Assembly (NCBI GenBank): GCA_946623145.1
Contig: CAMOQT010000001.1
Span: 1-45,963 of the forward strand
Source: an uncultured Azospirillum sp.
GTDB lineage: Bacteria > Pseudomonadota > Alphaproteobacteria > RF32 > CAG-239
DNA length: 45,963 nucleotides
Direction of reading: 5' to 3'
In this document: positions 1-45,963 of the stretch, one piece after another
Numbering within the stretch: the first letter of the stretch is position 1
Layout of the letters: each line of letters starts with the position of its first letter
Position numbers and translations under genes: made by a program
Notes under the pieces: generated by a model
What the model was told of the DNA's origin: nothing
The model's database searches: none
Seen by the model: the letters and a program-made list of their open reading frames with translations, nothing else

Positions 1-857
1 ACTTTTCCGATTAGCTTACCATTGGCATCATACATGTTACCAAATTCATCTACTCTACCAATAATATTGCCATCTTTATCGTAGAGTATTTTTTCAGTTC
101 CTTTTGAAGCTGCTGCTTTACCTATTATTTTTCCGTTTTTATCAACAACGGTTCCATCCGGCAACATATTTCCGATAACATTACCATCTCTATCAACAAC
201 ACTGCCATCCGGATTAACATAACCGATAATATTGCCATTTTCATCATAAACTAAACGGCGATTTTCATCTGCACGGCCTTTTATACTTTTAGTAATAACA
301 TTGCCGTCTTTATCAATATATCCAACCACATTACCGTTTTTATCAACGACGCTGCCATCCGGCATAACAATTCCGATGACGTTACCATCCTTATCGATAG
401 CGACACGCCCTTGTTTGCTGACATGACCTATAATTTTACCGTCCAGGCCAACAACTTCGCCGTTTTTGTTTAAACGCCCGATAACGTTGCCATCTTTATC
501 AACGACACTACCATCAGACAGAACTCTTCCGATAATGTTACCATTTTCATCATAAACAAAGCCCGCATCAACTGCTTTACCGATGACATTACCATCTAAA
601 TCAACAACCGTTCCATCGGCCAAAGCCTTACCGATAACATTCCCTTCTAAATCGACAACTGTTCCATCAGCAAGAACGCGACCGATAATATTACCATTTG
701 CATCATATACTAATCTTGGATTCTCTGCAACGCCGATAATATTACCATTTTCATCAACGATCATTCCGTTAGCATTGACACGACCGATAATATTACCGTT
801 TTCATCTCGAACATATCCATCTTCATCTATTGTACCGATAACTTCGCCATTAGGACC
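1..857 (-). repeat. In-frame tandem coding repeat, about 51 nt (17 aa) per unit, roughly 17 units, continuing past the window edge
   Basis: Recurrent GNVIG/GNIIG cores, e.g. LADGTVVDLEGNVIGKA, LADGTVVDLDGNVIGKA, LSDGSVVDKDGNVIGRL, MPDGSVVDKNGNVVGYI. Track ORF 583..1176(+) is the antisense shadow of this periodicity. Confidence 0.85.
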
Positions 858-1529
858 TATGGCATATCGCGTATTTACCGTTTTTTCATCCACCCCTTTA
901 GCGCCGCCAATACTTGCAGTATCACAGAAATTACAATCTTCTTTACGAATAGCTTTACCTAAGACGGGAACTTTTTGCGATTTATTACTTGCTTTACTCA
1001 AATTAGCTTCACGCCATGTTATAATAAAGTTATTTTGGACATTGCCGGCAACGACAGGAATCCACTTCATTGTGATATCACAAGTTTCGTGGCCTCTCAA
1101 TGTTCTGTTTTTGCATAGTTCATTAAAACTAAAACCATCAAAGGGAGGCTCTGCCAATTCAACAGAAACAATTTGAATTGTTCCGCGTCCGTTTGTTCCG
1201 ATTGTTAAAACATTTTCAGCCTCTGTTCCTAAAACAACTTGCCCCATTTCAACCGGATCCGGTGTTGTTGTTATCGGAATTTCACCTTGATTAATATTTT
1301 CGAATTCAATGCTTTCTTCTTGTTCTGTCGTATTTTGCGATGAAAAAGCATCATCGTTTGATGTAAAAACAGGTGCGCTATATTGCTCTTCTTCTGCGTC
1401 ATCCTGCAGAACAAGCATTAATCCCAAAATAAAGATAATTAAAGAGATAATACCAACCATCAAAATAACATGGTTGGTTTTTCTGACATAACTTTCTGAA
1501 TGAGTTAAAATTTCTCTTTCATCACTCAT
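1..1529 (-). CDS. Membrane-anchored tandem-repeat protein at the VirB10/TrbI position of the T4SS cluster. The 5' end is complete; the gene runs off the left window edge.
   Basis: Absent from the ORF track because it has no in-window stop. My minus-strand translation from ATG 1529-1527 is open to position 1. This ATG overlaps the TGA of the virB9-like gene as ATGA. The product starts MSDEREILTHSESYVRKTNHVILMVGIISLIIFILGLMLVL (one TM helix). A beta-sandwich-looking segment follows (VVLGTEAENVLTIGTNGRGTIQIVSVELAEPPFDGFSF...LRGHETCDITMKWIPVVAGNVQNNFIITW). About 17 tandem units of the form L-x-D-G-x-V-V-D-x-x-G-N-V-I-G-x-x come after that. A VirB10 C-terminal domain is not visible because it would lie outside the window. 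Confidence 0.7.
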   Translation of the reverse strand, partial: MSDEREILTHSESYVRKTNHVILMVGIISLIIFILGLMLVLQDDAEEEQYSAPVFTSNDDAFSSQNTTEQEESIEFENINQGEIPITTTPDPVEMGQVVLGTEAENVLTIGTNGRGTIQIVSVELAEPPFDGFSFNELCKNRTLRGHETCDITMKWIPVVAGNVQNNFIITWREANLSKASNKSQKVPVLGKAIRKEDCNFCDTASIGGAKGVDEKTVNTRYAIGPNGEVIGTIDEDGYVRDENGNIIGRVNANGMIVDENGNIIGVAENPRLVYDANGNIIGRVLADGTVVDLEGNVIGKALADGTVVDLDGNVIGKAVDAGFVYDENGNIIGRVLSDGSVVDKDGNVIGRLNKNGEVVGLDGKIIGHVSKQGRVAIDKDGNVIGIVMPDGSVVDKNGNVVGYIDKDGNVITKSIKGRADENRRLVYDENGNIIGYVNPDGSVVDRDGNVIGNMLPDGTVVDKNGKIIGKAAASKGTEKILYDKDGNIIGRVDEFGNMYDANGKLIGK

Positions 1530-3082
1530 TGGGTTCTAACCACACTACAAAATACACCGTTTCGACCTAAGCGACTGCAAACTTCATCGCCATCTTCCAA
1601 ACTTTCAACAGGACCAACCCTCAAATGGAACAATTCTTTGCCCTGACCATCTGCTGCAGCATCTACAGAGAAAAACGGCTCATAGCGACTTAAAGCGTCA
1701 GGATATTTTTTAGATAATGACGACCATAATTTTTCCAAATTATTGACATCTCCATCTGTTCCCAGTTCAATTGATATGTTGCTGTTATCTGCAAACATTA
1801 GCCCTGGACTGTTTTTGCCCATATTTGCCCAACTTCCTTCCGGGGCATATTGATGATTATTTGGAATTCTTTGCATTTTACTGTAATCAAAACCATCTAC
1901 AGAGGACATTCCGCCAAAGTTTCTTCCCGGACCATACGAAATATTAATTCCTCCATTAGGATTATTTGTATAATTTGAAACCATAAAATCATTGTTACCG
2001 GACATTCCTGCAGAACCAGAATACTGGGCTCCTTTATTCATTCCTTCCGGGATAGGAGCAGGAACTTGCCATTGTCCATCTGTATTTGCAACCGGTGTAA
2101 ATTCAAGACCGCTATCGTCTGAACGGCGCAATTTCAAGCAAACCATTCTTTTTCCGTTTCTCATAACCAGATCGCCAATACCTTCAACAATAATCAATCT
2201 ATTGTTCGGACCTTTAGTTCTGAAACCGACCGGAACTTCAATTCTCTCAACAATTAACGTAACAATCGGGCGTTGAGTCATTGTTAACGCTTTTTCCCCT
2301 AAATCTATGTAAGTAAAGATATCATCTCGCCAAACTCTTTCCGGAGCAATAACAACATCTTCCGGATTAGGGATATAAACTTCCATGTCAAACTTGAACT
2401 TAGAAACATCTAACGGAATAGATTTAATCCAATCTTGACGTTGAAAACTTCTCGTAAAAGTAGAATCCACCGACATATCATTTGAGCCGGAAGCATTTAT
2501 ATGACTTCCACCGCCACCAACGCTACCAGAACCTTTTCCTCCGATAACATCAATATCAATGATTGAGTTTGTCAAACGCTCCGTATTTACGCCTTCACTT
2601 TTTAGGTAGAAAACGTATTTATTTCCACTCCGTCCGAAAATAACAATATTCGTATCGACGCCAACATTTGCACCTTTTTTAGGATATAATAAAACAGTAT
2701 TCGGACCTGATATTTGTCCATCAAAACTAGAGCTATCACCTAAATAAATATCTTCAACCAATTCCCAGCTCGGAAAGTTTAATAAAGTCACCATTCCTTC
2801 TCTAACGCGAATAGGTAGGATAAGATCCGGAGACCAATAGTATTTTGAATAAGCCGGTTTAGTTTGTCCTTCACCTAAATTTTGCAGCGGATCCAACCAT
2901 GCCGTCTGAGTCATTCCCAACGCATTAAAGCCGGCATAATTCATATTCATAGGCATATACATTCCCTGACTTTGATCAGCATTTTGATCCAAACTCCCCA
3001 TTGTTGCCTGAGCGTATGCCTGCCCGGTCAATAACAATATTGAAATCATAAAAACAGAAAATGTACTTATTATTCTTGCCAT
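1526..3082 (-). CDS. virB9: VirB9/TrbG/CagX-family T4SS outer-membrane core protein with a C-terminal SPOR-like domain
   Basis: Signal peptide MARIISTFSVFMISILLLTGQAYAQA. The N-domain pattern is ILPIRVREGMVTLLNFPSWELVEDIYLGDSSSF...NTVLLYPKK...DTNIVIFGRSGNKYVFYLKS. The C-domain pattern is PERVWRDDIFTYIDLG...RPIVTLIV...LIIVEGIGDLVMRNGKRMVCLKL. The extra tail ends in ISIELG...LWSSLSKKYPDAL...ELFHLRVGPVESLEDGDEVCSRLGRNGVFCSVV, which looks SPOR-like. Confidence 0.85.
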   Translation of the reverse strand: MARIISTFSVFMISILLLTGQAYAQATMGSLDQNADQSQGMYMPMNMNYAGFNALGMTQTAWLDPLQNLGEGQTKPAYSKYYWSPDLILPIRVREGMVTLLNFPSWELVEDIYLGDSSSFDGQISGPNTVLLYPKKGANVGVDTNIVIFGRSGNKYVFYLKSEGVNTERLTNSIIDIDVIGGKGSGSVGGGGSHINASGSNDMSVDSTFTRSFQRQDWIKSIPLDVSKFKFDMEVYIPNPEDVVIAPERVWRDDIFTYIDLGEKALTMTQRPIVTLIVERIEVPVGFRTKGPNNRLIIVEGIGDLVMRNGKRMVCLKLRRSDDSGLEFTPVANTDGQWQVPAPIPEGMNKGAQYSGSAGMSGNNDFMVSNYTNNPNGGINISYGPGRNFGGMSSVDGFDYSKMQRIPNNHQYAPEGSWANMGKNSPGLMFADNSNISIELGTDGDVNNLEKLWSSLSKKYPDALSRYEPFFSVDAAADGQGKELFHLRVGPVESLEDGDEVCSRLGRNGVFCSVVRTQ

Positions 3083-3092
3083 TTTTCAAACC

Positions 3093-3839
3093 TTATCTTG
3101 TTTTATTATGCATTAATGAATACCGCATTACCGTGAAACCAACAGGATTATTTAAGCGATCATTAAATTTGACTGATTTTTTACGATACATAACACGCAA
3201 TGATGCTGTCCAATAATTCAACTCCGGCGCAGATGAATACGGATACATATCTTGGGTTTCATACTCTACTTGCCACAATCCCTGTCCAAGTTCGTTAACT
3301 GTCAAGATTTTTACGGTGCGTTGCAATCCTTTTTGTTTAACCAGTTCTAATGCTCTGTTAGCTGTTTTTTTGATAAACTCATCATAAACAGCCGGTGAAG
3401 ACATTTCCTGTACAGCTCCGCCCGGAAGCCAACGAATTTCCATTTCCGTAGCATCATTAATAATTGTACTGCGTTGTAAAATATAATTACGAACAAATGT
3501 TTCCGTAATTGACTTACTTGCGGTTAAATCACTCGAATATGGCTGGATATTATAAACTTGCTCTTCCTTATCTTGGAAACTCAGTAAATATGGCTCGACA
3601 CGAAACAGAGGAATAACCTGTACAATTGCCAACAGCAGAACAACATTACAGCATAAGCTAACCGCAGTTATTACAGCAAAAGCTCTTGCTGTCCACAGAT
3701 AACGTTTTTCATTGGTATTAGCAACAAAAGCCGAACTATGCCGCGAACGCATCGGCGGCTGCCTGTTCGGCTGACGAGCATTCTGCGTGCTTCCAATAAG
3801 ACGACGCTCGTTACCGTTATTCCCTAATTGGTTAACCAT
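3093..3839 (-). CDS. virB8: VirB8/TrbF-family T4SS inner-membrane protein (paralog 2)
   Basis: N-terminal cytoplasmic tail followed by one TM helix (FAVITAVSLCCNVVLLLAIVQVI). The periplasmic domain carries ETFVRNYILQRSTIINDATEMEIRWLPGG, YWTASL and the C-terminal NPVGFTVMRYS motif typical of VirB8. A GGAG RBS lies upstream. Confidence 0.85.
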   Translation of the reverse strand: MVNQLGNNGNERRLIGSTQNARQPNRQPPMRSRHSSAFVANTNEKRYLWTARAFAVITAVSLCCNVVLLLAIVQVIPLFRVEPYLLSFQDKEEQVYNIQPYSSDLTASKSITETFVRNYILQRSTIINDATEMEIRWLPGGAVQEMSSPAVYDEFIKKTANRALELVKQKGLQRTVKILTVNELGQGLWQVEYETQDMYPYSSAPELNYWTASLRVMYRKKSVKFNDRLNNPVGFTVMRYSLMHNKTR

Positions 3840-3854
3840 ATAGAATCTCCAATA

Positions 3855-4058
3855 TTAAATTGTTTCTATGAACCAGTCAGGTAAATTTTTAGGTAAATCA
3901 AGTTGCATACATGCGCAAGGAGATAGCTTTAGCTCATCAATACCTTTACCTACACCAACCGGCTCAGCTTCGTAATACGACCCGAAAATACCGCATGACG
4001 GCAGCATCAATAAAGCTATCGCTATTATAACTTTTTTTAACATTTTGAGATACCTCAT
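3855..4058 (-). CDS. Small lipoprotein, VirB7-like by size and position
   Basis: 67 aa. The signal sequence and lipobox are MLKKVIIAIALLMLPSCG. It lies between the two virB8 paralogs, immediately upstream of virB8-virB9. No sequence motif beyond the lipobox supports VirB7 homology. Confidence 0.5.
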   Translation of the reverse strand: MRYLKMLKKVIIAIALLMLPSCGIFGSYYEAEPVGVGKGIDELKLSPCACMQLDLPKNLPDWFIETI

Positions 4059-4142
4059 TTTTAGTATACTAAATCTAGACAGTTTGAGGTTATACTTTTT
4101 TAAATTAAATGTCTAATATCATCTGAGAATATCAACAAAGAA

Positions 4143-4898
4143 TTATATGCCTTCAACTCTGGTTTGAGAATAACGCAAAACAGTAAAGCCCATCGGGTTT
4201 ATTAATCTTCGACCAGTAAAAATGCGTTCACGGATAAAAATTCCAGTAATTGAGGCCGTCCAATACTTAGAAGTAATCGTTCTATCTAGCGATGTATTAT
4301 TTTTTCCCAAGGGCTCAAGATTATATGTTTTAAAATCGACTTTCCAGATTGGACTATGTTGTCCACCAACTCTTTGAACATTGATAATTTCGACTTCTTG
4401 AATGAGCTCTCCTCGACCTATTTCGGGCCAAATACTTTCTGTTTGCGATGTAAACTCATTGAAGATTCTGGGGGCGGATAAGAAATTAACAATTCCACCA
4501 GGAAACCACCGAATTCTCATTTCGGTTATATCATCTATAATAGTATTACGCATTTCAACATATTGGCGAACAAACATTTCTGCTATTTTATCTTTTGATG
4601 CCATATTCAAATCAATACTTTCAACACGTACCAAATCTTCACTATTATCTTGGGAAATGATTAAAAATGGTTTCACCGTTACTTGCGGCGCCAAACGAAA
4701 CAAAGATAAAGATGCGCTCCAGAAAAAACTAAGGGATAATACGGCTAAAAAGATAAAGAATCTTGATAACCACATATAATACTTAAGTTTGAGTGATGAC
4801 TCTTTTTGTTTATACTCATTTATGAATTCTATATGGCGCTCTGTATTTCCATCAGTAATTGCCAGAATATGACTTCCTTCAAGTCTGTTTTCTATCAT
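4143..4898 (-). CDS. virB8: VirB8/TrbF-family T4SS inner-membrane protein (paralog 1)
   Basis: One TM helix (FFIFLAVLSLSFFWSASLSLF). It carries EMFVRQYVEMRNTIIDDITEMRIRWFPGG, YWTASI and the C-terminal NPMGFTVLRYS. It is clearly paralogous to 3093..3839. Confidence 0.85.
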   Translation of the reverse strand: MIENRLEGSHILAITDGNTERHIEFINEYKQKESSLKLKYYMWLSRFFIFLAVLSLSFFWSASLSLFRLAPQVTVKPFLIISQDNSEDLVRVESIDLNMASKDKIAEMFVRQYVEMRNTIIDDITEMRIRWFPGGIVNFLSAPRIFNEFTSQTESIWPEIGRGELIQEVEIINVQRVGGQHSPIWKVDFKTYNLEPLGKNNTSLDRTITSKYWTASITGIFIRERIFTGRRLINPMGFTVLRYSQTRVEGI

Positions 4899-4908
4899 CT
4901 GTTAAGCC

Positions 4909-7900
4909 CTATAGATTATCCTCTAATTGACCACAATATGGATCTTCAATAAACTTAAGTTGTTGTTCAAAGCTCTTCTCTTCCTCTTGTTCTAGGCGAG
5001 CTGTGACTTCTTTATTTGCTCTCTGTGCTTTAATTTCTTCATCAAGCTTAGAATTGTTTTCTGTATCGTCACCTATAGAAACAAGTGCTTCGCTATCTTT
5101 TTGTAAGACACCAATTAAATTATTGATTCTATCCATACGTTCTTTTATTACCTCATTATCATTTCCTTGTAAAGCACTAACACTATTTTGCGCCTTCTTT
5201 AACATTTCATTACGATAATTCAAGAGAGAACTTCTGGCTGCATTATAATCACTGTCTCGGGTTAAATCAAAATCGCTAGCCATTGAAAATTTTAATCGAG
5301 AGAACAACTCTTTCAACTCTTCTTTTGTTTCATCCAAACTAACTTTAGATTCTTCTAAGTTTTGGAGAGATTCTTGTTCATAATCGACAGCTTTCAAAAA
5401 CTCTCCCAGTTGTGTCTTTTCCATACTGATTTCACTATCTAGTATGTCTTCAATTTTTCCTTCAGCATTCTGACCTTTATTTGCTTTAGACAATGCTTGG
5501 AAAACATTTTTAGCAAAAGCATTAAATTTCAAGCCATTATTGTATTCAAACAAATAGCCTAATTCGCTCTCTGTTTCTGCCGGCTTAAAACTTGAGAATG
5601 GTTTAAGTTTACCGGAACCTCTAATATCATTAGCCGGATTATAAACAGTTGCATTATTATGAGAAACCGTGAGTACAAATCCTGAACACTGTTGATAGTT
5701 TTTTTCCAAAAGTTCTTTACGTCGTTTAATGCTTTCTGTATCCTCTTGAGCAAACAAACCAACCATAATGCTTTCAGGTTTATAATAAATTACGTATCCT
5801 GACTTATGGTTTCCTTCATCATAGGAAGTGACAAGATAGTTCTTTCCTTCATCATACCAACAAGGATATTTTCCTGCATTTGCAAGTTTTGCTTCAGATG
5901 GTTTAATAACCGCACTTAAATCAATATCCTTTTCGATATACGCCGGAGAAGATAATATTTTTTTCCAAATATCTGGAATATAGGTCATATTTTCAAGAAG
6001 TCCTTCTTTTGTTATAAGACCATTATCTCCTTGCGGAATACTATCATAGTCGGAATAATCGAAATAAACAACATCGCGAACTGATGGTAACGGGCTGTCA
6101 GGAACAATTGCCGGAGCCAAGAAGTCTCGACGTTTTCCGTTGTTACTGACGAAGCATTCTTTATCCGGAACTTTACAAACATCTTGCTGACAAGCATCAT
6201 TTGTAATGTAAGCTTTGTAGATGTTCTTTAACAAAGACATAATACCGCTGTAAGATGAGTATTTTTGTATTCCCTCGCTGAAAGAAACTAAATCTTGATC
6301 ATTTAAGTTCTTTAAGTGCTCTATTAATTGAGCGTGTTCTGCTGTTACCATTTCTATATGACCAGGTGTATTTCCTTCCTGCTGAGGTCTTATTTCTCGC
6401 TTATACATCTGTTCATTAATATCATTGATGCGCTGAACCGTTTCATTAATAACTTCTCTTGCCGCTCCTTTTGTATCATTGACTAACATATTAGCATCTG
6501 CAAGTATTTCAGGAAGGGTAAATAAATATTTTTCTCCATTATCATCTACCGTCGGAATCTTGAAATTACTCTTATAATATTGAGCCAAGTCAACGTTATT
6601 ATATTTTGCCAATGCTGTCGCATAGTCTTTTTCAGCTTTAGCAATGCGCGTATCATACAAGATTGTTGCTTCCCTTGTTTCGTTTACATAATTTTTGTTA
6701 ACGTTCTCTTTTTGCGCCTTTATTAATTCTAATTTATCTTTATCTTCTTGTAATTTTGCCTTAAGATTCTCGACTTTCTGTTCTTGAGCCGGAACTTCAG
6801 TAGTCAAGCGCAATACGTCTTCCCGAGCTTTTGCCAAATTTTCTTTAGCCAACAACAATCTGTCGGGTTCTTCCTCTTCAACTTCTTTTTCCGTAACAAT
6901 AACCTTGTTATATGTTCGGATATCTTGAGGCATAACGTTTGATTCTTTCTCTTTTCCATCTATCATTTCCGACATTGAGATTGTCTTGGTCAAAGAAGTT
7001 TGCGGCTCTGTTGTGATAGAAACTTTTGGTGATGTTCTATAACCGGTATTATCACTTTGTTTTGTAACATTTGTTACCGTCTGAGTTGTTGTGGCGTTTG
7101 AAGTCCCAGCTTTAGTATTGGTAGAAGAGGCTGTTTTAGCGACACTTGTCGTATTCACAGAAACAGGATTTTCTGTTTTGATGATTTGTTTTACTCCAGA
7201 AGCTGTGATATTCTTAGCTGTCACATCAGCAACTTCTTCATCTGCAATTTCTAATGCTGGTTCTTTTTGTAATGTTAAATCTTTATCTTCTAATTTGTTT
7301 TGAGAAAGAGCCTGTACAGATGTTTTTAAGGTTTTCGTTTCAGCTTCTTTTGCCGAAATTGTTTTATCCTTTGTATCTGCAACTTTTTCAGAGACTTTCT
7401 CCGAAGCCTCCTTTATCTCTTTAGTATCACTAATTAAACTCTTCTGAAGAGTTGCTTTTTCTATCTGCGCACTTGCAACTAAGTTATGATCCTTATAAAA
7501 GCCTTGATAGATATTGTAACTTTGTTTTCCTGTAAATCCTGCGTTTAGATCTTTCTTATATTCTTCCGTTGTTGTTTCAAAGACTTTTGTATTTGGAACC
7601 TGAAGCTCGTGCTCATAAATTGTTTCAACTAAGCGCTCATTTGCAGAAACCTCTTGCTCGGCTTTTATTTTTTCATCTTTCAAGTTTTGCAATATCAATG
7701 TCTCTTTATCAACATTCGCTTGTTTTTGATTGATTTGATTGATTAGAGCTTTTTCTTCCTGCTCCAATTTTTTCATTTTTGTTTCTTTTGCATTATAAAT
7801 GCTTGTTATTTTTTGTTTCTTTTCGGCAATCAAAGCATCAACTTCACTAACAGCTTCTTCACGATCCTGTTTTAATTTGTTTTTAAGCTCAGTTAATCCT

Positions 7901-9591
7901 GCTTTATTGTTCGTCCGCTCTTTTCCGTCACTCAAAATATCAATTAATTTTGAGGCAACATTCAGGGCTAACTCATTTGTATTAAAGGCCTCAAGACTTT
8001 TAGCTATGCTGTCATATTTTCCTTCTATATATTGGTTATAATAGGACTGTGTATCTTTCCATACCGGATAGAGTACTTTTGCTTTACCCCAAGAACCGTC
8101 TTTGCCGTTTTTCAATTGATCTTCTGCCAACATTTTTGCAGCTTCTGCCCCTATATTCCAAGGAATACGACGGCTTTCTTTTAGCTCGGCATTAACCTGT
8201 TTTTCCTTATTTGCATCTTTAAATCCTGAACTGCTTGGTTGAACATCTTTTCCAATACTTTCTTCCAATTTTGTTAAATCGTTAGGATCAGCTGATTCGT
8301 CATAATCTGCCTCTTCAAAATCCTCAGCTGAAGCTACTGTTCCTGTATCTTCTGCTTTTGCTAAAATCAATGCTTTTACAGCCCATCCGGAAATACCTTT
8401 ACGCAAATCATAATTTGTAATGTTATTTTCGCTCAAATTACCATTCCACATTTTTGCCGGGTTTTCATACATCTCCCCGTAATATCTGATAGCACATTGT
8501 TCTGTTCTTTTAATAGCATCTATTGCGGCTTGATGTATTTTTATGTTTTTCTGATAGTTTTTATATATTGCTTTATAAGAAGGTAAATTCAAAGCATAGT
8601 TATGCATTTCAACTGCTTCTTTTAGATAATTATTGGCTTCTGTTATTTTTGCCAACAAAGCAAGATTTTCTCGGTTATCAGCATACGGGTCTTTCAAATC
8701 TGCCGGTGTTTCAACAAATTTAAGGCGATTTCCATAATCTAACTCTTCTTCATCATCTGTGACCTCAGCAAAAGAAATTGTGCTTTTATTATTGAAAGAA
8801 GCAGCTAACTTGATGTTATCTTCCATAAAATAGTCGTTCATTGCCTTTTTGTCTTTTGATACCGGATGAGATGGCGTTACAGACTCAGAACCTATCGCCT
8901 GAGCTGCAATATATTGTAACCGCAAGGCTTCCAACTCTTGGATCAGTTTAAGAACTGATGATAGTGTCTGATAAGTATTATATGAGTTTGTCCATGCTGT
9001 TAAAGCATCTTCATTGTTTTCTTGGGTCTTTTCATCAATATCTTTAACTGCTTGTTCCAACTTTTCTAAGTCTGCTTCCATTTGTCTTGCCAATGTATAG
9101 ATTTCAATAACCTTATCTTGATGGAATTCTTTGGCTTTATCTTGATATCCTCTACAAATATTAACATTTTCAGGTTTGCTCTTATCTTGGCAGTCAACAG
9201 GATATTGGAAGAATAATTTATACATTGCTTCTTGAACAGAAATTGGATCTGTATCTTTAGCTATTTTTGATTTTTTCAACTCTTTAACACCGGCTAAAGC
9301 TTTTTTTCTGGCATTTTTATAAATACCGCCAACAAAGGCTTTTGCTTTATCCATATATGAATCAAACATTGCCTTTGCTTGTTGGTTTATTTGTTGCATA
9401 TAAGCCGTCATCTGTGCTTGAATATTTTGGGCTTGGGTTTGAACCGCGGATAAAACTTCCTGAACATCTGTTCCGGCATCAATATCCGGACATGGCGGCA
9501 ACACCGGACATGGCGGCAAGAAAGCTTTCACCGGACCGGATAAAAAGCATACTGTAAGAATAGCAAGCAGATATATCTTTAATTTTCTCAT
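4909..9591 (-). CDS. Giant (1560 aa) secreted coiled-coil / Ser-Thr-rich protein, function unknown, in the VirB5/VirB6 slot
   Basis: Uninterrupted ORF with an AGGAGG RBS upstream. The signal peptide is MRKLKIYLLAILTVCFLSGPVKA, followed by FLPPCPVLPPCPD. Long heptad-like Q/K/E-rich stretches and a central T/S/N-rich low-complexity block are present. No hydrophobic helix occurs after the signal peptide. Confidence 0.75.
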   Translation of the reverse strand: MRKLKIYLLAILTVCFLSGPVKAFLPPCPVLPPCPDIDAGTDVQEVLSAVQTQAQNIQAQMTAYMQQINQQAKAMFDSYMDKAKAFVGGIYKNARKKALAGVKELKKSKIAKDTDPISVQEAMYKLFFQYPVDCQDKSKPENVNICRGYQDKAKEFHQDKVIEIYTLARQMEADLEKLEQAVKDIDEKTQENNEDALTAWTNSYNTYQTLSSVLKLIQELEALRLQYIAAQAIGSESVTPSHPVSKDKKAMNDYFMEDNIKLAASFNNKSTISFAEVTDDEEELDYGNRLKFVETPADLKDPYADNRENLALLAKITEANNYLKEAVEMHNYALNLPSYKAIYKNYQKNIKIHQAAIDAIKRTEQCAIRYYGEMYENPAKMWNGNLSENNITNYDLRKGISGWAVKALILAKAEDTGTVASAEDFEEADYDESADPNDLTKLEESIGKDVQPSSSGFKDANKEKQVNAELKESRRIPWNIGAEAAKMLAEDQLKNGKDGSWGKAKVLYPVWKDTQSYYNQYIEGKYDSIAKSLEAFNTNELALNVASKLIDILSDGKERTNNKAGLTELKNKLKQDREEAVSEVDALIAEKKQKITSIYNAKETKMKKLEQEEKALINQINQKQANVDKETLILQNLKDEKIKAEQEVSANERLVETIYEHELQVPNTKVFETTTEEYKKDLNAGFTGKQSYNIYQGFYKDHNLVASAQIEKATLQKSLISDTKEIKEASEKVSEKVADTKDKTISAKEAETKTLKTSVQALSQNKLEDKDLTLQKEPALEIADEEVADVTAKNITASGVKQIIKTENPVSVNTTSVAKTASSTNTKAGTSNATTTQTVTNVTKQSDNTGYRTSPKVSITTEPQTSLTKTISMSEMIDGKEKESNVMPQDIRTYNKVIVTEKEVEEEEPDRLLLAKENLAKAREDVLRLTTEVPAQEQKVENLKAKLQEDKDKLELIKAQKENVNKNYVNETREATILYDTRIAKAEKDYATALAKYNNVDLAQYYKSNFKIPTVDDNGEKYLFTLPEILADANMLVNDTKGAAREVINETVQRINDINEQMYKREIRPQQEGNTPGHIEMVTAEHAQLIEHLKNLNDQDLVSFSEGIQKYSSYSGIMSLLKNIYKAYITNDACQQDVCKVPDKECFVSNNGKRRDFLAPAIVPDSPLPSVRDVVYFDYSDYDSIPQGDNGLITKEGLLENMTYIPDIWKKILSSPAYIEKDIDLSAVIKPSEAKLANAGKYPCWYDEGKNYLVTSYDEGNHKSGYVIYYKPESIMVGLFAQEDTESIKRRKELLEKNYQQCSGFVLTVSHNNATVYNPANDIRGSGKLKPFSSFKPAETESELGYLFEYNNGLKFNAFAKNVFQALSKANKGQNAEGKIEDILDSEISMEKTQLGEFLKAVDYEQESLQNLEESKVSLDETKEELKELFSRLKFSMASDFDLTRDSDYNAARSSLLNYRNEMLKKAQNSVSALQGNDNEVIKERMDRINNLIGVLQKDSEALVSIGDDTENNSKLDEEIKAQRANKEVTARLEQEEEKSFEQQLKFIEDPYCGQLEDNL

Positions 9592-9609
9592 CTCTTTGTC
9601 CTCCTTGCC

Positions 9610-11094
9610 TTATAGTCCGATGCCTGTTGAGCCGCTTATCTTTCCGGTTATACTACCGGCTTTATTTATAGCGTTGCTGACGTTACCTAAACCACTTGAT
9701 CCTGTTACGCTACTGGCTTTTTCTGCCAAACCACCTATTTTTCCTAATAAATCATTGGCTTTTCCGGCTTTTTCTTTGAGACTGCTTAAGAAGCTTTGTT
9801 TTTCAAATTTATAATCGTCAAGACTAAAGACCAAAACATCTTTATCATAATTGTTCAATCTTCTATTGAGATAAACCATATCTTTAGCTGTCTCCATCTT
9901 TAATTCTATCAGCATTAATCTTGCAAATTTAAGAAGTTGGTTCATTTGTTCAACCTTAATCTTCATATCTAATTGTAGCATACCTTGTTCTGTCTCTGCT
10001 GTTGAGGCTTTTTCCTCAAATTCCTTTATTGTATCTTGTAATGTATCATCTTCACTCAAGACACTAATAGCTGTTGCATAAACATCTGCGGTATCTTCTA
10101 TGGCCATTTGGCGGCGGTAGCGAATAATTTCACCATTACGCTTACTCGACTCTTCTTCATTTTTCTCATAGAAATTATTTTTGATAATCGCGTTCATAGA
10201 TTCACCCGGATCATCAGTAATACCTTTCAAGCTCAAACTACTCTTTAGATTTATCCCCTGAGTTAAATTAGATAAATTAGCCATTTGAGTCATATTCTGT
10301 ACTAAAGATTCGGCTTTTGCTGCTGCAGATTTAATGCCATCAATACTTTTGCTTATTTCTTTCATTGTCTTTTCGGCATCTTCCTGCGTTTTAGCTCTTT
10401 CGGCAGCAGATTTATCTGAAATTTCTTTTATTTTTGCATTATTTTTATCAATAGCTTCCTGATACTTTTTCTTTTCCTCATCCGTTTCAGCTTTTGCTTT
10501 GCTTTCTTCTAATACTTTATTATTATCCTTGTATTTCTGGATTTCAGCATTTTTCTTATCTTCAATATCTTGCAATGCTTGTTGCAATTTTTCTTTAGCA
10601 AAACCTAAGTTAATCTCAAGATTTCGCATTTCTTGTGCTTGTTCCAGAGCTTTACTTGCTGTTTCAGTATATTCGCTACTAACCCCCATAGCTGACGCGG
10701 CATTTCCAGCTGCGGATGTAGCATTTTGAGCAGCTGAAGCCATATTCTGTGCCGCACCCATTGCTCCGTTAATATCCCCGCTGGCGGCGGCATTAGCAAA
10801 ATTTTTAGCAGAATCCACGGCTCCTTTTGCTGCATTTACAGCATTTTTAGCAGCATCAACTTTTCCCTTAACATCAGCTATAAGCCCTTTTGCTTCACCT
10901 GCTAATCGCGTTAACATTGTTACTTGGTTTTGAACATATCGCTGAACATCGGAAATTTTGGTTTGGACACGTCCGACAATTTCCGTAATACTTGTTCCCA
11001 TACTTCCGAAGTCAAACTTAACCTGAGCTTTTGCAGGAACAGAGCAAAAACTACATAAAATAAAGCAAATAACCGCTATTCTTATTTTACTCAT
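9610..11094 (-). CDS. Secreted Ala-rich coiled-coil protein (494 aa from the preferred start), function unknown
   Basis: I prefer the ATG at 11094 (MSKIRIAVICFILCSFCSVPAKA signal peptide). It overlaps the upstream stop as AATGAGTAA. The track start at 11127 adds 11 residues. After the signal comes QVKFDFGSMGTSITEIVGRVQTKISDVQRYVQNQ. An AAKNAVNAAKGAVDSAK alanine-rich region and a Gly/Ser-rich C-terminus follow. Confidence 0.7.
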   Translation of the reverse strand: MSKIRIAVICFILCSFCSVPAKAQVKFDFGSMGTSITEIVGRVQTKISDVQRYVQNQVTMLTRLAGEAKGLIADVKGKVDAAKNAVNAAKGAVDSAKNFANAAASGDINGAMGAAQNMASAAQNATSAAGNAASAMGVSSEYTETASKALEQAQEMRNLEINLGFAKEKLQQALQDIEDKKNAEIQKYKDNNKVLEESKAKAETDEEKKKYQEAIDKNNAKIKEISDKSAAERAKTQEDAEKTMKEISKSIDGIKSAAAKAESLVQNMTQMANLSNLTQGINLKSSLSLKGITDDPGESMNAIIKNNFYEKNEEESSKRNGEIIRYRRQMAIEDTADVYATAISVLSEDDTLQDTIKEFEEKASTAETEQGMLQLDMKIKVEQMNQLLKFARLMLIELKMETAKDMVYLNRRLNNYDKDVLVFSLDDYKFEKQSFLSSLKEKAGKANDLLGKIGGLAEKASSVTGSSGLGNVSNAINKAGSITGKISGSTGIGL

Positions 11095-11785
11095 TTTTCT
11101 GTTCCTCCTCAGATTTAACGGCTTCACGTTGAAGACCCGTTATGTTTTGAGTGTATTGATATGTTTGTAATGCGCTTTCCATCAGATAGATTTCAGACAT
11201 ACGCCCAACAATATCAAGCGCCATTATGTTTACTTCTCTTTGGACAGCCGCTTGATCATTCATATCTACATCCTGCGGTGTCGGTTCTTCCGTTAAAAGT
11301 GCTTTTTTAGAATGACCTATGGCATAAAGTGTTGAAACGGCATCTTGCATTAATTCTCTTTTAATTTGCTCGATATTTTCATATTGTTCGTCATCATTAC
11401 CTTCTTCGACAGGCGGATTATATTTTTCACCAACAGCATCTGCGACTTTATCTTGATCGTCAGCTTTAATCGGATTTGGTATGCCATCTGGTATTTTTGA
11501 TAAATTTTTCAATGCTTTCAAATCACCACCTGCTGCGGCCGCTAAACTCCCTTTAGCCTTATCTACAGCGCCCATTGCCTGACTCTTAAAGTTTTCAGCG
11601 CGCTCTTTGGCTTCCATTATTTTAGTTTTTATTTCATTGACTTTTTCTTGATAAAGTTTGGCTTTTTCTTGAATTTTCGTTATCATATTTTGAATTTTTT
11701 GCGGAAATTCTTTATCTGCACGTGCCGGAGAAGGAAAAATCATCATCAATGCAAAAAGTGCTATTATAATTTTTTTAGACATCAT
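11087..11785 (-). CDS. Secreted helical protein, 232 aa, VirB5/TrbJ-like by size, position and predicted helicity (weak)
   Basis: The signal peptide is MMSKKIIIALFALMMIFPSPARA, with an AAGGAGAAG RBS upstream. It is helix-prone throughout and has the size of VirB5/TrbJ proteins. It shares the motif pattern IYA[IT] ... E[IL]..[ML]E with its three neighbours. Confidence 0.55.
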   Translation of the reverse strand: MMSKKIIIALFALMMIFPSPARADKEFPQKIQNMITKIQEKAKLYQEKVNEIKTKIMEAKERAENFKSQAMGAVDKAKGSLAAAAGGDLKALKNLSKIPDGIPNPIKADDQDKVADAVGEKYNPPVEEGNDDEQYENIEQIKRELMQDAVSTLYAIGHSKKALLTEEPTPQDVDMNDQAAVQREVNIMALDIVGRMSEIYLMESALQTYQYTQNITGLQREAVKSEEEQKNE

Positions 11786-11793
11786 TCTTCTCC

Positions 11794-14481
11794 TTATTTT
11801 CCGACCGGCATTAATTTCGTCAGCGTTGTCAAACCATTGTATGCAATACGGCTGGCATATCCTTTAATAATGTCATCCAAAACAAAAATCATTTCTTTAT
11901 TACCTTTTACTAAGGCTTCTTTTCCTTTATGTGCATCACTTGCATCTTGAGCTGCTTCTTTTGTTTGTTTCATGATTCCTTGCTCATATTCTGCACTTTT
12001 TACCTTTTGGAAAAAGCCTGTTGCTAATATATTAATCATATTAGAATACTGTATTTGATCAATAAAAGCACGGCTGGTTAACTCTGTTTCTTTGTTATAT
12101 TGCTCTTGGAAAACTTTTTGATAACAAGTTTTAATAACCGAAGGATCGCTTCCTACTGTATACTCGCATTTCCGAGCTAAATTTTCAGGCATAATCGGAA
12201 AATTAATAGCTACTTCCGCATCTGCGTGAGCTACCTGATAATCATATTCTTTATCTGAATCATTATCTAAGCCGATGTCTGTTTCCGGATCCAAAATTTC
12301 TTTTGTGGCGGTATCTATCGCACCCATTCCCGCTGTTATTAAAGATGTTGCATAGATATTTCGAACACGATTCATTAAATAAACCAATTGGACATTAGCT
12401 ATTGCTATATTAGATATTCCGCTGTTATTATCTTCAACATTTTTTACCGTATCATATAACTTTGATAAAACATCTTCTTTGTATGATGCGGAAATGGTTT
12501 TATCTAAAAGGGCTTCAACATTTGCATTTTCTGCTTGTTCCATTTGCATATCTGCAATGATACCTGCAGTCTCTTTTCTAACAGTTTCATCTTCTGAGGT
12601 TAAATCCGTTGATAATTTTTTGATAGCATCCGGAATAACATTCATATCTTTTAAATCTTCTGGCTTAAGGCAAAATGTTTGAGCAAATAATTTAGACATT
12701 ATCAACATATCTGTTACTTGACCATTAGCCTCTACAACCATTTTATAATCAAAATCGCTGCAGTCTGACGCTTCTGTTGCAAATTTCAAAGTATCCGCAT
12801 GGCTTACTTTTATGCTATTTTGCCTGGCAAACTCTCCGTCATCCAACCACAAACTGCTATTCTTTTGCAAGGTCTTTGCCGGAGTAATCTTTGCAGGTTC
12901 CTTGCTCGAAGTAGCGGCCGGAGCTTTATCGGTTTTGCTCGGAGATATAGTAAAGGCTTTGCGTCCTCCTGTTGTTTTTTTTGCTGTCGGCTCATAAATC
13001 TTGCTATTTGAGTTAACAACTTTAGCTGTATCCATATCCGCAATAGCACCTAATGTCTTAGTATCGCCTTTACGAATTGCTTCAGTCATTGTCTGCTTTA
13101 AGGTTCTTAATGCCGCAAAGCTTCCTTCTTCGTTAGCGACATCTTCTATTTCCTTAATATTTTCTTCAGCCTCTGATAAATCTTCATCTTCAACAGTTCC
13201 TTCCGATGGAATTATCGGAGCAGATATTTCAGCTGGTGCAGCTGTCGGTGCTGCTATTTCTGTCGGTGCTGCCATTGTTGCAGATGCAGATGCCGTTGGG
13301 GATGTAAAAATCGTCTTCGGAGTTGATTTTAGCACTTTTGTTGTTGCTGCAGAAGTCGTTTGGGTTTTGCTTTGTCCTTTTGTTGCTCCTGACGTTTTAA
13401 CCGTACTTTTTGTTGCCGGTGCTACCGTCTTACTTAGTGATTTTTCACCGCTTAAGGTCGGATTAGCAATTTTTTCAGCTGAACTTAAAGCTTCATTATC
13501 ACTATGATTACCCGTTCCAGATCTTGCATAAAAACTCATGACAGGTCCTGTGATTTCTACGTCATCCTCATAATCGTCAGACGCCGCTAAGTCATCACTT
13601 GTTCCTTGAGTAAATCCAACTCTTCCCTTTGTTCCGGATGCAGATAGAGAAGTACTTCCACTCATTGGAGTTAAGGCCGTTGATCCGGATTGATTAAAGA
13701 TTGTTGTCTGTGTTGAACGTGGTTCTGTCGACAAAGCTTTTGTTCCTGTTTGTAAAGACTTTGTTGAGACGCTTGAACTTTGATTTGTATATTCACCGCC
13801 ACTTACTGCTGATGATCCTTTTGATGCAGATGTTGCTCCGCTTAAAGCAGATGTTGCACCACCTAAGGCAGATGTTGCACTACTAACTTTATTTTGGATG
13901 CCAGTTGCCATATTTTGAACAGCATTTATTTTTGAAGTTGCCTGATCTTTAATGGCATTAACTTTATCTTTTGCCTCATTAACTTTGTCTTTTATTTCAT
14001 TGACTTTATTTTTAGCCTCATTGACCTTGTCTTTTACTTCATTGACTTTATTTTTAGCGTCATTAACGGCTTTCTTTGCTTTATCAGCTTGCTCTTTAAT
14101 CTTTTGCTGATAAGCTTCTAATTTTGCTTTTTGCTCTTCATATTTCTTCTTTAACTCTTTAACTTTCTCAAGTTTCTTTTTGGCTTCTTCCTGTATTTTC
14201 TTAATTTTTTCTGCTTTCTTTTTCAGTTCTTCCGCTTTGCTTTGCGCCATCGCCGCCATACTTTTGGCTTTACCTATGGCATTATTGATTTGGGTTACTG
14301 CTTTACATTGCGTTACCATTTTAACTTTTTGCTGAACCTGCGTTACACCGGATTGCACCTTTTTTGCAATATTTCCAAAATCTACGGTTGGAAACGCATC
14401 AGCGGTAGGAACAAGGGCTATCGAGCTTAATAAACATACTAAGCCAAATATAGTTGTCTTGACATAATTGTTTAAATGCAT
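11794..14481 (-). CDS. Secreted 895-aa coiled-coil / low-complexity protein with a TrbJ/VirB5-like N-terminal motif
   Basis: An AAGGAGGG RBS lies upstream. The signal peptide is ...IFGLVCLLSSIALVPTADA, followed by FPTVDFGNIAKKVQSGVTQVQQKV. This resembles the [IV]P[VI][IV]D..N...Q......QQ start of TrbJ/VirB5 as I recall it. Heptad repeats (DKVNEAK-type, about 6 copies), a long S/T/A/P-rich spacer and a structured-looking C-terminal third follow. Confidence 0.7.
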   Translation of the reverse strand: MHLNNYVKTTIFGLVCLLSSIALVPTADAFPTVDFGNIAKKVQSGVTQVQQKVKMVTQCKAVTQINNAIGKAKSMAAMAQSKAEELKKKAEKIKKIQEEAKKKLEKVKELKKKYEEQKAKLEAYQQKIKEQADKAKKAVNDAKNKVNEVKDKVNEAKNKVNEIKDKVNEAKDKVNAIKDQATSKINAVQNMATGIQNKVSSATSALGGATSALSGATSASKGSSAVSGGEYTNQSSSVSTKSLQTGTKALSTEPRSTQTTIFNQSGSTALTPMSGSTSLSASGTKGRVGFTQGTSDDLAASDDYEDDVEITGPVMSFYARSGTGNHSDNEALSSAEKIANPTLSGEKSLSKTVAPATKSTVKTSGATKGQSKTQTTSAATTKVLKSTPKTIFTSPTASASATMAAPTEIAAPTAAPAEISAPIIPSEGTVEDEDLSEAEENIKEIEDVANEEGSFAALRTLKQTMTEAIRKGDTKTLGAIADMDTAKVVNSNSKIYEPTAKKTTGGRKAFTISPSKTDKAPAATSSKEPAKITPAKTLQKNSSLWLDDGEFARQNSIKVSHADTLKFATEASDCSDFDYKMVVEANGQVTDMLIMSKLFAQTFCLKPEDLKDMNVIPDAIKKLSTDLTSEDETVRKETAGIIADMQMEQAENANVEALLDKTISASYKEDVLSKLYDTVKNVEDNNSGISNIAIANVQLVYLMNRVRNIYATSLITAGMGAIDTATKEILDPETDIGLDNDSDKEYDYQVAHADAEVAINFPIMPENLARKCEYTVGSDPSVIKTCYQKVFQEQYNKETELTSRAFIDQIQYSNMINILATGFFQKVKSAEYEQGIMKQTKEAAQDASDAHKGKEALVKGNKEMIFVLDDIIKGYASRIAYNGLTTLTKLMPVGK

Positions 14482-14560
14482 AATACCCTCCTTTAAGAAA
14501 GAAGCTTTTATTTTTTATAATAGCAAAATTTATTGCTTTTAGAAACAAAATTTCGCCAAA

Positions 14561-16942
14561 TCACGCAATATTTAAATATTTTGTAACAAAGTTAGCTTCT
14601 CCATACTCCTTGATTAAATCTTGTACTAATAATACATTCTTACGGCTCGAGTTATACAACCGCAAATATGGTCCTAAACCGCTTAAATCAACGTCTAGAA
14701 TCACAGACTCTCCTGTTGCCGGACGAGACAACAGAATCGCATAAGGAAAATCTCGATATGATTTACCAAAGATGAAATCTATCTCTCTTTGTGTCAGATT
14801 CCAGTTTGCATAGTCTTCCGGCATTGCTTGCGGATTCCGGAAGAAAATAATAGTTTGACATTGACCACGAATAACTTCACCAACACCCAGTTTATCAATA
14901 ATATTTGGCTGTTGAAATGCACATAAATAAGCTTGGCGTTTTTTACGACCTTCTTGCAAACCAATCATAAAATAGTCTCTAAACATCGGGTGTTTTAACA
15001 TCGGCGCCGTTTCATCGATCATAATTAATGACGGAACACCTGTATCACCGACCTCAGATTGAATACGATGCATAATATAGCTAATAACGGCCGGAGCTAA
15101 TGTTTCATCCTCAAAAATATGTGTAAAGTCAAAAGCCATAAACCGTTTTGAACTCAAATCCAAGCTATCATTTTCCGCATTGAAAATATTACCATATTGA
15201 TCCGGATTTATCCAACGGAATAATTCTCGACGCATATTTCCTGTCGGAGAAAAACAGCTCTTGTAAAGGTTTCTCAAAATTCTCTCTTCAGGTTTCAGAT
15301 AATCAAATGCCGTTGTTACCGCTCGACCGATTTCTCTTTCTGAGAGAGCATCATCAACCATAGTAATAGCTTTCAACCACCGACGTAAGAATGCTCTGTT
15401 GTTTGGATTATTAGCGCAATCGAATGGGTTAAGAGAGACATTTTTCTCATCTCCATCAAATCCGACATATGCCCCTTGAATGGCTCGTGTAAAGATTTCT
15501 GCACCACGGTGGCGGTCAAAGAAAAATACCTTTAAATCATGGTGACGCATTGCCTGACCTGCCAGAAAAGTCAGTAAAGTTGTTTTACCTTGTCCAGTCG
15601 GACCAATAATACAACAGTGAGCCACCGCAGCATCTTCGCTTGAAACATGGAATTGGAATCGATATGCTGATCCAGCAGTAGTTCTGAAAATTGAAATAGC
15701 TCCCGGACCCCAGTCACTCTTGCTAAAGCCTTCTGCCGGTTTGTCGAAGCAAACAGCCATAGCAACAACTCTCGACAAGTAGCGATATGTTCTCGGATAG
15801 ACATCATAGGTTGGGAATTGGTTAAAGAATGCCGCTTGGGCAACCCAACCTTCTCGTACAGGTGTTACACTAAACAAACGGCAAATACGTTGTACTTCAC
15901 TTTCACCAAAAGTAATATCTTCCATATTGTCGCCGCGGATAATAATATCCATAGAATATTCCGTTAAAGCTTGATAATCGGCATCACTATCTTCAATTGC
16001 GGATAAAGCTTCACCATATTGAGCAACAACATCTGCAGAAAAGCTTGTTGCTGTGGCCATTCTTTGTTGTTGCATCAGTAAAGCTCTCGCTTTAGGCTTA
16101 AACATCGGTTTAATGTTATGCAACATCGTTAATTCACAATTAATTGACAGCAAACTTGCTATCATATTTTCATCCATATAATCTCCTGGAGTACGAATAC
16201 CCATAACAACTTCATATTTTTCTTTATTGCCGGAGAAAAACTTGATAACACCTTCTTCTTCAGTGAAATGGATATGGTCGGCCGTCAGCATTTCGTTTAA
16301 CATAGAACCTTCTGCGTTACCAACCTTGGGTTCAGGTTTACTTATCGGACTGCAAATGCGGCTAAATACTGAAAAAGGACTTTCCGATGCCGGACTATCT
16401 TCTGTTTCAAACATCGGTTTGACACCATAATCATTTAATGTCGCCAATAATGATTGAGATGTATAATTTAAATCTTTTAAGGCATCGTTTCGATCAGGTA
16501 CGGATAATATAATATAATGAGTGTTACTAAAGACCTGATCCAATGTATTGTGCCACGTTTCAGAAACTTGACTTAGAATTTTGTTACCAAAATCTCCTTC
16601 ATCTTCTTCCATTTCTATTTTATCACGGATTGTTAAAACCCGACAAGTGACCTGAAGTTCGCCCATACTGTCAATCCATAGTTTTCGGGCTTCCATCATA
16701 GACTCTACTTTTTCTTCAGTAACGAAACTTAAATCTACGCCTTCGACTTTAAAAACTCTGGCAAAAGAGCCGTTATAGCAACGTATAGTTATGCCATCAG
16801 CCATTAATTTACTAAAAGGAAGAAAATCGGATACTCTGGACTCTCGCGGTTGAGGTAAAATATATTGACCGAATCTTGTTACCCAAACACCAGCAAACGC
16901 AGCTGCTGAAATAAAACCAACAACTGCCACTAAAACTTCCAT
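14561..16942 (-). CDS. virB4: VirB4/TrbE-family T4SS ATPase
   Basis: Walker A is IIGPTGQGKTTLLTFL and Walker B is PSLIMIDETAPML. Length is about 793 aa. The N-terminal pattern FLPFSKLMADGITIRCYNGSFARVFKVEGVDL is typical of VirB4. I prefer the ATG at 16942, which has AAGG 10 nt upstream and lies downstream of the virB3 stop. The track start at 17050 would overlap virB3 by 65 nt. Confidence 0.9.
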   Translation of the reverse strand: MEVLVAVVGFISAAAFAGVWVTRFGQYILPQPRESRVSDFLPFSKLMADGITIRCYNGSFARVFKVEGVDLSFVTEEKVESMMEARKLWIDSMGELQVTCRVLTIRDKIEMEEDEGDFGNKILSQVSETWHNTLDQVFSNTHYIILSVPDRNDALKDLNYTSQSLLATLNDYGVKPMFETEDSPASESPFSVFSRICSPISKPEPKVGNAEGSMLNEMLTADHIHFTEEEGVIKFFSGNKEKYEVVMGIRTPGDYMDENMIASLLSINCELTMLHNIKPMFKPKARALLMQQQRMATATSFSADVVAQYGEALSAIEDSDADYQALTEYSMDIIIRGDNMEDITFGESEVQRICRLFSVTPVREGWVAQAAFFNQFPTYDVYPRTYRYLSRVVAMAVCFDKPAEGFSKSDWGPGAISIFRTTAGSAYRFQFHVSSEDAAVAHCCIIGPTGQGKTTLLTFLAGQAMRHHDLKVFFFDRHRGAEIFTRAIQGAYVGFDGDEKNVSLNPFDCANNPNNRAFLRRWLKAITMVDDALSEREIGRAVTTAFDYLKPEERILRNLYKSCFSPTGNMRRELFRWINPDQYGNIFNAENDSLDLSSKRFMAFDFTHIFEDETLAPAVISYIMHRIQSEVGDTGVPSLIMIDETAPMLKHPMFRDYFMIGLQEGRKKRQAYLCAFQQPNIIDKLGVGEVIRGQCQTIIFFRNPQAMPEDYANWNLTQREIDFIFGKSYRDFPYAILLSRPATGESVILDVDLSGLGPYLRLYNSSRKNVLLVQDLIKEYGEANFVTKYLNIA

Positions 16943-16985
16943 ATTGCTTAAACCTTGAACAAATATGGAAAAGAAGTCAAATTCC

Positions 16986-17276
16986 TCAGGGTGCAAATTT
17001 ATTCCCCTTACTCTTATATATATTATTACTAATATGGCGGCTTTGTCCAAAAGCCATTATCATTGTTGATATATGAGGATCTTTTTGCCCCATATATACA
17101 ACAAAAATGTGTCCAAGAGCTATTGAACCCATAAAAAATATCGGATTTATATTCCAAATTCCCATACAAATAAACATTAAGGGAAATTGTAATCCGAGAT
17201 TCATTAAAGTAGGCAAAAACGGCCCCCACAGTATTTTTGGAGGATTAGCAACTGCTTTTAAGATCATCTCTCTCAT
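16986..17276 (-). CDS. virB3: VirB3/TrbD-family small inner-membrane T4SS protein
   Basis: 96 aa. The start ILKAVANPPKILWGPFLPTLMNLGLQFPLMFI resembles the L.KG.TRP....GVP start of VirB3. Two hydrophobic helices are present. It lies immediately upstream of virB4. Confidence 0.75.
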   Translation of the reverse strand: MREMILKAVANPPKILWGPFLPTLMNLGLQFPLMFICMGIWNINPIFFMGSIALGHIFVVYMGQKDPHISTMIMAFGQSRHISNNIYKSKGNKFAP

Positions 17277-17369
17277 TATGTTGCCTCGTTTTTCTTCTTT
17301 TAAGCCCTTTATTTGTAACAGTATACCTTTTTTTTATGAAAAATCTCTTAATATTACTTTGTTTATTAT

Positions 17370-17909
17370 TTATTCAAATGCCCATAAAATATTATTTTCT
17401 TCTTTACAATATTGCTTTGCTTGTGTTTTGGACAAAGGCAATCCATTATTTCCCCAGCTAAATTCATAACTCCCCGAATCATTCAGAATTGCCATAGAAA
17501 TAAGTCCTAATTTATCTTCCTCAGCCCAATACAAAGAAGCTAATTCTATACATTCTTTTTTATTCAAATCTTTATATCCGATTACAAAACTATGCTGTCC
17601 CGGCATTACTTGATTACCATTAATATCGCTACCTATAATAACACTTTTATTTAAATTGTTCAAAATTTGATTGTTATTCATTTTACCGACATATAAATTC
17701 AGTTTTATGGCTTCACTATTATTCAATCCCCAATAATCGGGACGATTTCTATAGTAAGCGCGAATATTTTCTGACATTTTTATGATATCTTTATTAGCTT
17801 GAACAATTTCTGAAGAGGGTCTTTCAAAACAAAGAATTACACCTATCAGCAAAATACTTGCTAATGAACTCAGCCATATATATATTATAAGTTTCTCTTT
17901 GTTTTTCAT
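17370..17909 (-). CDS. Type IVb pilin-like protein (PilS/BfpA-like globular domain) with a non-canonical N-terminus
   Basis: I prefer the ATG at 17909, one nt after the pilR stop; the track start at 17987 overlaps pilR by 77 nt. The N-terminus MKNKEKLIIYIWLSSLASILLIGVILCFE forms a single hydrophobic helix. The remainder follows a BfpA-like layout: SENIRAYYRNRPDYWGLNNSEAI..., ...KDLNKKECIELASL... and ...LSKTQAKQYCK. The two Cys are spaced like the pilin D-region disulfide. No Gly(-1) or Glu(+5) is present. Confidence 0.5.
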   Translation of the reverse strand: MKNKEKLIIYIWLSSLASILLIGVILCFERPSSEIVQANKDIIKMSENIRAYYRNRPDYWGLNNSEAIKLNLYVGKMNNNQILNNLNKSVIIGSDINGNQVMPGQHSFVIGYKDLNKKECIELASLYWAEEDKLGLISMAILNDSGSYEFSWGNNGLPLSKTQAKQYCKEENNILWAFE

Positions 17910-17910
17910 C

Positions 17911-19023
17911 TTATTTACCCATGTTACTGGTAATTTGATCTTGCATATCAAATACGCCCATAACGGCCCAAGCAATAATACCACCAATTGAAAGTAAGGC
18001 TATCATATTTAAAATTTCAGCTTTTTGTTCAATAACATAGACAGATTCATCCAGCCAATCGTTTGCCAAATTATCAATTGCTTCTTCAAAGTTATCCAAT
18101 TCAGAGTATACCGCCAAATCTGAAATAATTTCTTTATCTGGAAATTCTAACTCTGTTTTATATAAAGCTTGACCTAAGTTATCACCGTTATTAATAAAAC
18201 GGAGAGCTTTATCTATTTTTTCACGAAGGTATTTATTTGCATCTCGGCGAAGTGTTGACATTGCACTTGAAACAGGGGTACCACCTTTAATCAATGCAGC
18301 CATAGCCAACAGCCAGCTAATACCTGTAAAGATTTTATACAAAGACCATGGCGGACAACGGTCAAAAATTACTCTTATTTTTCCGGTCCAAATACCGATT
18401 GTCGCATAAATAACCAACATTGTTACCGGAAGTATTGAGAACGCTATTGCCCAATAAACCTGAATCCATTCAGAAACATCAACCAAATCGCGTGCTGTTC
18501 CTGTCCATTTTACGTTCGGGGCAGCTTCTTGCATCGGCGGCACCATATAGACACCGATTGCGTATAAAATCAAAATAGACATCATCATCAAAAACGCCGG
18601 ATACGCAATAGCACCTACAATCGGACGAATCATTTTAGTAGATCCTTCCGTCACCTTAATCAAATTAAGCAACGCACTTTCGAGGTTTGAAACATCACCG
18701 GTTGATAACATCAGTCTTTCTCGTCCCGGAGCCCAACCACGCAACGCATCGGCAAAAGTTAAACCATTTTGTAAGGTCTTCATCCAAGAGACAATTGCAA
18801 TAGCCATCGGTTCATATGGGTTTTTACCATTATCACTTGCTCCGTTATACAACAAATCCAGAGCATCCATTAACGAAAATCGGTTGGCCATCAATGAGGC
18901 CAATTTTCTATATATTTTTAGACGCGTTTTATTAGAAAATAAACAAATTATCTGAGCGTATTTTATTTCTATAGCACTTATCTTTCTTAACGTTCTACCC
19001 GATATTCTTGAGCCCTCTACCAT
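17911..19023 (-). CDS. pilR: GspF/PilC-family polytopic platform protein (IncI1 PilR equivalent)
   Basis: 370 aa, the same size class as IncI1 PilR/BfpE/TcpE. It has three hydrophobic segments interleaved with helical cytoplasmic domains. An AGGAG RBS lies upstream. It immediately follows the GspE-type ATPase gene. Confidence 0.85.
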   Translation of the reverse strand: MVEGSRISGRTLRKISAIEIKYAQIICLFSNKTRLKIYRKLASLMANRFSLMDALDLLYNGASDNGKNPYEPMAIAIVSWMKTLQNGLTFADALRGWAPGRERLMLSTGDVSNLESALLNLIKVTEGSTKMIRPIVGAIAYPAFLMMMSILILYAIGVYMVPPMQEAAPNVKWTGTARDLVDVSEWIQVYWAIAFSILPVTMLVIYATIGIWTGKIRVIFDRCPPWSLYKIFTGISWLLAMAALIKGGTPVSSAMSTLRRDANKYLREKIDKALRFINNGDNLGQALYKTELEFPDKEIISDLAVYSELDNFEEAIDNLANDWLDESVYVIEQKAEILNMIALLSIGGIIAWAVMGVFDMQDQITSNMGK

Positions 19024-19032
19024 ATTAAACTC

Positions 19033-20736
19033 CTAATAAACTGGTCGTTGATCCAACAAACCGCACCAACGTTCTACTTCTTCCAAATCGATTAGTCCTT
19101 TTAACATACGTTCTATTGCGGCATCTTTTAATGTTCTTCCATTTAAATCACTGGTCCAATAGTCAATCGCTTTACGCGTTTGGCTATCGATCATTAACTC
19201 TAAGAATGTTGCATCCGGTAAAATAATTTCCGGAACACTAATACGTCCCTTAATTCCTCGGTTATCACAGTATTTACAACCCGGACCTCTCATATATGTA
19301 TTTTCCACACCAAAATCACCTAAAGCAACTTTTAGACGTTTAACTGCCGGATTGTCTAACATATCTTTAACGCTTTTACGGCAATGCGGACATAATTTTC
19401 TAAACAAACGTTGAGATATTAATCCCTTAACTAATTCAGGATCTGATAACATAAATTTTTGTATGCCCATATCTCGTAAACGAGTTATAATTGCCGGCGC
19501 AGAGTTTGCGTGTAATGTTGTCCAAACACCGTGGCCAGACAGGGCTCCTTTAAACGTTAATTCTGCCGTAGATAAAGAACGTGTTTCACCAACCATCATA
19601 ACATCCGGATCTGAACGAAGCGCTGCTGAAAGTGCTTTGGTAAACATTTCATCTTTTTCAGCTTCGGTATTAGCATTGGTCACAGGCATTTGCCGCGCAC
19701 CCGGAATCGGATACTCTGGAGGATCTTCCACCGTAATCAGATTTAATTCATAATTCTTTTCTTGCAAAAGCTTAATCATATTACGTTGTAATGTCGTACT
19801 TTTTCCTGATCCCGTCGGACCGGCAATGACGCTTAAACCTGTCGGAACCGAACGTAGTCTGAAAAATAAATTTTCTTCATACTCACCAAAACCTAAGGAT
19901 GCCAAGTCACCACTACCATCAGGGTTATCATCAGCATACAACAAGCGCATAACTAAATATTGTGATCCGAAAGCAATCGGATTAAATTGTAAACGAATAG
20001 CCAATACGTTATGCGGCAACATTAATTTACCGTTTGAACCTCTTAATGGTGTAGCACCTAATTTTTGAGCGCCTTGGAATTCGTTTTGAGCATAGTTGGA
20101 ATCTGAAATATCCGCAGAAGCAAAAGCTGCACGAACAAAAGATTCCCCCCAAGCGCCATCGTATTCCATAACCGTCTGCATCATACCGTTTACACGAAAC
20201 ATAATTTGTGTACTATCAGCCACAACAACGTGTATATCAGACACTTTGACCGCCGCTGCTCGCGCAACGACGTTAACGAAGTCTCTTTGCATTTGTAATT
20301 GGTTTTCCTGAACTTCTTTTTCTGAAAGCTCAGGAGGAGCAGAACGTTCGCCATATCTGTAAATAGCATCAAGCTCATTTTGGTTTACGAACATCGGCTT
20401 ACTAAAACGTAATCCTTTTCGTTTTGCCAGAGCCTGGAAGCTCATAACGCGACCATCAAACTTATGTGTTTCGACAACAAGGAAACGACCATCAGAAAAT
20501 AATGCTAATAATTTTCTGGTATCATCATTAATAGAAATAACTTGCGAATTTGGAAGTGTCAGAAGCTTATTTCCGTTAGTAAACAGCGAGTTAATTAAAC
20601 CCTCTTTATTTACTTCAGTTTCTTCATTTTCCTCTTCTGCGCTCTCCTTTTTAGGCTCAGAAGAACCTTCTGAAGATGTGTTATCTTCGGTATTTTCTTT
20701 TGCTTCCAATTCTTCTGTTTCGTTTTCCTCAGCCAT
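19033..20736 (-). CDS. pilQ: GspE/PilB-family secretion ATPase (IncI1 PilQ equivalent)
   Basis: Walker A is IAGPTGSGKSTTL, the Asp box region is LITVEDPPEYP, Walker B is DPDVMMVGETR and the His box is GHGVWTTLHANSA. A tetracysteine motif CPHCRK...CKYCDNRG is present. The N-terminus is acidic and low-complexity. Confidence 0.9.
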   Translation of the reverse strand: MAEENETEELEAKENTEDNTSSEGSSEPKKESAEEENEETEVNKEGLINSLFTNGNKLLTLPNSQVISINDDTRKLLALFSDGRFLVVETHKFDGRVMSFQALAKRKGLRFSKPMFVNQNELDAIYRYGERSAPPELSEKEVQENQLQMQRDFVNVVARAAAVKVSDIHVVVADSTQIMFRVNGMMQTVMEYDGAWGESFVRAAFASADISDSNYAQNEFQGAQKLGATPLRGSNGKLMLPHNVLAIRLQFNPIAFGSQYLVMRLLYADDNPDGSGDLASLGFGEYEENLFFRLRSVPTGLSVIAGPTGSGKSTTLQRNMIKLLQEKNYELNLITVEDPPEYPIPGARQMPVTNANTEAEKDEMFTKALSAALRSDPDVMMVGETRSLSTAELTFKGALSGHGVWTTLHANSAPAIITRLRDMGIQKFMLSDPELVKGLISQRLFRKLCPHCRKSVKDMLDNPAVKRLKVALGDFGVENTYMRGPGCKYCDNRGIKGRISVPEIILPDATFLELMIDSQTRKAIDYWTSDLNGRTLKDAAIERMLKGLIDLEEVERWCGLLDQRPVY

Positions 20737-20741
20737 TGAAA

Positions 20742-22127
20742 TTACTCTGCAAACATTCCTTCTCTCAGGCTAGGAATTCTGGCCGGAGTAGATGGGGTTT
20801 CTTTTGTTTCTTCCGGCTCCATTGCGACACTTTGAAGCGGTTTAGACGGTTCTTTATCTAAAATTCCACCCGCAGAGAAATATAAATAATCTTTTACGCC
20901 ACCTCTATCTGCTGTAATATAGGTTTGTGTTATTTCTTCAATAACATGTCCTGTGTTTAAGATAGTTCCCGGTTTGACCATAAATGTTCCGCCATTTTTA
21001 TTAATTAATTTTGCAACTAAAGCATCTCCTTTACCGCTAATCTCCATAATAGCATATTCTTCTGCAATTTTTTGCTTTGCAGCATCCTCATCAACTAAAG
21101 CAAATGGATTTGCGCTTAACTGTTGCTTTTTCTTTTCTTCAGAAGCAGATATTTCGGCTTCTAACTTTGATTTTAAAAGAGCTATTTGAGTTTGTAAATT
21201 TGCAATTTCTGTCGTATATTTTTCTTTTGCATTTTTAGCCGCTGTTTTAGCCTTATATGTCGCTTCCAACAAAGATTTGAAATATTCTTTTTGCTTAGCA
21301 ATCAAATCATTATGCGCATTTTCTTCTTTAACCAATTGGTTATAGATACGAGCATTATAGTCAACCCATTCTTGATTGCTTTTCAGCATACTCTCTTTAT
21401 ACGCCTTTAAAACTCTTTCCTGACGAAGTTTTTCGTATTTAATCTCTGTTTCTTTTAAGCGTTGTTGTTCTTCAATTAATTTTCTTTCTTGCTCTTTTTC
21501 CCATTCTATCTGGATACGTTCTCTTTCGAGTTGCTTTGCTTTTTCTTCATCTATTGCTTTTTGACGAGCGGCCTTCATAGCGGCTATTTCATTCTTAATC
21601 TTTTCTCTTTTCAATTCCAAAGTTAATAAACTCGTCTGTTTTTCGATATCCGCCATTTGAGAGAATAAATCCTCTTTAACCTGATTCATTATCTTATCAC
21701 CCAAAGTAGAATCATCGTCTTCGGAAGATTCATAAAATGCTTTTTTATCAGATTCATCTACAAAATTATTGTAGGCTCGCAACATATTATTCTCTGTCGG
21801 TTCTACAGAAGATTCCTCTTGTTTAAATAAAGGGGAAGACGCAACATCATCTTGCGATGGGGCTGCATTTTCTGCACTGTCTTCTGCTTTCTGCTGAATA
21901 TTTGGTTCATTATTTGTTAATGGATTAGCGTCTTCTTCAGACTTCCGAATATCCAACTCATCACCATCGTTATTATCGATAGCAATCTCCAAATTTGGTA
22001 TATTTTGAGCTGCATCTTCCGTCGGTGTCAGTAGCGGGTTTTGAGCTAACGCTGTTGTTGTCAGCAGATAACTTACCCCTACCATTAAAAATGAGAACTT
22101 TGCAATATCAACAGATTTACATAACAT
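20742..22127 (-). CDS. PilP-like pilus biogenesis protein expanded by a long acidic/coiled-coil region
   Basis: I prefer the ATG at 22127, preceded by GAGGGGG; the track start is 22142. A signal/anchor segment FSFLMVGVSYLLTTTALAQ is followed by about 300 aa of acidic and EKAKQLERERIQIEWEKEQERK-type coiled coil. The C-terminal part YAIMEISGKGDALVAKLINKNGGTFMVKPGTILNTGHVIEEITQTYI has the PilP/GspC-HR-like pattern. The position between pilO and pilQ matches IncI1 order. Confidence 0.5.
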   Translation of the reverse strand: MLCKSVDIAKFSFLMVGVSYLLTTTALAQNPLLTPTEDAAQNIPNLEIAIDNNDGDELDIRKSEEDANPLTNNEPNIQQKAEDSAENAAPSQDDVASSPLFKQEESSVEPTENNMLRAYNNFVDESDKKAFYESSEDDDSTLGDKIMNQVKEDLFSQMADIEKQTSLLTLELKREKIKNEIAAMKAARQKAIDEEKAKQLERERIQIEWEKEQERKLIEEQQRLKETEIKYEKLRQERVLKAYKESMLKSNQEWVDYNARIYNQLVKEENAHNDLIAKQKEYFKSLLEATYKAKTAAKNAKEKYTTEIANLQTQIALLKSKLEAEISASEEKKKQQLSANPFALVDEDAAKQKIAEEYAIMEISGKGDALVAKLINKNGGTFMVKPGTILNTGHVIEEITQTYITADRGGVKDYLYFSAGGILDKEPSKPLQSVAMEPEETKETPSTPARIPSLREGMFAE

Positions 22128-23430
22128 AGATTGCCCCCTCATAATACCAAATTCCTAATACATTATCATATTTTATATTATCAATTGTAAGTCCTGAAAA
22201 TTTTGTTAATATGTCTCTCCAAATTATCGGATTTTGTGTTCCTTCGAATGAAAACTTCACCATTCGATATATCGTAGGCTTTTGCTTAGGTCCTCCGATA
22301 AATCCGCCTTTTTTTTCTTTATTCAACATTTCAGAAACTTCTTGTAAGATAATTTTGACATCTAAAGACTGAAAAAGGTCATTCAATATATTTTTTAGTT
22401 CAACACCCTTATATGCCGGAGGTGACGAAATAACCTTAGCAGGATAAGACGTACTCGCAATCAAAACATTACCGTCAGGAGAGATAGATTTTGAAACAAA
22501 AGATATACCCGATTCTTTTAATGCCTTATCAACCCAAGCAATACGACCGACCTCTCTTCTCCAAGACGCCGTCACGCCATTAGCCGTACAGGTAATGCCC
22601 CCTATACTCCACCCCGGAGGCATAATTTTAACTAATTGCATAACATCCTTATAACAATATTCTAGCACTAGTTTTGGATTTTTTATTGTTGTCCAAGGCA
22701 TAACAATAGGCTTTTCTTCAATTTGTTTCACCACCTTAGGTTTTACCGGAGCAACAACTACAGGTTTCCTTTTTGGTGCGAAGATAACATCTGTAATAAG
22801 CGTCGATATCAACCAAAAACCGACGATAGCCGAAACAGCAACAATAGCATACAGTTTCGGGCCTCGCATAGCCTTGATTTTTTGAAGTTTAGACTTTATG
22901 CCGTTTGTAATCAACGACGCCAAATCAGGATCTTGCGTATCTTCGATATGCCATTCAGCCGGTGCTATCTTTCGACCCCAGTCCGGAACGGTCATCATAG
23001 ACATAAACTGTTCTTTAGCGTTTTCCTCCTTTAAGAACAGCATATCACCATCAGACAAGATAATATCGTTTCTGGCGCAACAATACCACCAACCATTATC
23101 AACTTTAAATACGGCAACAAATGATGATTTATCACCAAGAGCGGTCGATAAAGATACCGCTAAAGCAGGTAACCCTCTTTTATAACCGTCTGTACTAGCG
23201 CACACGCCATACTGAATTGACTTGCCAGGCTTAAATGCGAAAAGATCTGCGCCTTCTAATACGCTTTCTGCCGTTTCTTCAATTTCGGTATAAGGGTCAT
23301 CCCTGTTCTGCAAAGGCTGCCAGAATAAGCTTGTTGCATACGTCGTCCCGTCAATGACGGTTGTCGCTCCCCACGAACGCGTTGCATCTGACTCTAAGTC
23401 TTGTTCATATAATTTTGCGTTTTCTAGCAA
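22117..23430 (-). CDS. PilO-like (IncI1/type IVb PilO2-like) bitopic pilus biogenesis protein
   Basis: 437 aa, versus about 430 aa for IncI1 PilO as I recall. It starts at TTG with AGGAAGG upstream. One central TM helix (LYAIVAVSAIVGFWLISTLITDVIF) splits a cytoplasmic N-domain from a periplasmic C-domain. The position between pilN and pilP matches. The assignment rests mainly on synteny and topology. Confidence 0.5.
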   Translation of the reverse strand: MLENAKLYEQDLESDATRSWGATTVIDGTTYATSLFWQPLQNRDDPYTEIEETAESVLEGADLFAFKPGKSIQYGVCASTDGYKRGLPALAVSLSTALGDKSSFVAVFKVDNGWWYCCARNDIILSDGDMLFLKEENAKEQFMSMMTVPDWGRKIAPAEWHIEDTQDPDLASLITNGIKSKLQKIKAMRGPKLYAIVAVSAIVGFWLISTLITDVIFAPKRKPVVVAPVKPKVVKQIEEKPIVMPWTTIKNPKLVLEYCYKDVMQLVKIMPPGWSIGGITCTANGVTASWRREVGRIAWVDKALKESGISFVSKSISPDGNVLIASTSYPAKVISSPPAYKGVELKNILNDLFQSLDVKIILQEVSEMLNKEKKGGFIGGPKQKPTIYRMVKFSFEGTQNPIIWRDILTKFSGLTIDNIKYDNVLGIWYYEGAIYVM

Positions 23431-23453
23431 CTGTTTATACCTTCCTAATGGAT

Positions 23454-25073
23454 TTAAATATTATGCATTCTTGATTCCGGATCTAATGGAGATTCCAAAA
23501 CAACCGGTGTTAAGATAATAACCAAGATACTTCTCTTCTTTTCAGCATTTGCACCACCACCTAATAAAGAGTTTGTAGCAGAACCAATACCTGATTTTTC
23601 TGTTGTATTCTCAACTCTTTCATAACCGGTCAAAACCAGAGATTGACCTGACGTCATTGCCACTTCTTGAGAGAAGCCTCGAGACTCAATAACCGGATTT
23701 TGAATATACTGACCACCGGCAGAACCGCCTTCTTCCGTTTCACCATTATCCAAATTAACCTTATCTAATGATAACAAATCAGATAATGTTAAGTTAAACA
23801 TCAACATAATTCGACCATGTTCCAAAATACGCGGCAAAACATTCATCGTGAATCCGGTTTCAATTTCTTCCGTTTCCGTTGAAATATCATAATAGTTAGA
23901 ATCACCACCGCTGTTGGTTTTTGTTATTTCAGAGATGTAATTTTGTTTTTTTACAACTTGAATAGGAGCAGGCTTGTTATTCAATGTCGTTACAGTACCG
24001 CTTGTAACCAAACTTGTTGTTGTTTGTTTAGATAAAGCTTGAATTGCAGCATCTATACTTACATTCTTTGGAACCAAAGACATTGTTAAGTTATCCGTTG
24101 CATCTCCTGCTCCTGCAATTCCTGTTAAACCAAAACTTCCTCCTGCAGGATCTTTAAATGCCGCAGCCAAACTAAGATTAAAGTTATCACTATCATCGAC
24201 ATTAACTTGCAAAACTTTTACGCTGATAGCAACCTGTCGAGACAGACGAGCGTTTTGTTCATTAATAAATTTTGCAACTTTCTTAATATCGTTCGGATTA
24301 GCCGTAACAGCAACTGTACCATTTGAAGAATCCATACTGATTTGAGCACTTTGTTCAACCATTGACTTAATAGAGTTTTCAATATTAGACCAGAATTCCA
24401 ACTTAGCAGCATTCGTCATTGTTAAAGAGTTACTAGCACCACTACCGCTTGAAGAACCACCGACCGTTACATTCATGCTCGGTTCACTAGGTAAGCTATA
24501 TAAAACGAATGTTCTTGTAATGTTTTTATAGAAATAGATTTCTTTTTTATCATATTTCCACCAAACACCAAAACGAGAACCAACTTCATCTAATAAGCCA
24601 CTTAACGGCCCCTGATAAGAAACCAGCATCTTATCCGGCTCAGTCCAATCTACATTTATATTGTCAGGACTGGGTCTATTGGTTGTTGCATTAGCACGAG
24701 CCTCTGTATCCATATCTCCGGCAAAACTAACACGTAATGCCGTAATTTTACTGATCATATCTCCGATTTCATATAATGTTATCGGACGATTGCTAATTAA
24801 TGTTACACCGTCTTTAGTCTCAAAATTTGCAGGAAGAGGCTGCCCATCATATTCTATTTCACTACTATCACCAAGCCAAATATCATTTTTAACACGAACA
24901 ACATCTTCAGCTATAGGCTTAGATGGAAGTTTAGCTTTTTCGCTTAAAACCGTCGTTTTTTCAATATCGCGCTCTACTGTCGCATCCATTTCTGTAGAAA
25001 TAGAGCAAGAGGATGTTATTCCCAGCGCTAAAAAAGCCAAAAGGCCGCTGCAGGTTATTTTATTCAAACGCAT
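23454..25073 (-). CDS. pilN: Lipoprotein secretin of type IVb pili (PilN/BfpB/TcpC-like)
   Basis: I prefer the ATG at 25073, 6 nt after AAGGAGG. The signal and lipobox-like sequence is LLAFLALGITSSCS. The C-terminal secretin pattern is GFTMNVLPRILEHGRIMLMFNLTLSDL...RGFSQEVAMTSGQSLVLTGYE...SILVIILTPVVL. Confidence 0.85.
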   Translation of the reverse strand: MRLNKITCSGLLAFLALGITSSCSISTEMDATVERDIEKTTVLSEKAKLPSKPIAEDVVRVKNDIWLGDSSEIEYDGQPLPANFETKDGVTLISNRPITLYEIGDMISKITALRVSFAGDMDTEARANATTNRPSPDNINVDWTEPDKMLVSYQGPLSGLLDEVGSRFGVWWKYDKKEIYFYKNITRTFVLYSLPSEPSMNVTVGGSSSGSGASNSLTMTNAAKLEFWSNIENSIKSMVEQSAQISMDSSNGTVAVTANPNDIKKVAKFINEQNARLSRQVAISVKVLQVNVDDSDNFNLSLAAAFKDPAGGSFGLTGIAGAGDATDNLTMSLVPKNVSIDAAIQALSKQTTTSLVTSGTVTTLNNKPAPIQVVKKQNYISEITKTNSGGDSNYYDISTETEEIETGFTMNVLPRILEHGRIMLMFNLTLSDLLSLDKVNLDNGETEEGGSAGGQYIQNPVIESRGFSQEVAMTSGQSLVLTGYERVENTTEKSGIGSATNSLLGGGANAEKKRSILVIILTPVVLESPLDPESRMHNI

Positions 25074-25683
25074 TCTCATCCTCCTTAGTTTCGATAACTA
25101 ATACACGATTACCTTTATAATATGTTCCTATCGGAGCCGGCTTTGCCCGAGCAAAAGTTCTAATTAGAGCTGCGCTGGCATCAGCAAAACGCCCTCTAAA
25201 CATAGCACCGGCCGTCAATGGATAATTACGATTTGTTTTCCAAACCAATCTCCATCCAGCTCTATCACTCCACTCTCCCAATAATTCTTTTAGATTTTGA
25301 CCCTCTTCGGCCAACCAATCTTCTATAGGATCTTCCGGATTTTGAACATTCTCACGATTTTCCCCATCATCTTCTGAAGAAACAGCATCATCATACTCTT
25401 CAACCTCTTCATCTACTGATGGCGGAATAGACGCAGACATATTGCTTCCGGCCGCTGTTCTTACAACATTTTGATCACGAGGCGTTCTTTCGCCATATTG
25501 TTTGTAATCCGCAGCCACATCAGTATACGGAACAAAATCAGCTTTTCCGCCAGCAGGACCTGCAGACGTTACTTCCGTACAATCAGGATCATCAGGGTAA
25601 TCCATCGGCTGTGTCAAAGTACCCATACAGCCCGAAATAATTAACATTAAAAAGACTATGCAAAATTTGAATTTTATATTCAT
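25060..25683 (-). CDS. Lipoprotein with a TcpQ/PilL-type C-terminal domain
   Basis: The signal and lipobox are FCIVFLMLIISGCMG, followed by an acidic linker. The C-terminal part is WLAEEGQNLKELLGEWSDRAGWRLVWKTNRNYPLTAGAMFRGRFADASAALIRTF. This is the pattern I associate with TcpQ/PilL domains, which pair with T4b secretins. It lies directly upstream of the secretin gene. Confidence 0.6.
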   Translation of the reverse strand: MNIKFKFCIVFLMLIISGCMGTLTQPMDYPDDPDCTEVTSAGPAGGKADFVPYTDVAADYKQYGERTPRDQNVVRTAAGSNMSASIPPSVDEEVEEYDDAVSSEDDGENRENVQNPEDPIEDWLAEEGQNLKELLGEWSDRAGWRLVWKTNRNYPLTAGAMFRGRFADASAALIRTFARAKPAPIGTYYKGNRVLVIETKEDENAFE

Positions 25684-25778
25684 TATCCGAGTTCCTACGT
25701 GTTTTTTTGTTTCTTATCATACAGTTGGAAAATTAAATAATCAAGCACCGAGACGGACTTATTACCAACTACCATAAA

Positions 25779-33123: not shown

Positions 33124-33516
33124 TTAGGAAAGACGAACTCTGAAGCTTTCGCTTTTTTTGAGCTCTTTTATCTGTCCTATCCGGAAGTCAAAGACTTTTG
33201 CCAAATAAGGTTTTGTAGCCTCATCTTTCAGCCAATAAAGATATTTCTTTATTGGTTCTTCACCTAGCGCTTCAAGCATTTGATTTGCCAATTCGAAATT
33301 TTGGTAAACTTTTTGTGCTTGAGCGGCACTCATCATCTCTTTTCCCGCCTGACGCGCATTCGCATATGCATTTGCGTATGTCATGGGAACAGGTATTTCC
33401 GTTAAAGGAATGTTTCTGAAGATGACGGCATAATCTGCCATTTCTTTAATTTCCGATACACCAATTTGGTGTTCGCACATAAAATCGGAAAGCGTGCGTA
33501 GTTTTTCCTTATTCAT
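33124..33516 (-). CDS. Hypothetical protein, 130 aa
   Basis: ORF with its own terminator. No family recognised. Confidence 0.5.
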   Translation of the reverse strand: MNKEKLRTLSDFMCEHQIGVSEIKEMADYAVIFRNIPLTEIPVPMTYANAYANARQAGKEMMSAAQAQKVYQNFELANQMLEALGEEPIKKYLYWLKDEATKPYLAKVFDFRIGQIKELKKSESFRVRLS

Positions 33517-33601
33517 AGGCTATTTAATATAACAATTATACTTTAGGGATGCTCTTTATATCATAATTCTCAGCATCTGTAAATAGACAAAATAAACAAA
33601 T

Positions 33602-34168
33602 TTATTCAATAAAATCTATTTCAGACAAGGATGCTTCAAAATTTTCTGCCCCCGGACTGCAAATATAGGCTCCGATTTTGACTTCCGGCATATCATTAAT
33701 TAAATGTGTTGTACGAATTTGCTTATAATTCTCTCCATCTAAGGAATAATAAATCAGATAATCTCCCTGAAATCTTTTGATCTTAAACCATATTGTTTTT
33801 ATCCCTTGCGGAATATCTTGTGCCGCCCAATCAGAATATCCGCTCTGGGTTACAGAACTCCCCAGCATCGGCCGTTGAGGATTGTCGTACATCATAGAGG
33901 CTTTGATCCAATTTTTTTCATCAACTCGCAACATTACGCCACATTGGGCATAAGGTTTATTTTCATCAAAACTCCATTTGGCAATAAATGTAAAATTGTC
34001 ATCTCTACGTGTAAAGAAATAGTGTCCATTATCTTTTCCGTATTGATGGTGTTTACTCTGCCAAAAATCTGTCTGAGATCTGGCTTGAACCCGCATTTCT
34101 TGATCACGAAAGATGACGTTTTCCGGTTCGTTGTACCATTCAAATTTTTGCAGAGCGTCTAAAAGCAT
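33602..34168 (-). CDS. DUF1349-family (concanavalin-like, REE1/YJL217W-like) protein
   Basis: The segment FEWYNEPENVIF...QTDFWQSKHHQYGKDNGHYFF...DNFTFIAKWSF...YAQCGVMLRVDEKNWIKASMMYDN...SSVTQSGYSDWAAQDIP follows the DUF1349 pattern as I recall it. The start overlaps the upstream stop as TAATG. Confidence 0.7.
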   Translation of the reverse strand: MLLDALQKFEWYNEPENVIFRDQEMRVQARSQTDFWQSKHHQYGKDNGHYFFTRRDDNFTFIAKWSFDENKPYAQCGVMLRVDEKNWIKASMMYDNPQRPMLGSSVTQSGYSDWAAQDIPQGIKTIWFKIKRFQGDYLIYYSLDGENYKQIRTTHLINDMPEVKIGAYICSPGAENFEASLSEIDFIE

Positions 34169-35079
34169 TAAAAAGTCCTTACATTTTCATCCGGCATTGT
34201 TTTTAAGATTTTTTCTAAATCTGCATTTTTCTTTTCCGGCATCATAACTTTTAGGGTGACAATTTCATCTCCCTGCCCGAATTTTGTTTTAATTCCTTGA
34301 CCTTTTAAGCGTAATTTAGAACCACTGCTTGAATAAGGCGGAATTTTTACGGCCACTTTGCCGTTAATTGTCGGAACCGTTACTTTTGCCCCAAGAACAG
34401 CTTCTTTTAAACTAACCGGTAATTCTAAAACAATATTTTTTCCTTCCGCGCAAAAATACGGATGACAACTGACTTTCAGTGTGATTAAAACATCTCCGGC
34501 TTCTCCGCCATTTGGACTTGGATACCCTAATCCTTTTAATCTCAGCGTTTGTCCATCTTCCGTTCCTGCCGGAATTTTGATATTAATGCTTTTTCCTTGG
34601 ATAGAAACAGCCTTATCATCCCCCCGTGCTGCACTTAAAAAGTCAATTTGCATGGTATAATTGATATCCTGTCCTTTTCTTGGACGGGAACGTCCGCTAA
34701 ATCCGGCACCAAAACCACCGCCACCACTAAATTGAGAAAAAATATCATCACCGAAAATTGAAGAAAAATCAAAATTTCCAGCACCCGCCTCAAATGGGTT
34801 TCCTCCGCTGTAATTATAGTTACCACCACCAAATCCGGCACCAAAGCCCGTTGGTTTACCATCGGCATCTATTTCCTTGTTATCATATTTTTTGCGTTTT
34901 TCTTTATCTCCTAAAATATCATAGGCGCAGGAAACTTCTTTAAATTTATCTGCGGCTGCAGGATTATCTTTATTTAAATCCGGATGATATTTACGGGCAA
35001 GTTTTCGGTAGGCAGATTTAATCTCGCTTTCGCTTGCTGTTTTACTAACACCTAATATGCTATATAAGTCTTTGTTCAT
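34168..35079 (-). CDS. cbpA: DnaJ-class co-chaperone without zinc finger (CbpA-like)
   Basis: The J domain is [38 protein letters not shown]-rich linker and two C-terminal beta-domains follow. No CxxCxGxG repeats are present. Confidence 0.85.
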
Positions 35080-35141
35080 TATTTTTGCCTAAATTATCCT
35101 CTCTTTATATAGATATAAGAAAGGCTTTTTCGTTTTGCAAC

Positions 35142-35441
35142 TTATAGGCAATGAAAAGTCGCGCGACGGGAAAAGTTTTTATACAATTGAGAATCATACA
35201 AAACGGCTTTACGCTCATTTTGTTCGTAACAATATTCGGAAGCTAAATATGCGATCTCATCTATACGAACATCTTTATATTCATAGGTGATGCCGTATTC
35301 GTCCGAATTTTTAATACGAACATTATCTAAAAACCGGTCATCATCACTCAAATATGCAGGTTCAACTGTTTCGACAGGACGCATTTCCGCACAAGCGGAG
35401 ACAGAAAAAACTAATGTCATAATTAGAATTATATTTCTCAT
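35142..35441 (-). CDS. Small lipoprotein, function unknown
   Basis: The signal and lipobox are MRNIILIMTLVFSVSAC. Length is 99 aa. Confidence 0.55.
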   Translation of the reverse strand: MRNIILIMTLVFSVSACAEMRPVETVEPAYLSDDDRFLDNVRIKNSDEYGITYEYKDVRIDEIAYLASEYCYEQNERKAVLYDSQLYKNFSRRATFHCL

Positions 35442-35602
35442 TTTTCGCGTCCTTGAACCTGATTAACCGAGCTTAATTCGATATTTTTTTCTTTTCCCAA
35501 AAACATATCGTCTATGCTTTTGTAATTTGCCATTTGGCGAATTATCATTTGTAATTTCTTTATTTTACCGAAGAAATATTTACTATTATACGTTTTGGGC
35601 AT
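35438..35602 (-). CDS. Unannotated 54-aa ORF (below the track size cut-off)
   Basis: My translation is MPKTYNSKYFFGKIKKLQMIIRQMANYKSIDDMFLGKEKNIELSSVNQVQGREK. AGGAGA lies 7 nt upstream of the ATG at 35602. The stop overlaps the start of the downstream lipoprotein gene as ATGA. Confidence 0.35.
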   Translation of the reverse strand: MPKTYNSKYFFGKIKKLQMIIRQMANYKSIDDMFLGKEKNIELSSVNQVQGREK

Positions 35603-35656
35603 TACCTTATCTCCTGATATTTAATACGATTATACTCTTTAGGAGTTAAGGCTTTA

Positions 35657-35956
35657 TTAATCCAGTAATTTATATATCTGCTCACCGGCATTTTCCAGTA
35701 TTTTTAATATTTTGCGGTTTGTTCCGTCTTTGGTGCGGCGATTGCTTAATTTATCGAGTTTTCTTTGCAAATCTTCAGTAAAGCTTCTATTTTCACGCAA
35801 TTTCTCGATATCCCTAATAATTTCTTCATCTTCTATTTTATAATTTGTTACAGCTTTTAACGTTGCTACATATTGCGCTTTTTTAGAAGCACTATATTGA
35901 GCTTGAGCAGGATAAGCACATAATAAAGCTAATAACACAACAAATATTCTCAGCAT
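35657..35956 (-). CDS. Small secreted helical protein, function unknown
   Basis: The signal peptide is MLRIFVVLLALLCAYPAQA. Length is 99 aa. Confidence 0.5.
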   Translation of the reverse strand: MLRIFVVLLALLCAYPAQAQYSASKKAQYVATLKAVTNYKIEDEEIIRDIEKLRENRSFTEDLQRKLDKLSNRRTKDGTNRKILKILENAGEQIYKLLD

Positions 35957-36046
35957 TTATTTTCTCCTCTAAAAAATAATTTGCTTTTTCTTTTGTTTTA
36001 GATTAACACAGAAAATGTAAAAAAACAATTTATTGAGTTCTGGATA

Positions 36047-37015
36047 ATGAAAAAAGTTATTTGGGTTTTATTAGATAATCGTATGGGAAGTGTCGGGCAA
36101 GCCAAAGGCGTTATGCAAGAAATCAACACCTCTTCATTTGAAATTGTTTCTAAAGAATTAAAATATTCTCGTTGGGCAGCCTTACCGAATTTTATTCGCG
36201 GAGCTTCTCTTTTGGGAATCACTAATCCTGAAATTCTCAACGGGGATACTCCTGATCTTGTTCTTTCAACCAGCCGCCGCACAGTTCCTGTCGCTTTATT
36301 TTTAAAGAAAAAACACCCCAAAATTATTTTAACTCAATTGATGTTTCCCGGAAAATTCGGTATTAAAAAATTTGCAAAAATATTTTTACCGCAACATGAT
36401 GCTAATAAAAAATTTTTACCTAACTTCCATTTTACTGTCGGTTCGCCGCATCGCGTTACTCAAGCAACCTTAGATGAGGCTAAAGATTTATGGCAAAGTA
36501 ATTTTTCCTCCCTTCCCAGACCTTGGACCGCTGTTATTATAGGCGGTTCTATTAAAGGAAAACCTTTTACTTTAGAAAACGCAAAAGCCATGGCTCAAGA
36601 GATTAAAGACTTAAAATCTCGTATCGGCGGCAGTTTACTTATCACAGATTCTCGCCGAACCGGGAGTGAGGCTGAAAAAGTTATGCTCGAGATTTTTAAG
36701 GATATTCCGGCCCATTCCTTTTTGTGGGGAAGTAAAGATAAAAATCCTTTAATGGGGTATTACGCTTGCGCAGATAATATTGTTGTCAGCGGAGATTCTG
36801 TTTCAATGTGCTGCGAAGCTTGCGGAACGGGAAAACCCGTTTTTATCTTTGAGGGTCATGATTGGTTGACACCTAAGCACCTTCGTTTTACCAAATCATT
36901 GTTCGATGGCGGCTACGCAACCTTACTTAAAGAAAATTGCGAAACCTTTACCGGAGGCAAAATTCTTTACCCTTCCTCCGAAATCGCTTCAGAAATTATG
37001 TCTTTATTGGCTTAG
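36047..37015 (+). CDS. ELM1/DUF1022-family protein (mitochondrial-fission ELM1-like putative glycosyltransferase)
   Basis: The N-terminal VIWVLLDNRMGSVGQAKGV, the size (322 aa) and the C-terminal ADNIVVSGDSVSMCCEACGTGKPVFIF match the family pattern as I recall it. Confidence 0.6.
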   Translation: MKKVIWVLLDNRMGSVGQAKGVMQEINTSSFEIVSKELKYSRWAALPNFIRGASLLGITNPEILNGDTPDLVLSTSRRTVPVALFLKKKHPKIILTQLMFPGKFGIKKFAKIFLPQHDANKKFLPNFHFTVGSPHRVTQATLDEAKDLWQSNFSSLPRPWTAVIIGGSIKGKPFTLENAKAMAQEIKDLKSRIGGSLLITDSRRTGSEAEKVMLEIFKDIPAHSFLWGSKDKNPLMGYYACADNIVVSGDSVSMCCEACGTGKPVFIFEGHDWLTPKHLRFTKSLFDGGYATLLKENCETFTGGKILYPSSEIASEIMSLLA

Positions 37016-37024
37016 AGTTTAATT

Positions 37025-37375
37025 TTAAAAGGCATTTTCTATATGTTTTATTTGACATGGAAATGCAATTAAAATTGCATCGAATCTGATGTCGTATTCG
37101 GAAAATTGCGGGTTTTTCTGCAGAAATGCCGTTGCGCCGTTACGAATACGTTGTTGTTGCTTTTCTCTAATTGCATATGCCGCTGTTTCTATATCCGTAC
37201 GCTTTTTAACCTCAACAAAAACAAGGGTTTTACCCCGAGCAGCAATAAAATCAATTTCTCCGCTATGTGTACCTTTTCCTGTTATAAAATTTTTGGCAAC
37301 AACACGATATCCTAACAGTCGCATATAGTTACGCGCCATAAGCTCCCCGAGATGTCCTGCCAGATTATTTTTCAT
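37025..37375 (-). CDS. yraN: YraN-family (UPF0102) endonuclease-like protein
   Basis: GHLGELMARNYMRLLGYRVVAKNF...GEIDFIAARGKTLVFVEVKKR. Confidence 0.8.
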   Translation of the reverse strand: MKNNLAGHLGELMARNYMRLLGYRVVAKNFITGKGTHSGEIDFIAARGKTLVFVEVKKRTDIETAAYAIREKQQQRIRNGATAFLQKNPQFSEYDIRFDAILIAFPCQIKHIENAF

Positions 37376-38201
37376 CTTTTATTTTCAGTGCTAAATCATA
37401 AACATCATTTTTATTTAAGCCATATTCTGAAACGACTTCTTTTACGGCTGACTTCAAAGGCATTACTGCCATTTTTTCAGCTAATATTTGCCGAACATCT
37501 ATGGCTGTTTCGGTTTTATCTTCCTGTGATGGAGAAATCATTATGACAATTTCTCCCTTAGGTTGCTTTTGTGTGTAATGGTTTATAAGCTCTTCTGCTG
37601 TTCCTCGAATACATTCTTCATACATTTTGGTTAATTCTCGAGCAACAGCAATCTCCCGATGGCCATATAAATCTCTTATAACCTCTAAACTTTTCAATAA
37701 TCTCGGAGCTGTTTCATAAACAACAATCGTGCTTTTAATTTCCTTTAATTCTTTAAAGAAATCTTGACGTGCTTTATCTTTATTGGGAATAAAACCGGCA
37801 AACATAAAACGATTGGTTGGCAGTCCGGAAAGTTGCAAAGCAGCAATAACAGCACAACATCCCGGGATGGCGGTTACATAAATATTATTTTCCCGACATT
37901 TTCGCACTATTTTATACCCCGGATCGGATATTAAAGGAGAACCAGCATCACTAATCAACGCAACGCTTTTTCCTTCTTCTAACAACTTCAGCAATAAGGG
38001 AGATTGTTCTTCTTCATTATAGTTTTGATAAGTAATAAATTCTCTGGCGCAACTAATTCCAAGTAATCCGAATAATTTTTTGGTCACACGAGAATCTTCA
38101 CAGGCAATTACGTCTGCCTCTTTCAAAATTCGCACAGCGCGTTCAGATATATCTCCTATATTTCCGATGGGTGATGCAACAATATATAATCCACTTTTCA
38201 T
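37365..38201 (-). CDS. rsmI: 16S rRNA (cytidine1402-2'-O)-methyltransferase RsmI
   Basis: GLYIVASPIGNIGDISERAVRILKEADVIACEDSRVTKKLF. It shows the tetrapyrrole-methylase-fold pattern. It lies divergent from the lpoA-like gene, as in E. coli yraL-yraM. Confidence 0.9.
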   Translation of the reverse strand: MKSGLYIVASPIGNIGDISERAVRILKEADVIACEDSRVTKKLFGLLGISCAREFITYQNYNEEEQSPLLLKLLEEGKSVALISDAGSPLISDPGYKIVRKCRENNIYVTAIPGCCAVIAALQLSGLPTNRFMFAGFIPNKDKARQDFFKELKEIKSTIVVYETAPRLLKSLEVIRDLYGHREIAVARELTKMYEECIRGTAEELINHYTQKQPKGEIVIMISPSQEDKTETAIDVRQILAEKMAVMPLKSAVKEVVSEYGLNKNDVYDLALKIKDEK

Positions 38202-38276
38202 TATCTTACTTTACTTTTTCGGTTTTTTAATATAGTTTCTTTGCTATATGATTTTATATTTTAGGATAAAAAGCAA

Positions 38277-39668
38277 GTGTTAAAAAAAATATCTTCTCTT
38301 TTAGTTGTTTTAACTTTATGTGCCTGTGCTTCTAATGGTATTTTTAGTCGTTCGGGACAAAATGAGTTATATACGGAAACCAATGATATTAATATTGTTC
38401 GGCGCAAAGATTTTCATGTCGGTGTGCTTCTTCCTTTAAGCGGTGAATTTGCAAAACAAGGAAATGGCATTAAAAACGCAACCATGATGGCTCTTGAAGA
38501 CATTAATGACGATGGTTTAATTTTGCAATATTACGACACAAAAGGAACTCCCGAAGGGGCTTCTGTTGCTGTAGAAAACGCCTTAAATCAAGGCGTTGAA
38601 ATGATTATTGGTCCGATGCTCAGTTCTTCTGTTCAGGCCATTACACCTGCGGCTAAAAATAAAAATATTCCTGTTATAGCCTTTAATTCTGCTTCGGAAG
38701 TGTTGCAGGATGGCATTTATACTATGGGACTGTTGCTTGATGAACAAGTTGATCGTATTATCTCTTATACCGTACAGCAAGGAAGATCCCGTTTTGCTTT
38801 GCTTTTACCTGACAACAATACAGGTATCACCGTTGCAAAAGCTGCCGTTAAATCTGCCGCTAAAAATAACGTTTCTATAACCGCTATTGGTTTTTACACT
38901 CCAGGAACAACTGATTTTACTGATTTACTTAAACAGATGACACATTATGATGCCAGACAAAACAATTTAAAGAAAGTAAAAGCTCAGTATTCAACTGCAG
39001 CTACTAATGGAGATCCTCAAGCTATAAGAATGATGAACCAACTAAACAAATATGACAGCTACGGAGATATTGGATTTGATGCCGTTCTCATCCCTGATTA
39101 TGGCGCAACATTAAAATCTGCGGTTGCAATGTTTGGATATTATGATGTTTTTTCTCCCGAAGTTAAATTTATAGGAACTTCTATTTGGGACAACACAAAT
39201 CTTAATAAAGAAACGACCATGCGTGGAAGTTGGTATCCTTCTTTATCAAAACAAAACAGCACTTATTTTGTAAATAAATACACCCAATTATTCGGAGAAA
39301 GACCATCTTCTTTATATGCTTTCGGATATGATGCCGTTGCTTTGGCCTCAGCAATTTCTCGCCGTGGAACAGATGGTTTAGAGGAAAAAATAACGAACCC
39401 TGAAGGTTATCTTGGATTGAATGGTGTCTTTCGCTTTTTCGCCAATGGTCAAAATCAACATAGTTTAGATATTAAGGAAATTCGTGATAGTGGTAATTAT
39501 ATTGTAGATGCTGCACCTCGTAAATTTTTGCCGGGAACCTCATTAGAGCAAGAAACAGCGCCGATTACATTTAAACCGGCAATTTATGGCAAAAATACCG
39601 ATACGGCAGAAATGATGATTTTTGGTCATCGCTTAAATGCAGATAATGAATCTACTGTTGTGTATTAG
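38277..39668 (+). CDS. Lipoprotein with a periplasmic-binding-protein fold, LpoA-like penicillin-binding protein activator
   Basis: It starts at GTG. The lipobox region is LVVLTLCACAS. The pattern is LivK-like type I PBP (VGVLLPLSG..A..G..I.NA..MA..D). The rsmI / lpoA / yraN neighbourhood is conserved. Confidence 0.6.
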   Translation: MLKKISSLLVVLTLCACASNGIFSRSGQNELYTETNDINIVRRKDFHVGVLLPLSGEFAKQGNGIKNATMMALEDINDDGLILQYYDTKGTPEGASVAVENALNQGVEMIIGPMLSSSVQAITPAAKNKNIPVIAFNSASEVLQDGIYTMGLLLDEQVDRIISYTVQQGRSRFALLLPDNNTGITVAKAAVKSAAKNNVSITAIGFYTPGTTDFTDLLKQMTHYDARQNNLKKVKAQYSTAATNGDPQAIRMMNQLNKYDSYGDIGFDAVLIPDYGATLKSAVAMFGYYDVFSPEVKFIGTSIWDNTNLNKETTMRGSWYPSLSKQNSTYFVNKYTQLFGERPSSLYAFGYDAVALASAISRRGTDGLEEKITNPEGYLGLNGVFRFFANGQNQHSLDIKEIRDSGNYIVDAAPRKFLPGTSLEQETAPITFKPAIYGKNTDTAEMMIFGHRLNADNESTVVY

Positions 39669-39736
39669 TGTTAATGCTGTGATTTTTCACTTGCAAAAAT
39701 TTTGAATATCGACAATATTATAAAGAGTTTAAATCA

Positions 39737-39830
39737 ACGGAGGACAATGGGTTAAGACGTCGCCAATCCGGTCAGGTTCGGAAGAAAGCAGCCGTAACGA
39801 ATGCTCTTAAGGTCACTTGTTCTCCACCTT
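39737..39830 (+). ncRNA. ffs: Small (4.5S-type) signal recognition particle RNA
   Basis: The conserved domain IV core CCGGUCAGGUUCGGAAGAAAGCAGCCGUAA is present. The closing helix is GGAGGACAAUGGGUUAAGA / UCUUAAGGUCACUUGUUCUCC, followed by ACC and a T-rich tract. The position upstream of dnaX-ybaB-recR is a widely conserved synteny. Confidence 0.8.
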
Positions 39831-39846
39831 TTATTTTGAAAATGTA

Positions 39847-41547
39847 ATGGCAGAAGAAAACAAAGATAACCAATACGTCGTATTAGCCCGCAAGTATCGT
39901 CCTCAAAAATTTGAGGATTTACTCGGACAAGATGCTTTGGTACAGACTTTAACTAATGCCATAAAAAATAATCGTTTACATCATGCCTATATTTTAACCG
40001 GTATTCGCGGTGTTGGAAAAACAACAACAGCCCGCTTGATTGCTAAAGCACTTAATTGTACCGGATTAGATGGAAAAGGCGGTCCGACAATCACACCTTG
40101 TGATGCTTGCGAAAATTGTAAAGCCATCGCTGCCGGACGTCATATCGATGTCTTGGAACTTGATGCGGCTTCTCGTACTGGTGTCGATGATATGCGAGAG
40201 ATTTTAGATGGTGTTCGTTATAAACCGACAAATGCCCGTTATAAAATATATATTATTGATGAAGTTCACATGCTTTCAAAAAGTGCTTTTAACGCTTTGC
40301 TTAAAACACTTGAAGAGCCTCCGGCTCATGTAAAATTTATTTTTGCAACAACGGAAATTCGCAAAGTTCCGGTTACGGTTTTATCAAGATGTCAACGCTT
40401 TGATCTGCAACGCCTTACGATTGAGGATTTACTGAAGCTTTTCCATAAAATTGCCGATGCAGAAAAATTAAAATTTGACGAAGAAGCTCTACATTTGATT
40501 GCTAAAGCTGCTGACGGTTCTGCCCGCGATGGATTGTCTTTGCTCGATCAAGCGATTTCTTTGGGTGCAGGTGTGGTTAAAGCTGATATTGTTAAGGAAA
40601 TGATCGGTTTAGCTGACGCAACTCAGACCTTTGATCTTTTTGAAAGTTTAATCGCCGGAGACACAAAACAAACTCTTATTTCTTTGCAAGAACAATATAA
40701 AAACGGGGCCGATCCATTATCCTTGCTAAAAGATTTAATTTCTCTGACACATCTTTTAGCTAAAGTTAAACTCATACCAAGTTTTATTAATGACAGTTCT
40801 GTCAGTGAAGCTGAACGTGAATTTTGCGCCAAACTGAAAGATAATACTTCTATTGCTGTTCTTTCTAAAATTTGGCAAATGATGATTAAAGGCATTGGCG
40901 AAATTCAGACATCTCCTGTTCAAATTGATGCTTTGGAGATGATTTTAATTCGCGTTGCCTATTCTGCTTCTCTGCCGACACCTTTTGAACTTTTAAATGA
41001 CATAAAAAAAAACTCTGAAATAAGAGTTCCCGTTTATAAAGAAACTTCTGTTGTACAACGCCCCGTTTCCGAGGAAAAGTCTTTCTCTGAACAGACATCA
41101 GATGTTGAGCCGATCAATTCTATTGAAGCTTTGGTTCATTTTTTAGAAGAGAAGAAATATCCGCTTTTAGTGTATGCACTTAAACATGATGTATGTGTTA
41201 AAAGTTTTCAAGATGGTGCTATTGAGATGACAATAGCAGAAAATGCGCACCCTGATTTTATTTCTAATCTTATTAAAACCCTTCAAGAAACAACCGGACA
41301 CAGTTGGAAGATAGATATTGTAAAAGGAATAATGGGGGAAACATTAGCGGATAAAGAAAATGCCGCTTTAGAAGCGCAACAACAAGATGTTATGGAATAT
41401 CCTTTGGTTCGGGCAATCATGGCTGAATTCAAAGGTGCTAAAATTGAAAGTTTAACGCGTCGCGGAAAATCTACTGATTTATCTGTCGATGAGGATACAA
41501 CAGAATCAACTACTGATTTAATTTTTGATGAGGATAACGAATCATGA
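39847..41547 (+). CDS. dnaX: DNA polymerase III subunit tau (and possibly gamma)
   Basis: YRPQKFEDLLGQD; Walker A GIRGVGKTTTARL; Zn module CDACENCKAI; Walker B IYIIDEVHMLS; sensor SRCQRF. I chose the ATG at 39847 because the track TTG start at 39817 lies inside the SRP RNA. Confidence 0.9.
   Translation: MAEENKDNQYVVLARKYRPQKFEDLLGQDALVQTLTNAIKNNRLHHAYILTGIRGVGKTTTARLIAKALNCTGLDGKGGPTITPCDACENCKAIAAGRHIDVLELDAASRTGVDDMREILDGVRYKPTNARYKIYIIDEVHMLSKSAFNALLKTLEEPPAHVKFIFATTEIRKVPVTVLSRCQRFDLQRLTIEDLLKLFHKIADAEKLKFDEEALHLIAKAADGSARDGLSLLDQAISLGAGVVKADIVKEMIGLADATQTFDLFESLIAGDTKQTLISLQEQYKNGADPLSLLKDLISLTHLLAKVKLIPSFINDSSVSEAEREFCAKLKDNTSIAVLSKIWQMMIKGIGEIQTSPVQIDALEMILIRVAYSASLPTPFELLNDIKKNSEIRVPVYKETSVVQRPVSEEKSFSEQTSDVEPINSIEALVHFLEEKKYPLLVYALKHDVCVKSFQDGAIEMTIAENAHPDFISNLIKTLQETTGHSWKIDIVKGIMGETLADKENAALEAQQQDVMEYPLVRAIMAEFKGAKIESLTRRGKSTDLSVDEDTTESTTDLIFDEDNES
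41004..41012 (+). promoter_or_regulatory. A9 run in dnaX: candidate recoding (frameshift or transcriptional slippage) site
   Basis: The zero frame reads atA AAA AAA AAC. The -1 frame reaches TGA two codons after the run (41016-41018). The +1 frame reaches TAA at 41021-41023. Confidence 0.45.
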
Positions 41548-41864
41548 TGAATATTCAAGGTTTAATGAAACAAGCTCAAATGATGCAAAAACGCATGGAA
41601 GAAACTCAAGGAAAACTTTCTTTGCAAGAAGTTGAAGGCGCCAGTGGTGCAGGACTTGTTAAAGTAACTGTTAATGGTAAATTTGAAACAAAAAAAATCA
41701 ACATTGATAAGTCTTTACTTGTTCCCGAAGAAATTGATGTCTTAGAAGATTTGATTGTTGCTGCCATGAATGATGCTCACAACAAAGCCGAAAAATTAAT
41801 GGAAGATGGCATGAAAGAAGTTACAGGCGGTCTTAATTTAGGTGGATTAAAGCTGCCATTTTAA
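41544..41864 (+). CDS. ybaB: Nucleoid-associated protein YbaB/EbfC
   Basis: MKQAQMMQKRMEETQGKL...VEGASGAGLVKVTVNG. Length is 106 aa. The start overlaps the dnaX stop. Confidence 0.9.
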   Translation: MMNIQGLMKQAQMMQKRMEETQGKLSLQEVEGASGAGLVKVTVNGKFETKKINIDKSLLVPEEIDVLEDLIVAAMNDAHNKAEKLMEDGMKEVTGGLNLGGLKLPF

Positions 41865-41876
41865 AGGATTTTAATA

Positions 41877-42470
41877 TTGTCCGGAACAGAAATAGAAAAA
41901 CTTGTTAAACTCATTGCCAAACTTCCTTCACTTGGCACACGTTCAGCTCGTCGTATTACCTTACAGCTCTTAAAAAAGAGAGAGGCTTTATTGTTGCCTT
42001 TGATTCAGAGCTTAACAGATGTCGCAGAAAACATAAAGACATGTGAAATTTGCGGTAACTATGATACGCAAACGCCTTGTTCTATTTGTTCTTCCGAAAC
42101 AAGAGATGGTAGTATCATTTGTGTTGTACAGGATGTTGCTGATTTATGGGCTATGGAGCGTGTTTCGTTTTTTAAGGGAAAATATCATATTCTTGGTGGC
42201 GTATTATCGGCTCTTGACGGAATAACTGCTGAAGATTTAAATATTGATTCTCTTGAAAACAGGCTGGCTCAAGGAACTGTTACAGAGATTATTTTAGCCC
42301 TCCCCGCTACCGTAGATGGACAGATTACCTCTCATTATCTTCTATCCCGATTTAAGAAGTATTCTGTTAAAATTTCAACTCTGGCGCAAGGTATTCCTAT
42401 GGGCGGAGAGCTTGATTATATGGATGAAGGAACAATCCAATTAGCTCTTAACTCCAGAAAATTTTTATAG
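41877..42470 (+). CDS. recR: Recombination protein RecR
   Basis: The HhH region is LPSLGTRSARRITLQLL, the zinc finger is CEICGNYDTQTPCSIC and the Toprim region is ICVVQDVADLWAME. Confidence 0.9.
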   Translation: MSGTEIEKLVKLIAKLPSLGTRSARRITLQLLKKREALLLPLIQSLTDVAENIKTCEICGNYDTQTPCSICSSETRDGSIICVVQDVADLWAMERVSFFKGKYHILGGVLSALDGITAEDLNIDSLENRLAQGTVTEIILALPATVDGQITSHYLLSRFKKYSVKISTLAQGIPMGGELDYMDEGTIQLALNSRKFL

Positions 42471-42472
42471 TA

Positions 42473-43252
42473 CTAATAAAGTATCTGATCTTTACCTTTA
42501 CGGGTTACGATGACTTTTTGATACATTCCGCCTAGGAAGCTTTGTTTTTTCCAGTTAAAATCAAGATCTCTATCTGCATAACTGGCTATTTCTCTATCCC
42601 ATAATTTTTCCGCAAAAGGCTGATACAACCGATTAAACATTCTTACAACATATGCCAACGGATGTAATGCATTAGGTCTACCGTAATCAACAAAAATAAC
42701 TTTTCCGTTTTCTTCTATACTGTTTAAGGCATTGTTTACAACATTTATTTTGCTGGCAATAGGCAACTCGTGTAAAAGCATATAACAAATGATTGTATCA
42801 TATTTTTCAGGCAAAGGATCTTCAGCATCATAATGATAAAATTTCACCTGTGGGTAGCTATCTCCTAAAGCTTCCGACGCATAAGTCAATTGAGCCCCAT
42901 TAATATCTATGACATCAAATCTCCCTTTTAATCCGACCTGATCAGCAACGGCTTCTAACTCATCGCCAAAACTGACGCCCATTTGCAGAACTTTAGACCG
43001 AGGATAAATCTCTTCAATAAATGAATTTATAATTCTTTCTCTCGTAAACAAACTCAAAATATTATTAACTAACTTAGAGCTGAAAAAACGGAACCATTTT
43101 TCTTCTTTATATAAATTCGGATATATCGCCGTATGATAAATAGGTTGAGGAAAATCTTTTGATTTTATCAACCTTTTATCTTGGTAATCATTGACCATTT
43201 GCTCTTGTATTTTTTCTTGCTCTGCTTCTACTTCACTAATTAATTTTATCAT
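42473..43252 (-). CDS. Class I methyltransferase-fold protein, RquA-like (candidate rhodoquinone biosynthesis enzyme)
   Basis: The atypical motif I is VLQMGVSFGD, with Q where canonical SAM methyltransferases have D/E and no GxGxG. Also present are DVIDING, ICYMLLHELP, GKVIFVDYGRPNALHPL, PFAEKLWDREI and the C-terminal GGMYQKVIV. These match my recollection of Rhodospirillum RquA and not UbiE/UbiG. Confidence 0.45.
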   Translation of the reverse strand: MIKLISEVEAEQEKIQEQMVNDYQDKRLIKSKDFPQPIYHTAIYPNLYKEEKWFRFFSSKLVNNILSLFTRERIINSFIEEIYPRSKVLQMGVSFGDELEAVADQVGLKGRFDVIDINGAQLTYASEALGDSYPQVKFYHYDAEDPLPEKYDTIICYMLLHELPIASKINVVNNALNSIEENGKVIFVDYGRPNALHPLAYVVRMFNRLYQPFAEKLWDREIASYADRDLDFNWKKQSFLGGMYQKVIVTRKGKDQILY

Positions 43253-43259
43253 TTTTCAC

Positions 43260-43937
43260 CTACTTATGTTCATTCGGATTTGAAATTAAGCCTAATTTTG
43301 CAGCTTCAATAACAGCTGCCGTGCGATTATAAACGCCTAAAATTTTGAGGATTGCTGTTATATGCAATTTTACTGTTCCTTCGGTTAAACCAAGTTCATA
43401 AGCTATTTGTTTATTGGATTTTCCTAGGGATACGCACTCTAAAACCGCTTTCTGCCTTGGCGTTAAATGCTTGTCAGATGTTTTACTTGTTGTCGTTGCT
43501 TCTAACAAGCCTTTTAATAATTTATCATTTTCTAATTGTTGGGTATGGAGAAAATCTGTCGGAAGATAGACACCCCCTGAAAGAACCAAATCCAAAGCTT
43601 CTAATATCTCCATATGGGATGATGTCTTTGATAAATAGCCGGAAACTCCTATTTCTATGGTTTTCTGGACTATTTCCTTATCAAAGATAGCTGATAGAAT
43701 AATAATTGGCGTTTCCGGCACTTTTTCGTGTATTTTTTGAATTGCATTACTCCAAACATCACCCGGCATTGCCAAATCTGTTAAAATAACATCAAAATCA
43801 TTCTCTTTTGAAATTCTATCAAAAACTTCATTATAATTATGAGCCAGCACAATCTGTGCCTTAGAAAATTTTCCTATTAGGATTAACTCTAATCCTTTCA
43901 GAAACAATTCATGATCATCTGCTACTAAAAACTTCAT
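43260..43937 (-). CDS. FixJ/NarL-family response regulator (REC + LuxR-type HTH)
   Basis: The receiver residues are VADDH, ILTDLAMPG, ILSA and YLSK. The C-terminal part is LTPRQKAVLECVSLGKSNKQIAYELGLTEGTVKLHITAILKILGV. I prefer the ATG at 43937, which overlaps the rsmE stop as ATGA. No histidine kinase gene is adjacent. Confidence 0.85.
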   Translation of the reverse strand: MKFLVADDHELFLKGLELILIGKFSKAQIVLAHNYNEVFDRISKENDFDVILTDLAMPGDVWSNAIQKIHEKVPETPIIILSAIFDKEIVQKTIEIGVSGYLSKTSSHMEILEALDLVLSGGVYLPTDFLHTQQLENDKLLKGLLEATTTSKTSDKHLTPRQKAVLECVSLGKSNKQIAYELGLTEGTVKLHITAILKILGVYNRTAAVIEAAKLGLISNPNEHK

Positions 43938-44656
43938 TGCCAATCTCCGCTCATTGCCTGCCAACAAGATAAAGCTGCAACAACTGCTGTCTCTGCTCTT
44001 AAAATACGATTTCCCAAACTTACGGCTTTAGAAAAAGGCAGGTTTTTCAAGAATATAAATTCTTTTTCTGAAAATCCACCTTCCGGTCCAACTAATATTG
44101 CGCATGGAGCCGATGCTTTTAGAAATATTTCTTTTACAGATTGTCCGCTTAAACTTTCATCCATATAATAAAGAGTTCTTTTTTTATCCCAATTGTTTAA
44201 TAGTCCTTCTAATTTAACAATATCTTCAATTTCAGGAAGATCCGTTCTCCGACATTGTTCTGCAGCCTCAATAGATTGAGCTGAAAAGCGTTCTTTTTTT
44301 ACCCGTTCCGTTATTGTGTATTTAGTTAACACCGGAATTATTTTACGAACCCCTAGTTCCGTTGCTTTTTGAATAATAAAATCTGTATTATCTTTTTTTA
44401 CCGGAGCAAACAAAAGCCAAATATCCGGACATTGCATATATTCTTTCTCTCTGTTTTTGACTTCTAAAACGGCCTGTTTTTTACTGATTTCAAGAAGTTC
44501 ACAGCTATATTCTCCGCTTTGATTATCAAAGCAGTTCAAAATTTCCCCTTTCTTGAGCTTCATTACATTTAACAAATAGTGACTTTGTTGCGCCTCTAAA
44601 ACCACTTTTTGATTAACTGTTAAAGCCTGAGAAATATATAGCCTGATTTTTCCCAT
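43934..44656 (-). CDS. rsmE: 16S rRNA (uracil1498-N3)-methyltransferase RsmE
   Basis: The N-terminal PUA-like part is RLYISQAL...QSHYLLNVMKLKKGEIL. The C-terminal SPOUT motifs are ILVGPEGGFSEKE and LGNRILRAETA. Confidence 0.85.
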   Translation of the reverse strand: MGKIRLYISQALTVNQKVVLEAQQSHYLLNVMKLKKGEILNCFDNQSGEYSCELLEISKKQAVLEVKNREKEYMQCPDIWLLFAPVKKDNTDFIIQKATELGVRKIIPVLTKYTITERVKKERFSAQSIEAAEQCRRTDLPEIEDIVKLEGLLNNWDKKRTLYYMDESLSGQSVKEIFLKASAPCAILVGPEGGFSEKEFIFLKNLPFSKAVSLGNRILRAETAVVAALSCWQAMSGDWQ

Positions 44657-44751
44657 TTAAAAACTCTGTATAACTCTAAAAATATAGTCTTATTTTAGAT
44701 GATATGTGTTAAATTTTACTAAACAGAGTTTGACTTATTAGAGGATATATT

Positions 44752-45417
44752 ATGATTATAACTATCGACGGACCAGCAGCTGCCGGCAAAGGGACTTTAG
44801 CCAGCGTTTTAGCTCAAGCATATAAACTCGCTTATTTTGATACAGGTATGGTTTATCGTGCCGTCGGGTTAGATATGTATCTCCACGACGAAGATCCTCA
44901 GGACGAAAAAACCGCTGAAAAATATGCTCAGAATTTGACTTTTACTCATATGCATGAATTAGCAAAGAATCCTGATTTTCGTTCAGCCATCGGGGGAAAC
45001 TATGCCTCTATTGTTTCTGCTCATCCTAAAGTTCGGGCAGCTTTACTAAAAATGCAACAAGATTTTTCGAAAAATCCTGTTTTTGCTGACGGAACACCGG
45101 CTGAGGGTGCTATTTATGACGGACGTGATACGGGCACAGTGGTTTGTCCGCACGCAGATATAAAATTCTTTATTACTGCTTCTACGGAAGTCCGTGCTAT
45201 GCGTCGTTTTAAGGAATTTCAAAGCAAAGGTATTCAAACTGATTTTGAAACGGTTTTAGCAGACATGAAATCTCGTGATGAGCGTGATTCTTCACGTGCT
45301 ACAGCGCCAATGAAACCAGCTGAGGACGCTATTGTTTTCGATACTTCTGAAATGTCTATTGAAGATGTTTTTAATTTTTGCTTAAAAATAATTGATAAAA
45401 AACTCAAAAATTCTTAA
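44752..45417 (+). CDS. cmk: Cytidylate kinase
   Basis: IITIDGPAAAGKGTLASVLA...YFDTGMVYRAV...YDGRDTGTVVCP. A GAGG RBS is present. It lies upstream of rpsA, as in many bacteria. Confidence 0.9.
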   Translation: MIITIDGPAAAGKGTLASVLAQAYKLAYFDTGMVYRAVGLDMYLHDEDPQDEKTAEKYAQNLTFTHMHELAKNPDFRSAIGGNYASIVSAHPKVRAALLKMQQDFSKNPVFADGTPAEGAIYDGRDTGTVVCPHADIKFFITASTEVRAMRRFKEFQSKGIQTDFETVLADMKSRDERDSSRATAPMKPAEDAIVFDTSEMSIEDVFNFCLKIIDKKLKNS

Positions 45418-45568
45418 AAAACTCTTGAAAAATAAAATGTTGGCTGTATAAATAGCGTGTCTGAGGTATTGGGGCGCGACATCTCAGATATTAACCTCGC
45501 GCAAGTCCATCCGTTTTTTTTCGCTTTTATAAAAGCATGGATCGGCATTTTTTGAAATATATTTATTT

Positions 45569-45963
45569 ATGACAAACGCAGAATTTAAAATTCCTGAAAC
45601 AACTGAAAACTTTGCTGAATTGTTAAATGAACAATTTGGTGAAAATTCCTTAACAGGTTCTGTTGTTAAAGGTACTGTTATTCGTTTAACTCCTGATTTC
45701 GCTATGGTTGATGTCGGGTTAAAATCTGAAGGCCGTATTCCTCTTCGTGAATTTGGTCAAAATCCTGAACTCAATGTCGGCGATAAAATCGAAGTTTACG
45801 TTGACAGATATGAAGATAAAGACGGACAAATCGTTTTATCTCGTGAAAAAGCACGCCGTGAAGAAGTATGGCAAGATCTTGAAAAATGCCTCAATTCCGG
45901 CGAACGCGTCAATGGTATTATTTTTGGTCGTGTTAAAGGCGGCTTCACCGTTGATTTGAATGG
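45569..45963 (+). CDS. rpsA: 30S ribosomal protein S1, N-terminal part (runs off the right window edge)
   Basis: My translation from ATG 45569 is MTNAEFKIPETTENFAELLNEQFGENSLTGSVVKGTVIRLTPDFAMVDVGLKSEGRIPLREFG...GERVNGIIFGRVKGGFTVDL. This is a typical S1 domain start. It is not in the track because it has no in-window stop. Confidence 0.9.
   Translation, partial: MTNAEFKIPETTENFAELLNEQFGENSLTGSVVKGTVIRLTPDFAMVDVGLKSEGRIPLREFGQNPELNVGDKIEVYVDRYEDKDGQIVLSREKARREEVWQDLEKCLNSGERVNGIIFGRVKGGFTVDLN

Follow-up and report, generated by a model that had tools for sequence, protein, structure and literature searches.

A probable two-gene VirB10 with beta-flower hairpin arrays in gut and rumen Alphaproteobacteria

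Type IV secretion systems (T4SS) have VirB10 as their signature subunit, a protein that spans the envelope and is believed to pass ATP-dependent signals on from the ATPases of the inner membrane to the gate in the outer membrane. In the canonical protein, the cytoplasmic tail couples to these ATPases, and we know of no canonical VirB10 that is not a single chain spanning both membranes. For two giant VirB10-type proteins, CagY and DotG, the repeat regions have been proposed to form a periplasmic collar (bioRxiv 10.1101/2023.03.22.533729). A different type of repeat, the beta-flower, has been described as a small closed barrel of ~96 residues made up of 4-6 hairpins (Durairaj et al. 2023, PMC10584680). 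None of the beta-flower papers listed deals with T4SS, and our searches returned no paper combining VirB10 with DUF3659, or RF32 with type IV secretion.

The locus described here lies at one end of a 45,963-nt stretch of DNA (the window) from an uncultured Azospirillum sp. of the RF32 lineage (contig CAMOQT010000001.1). Here and in related genomes, the anchor and tail of VirB10 are probably encoded apart from its barrel, as the result of a conserved natural split; no literature on this variant was found. The gene next to virB9 is called VirB10-N and the one that follows it VirB10-C. The relevant features of the window are:

1..1529, minus strand: first 509 codons of VirB10-N, continued in frame in the parent scaffold (L001:11554-16155)
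3..869, minus strand: 17 canonical beta-hairpin units of ~17 aa (xDGxVVDxxGNVIGx), aa 221-509 (Pfam and AF2)
583..1176, plus strand: antisense shadow ORF of 197 aa inside the repeat tract, called by the public record instead of VirB10-N
924..935, minus strand: CxxC motif C199-N-F-C202, within KEDCNFC (conservation among orthologues)
945..1277, minus strand: ASH/PapD-like (choice-of-anchor-D-like) beta-sandwich, aa 85-195 (sub-threshold profiles and fold matches)
1404..1469, minus strand: predicted single transmembrane (TM) helix, aa 21-41, a 21-residue apolar run (hydropathy and AF2)
1467..1529, minus strand: predicted cytoplasmic tail, aa 1-21, motif LTHSExYVxKTN (conservation among orthologues)
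1526..3082, minus strand: VirB9/CagX-family gene, 518 aa, with a C-terminal SPOR domain (Pfam/NCBIfam)
3093..4898, minus strand: conserved upstream block of two VirB8 paralogues and a lipoprotein-like ORF (Pfam, synteny)
3093..3839, minus strand: second VirB8 paralogue
3855..4058, minus strand: lipoprotein-like ORF of 67 aa, VirB7-like
4143..4898, minus strand: VirB8 paralogue

The ATG of VirB10-N (1529..1527) overlaps the virB9 TGA (1528..1526) as ATGA, in agreement with the translational coupling proposed in a preliminary description of this DNA. The same overlap exists in six of eight orthologous loci, the two others having a spacer of 6-9 nt. At the opposite end the repeat array extends past the window edge, as had been noted; base 1 is the border of a 100-N scaffold gap, which the gene crosses to reach a full length of ~1533 aa in the parent scaffold. 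This ORF is missing from the genes called in the public ENA record, which beyond the gap contain a 971-aa fragment. Such a setting raises the question whether the gene is an artefact or a pseudogene, either built from mis-assembled repeats or ended by a stop that reflects a sequencing error or recent decay. The gap lies within the gene and its flanks are identical at 84 of 92 nt; moreover, gene prediction goes wrong in this region, and many fragmentary database entries of the family run into junk at their ends. Against this, the same peptide is read from both flanks, the 8 mismatches are all synonymous third-position changes, and the frame stays intact with either a true gap or overlapping flanks. 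Ungapped orthologues from other assemblies are built alike, their 636-aa C-terminal module aligning without gaps at 49-78% identity, and in a cluster of 141 single-chain relatives 14 of the 15 members listed are exactly 2201 aa long. An artefact is therefore very improbable, the uncertainty being limited to the exact number of repeats in this scaffold.

The preliminary description suggested that the gene may encode a VirB10 homologue with a beta-repeat linker, for which a TrbI domain would be expected in the C-terminus of the full-length protein. In the parent scaffold, VirB10-N consists of beta-flower repeats up to its stop. Pfam detects no TrbI domain (PF03743) in the 509 residues of the window, in the remaining 990 residues or in the orthologues L006 and L002; TrbI is instead present in the orthologues of the separate gene that comes next. 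This is the outcome that the preliminary description had named as refuting its reading. The homology has thus held for an N-terminal half of VirB10 and not for a complete one. A single-chain VirB10 with its TrbI barrel just past the window edge would fit the position of the gene directly after virB9, and relatives do possess single-chain beta-flower VirB10s that begin with this N-terminal module. This reading has next to no probability left, however, since the ORF ends at ~1533 codons with repeats only, since its stop context (EVAKNRRN*) is kept across nine loci from independent assemblies, and since a separate TrbI-bearing gene comes next in every relative examined. An assembly error shared at this stop is implausible, as it would have to recur in nine assemblies that also conserve a signal peptide downstream of it.

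The gene order B8 - small lipoprotein - B8 - B9 - VirB10-N - VirB10-C - VirB11 is conserved in nine independent loci. VirB10-N thereby shares the position between virB9 and virB11 with VirB10-C in these relatives, the two genes being separated by 0-24 nt or overlapping. Orthologue lengths range from 1137 to 1397 aa for VirB10-N and from 1408 to 2101 aa for VirB10-C, which combines Bflower repeats with TrbI. In all nine related loci, VirB10-C ends in a C-terminal TrbI barrel and virB11 follows. In L006 the TrbI match reaches 1e-35, and the C-terminal region of the protein is similar to ComB10 (1e-20) as well as to TrwE, CagY and TraF. In the present scaffold, the next gene (2366 aa; all but the last ~570 codons) encodes a predicted signal peptide and hairpin arrays like those of VirB10-N; judging from orthologues that are 64-78% identical, it presumably carries TrbI as well. 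The VirB10-C presequences measure 29-35 aa with an apolar core of 9-18 aa, in contrast to the 21-residue apolar TM run of VirB10-N, and a small residue is conserved at -1, ahead of (Q/I/A)EITAIDF; the signal peptide was called by the -3/-1 rule and the length of the h-region. Several large proteins encoded upstream were considered as VirB6 and rejected: those of 1560, 895 and 505 aa each have one hydrophobic segment, which is N-terminal and resembles a signal peptide, and that of 232 aa has none above threshold, so that with at most one segment each none of them is polytopic.

The N-terminal module of VirB10-N starts with a tail in which L8, T9, S11, E12, Y14, K17, T18 and N19 are invariant among 15-24 orthologues; a comparable motif, SSSEQYxKKSNR, is present in single-chain VirB10s. 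The single TM helix of the preliminary description is recovered, the apolar run at aa 21-41 (Kyte-Doolittle 3.1) being the sole hydrophobic stretch in 509 aa and AF2 predicting a helix at aa 10-41. As RK precedes the helix on its N side and 12 acidic residues follow it, an N-in topology is predicted. VirB10-N would therefore be a bitopic inner-membrane protein with a short cytoplasmic tail and the remainder in the periplasm. Conserved cysteine pairs in the ectodomain are compatible with a periplasmic location: Cys139 and Cys150 lie in the ASH-like domain, and the CxxC motif has a counterpart, DCVICE, in single-chain VirB10s.

An ASH/PapD-like sandwich had also been proposed, and at the level of fold this proposal stands. 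The sequence scores remain just below threshold, with E=2.3e-5 and 24.9 bits for Pfam ASH (PF15780; gathering score 27) and E=8.9e-5 and 23 bits for the NCBIfam choice-of-anchor-D profile (NF012200; cut-off 45). AF2 models a beta-sandwich with strands at aa 86-194 (pLDDT about 80), which Foldseek matches in the PDB to CEP192 (6fvi, TM 0.62) and HYDIN (2e6j, TM 0.72) with probability 1.0; HYDIN chains of the ciliary central pair match it with the same probability. The modelled domain thus appears to have the Ig-like PapD/ASH fold, a type of domain also known from bacterial surface proteins. Whereas ASH-type proteins contain up to 35 tandem copies among the matches of the N-terminal profile, VirB10-N has a single, membrane-adjacent copy, in a T4SS subunit.

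For the repeats, the AF2 model of aa 221-509 contains 34 strands, that is 17 hairpins with a period of ~17 aa, and the ~17 copies reported earlier are thereby confirmed. In total VirB10-N has ~39 canonical units; after these, and up to the stop, comes a C-terminal module of 636 aa, fixed in length and made of degenerate hairpins (sequence ...GYALPEVAKNRRN). Comparison of related genomes, as had been suggested, gives canonical hairpin counts of ~16 to 39 units between species. A family name, which had been left open, came from profile searches with the window part: Pfam Bflower_2 (E=1.4e-30, 105.8 bits, cut-off 38), DUF3659 (E=5.7e-24, 84.2 bits, cut-off 24.8) and Bflower (E=7.9e-19, 68.6 bits, cut-off 25). 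These scores are so far above the cut-offs that the match is not due to chance, and the family scores still higher in the part beyond the window. From their sequence, the repeats are assigned to Bflower_2 / Bflower / DUF3659, in a clan with Tubby-C. The predicted structure, which had been recommended as a check, yields confident hairpins (pLDDT about 80-90) and a low-confidence overall shape of the array (pTM 0.34-0.46 in two jobs). Super-repeats of three and four hairpins, with periods of 153 and 216 nt, hint at higher-order units.

Among the Foldseek matches of the repeat model in the PDB there was no closed-barrel analogue, only local Rhs-like similarity. The best fold matches are Rhs cores (8uy4, E=6e-15); at a TM of ~0.1 and an rmsd of ~25 A, the overall shape is not common to both. 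By sequence as well, VirB10-N matches the YD repeat of Rhs/YD proteins (TIGR01643 YD_repeat, 66.6 bits; Pfam RHS_repeat, 49 bits), a group to which T6SS Rhs effectors, Tc toxin BC components and teneurins belong. An Rhs toxin was nevertheless ruled out, as the Rhs core motif PxxxxDPxGL was not found in VirB10-N, nor a toxin domain in Pfam scans of its window part and remainder. Weak fold matches link the model to the hairpin repeats of choline-binding proteins and LytC. A recombination rheostat as in CagY was likewise set aside: the repeat copies have diverged in DNA (61-80% matches) and the 2201-aa cluster is nearly constant in length, so that such a rheostat is not indicated. Two VirB10-C clusters of 1552 and 1569 aa differ in start codon and not in repeats. 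Some close relatives differ by 49-142 aa.

A probable origin of VirB10-N emerges from its relatives. A profile of its 229 N-terminal positions matches residues 1-~230 of proteins of 1498-2363 aa (E 1e-30 to 1e-19). All four such proteins that were scanned combine Bflower repeats with a C-terminal TrbI, and in each of three loci fetched a single gene lies between virB9 and virB11. Giant VirB10s with a beta-flower hairpin array as periplasmic linker do exist, therefore, and the idea of a linker replaced by a beta-rich repeat is borne out in these single-chain forms. Since the deeper-branching relatives unite the N-terminal module of VirB10-N, repeats and TrbI in one chain, VirB10-N corresponds to the N-terminal half of a giant VirB10 that has been split. 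By BLASTP, it can be aligned over its whole length with the N-terminal 1100-1240 aa of the single-chain proteins (25-29% identity), and VirB10-C over its whole length with their C-terminal 1500-1670 aa; together the halves are 300-500 aa longer than the single chain. In midpoint-rooted NJ trees, the split clade is monophyletic and shallow, and deep branches lead to the single-chain lineages. VirB10-N does not simply reproduce the order in which canonical and degenerate tracts follow one another at the front of the single-chain proteins. No unique fission junction was found with HMMs of the last 120 aa of VirB10-N and the first 200 mature aa of VirB10-C against eight single-chain proteins, as both match many repeat positions at similar scores. 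The C-terminal module of VirB10-N and the N-terminal module of VirB10-C have their best match in the same single-chain region (~aa 240-1250). Duplication with complementary loss appears as likely a route to the split as a simple break.

The shared best match, which is what a duplication predicts, also suits a different reading, in which VirB10-N is an autonomous accessory protein derived from a partial VirB10 duplication and is not paired with VirB10-C. It might, for instance, be a scaffold or spacer in the periplasm that binds peptidoglycan or glycans and serves either the T4SS or the type IVb pilus next to it. The weak resemblance of the repeats to choline-binding and LytC hairpins and the peptidoglycan-binding SPOR domain of the local VirB9 are in line with it. 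On the other hand, VirB10-C of the split clade has no canonical membrane anchor and only VirB10-N supplies one, and the two genes are tightly coupled. The last 20 aa of VirB10-N have a mean pairwise identity of 0.83 against 0.57 overall, and mature residues ~31-120 of VirB10-C reach 0.79-0.87 against 0.54 overall. In both proteins, conservation peaks at the termini that the split created, which also argues against an accessory role. The same is true of protein length, which co-varies between VirB10-N and VirB10-C with r=0.95 for eight loci, or 0.79 with L011 included, the loci not being phylogenetically independent. An unpaired accessory protein is on balance unlikely.

VirB10-N is probably the inner-membrane half of a two-gene VirB10, and its two halves are proposed to reassociate in the periplasm. 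An ancestral giant VirB10 would have undergone fission, possibly by duplication and then complementary loss. VirB10-N would have retained the membrane anchor and the cytoplasmic tail, while VirB10-C, exported by Sec, would join VirB9 and VirB7 in the outer-membrane core complex. Non-covalent contacts between their hairpin arrays may bring the two halves together again, so that they jointly bridge the envelope in a bulky periplasmic assembly resembling the collar that has been proposed for the DotG and CagY repeat regions. A bolder idea, which we hold to be conceivable rather than probable, is that the one T4SS subunit thought to need covalent continuity between inner and outer membrane has been cut naturally in this alphaproteobacterial clade of the gut and rumen. 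Its halves, with 1000-1900 hairpin residues each, might co-assemble side by side as a multi-megadalton periplasmic cage or collar unlike any solved T4SS, energy sensing then having to cross a non-covalent beta-hairpin interface.

The coexistence of split and single-chain sister lineages offers a ready comparison for asking whether covalent continuity is needed for the VirB10 relay. With the present finding, the giant repeat insertions in VirB10, so far those of CagY and DotG, come to include a third kind of different chemistry. The finding also provides a first clear machine context for the recently named, function-less beta-flower/DUF3659 repeat. In public databases the family is named only 'DUF3659 domain-containing' or '5-fold beta-flower' protein; with such names and a mis-called repeat region, T4SS annotation is incomplete in these common gut bacteria.

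In comparison with described beta-flower proteins (PF21784/PF21785, DUF3659 PF12396), VirB10-N shares the above-threshold sequence match and the hairpin unit with its [DNEQ]xxG tip motif. It differs from them in having ~75 hairpins per chain, joined to T4SS modules, which may close into flowers or form an open ribbon. With canonical VirB10/TrbI proteins (A. tumefaciens VirB10, pKM101 TraF, R388 TrwE, H. pylori ComB10), VirB10-N has in common the position after virB9 and, as predicted, a short cytoplasmic tail, a single N-in TM anchor and a periplasmic linker. Its N-terminal module is homologous to that of TrbI-bearing proteins in relatives, and the VirB10-C barrel matches ComB10, TrwE, CagY and TraF. 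In contrast to the canonical proteins, the barrel resides on a separate, signal-peptide-bearing protein, and instead of a Pro-rich linker there are an ASH-like domain and ~1300 aa of beta-hairpins. CagY of H. pylori and DotG/IcmE of Legionella are giant VirB10-type proteins with long repeats of variable copy number between the TM anchor and TrbI; this single-chain architecture recurs in the single-chain relatives and not in VirB10-N. The chemistry of the repeats is also different, 17-aa beta-flower/YD-like hairpins standing against the 10-aa units of DotG and the repeats of CagY. Unlike CagY and DotG, finally, VirB10-N possesses an ASH-like domain, and the protein is split over two genes.

The minus-strand ORF that starts at base 1529, here called the target, can be assigned its architecture and its homology to VirB10 with high confidence, and it appears to be the anchor half of a VirB10 that is divided over two adjacent genes. 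The features concerned are the following.

Features of the window and of its parent scaffold L001 (own coordinates)
Window, start at 1529, minus strand: target ORF, first 509 residues; its ATG and the stop (TGA) of the gene before it overlap as ATGA
Window 583..1176, plus strand: shadow ORF, 197 aa, antisense inside the repeat tract, present in public gene calls instead of the target
Window 1526..3082, minus strand: VirB9/CagX-family gene (Pfam), 518 aa, C-terminal SPOR
Window 3093..4898, minus strand: two VirB8 paralogues with a 67-aa ORF between them
Window 4909..14481, minus strand: four proteins (1560, 505, 232 and 895 aa) between virB4 and virB8
Window 17370..27464, minus strand: type IVb (R64 thin-pilus / Tcp-like) pilus cluster, adjoining the T4SS genes
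Window 36047..37015, plus strand: ELM1-like gene ('mitochondrial fission ELM1', PF06258, E=9.5e-64), amid housekeeping genes
L001:13083-13182: 100-N scaffold gap inside the target gene, immediately left of window base 1
L001:16174-21557, outside the window: VirB10-C gene, 153-nt (three-hairpin) super-repeat, 8.6 copies, 72% matches

The 509 residues inside the window comprise, in this order, a 21-aa tail with the conserved motif LTHSExYVxKTN, one apolar helix of 21 residues flanked N-terminally by basic and C-terminally by 12 acidic residues, a beta-sandwich (aa 85-195), a conserved CxxC and 17 regular hairpins, each about 17 aa long. The preliminary description had noted the ATGA coupling, helix, sandwich and 17-aa repeats, and all are present; the public gene calls lack the 5' part of the ORF. 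In databases, many entries of the target family are fragments truncated to 136-412 aa. Against Pfam ASH and NCBIfam choice-of-anchor D the sandwich falls slightly short of the curated cut-offs, and its AF2 model resembles solved ASH/PapD-like domains (TM 0.62-0.72). The repeats, previously left without a family name, are beta-flower hairpins according to Pfam (Bflower_2, E=1.4e-30; DUF3659, 5.7e-24; Bflower, 7.9e-19), with cross-matches to YD/RHS repeat models; this fold was defined in 2023 from AlphaFold models (PMC10584680).

The VirB9 protein adjoining the target led to the parent record, a metagenome scaffold of 97 kb in ENA. There the complete ORF spans about 1533 codons; owing to the 100-N gap, the precise count of repeats is uncertain. 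The gap flanks agree at 84 of 92 nt, the eight mismatches are all synonymous, and the reading frame is preserved either way; the flanks are adjacent copies of the repeat or else strain variants. Hairpin repeats continue right up to the stop codon (...GYALPEVAKNRRN), and past the window edge Pfam finds no TrbI/VirB10 domain in the target, only beta-flower, DUF3659 and RHS matches. A second giant gene, VirB10-C, begins 18 bases downstream. It encodes 2366 aa by the record's gene calls; in the 1794 aa examined (the last ~570 lie outside), repeats like those of the target come after a signal-peptide-like presequence. The 153-nt super-repeat of this gene and a 216-nt (four-hairpin) one in the target suggest higher-order structural units of three to four hairpins.

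The 120 best homologues of the downstream gene (1475-1767 aa) combine beta-flower repeats with a C-terminal TrbI domain, and in the closest relative the barrel region gives matches to ComB10 (1e-20), TrwE, CagY and TraF. The target had tentatively been read as a VirB10 homolog with a repeat-replaced linker, whose C-terminus left of the window was to be tested for TrbI/VirB10; that domain occurs in the family of the next gene. With no VirB10 domain in the target itself and a separate virB10 behind it, the reading of the target as a complete VirB10 falls. In independently assembled MAGs of gut and rumen Alphaproteobacteria, nine loci have the genes in the order VirB8, small ORF, VirB8, VirB9, target orthologue (1137-1397 aa, without TrbI), beta-flower and TrbI protein (1408-2101 aa) and VirB11. 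Proteins of the target family are built from about 225 aa of N-terminal module, conserved at 52-71% identity, a canonical-hairpin tract that varies between 276 and 672 aa, and a gapless C-terminal module of 636 aa of degenerate hairpins (49-78% identity).

Run against 1.84 billion representative proteins, the N-terminal-module profile matches multi-copy ASH-domain proteins and several proteins of 1498-2363 aa, the latter from their N-terminus over the module's entire length. In each of the four that were scanned, one chain holds both beta-flower repeats and a C-terminal TrbI domain, and at the three loci examined this single gene lies between virB9 and virB11. Aligned over its full length, the target corresponds to the front 1100-1240 aa of these proteins, and VirB10-C corresponds to the final 1500-1670 aa. 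NJ trees with midpoint rooting, built for the N-module and for the barrel region, both show the two-gene clade as one shallow cluster among deep single-chain lineages. Since, to our knowledge, canonical VirB10 homologues all have anchor and barrel on one chain, we infer from this and from the trees that the two-gene form arose by a single fission event. The route may have been duplication and complementary loss; the break point is not mappable through the repeats.

As to the neighbouring genes, the SPOR (peptidoglycan-binding) domain of the VirB9/CagX homologue exceeds the Pfam cut-off (E=2.7e-5), and the VirB9 orthologue of one related locus (L004) has a weak SPOR match in precomputed Pfam data; we know of no VirB9-SPOR fusion in model T4SSs. 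The 67-aa ORF between the VirB8 paralogues is lipoprotein-like, with a lipobox-like LPSC, and looks like VirB7. The resulting B8-B7-B8-B9-B10-B11 order is presumably reminiscent of the Rickettsiales rvh system. None of the four large secreted proteins has a Pfam family over its cut-off. VirB6 was considered for them and rejected since none is polytopic: the 1560-, 505- and 895-aa proteins have one N-terminal signal-peptide-like hydrophobic segment each, and the 232-aa protein none over threshold. VirB6, VirB2, VirB3 and VirD4 were not identified within the window. Further upstream lie the VirB4 ATPase gene and the pilus cluster, which includes a TcpQ-like protein, a secretin, PilO, a T2SSE ATPase and a T2SSF platform protein. 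Housekeeping genes, dnaX and rsmI among them, make up the remainder, and the system is therefore chromosomal.

In the split clade, a true TM helix is retained in the target and not in the barrel-bearing half, which has only a presequence of 29-35 aa with a short apolar core and a small residue at -1, directly followed by a conserved (Q/I/A)EITAIDF. The target would provide the inner-membrane anchor and the ATPase contact, while VirB10-C would be exported and then incorporated into the outer-membrane complex, and both would reassociate via their hairpin arrays. We give such non-covalent reassembly about an even chance. It is suggested indirectly by the tight coupling of both genes, by the termini created by the split, which are the most conserved stretches (0.83 versus 0.57 in the target, 0.79-0.87 versus 0.54 in VirB10-C), and by the lengths of the halves, which increase in parallel between species (1137/1511 aa at the low end, 1533/2366 aa at the top; r=0.95 in eight phylogenetically non-independent loci; the divergent L011 locus is an outlier at 1361/1408 aa).

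Proteins of the target and VirB10-C type are named in databases only as 'DUF3659 domain-containing' or '5-fold beta-flower' protein. Beta-flower proteins were known before; neither a beta-flower-filled VirB10 nor a VirB10 with anchor and barrel encoded by separate genes was found in the searchable literature. CagY and DotG are already known as repeat-expanded VirB10s, and a collar has been attributed to their repeats (bioRxiv 10.1101/2023.03.22.533729). AF2 predicts confident hairpins in the present arrays, their global shape not being reliable. As the ~75 hairpins per chain far exceed the need for spanning the periplasm, the arrays probably coil or close, forming a bulky structure like the collar proposed for DotG and CagY.

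Follow-up and report, generated by a model that had tools for sequence, protein, structure and literature searches.

The window analysed here, the whole 45,963-nt stretch of an uncultured Azospirillum sp. contig (CAMOQT010000001.1), carries on its minus strand a T4SS locus in which four genes, designated A to D, lie between virB4 and virB8 (Table 1). All four are intact and lie exactly at the coordinates given in the sequence-only reading, and the junctions bear out its proposal of translational coupling: A and B are separated by 8 nt with GGAG inside, B and C share a ATGAGTAA overlap, and C and D are separated by 18 nt that include AGGAGG. The open reading frame list also offers a GTG start for gene C at 11127, which would yield a 505-aa product; the ATG was preferred because of a GAGGAGG Shine-Dalgarno sequence and the same gene call in locus L068. 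The spacing between virB4 and A is 79 nt, and A lies directly downstream of virB4 both here and in 58 related loci. Neither VirB10 nor VirB11 nor VirD4 was seen near the window locus, and pilus assembly or secretion by this T4SS is therefore regarded as putative. Giant beta-flower repeat proteins come after virB9 in the window; they were ruled out as VirB10 candidates, with no TrbI domain found in them.

Table 1. Features of the four-gene array and its flanking T4SS genes, in window coordinates
Feature	Position	Strand	Description
virB3-like gene	16986-17276	(-)	96 aa, hydrophobic; upstream of virB4, position kept in relatives
virB4	14561-17050	(-)	upstream array boundary; Pfam CagE_TrbE_VirB, TIGR00929 E=6e-109
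gene A	11794-14481	(-)	895 aa; first gene after virB4
A signal peptide	14395-14481	(-)	aa 1-29; predicted cleavage after ADA
A VirB5-like N-terminal module	14266-14394	(-)	aa 30-72: FPTVD, helix alpha-1, AIG, invariant G70
A heptad coiled coil, K/E-rich	13936-14265	(-)	aa 73-182
A low-complexity S/T/P/G-rich linkers	13267-13875	(-)	aa 203-290 and 351-405
A C-terminal region, two tandem P2-like domains	11818-12729	(-)	aa 585-725 and 703-888; Cys pair in each
gene B	11087-11785	(-)	232 aa; secreted helical protein
B core module	11132-11380	(-)	aa 136-218; LYAxAxxxR ... IAxRxNxIxxLEA
gene C	9610-11094	(-)	494 aa, counted from ATG at 11094
gene D	4909-9591	(-)	1560 aa; last gene before virB8
D N-terminal module	8872-9522	(-)	aa 24-240: FLPPCPVLPPCPDID, then three long helices; includes 'IYT..R..E' module resembling B core
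D conserved helical domain	7912-8694	(-)	aa ~300-560; invariant Trp, Gly (RKGISGWAVKA, WNIGAEAAKML, YPVW.DT); local pLDDT 80-88
D variable central region	6502-7911	(-)	aa ~561-1030; coiled coil and S/T-rich spacer (aa 817-867)
D conserved C-terminal region	4912-6501	(-)	aa ~1031-1560; alpha/beta domain, then helical tail
D alpha/beta domain	5467-6054	(-)	aa ~1180-1375; AF2 pLDDT 80-90 in core
virB8 copy 1	4143-4898	(-)	downstream array boundary
VirB7-like lipoprotein	3855-4043	(-)	62 aa; LPSC lipobox, KLSPCAC motif (motif compared with PMC2653234)
virB8 copy 2	3093-3839	(-)	
virB9	1526-3082	(-)	CagX domain, C-terminal SPOR domain

Each of the four proteins begins with an AXA-type signal peptide, in which a hydrophobic N-terminal segment is followed by ADA, ARA, AKA, or VKA; A27/A28 and D34 are close to invariant across the A family. 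Past residue 40, the highest 19-residue Kyte-Doolittle mean in A-D was 0.63-0.96, as compared with 1.7-2.7 for the reference transmembrane segments of VirB8 and VirB4, and the earlier description of a cleavable-looking signal peptide with no hydrophobic helix thereafter thus applies to all four. That they are dominated by coiled coil and S/T-rich spacers was, on the other hand, an overstatement, since K/E-rich stretches account for 12-30% and S/T-rich stretches for 0-16% of each protein, and in D there are sizeable conserved domains free of repeats. When A-D (E<=0.1) and the whole families were scanned against Pfam and NCBIfam, coiled-coil noise alone was returned, and a PDB sequence search with a single sequence and three family profiles gave no relevant match for the array proteins; the strong hit to an unrelated, well-characterised family that the sequence-only reading had named as counterevidence did not emerge from any of these collections. 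A literature search on the T4SS of this gut alphaproteobacterial clade found no papers. A-D are real, exported proteins without a membrane anchor, and they belong to unknown families.

Similar slot contents recur among relatives. In 58 complete loci from a survey of ~64 gut and rumen alphaproteobacterial species, the virB4-virB8 interval is occupied by four to seven secreted, transmembrane-less proteins, a recurrence which argues that the gene arrangement is not due to chance. D is the most conserved array member and was found in every related locus; the initial search retrieved 23 homologues, and its family comprises ~200 clusters at 50% identity. Between strains, the array proteins are 30-42% identical, whereas VirB4, VirB7, and VirB9 reach 92%, 91%, and 78%, respectively. 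Judged from these identities, the array evolves much faster than the surrounding secretion machine, which fits expectation for exposed parts. Comparison of orthologues, which had been proposed along with the original description, uncovered wide length variation over the loci, from 203 to 920 aa in the family of A (A/P1) and from 1094 to 1989 aa in that of D.

The four array members had also been suggested to be paralogues. Direct evidence from pairwise BLAST among A-D is weak, the best match (E=7e-8) being located in the coiled coil. However, profile comparison with hhalign, using reversed alignments as controls, revealed partial relationships. The C-terminus of A aligned at 99.4% (reversed, 0.2%) with P2, a stand-alone protein of ~190 aa in six-gene arrays that is homologous to the A C-terminal domains, and the P2 HMM hit the 895-aa protein with E=7.5e-17. 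B matched P4 (~175 aa, also from six-gene arrays) at 98.4% against 0.1% for the reversed control, and C matched P5 at 99.9%; at the profile level, B and C are accordingly read as the orthologues of P4 and P5. The B relatives retrieved by word-indexed homology search numbered 4-7. The core of B further aligned with residues 123-246 of D (95.8%; reversed, 1.1%), which supports a second module that would join the A C-terminus, B, and this segment of D; at the sequence level, an HMM of the B/P4 core failed to find this module in other array families. An apparent homology between A and P3 (98%) was discarded as a coiled-coil artefact because the reversed alignment reached 95%, and the P3 match to C is likewise suspect. 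Paralogy of the four therefore stands in part, through the identification of the A C-terminus with P2 and of B with P4 and the likeness of the B core to D, all with reversed controls of ~1% or less, while the common motif after the signal peptide and the 'YA ... LE' pattern inside the proteins, both noted earlier, are real at the family level. The array paralogues are ancient, highly diverged, and domain-shuffled rather than recent tandem duplicates.

The VirB4 of the window has its nearest cultured relatives (34-38% identity) on conjugative plasmids of Microvirga (pMVF16-3), Erythrobacter (E. aureus YH-07), and Sphingosinicella (BN140058), whose slot after virB4 holds a true VirB5 and a secreted VirB5-derived protein, here termed X. 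These provided a reference for the claim that the array is an expanded VirB5/TrbJ-like family. Inspection of 7 annotated VirB5/TrbJ proteins supported a signature composed of phi-P-V/T-phi-D and a long helix alpha-1 ending in I/L-G. The motif reads FPTVD in A, VKFDF in C (mature N-terminus QVKFDFG), and PDID after a Pro-rich stretch in D, and B is devoid of it; the simple pattern was matched by about half or more of the A/P1 and C/P5 members. In hhalign, the first 110 aa of A/P1 scored 93.4% with VirB5, 95.6% with the plasmid VirB5 set, and 95.0% with both combined (reversed, 0.2-0.5%), over 43-60 columns; taking all profile comparisons with VirB5, the aligned part of A spans 37-62 columns or ~45 mature residues. 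D34 and G70, the most conserved residues of the A family outside the signal peptide, both fall within this VirB5-like N-terminus. The D N-terminus scored 66-81% with VirB5 (66% over 131 columns; reversed, 0.3% or less), and the C-terminal half of the plasmid VirB5 matched C at 52% and B at 23%. By these comparisons, C and D appear to carry weaker VirB5-like N-termini than A/P1. Downstream of this module, A continues into a coiled coil encoded in part by a 21-nt tandem repeat (5.9 copies, 13945-14067), with a second 21-nt repeat at 13826-13880, and the middle of C is helical and K/E-rich, followed by an S/G-rich tail.

The limits of this likeness were equally clear. PF07996, TIGR02791, and TIGR02780 gave no match in A-D at E<=0.1, and PF07996 was not among the best 25 families listed for 42 B/P4 (E<=1) and 56 A/P1 relatives. 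Scores of the VirB5 HMM against array sequences were no better than those of reversed decoys, and HMM-versus-sequence scores were therefore not used as evidence. For A-D, no VirB5 alignment extended to full length, beyond the N-terminal 40-130 columns. Membership in an expanded VirB5/TrbJ-like family is thus favoured by the A/P1 N-terminus (93-96%) and, to a lesser degree, by C and D, but this similarity is N-terminal only and lacks a curated family match. We consider A likely to be a greatly enlarged VirB5 orthologue. Could A-D instead be coiled-coil proteins of the surface or envelope, specific to the lineage and unrelated, that happen to be encoded in the operon and whose likeness to VirB5 and to one another comes from signal peptides, helical composition, and chance? 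Decoy-level HMM scores, an A-P3 match reproduced by its reversed alignment, weak pairwise BLAST, and the absence of curated family matches are what such proteins would yield. Nevertheless, the key matches have reversed controls of ~1% or less, and families endowed with a signal peptide but not with the motif (P2, P4) reach no more than 0.6% with VirB5. The slot after virB4 is moreover the canonical VirB5 position and is kept over ~64 species, and motif, helix, and I/L-G spacing are common to the nearest plasmid VirB5 and X, all of which renders an unrelated origin very improbable.

VirB6 is a normally indispensable channel protein, with five or more hydrophobic helices, and is treated as a near-universal T4SS signature; in current structural models, it forms the pentameric platform for VirB5 docking and pilus assembly. 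In accordance with what had been noticed at first, no transmembrane helices follow the signal peptides of the array proteins, and a 7-sequence VirB6/TrbL alignment compared with nine positional families and X yielded hhalign values of 2% or less. Similarly, Pfam revealed no polytopic VirB6 (PF04610) in A-D, and none is present in the slot of the 58 complete loci. The VirB5-like proteins of the plasmids match the VirB5 profile at 97.8% over 182 columns. X, annotated as 'hypothetical protein' (422-493 aa, no transmembrane segment), is the last gene product before the virB7/virB8 block, that is, in the VirB6 slot, and scores 96.5% with the plasmid VirB5 over 181 columns and 80% with VirB5 over 152 columns, but 0.1% with VirB6. 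These operons are complete, with relaxase, VirB10, VirB11, and VirD4, and no polytopic protein was found in those of Erythrobacter and Sphingosinicella. A 228-aa Microvirga protein with three transmembrane segments was rejected as a mini-VirB6 (hhalign 0.4%) and is missing from the Erythrobacter and Sphingosinicella operons. A search for a divergent VirB6 elsewhere on the plasmids with Paracaedimonas VirB6 retrieved none, a weak negative. The earlier proposal that the array replaces VirB6 holds for the locus, where no polytopic VirB6 was found; VirB6 could be encoded elsewhere, in the further ~41 kb of the source contig or the rest of the genome. On the basis of position and of an N-terminus in which a Pro-rich segment precedes phi-D, D is probably the orthologue of X, although their similarity beyond the N-terminus is weak (hhalign 3-14%).

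The location of X in the exact VirB6 slot of plasmids without a polytopic VirB6 would also suit a different role, in which A-D constitute a lineage-specific periplasmic or outer-membrane scaffold, comparable to Cag- or Dot/Icm-specific core-complex proteins, or take the place of the VirB6 platform in soluble form; they would be neither surface-located nor adhesins, and the VirB5-like N-terminus would be no more than a docking peptide. Indeed, the array sits tightly coupled inside the machine operon, and D occurs in every locus and has strongly conserved domains in which Trp, Gly, and Cys residues are invariant. Periplasm-spanning scaffolds often have long coiled coils, and weak EnvC-, TolA-, and DotF-type matches appeared in searches with the array proteins. 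However, core scaffolds usually keep step with the machine in their evolution, yet identity is 30-42% in the array against 92% in VirB4; member number (4-7) and lengths differ widely, and exposed fibres typically have the S/T-rich linkers and tandem repeats seen here. We therefore regard a scaffold as unlikely.

Structure prediction with AF2 was restricted to D, the sole member with a deep enough alignment. The VirB5 fold, as in TraC (1R8I) and TrwJ, consists of a three-helix bundle with a globular appendage. The model of D 1-620 (pLDDT 62, pTM 0.31) contains three long helices within residues 39-234 (39-90, 140-189, and 196-234), but Foldseek against the PDB recovered only generic helical bundles at E>=0.02, with no VirB5, TraC, or TrwJ among them. 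For D 1000-1560 (pLDDT 72), the best Foldseek match to the PDB had E=0.77, and no structural relative was identified. Thus, of the profile and structural checks suggested by the sequence-only reading, the former recovered the VirB5 N-terminus in A, and the latter, with models of modest confidence, gave no match to a VirB5 fold for D.

An alpha/beta domain without known relative at the D C-terminus could be an activity domain, and A-D might accordingly be conceived as cargo, exported by Sec and released in a second, VirD4-independent step, as pertussis toxin is by Ptl, whereupon they would target cells of a host or competitor as toxins or effectors. Such a two-step route has been described for Ptl and Brucella VirB (PMC12857230). 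Classical signal peptides without an anchor in all four proteins, rapid divergence, and a locus with neither VirD4 nor VirB11 seen nearby are compatible with this fate. In the A family, on the contrary, the conserved part is the VirB5-like N-terminus (D34, G70), and in D conservation takes in the N-terminal region as well as the putative activity domain; the homologous X and VirB5 reside in ordinary conjugative operons with relaxase and VirD4, where toxin cargo is unexpected; and family and sequence searches detected no enzymatic or toxin domain in the array proteins. A role as cargo is, in our judgement, distinctly unlikely.

Collectively, we assign a probability of roughly 55% to A-D being hypertrophied, VirB5-derived, Sec-exported soluble proteins that serve as stalk/tip components and adhesins of this T4SS. 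The ancestral layout, still evident on the three plasmids, would have comprised virB4, a normal-sized VirB5, and then X where virB6 usually sits. In the gut alphaproteobacterial lineage, VirB5 may have grown into A and X into D, with duplication and domain shuffling giving rise to the extra members (B and C in the window, P2-P5 in the six-gene arrays). Upon signal cleavage, the phi-P-T/V-phi-D helix would dock into the central assembly of VirB3, VirB4, and VirB8, much like VirB5 in the R388 stalk. Coiled-coil rods and S/T-rich linkers would then push the variable C-terminal globular domains (in A, the P2-like ones with their Cys pairs; in D, the alpha/beta domain) through the outer-membrane complex of VirB7 and VirB9. 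At the cell surface, these domains could mediate adhesion or sense contact, and diversifying selection would act on them. Docking, surface exposure, and the adhesin role are, like the orthology of D and X, what we infer from this comparison. It is known that VirB5 assembles as a pentamer on the VirB6 platform and is later found at the pilus tip (PMC9259494). More tentatively, and with clearly less confidence than in the VirB5-derived nature of A-D, it is possible that a whole branch of P-type T4SS, formed by the plasmids and the gut Alphaproteobacteria, works without a membrane VirB6, the stalk/platform role being taken over by soluble VirB5-derived X or A-D, which in the gut lineage would build a diversifying surface organelle.

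If true, operons with everything but VirB6, and with VirB5-derived proteins instead, would challenge the current model or point to an alternative platform. Because three members of this group are plasmid-borne, complete conjugative systems whose hosts have been cultured, the question is directly open to genetics. Furthermore, the families of A-D consist of exported proteins that are prevalent in Alphaproteobacteria of the human and animal gut, evolve fast, and are entirely uncharacterised. They are thus candidates for shaping contact with the host or with partner cells in a section of the microbiota about which little is known.

Several known systems share traits with the array. In the Helicobacter Cag system, CagL, CagI, and CagH are encoded by neighbouring pilus-associated genes and have a common short motif, CagL being VirB5-like; however, they bear no detectable sequence relation to the array, the VirB6 homologue CagW is kept, and sizes and domain content are unlike those of A-D. 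With VirB5/TrbJ/TraC/TrwJ (PF07996), the array proteins have in common Sec export, a soluble helical nature, a gene right after virB4, and the N-terminal motif and helix. VirB5 is nevertheless a single-copy protein of 220-260 aa, whereas the array consists of four to seven genes, here for 895, 232, 494, and 1560 aa; A, C, and D exceed VirB5 in size by a factor of 2-7, and the array proteins have gained extra domains of unknown families (coiled-coil, S/T-rich, and globular). X resembles D in the Pro-rich or Cys-Pro segment before phi-D, in its VirB5-derived N-terminal domain, and in occupying the VirB6 slot, but it has one third of the length and lacks both the D 300-560 region and the C-terminal alpha/beta domain. 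The Rickettsiales rvh loci are likewise chromosomal and alphaproteobacterial, with virB3-virB4 followed by several large divergent proteins, the order virB8-virB7-virB8-virB9, and a K-S-P-Cys-type VirB7, to which the LPSC...KLSPCAC of the window corresponds (PMC2653234). The rvh array, however, comprises five polytopic VirB6 paralogues and no VirB5, whereas that of the window is transmembrane-less, with VirB5-like N-termini and VirB6 missing, and virB9 is followed by the beta-flower giants instead of virB10-virB11-virD4. Finally, the conjugation-derived Bartonella Trw system has several variable copies of surface subunits, including VirB5 (TrwJ). Trw has no VirD4 and is proposed to act in adhesion rather than translocation, and its variable VirB5/VirB2 copies are thought to confer host-specific adhesion (PMC12857230). 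In Trw, which has kept VirB6, the copies arose by tandem duplication of trwL and of trwJ-trwI-trwH and are of normal size, whereas the paralogues of the window are hypertrophied and diverged.

Between virB4 and virB8, the window carries four intact open reading frames on its minus strand, A, B, C and D, which encode proteins of 895, 232, 494 and 1560 aa, respectively (505 aa for C if an upstream GTG is used as start). Each protein begins with a single hydrophobic stretch closing in ADA, ARA, AKA or VKA, and none of the later segments has a 19-residue Kyte-Doolittle mean above 0.96. The genes are joined by 8 nt with GGAG (A-B), an ATGAGTAA overlap preceded by GAGGAGG (B-C) and 18 nt with AGGAGG (C-D). 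ORF coordinates, hydropathy values and the sequence at each junction thus agree with the sequence-only reading, which had reported four ORFs with signal peptides, no later hydrophobic helix and these same junctions. Its claim that coiled coil and S/T spacers make up most of the proteins was overstated, although gene A does contain true heptad tandem repeats of 21 nt (7 aa), 5.9 copies coding KVNE[AI]KD and 2.6 copies coding LGGATSA-like units, which are candidates for between-strain copy-number variation. The locus is chromosomal, because its flanking genes are housekeeping and the G+C content is even. The true VirB4 start probably lies about 18-20 codons downstream of that of the longest ORF, since relatives measure 809-811 aa.

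Features of the array locus and of related loci
Feature	Sequence	Position	Strand	Remarks
561-aa protein	window	25779-27464	-	one N-terminal hydrophobic segment; heads the pilus/T4SS gene block
Type IVb pilus operon	window	17370-25683	-	complete; TcpQ, secretin, PilO, PilP-like protein, PilQ ATPase, PilR platform, PilS-like pilin
VirB3-like protein	window			96 aa; upstream flank of A-D
VirB4, longest ORF	window	14561-17050	-	upstream flank of A-D; TTG start, 829 aa, 65-nt overlap with virB3-like ORF; Pfam CagE_TrbE_VirB, TIGR00929 E=6e-109
Array genes A-D	window	4909-14481	-	
Tandem repeats in gene A	window	13826-14067		
virB8 duplicate pair flanking lipoprotein	window	3093-4898 (lipoprotein 3855-4043)	-	downstream flank of A-D; VirB7-like lipoprotein of 62 aa, LPSC lipobox, KLSPCAC motif
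VirB9 (CagX domain)	window	1526-3082	-	downstream flank of A-D; C-terminal SPOR peptidoglycan-binding domain, kept in relatives of 518-570 aa
1533-aa repeat protein	window	1-1529	-	immediately 3' of virB9
1533-aa repeat protein	L068	11554-21557 (with the second giant)		immediately 3' of virB9
Big protein 5' of virB3	L001	1-2763		embedded TrbC/VirB2-like pilin segment
Big protein 5' of virB3	L016	2431-3531		embedded TrbC/VirB2-like pilin segment

An indexed homology search returned 23 clusters of D homologues, and an exhaustive HMMER scan with D residues 361-1560 retrieved 200 clusters (50% identity), almost all made up of proteins of 1200-1800 aa. Scanning of genomes located 64 loci in uncultured Alphaproteobacteria of the gut and rumen, all from different species and labeled as CAG:495, 'Azospirillum sp.' MAGs or Ca. 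Scatocola. In all 58 complete loci the virB4-virB8 slot holds four to seven secreted proteins and no polytopic one, a few proteins there having one borderline hydrophobic segment. The commonest array comprises six genes, whose positional families P1 to P5 and D measure ~600, ~190, ~390, ~175, ~460 and ~1310 aa, respectively; the window's subclade has a four-gene array.

BLAST detected weak similarity among A-D, and the relations among members were judged by profile-profile comparison, each with a reversed-alignment control. C corresponded to P5 (99.9%, reversed 33% over 41 columns only), B to P4 (98.4% versus 0.1%) and the C-terminus of A to P2 (99.4% versus 0.2%), two P2-like domains lying in tandem within the 895-aa A (E=7.5e-17). 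The core of B resembled D residues 123-246 (95.8% versus 1.1%), P2 resembled both B and P4 (about 84% versus 0.3%), and the N-termini of A, C, P5 and B matched one another at 95-97% (reversed 2-19%). A match of A to P3 (98%) was discarded as a coiled-coil artefact on account of its reversed control (95%). From the controlled matches, we therefore define two shared modules, one N-terminal and one with the signature 'YA...R ... LEA', the latter being the internal pattern that had earlier been taken as a hint of paralogy. That A-D are unrelated coiled-coil proteins is a less likely rival explanation, to be read against these matches; the weak BLAST similarity and the A-P3 artefact are among the points in its favour. 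Outside the shared modules, D stands apart as a separate family, in which domains at both the N-terminus and the C-terminus are conserved. AlphaFold models were obtained for residues 1-620 and 1000-1560 of D, the sole member with an admissible alignment. The former is all-helical (mean pLDDT 62): residues 39-234 form three long helices, and a helical domain at about 340-500 is better defined. The latter (mean pLDDT 72) places an alpha/beta domain at about residues 1180-1375 (pLDDT 80-90) between helical segments. Foldseek returned no significant match in the PDB for either model, and the C-terminal domain of D thus has no recognisable relative there.

Curated VirB5/TrbJ or VirB6/TrbL models did not match A-D, nor were they among the top-25 families listed for relatives, and profile searches of PDB sequences gave no match. 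We compared the families with seven annotated VirB5/TrbJ and seven annotated VirB6/TrbL proteins, all from plasmids. True VirB5 proteins start, once mature, with phi-P/x-V-phi-D (phi, hydrophobic residue), as in GIPVAID, AMPVVD or GVPTFD; the corresponding stretches are FPTVDFG in A, QVKFDFG in C and PPCPDIDAG in D, and the motif recurs throughout the A/P1 and C/P5 families. VirB5 profiles matched the N-terminal 110 residues of A/P1 at 93-96% (43-60 columns; reversed ≤0.5%), in a stretch that opens with this motif and closes with a conserved A-I-G, whose G70 is invariant. Against VirB5, D N-termini reached 66-81%. The VirB6 alignment scored ≤2% against all array families, which, with the lack of a later hydrophobic segment, bears out the earlier claim that the four proteins contain no VirB6/TrbL domain. 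Because a VirB5 HMM scored array sequences no better than reversed decoys, the VirB5 evidence is only of the profile-profile kind and confined to the N-terminal part. The observation behind the sequence-only reading is thus confirmed and its interpretation as a VirB5/TrbJ-like family partly supported: the N-terminal match of A/P1 speaks for it, the silence of curated models and the decoy-level HMM scores against it.

The VirB4 of the window is 38% identical to that of Microvirga sp. VF16, 35% to Sphingosinicella sp. BN140058 and 34% to Erythrobacter aureus YH-07, all on plasmids, 30% to that of Ca. Paracaedimonas plasmids and ≤27% to all others. The first three plasmids (pMVF16-3, L069; p1, L079; the YH-07 plasmid, L077) carry complete conjugative operons in the order MobA relaxase, VirB2, VirB3, VirB4, a secreted protein of 251-273 aa, a secreted protein of 422-493 aa (X), VirB7, VirB8-VirB11 and VirD4. 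The annotation calls several of these genes, among them VirB4 of two plasmids, no more than 'hypothetical'. A VirB7 lipoprotein with K-x-S/T-P-C-A-C occurs in two of the three (Microvirga and Erythrobacter), none being annotated in Sphingosinicella. Profile comparison identifies the 251-273-aa proteins as VirB5 (97.8% over 182 columns). X scores 96.5% with this plasmid set, 80% with VirB5 and 0.1% with VirB6, and is likewise assigned as a VirB5 derivative in place of VirB6. No polytopic protein was found anywhere in the Erythrobacter or Sphingosinicella operons, and the only one in Microvirga, a 228-aa protein with three transmembrane segments, is not VirB6-like. One step further out, the Ca. 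Paracaedimonas plasmids encode a canonical VirB5 and a polytopic VirB6. X, the last gene ahead of virB7/virB8, starts with a Pro-rich or Cys-Pro stretch followed by the phi-D motif (GPCPSPIMPPPCIVADPGK; FPCPIIDPK), as does D (FLPPCPVLPPCPDIDAG). From this layout and resemblance, we therefore regard A as an enlarged VirB5 and D as an enlarged X; as the D-X profile match is weak (3-14%), D is read as X by position and the short N-terminal resemblance. The array is best described as a set of greatly enlarged and multiplied proteins of VirB5 descent, belonging to a T4SS lineage with no VirB6 in its operons. It merits follow-up mainly because cultured bacteria carry the same VirB6-less layout on plasmids, which opens it to testing.

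In established models of the stalk, a pentamer of VirB5 sits on one of VirB6 and is afterwards carried to the pilus tip (PMC9259494). In the mechanism we propose, Sec would export A-D, and their VirB5-like N-terminal helices would seat them in the VirB3/4/8 assembly, X and D occupying the usual VirB6 position. Rods, linkers and variable globular domains would extend outward and together make up a composite tip or adhesin. A less likely rival is that A-D are Sec-dependent cargo, as in the case of pertussis toxin; this would account for the signal peptides as well, and has the VirB5-like N-termini against it. Between the window and L005, a locus of its subclade, identity is 92% for VirB4, 91% for VirB7 and 78% for VirB8b and VirB9, and 34% for A, 30% for C and 42% for D; B, with no match in L005, shares 33-36% identity with the corresponding proteins of the sister loci L007-L009. 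Across complete loci, A/P1 ranges from 203 to 920 aa and D from 1094 to 1989 aa. A lineage-specific periplasmic scaffold would also account for secreted proteins in this slot, but such fast divergence and length variation fit exposed, interaction-driven parts better than a buried scaffold.

The surrounding genes differ among subclades. The type IVb pilus operon of the window is co-oriented with virB3/virB4 and runs directly into them, a fusion confined to its subclade (the window, L005 and L007-L009); in seventeen other loci, the upstream genes are instead pilin paralogues of the TrbC/VirB2 type, two or three per locus. In other subclades, the pilin segments embedded in big proteins (366 to >978 aa) suggest enlarged or fused pilin paralogues. 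The 561-aa protein has no Pfam or NCBIfam match. At the other end, the 1533-aa protein combines an N-terminal transmembrane helix with dozens of beta-flower/RHS-like repeats (DGTVVDKDGNVIGK), and is followed by a second giant of >2366 aa; no VirB10/TrbI domain was found in either. A plus-strand ORF at 583-1176 was rejected as a gene, being the antisense shadow of these repeats.

Among known systems, Bartonella Trw has variable VirB5/VirB2 copies, whose proposed role is adhesion without translocation (PMC12857230). The Rickettsiales vir homolog (rvh) T4SS is opposite in content: it has VirB6 in five paralogous copies but lacks VirB5, and the window locus encodes VirB5-like proteins but lacks VirB6. 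This absence holds for the locus: VirB6, VirB10, VirB11 and VirD4 may lie elsewhere, in the roughly 41 kb by which the source contig extends past the window or in the remaining genome, as Rickettsia rvh genes are scattered (PMC2653234). Both systems nevertheless have the orders virB3-virB4-[array] and virB8-virB7-virB8-virB9 in common, and Rickettsia rvh islet C repeats the virB8-lipoprotein-virB8 arrangement of the window, with a VirB7/ComB7 motif similar to KLSPCAC.
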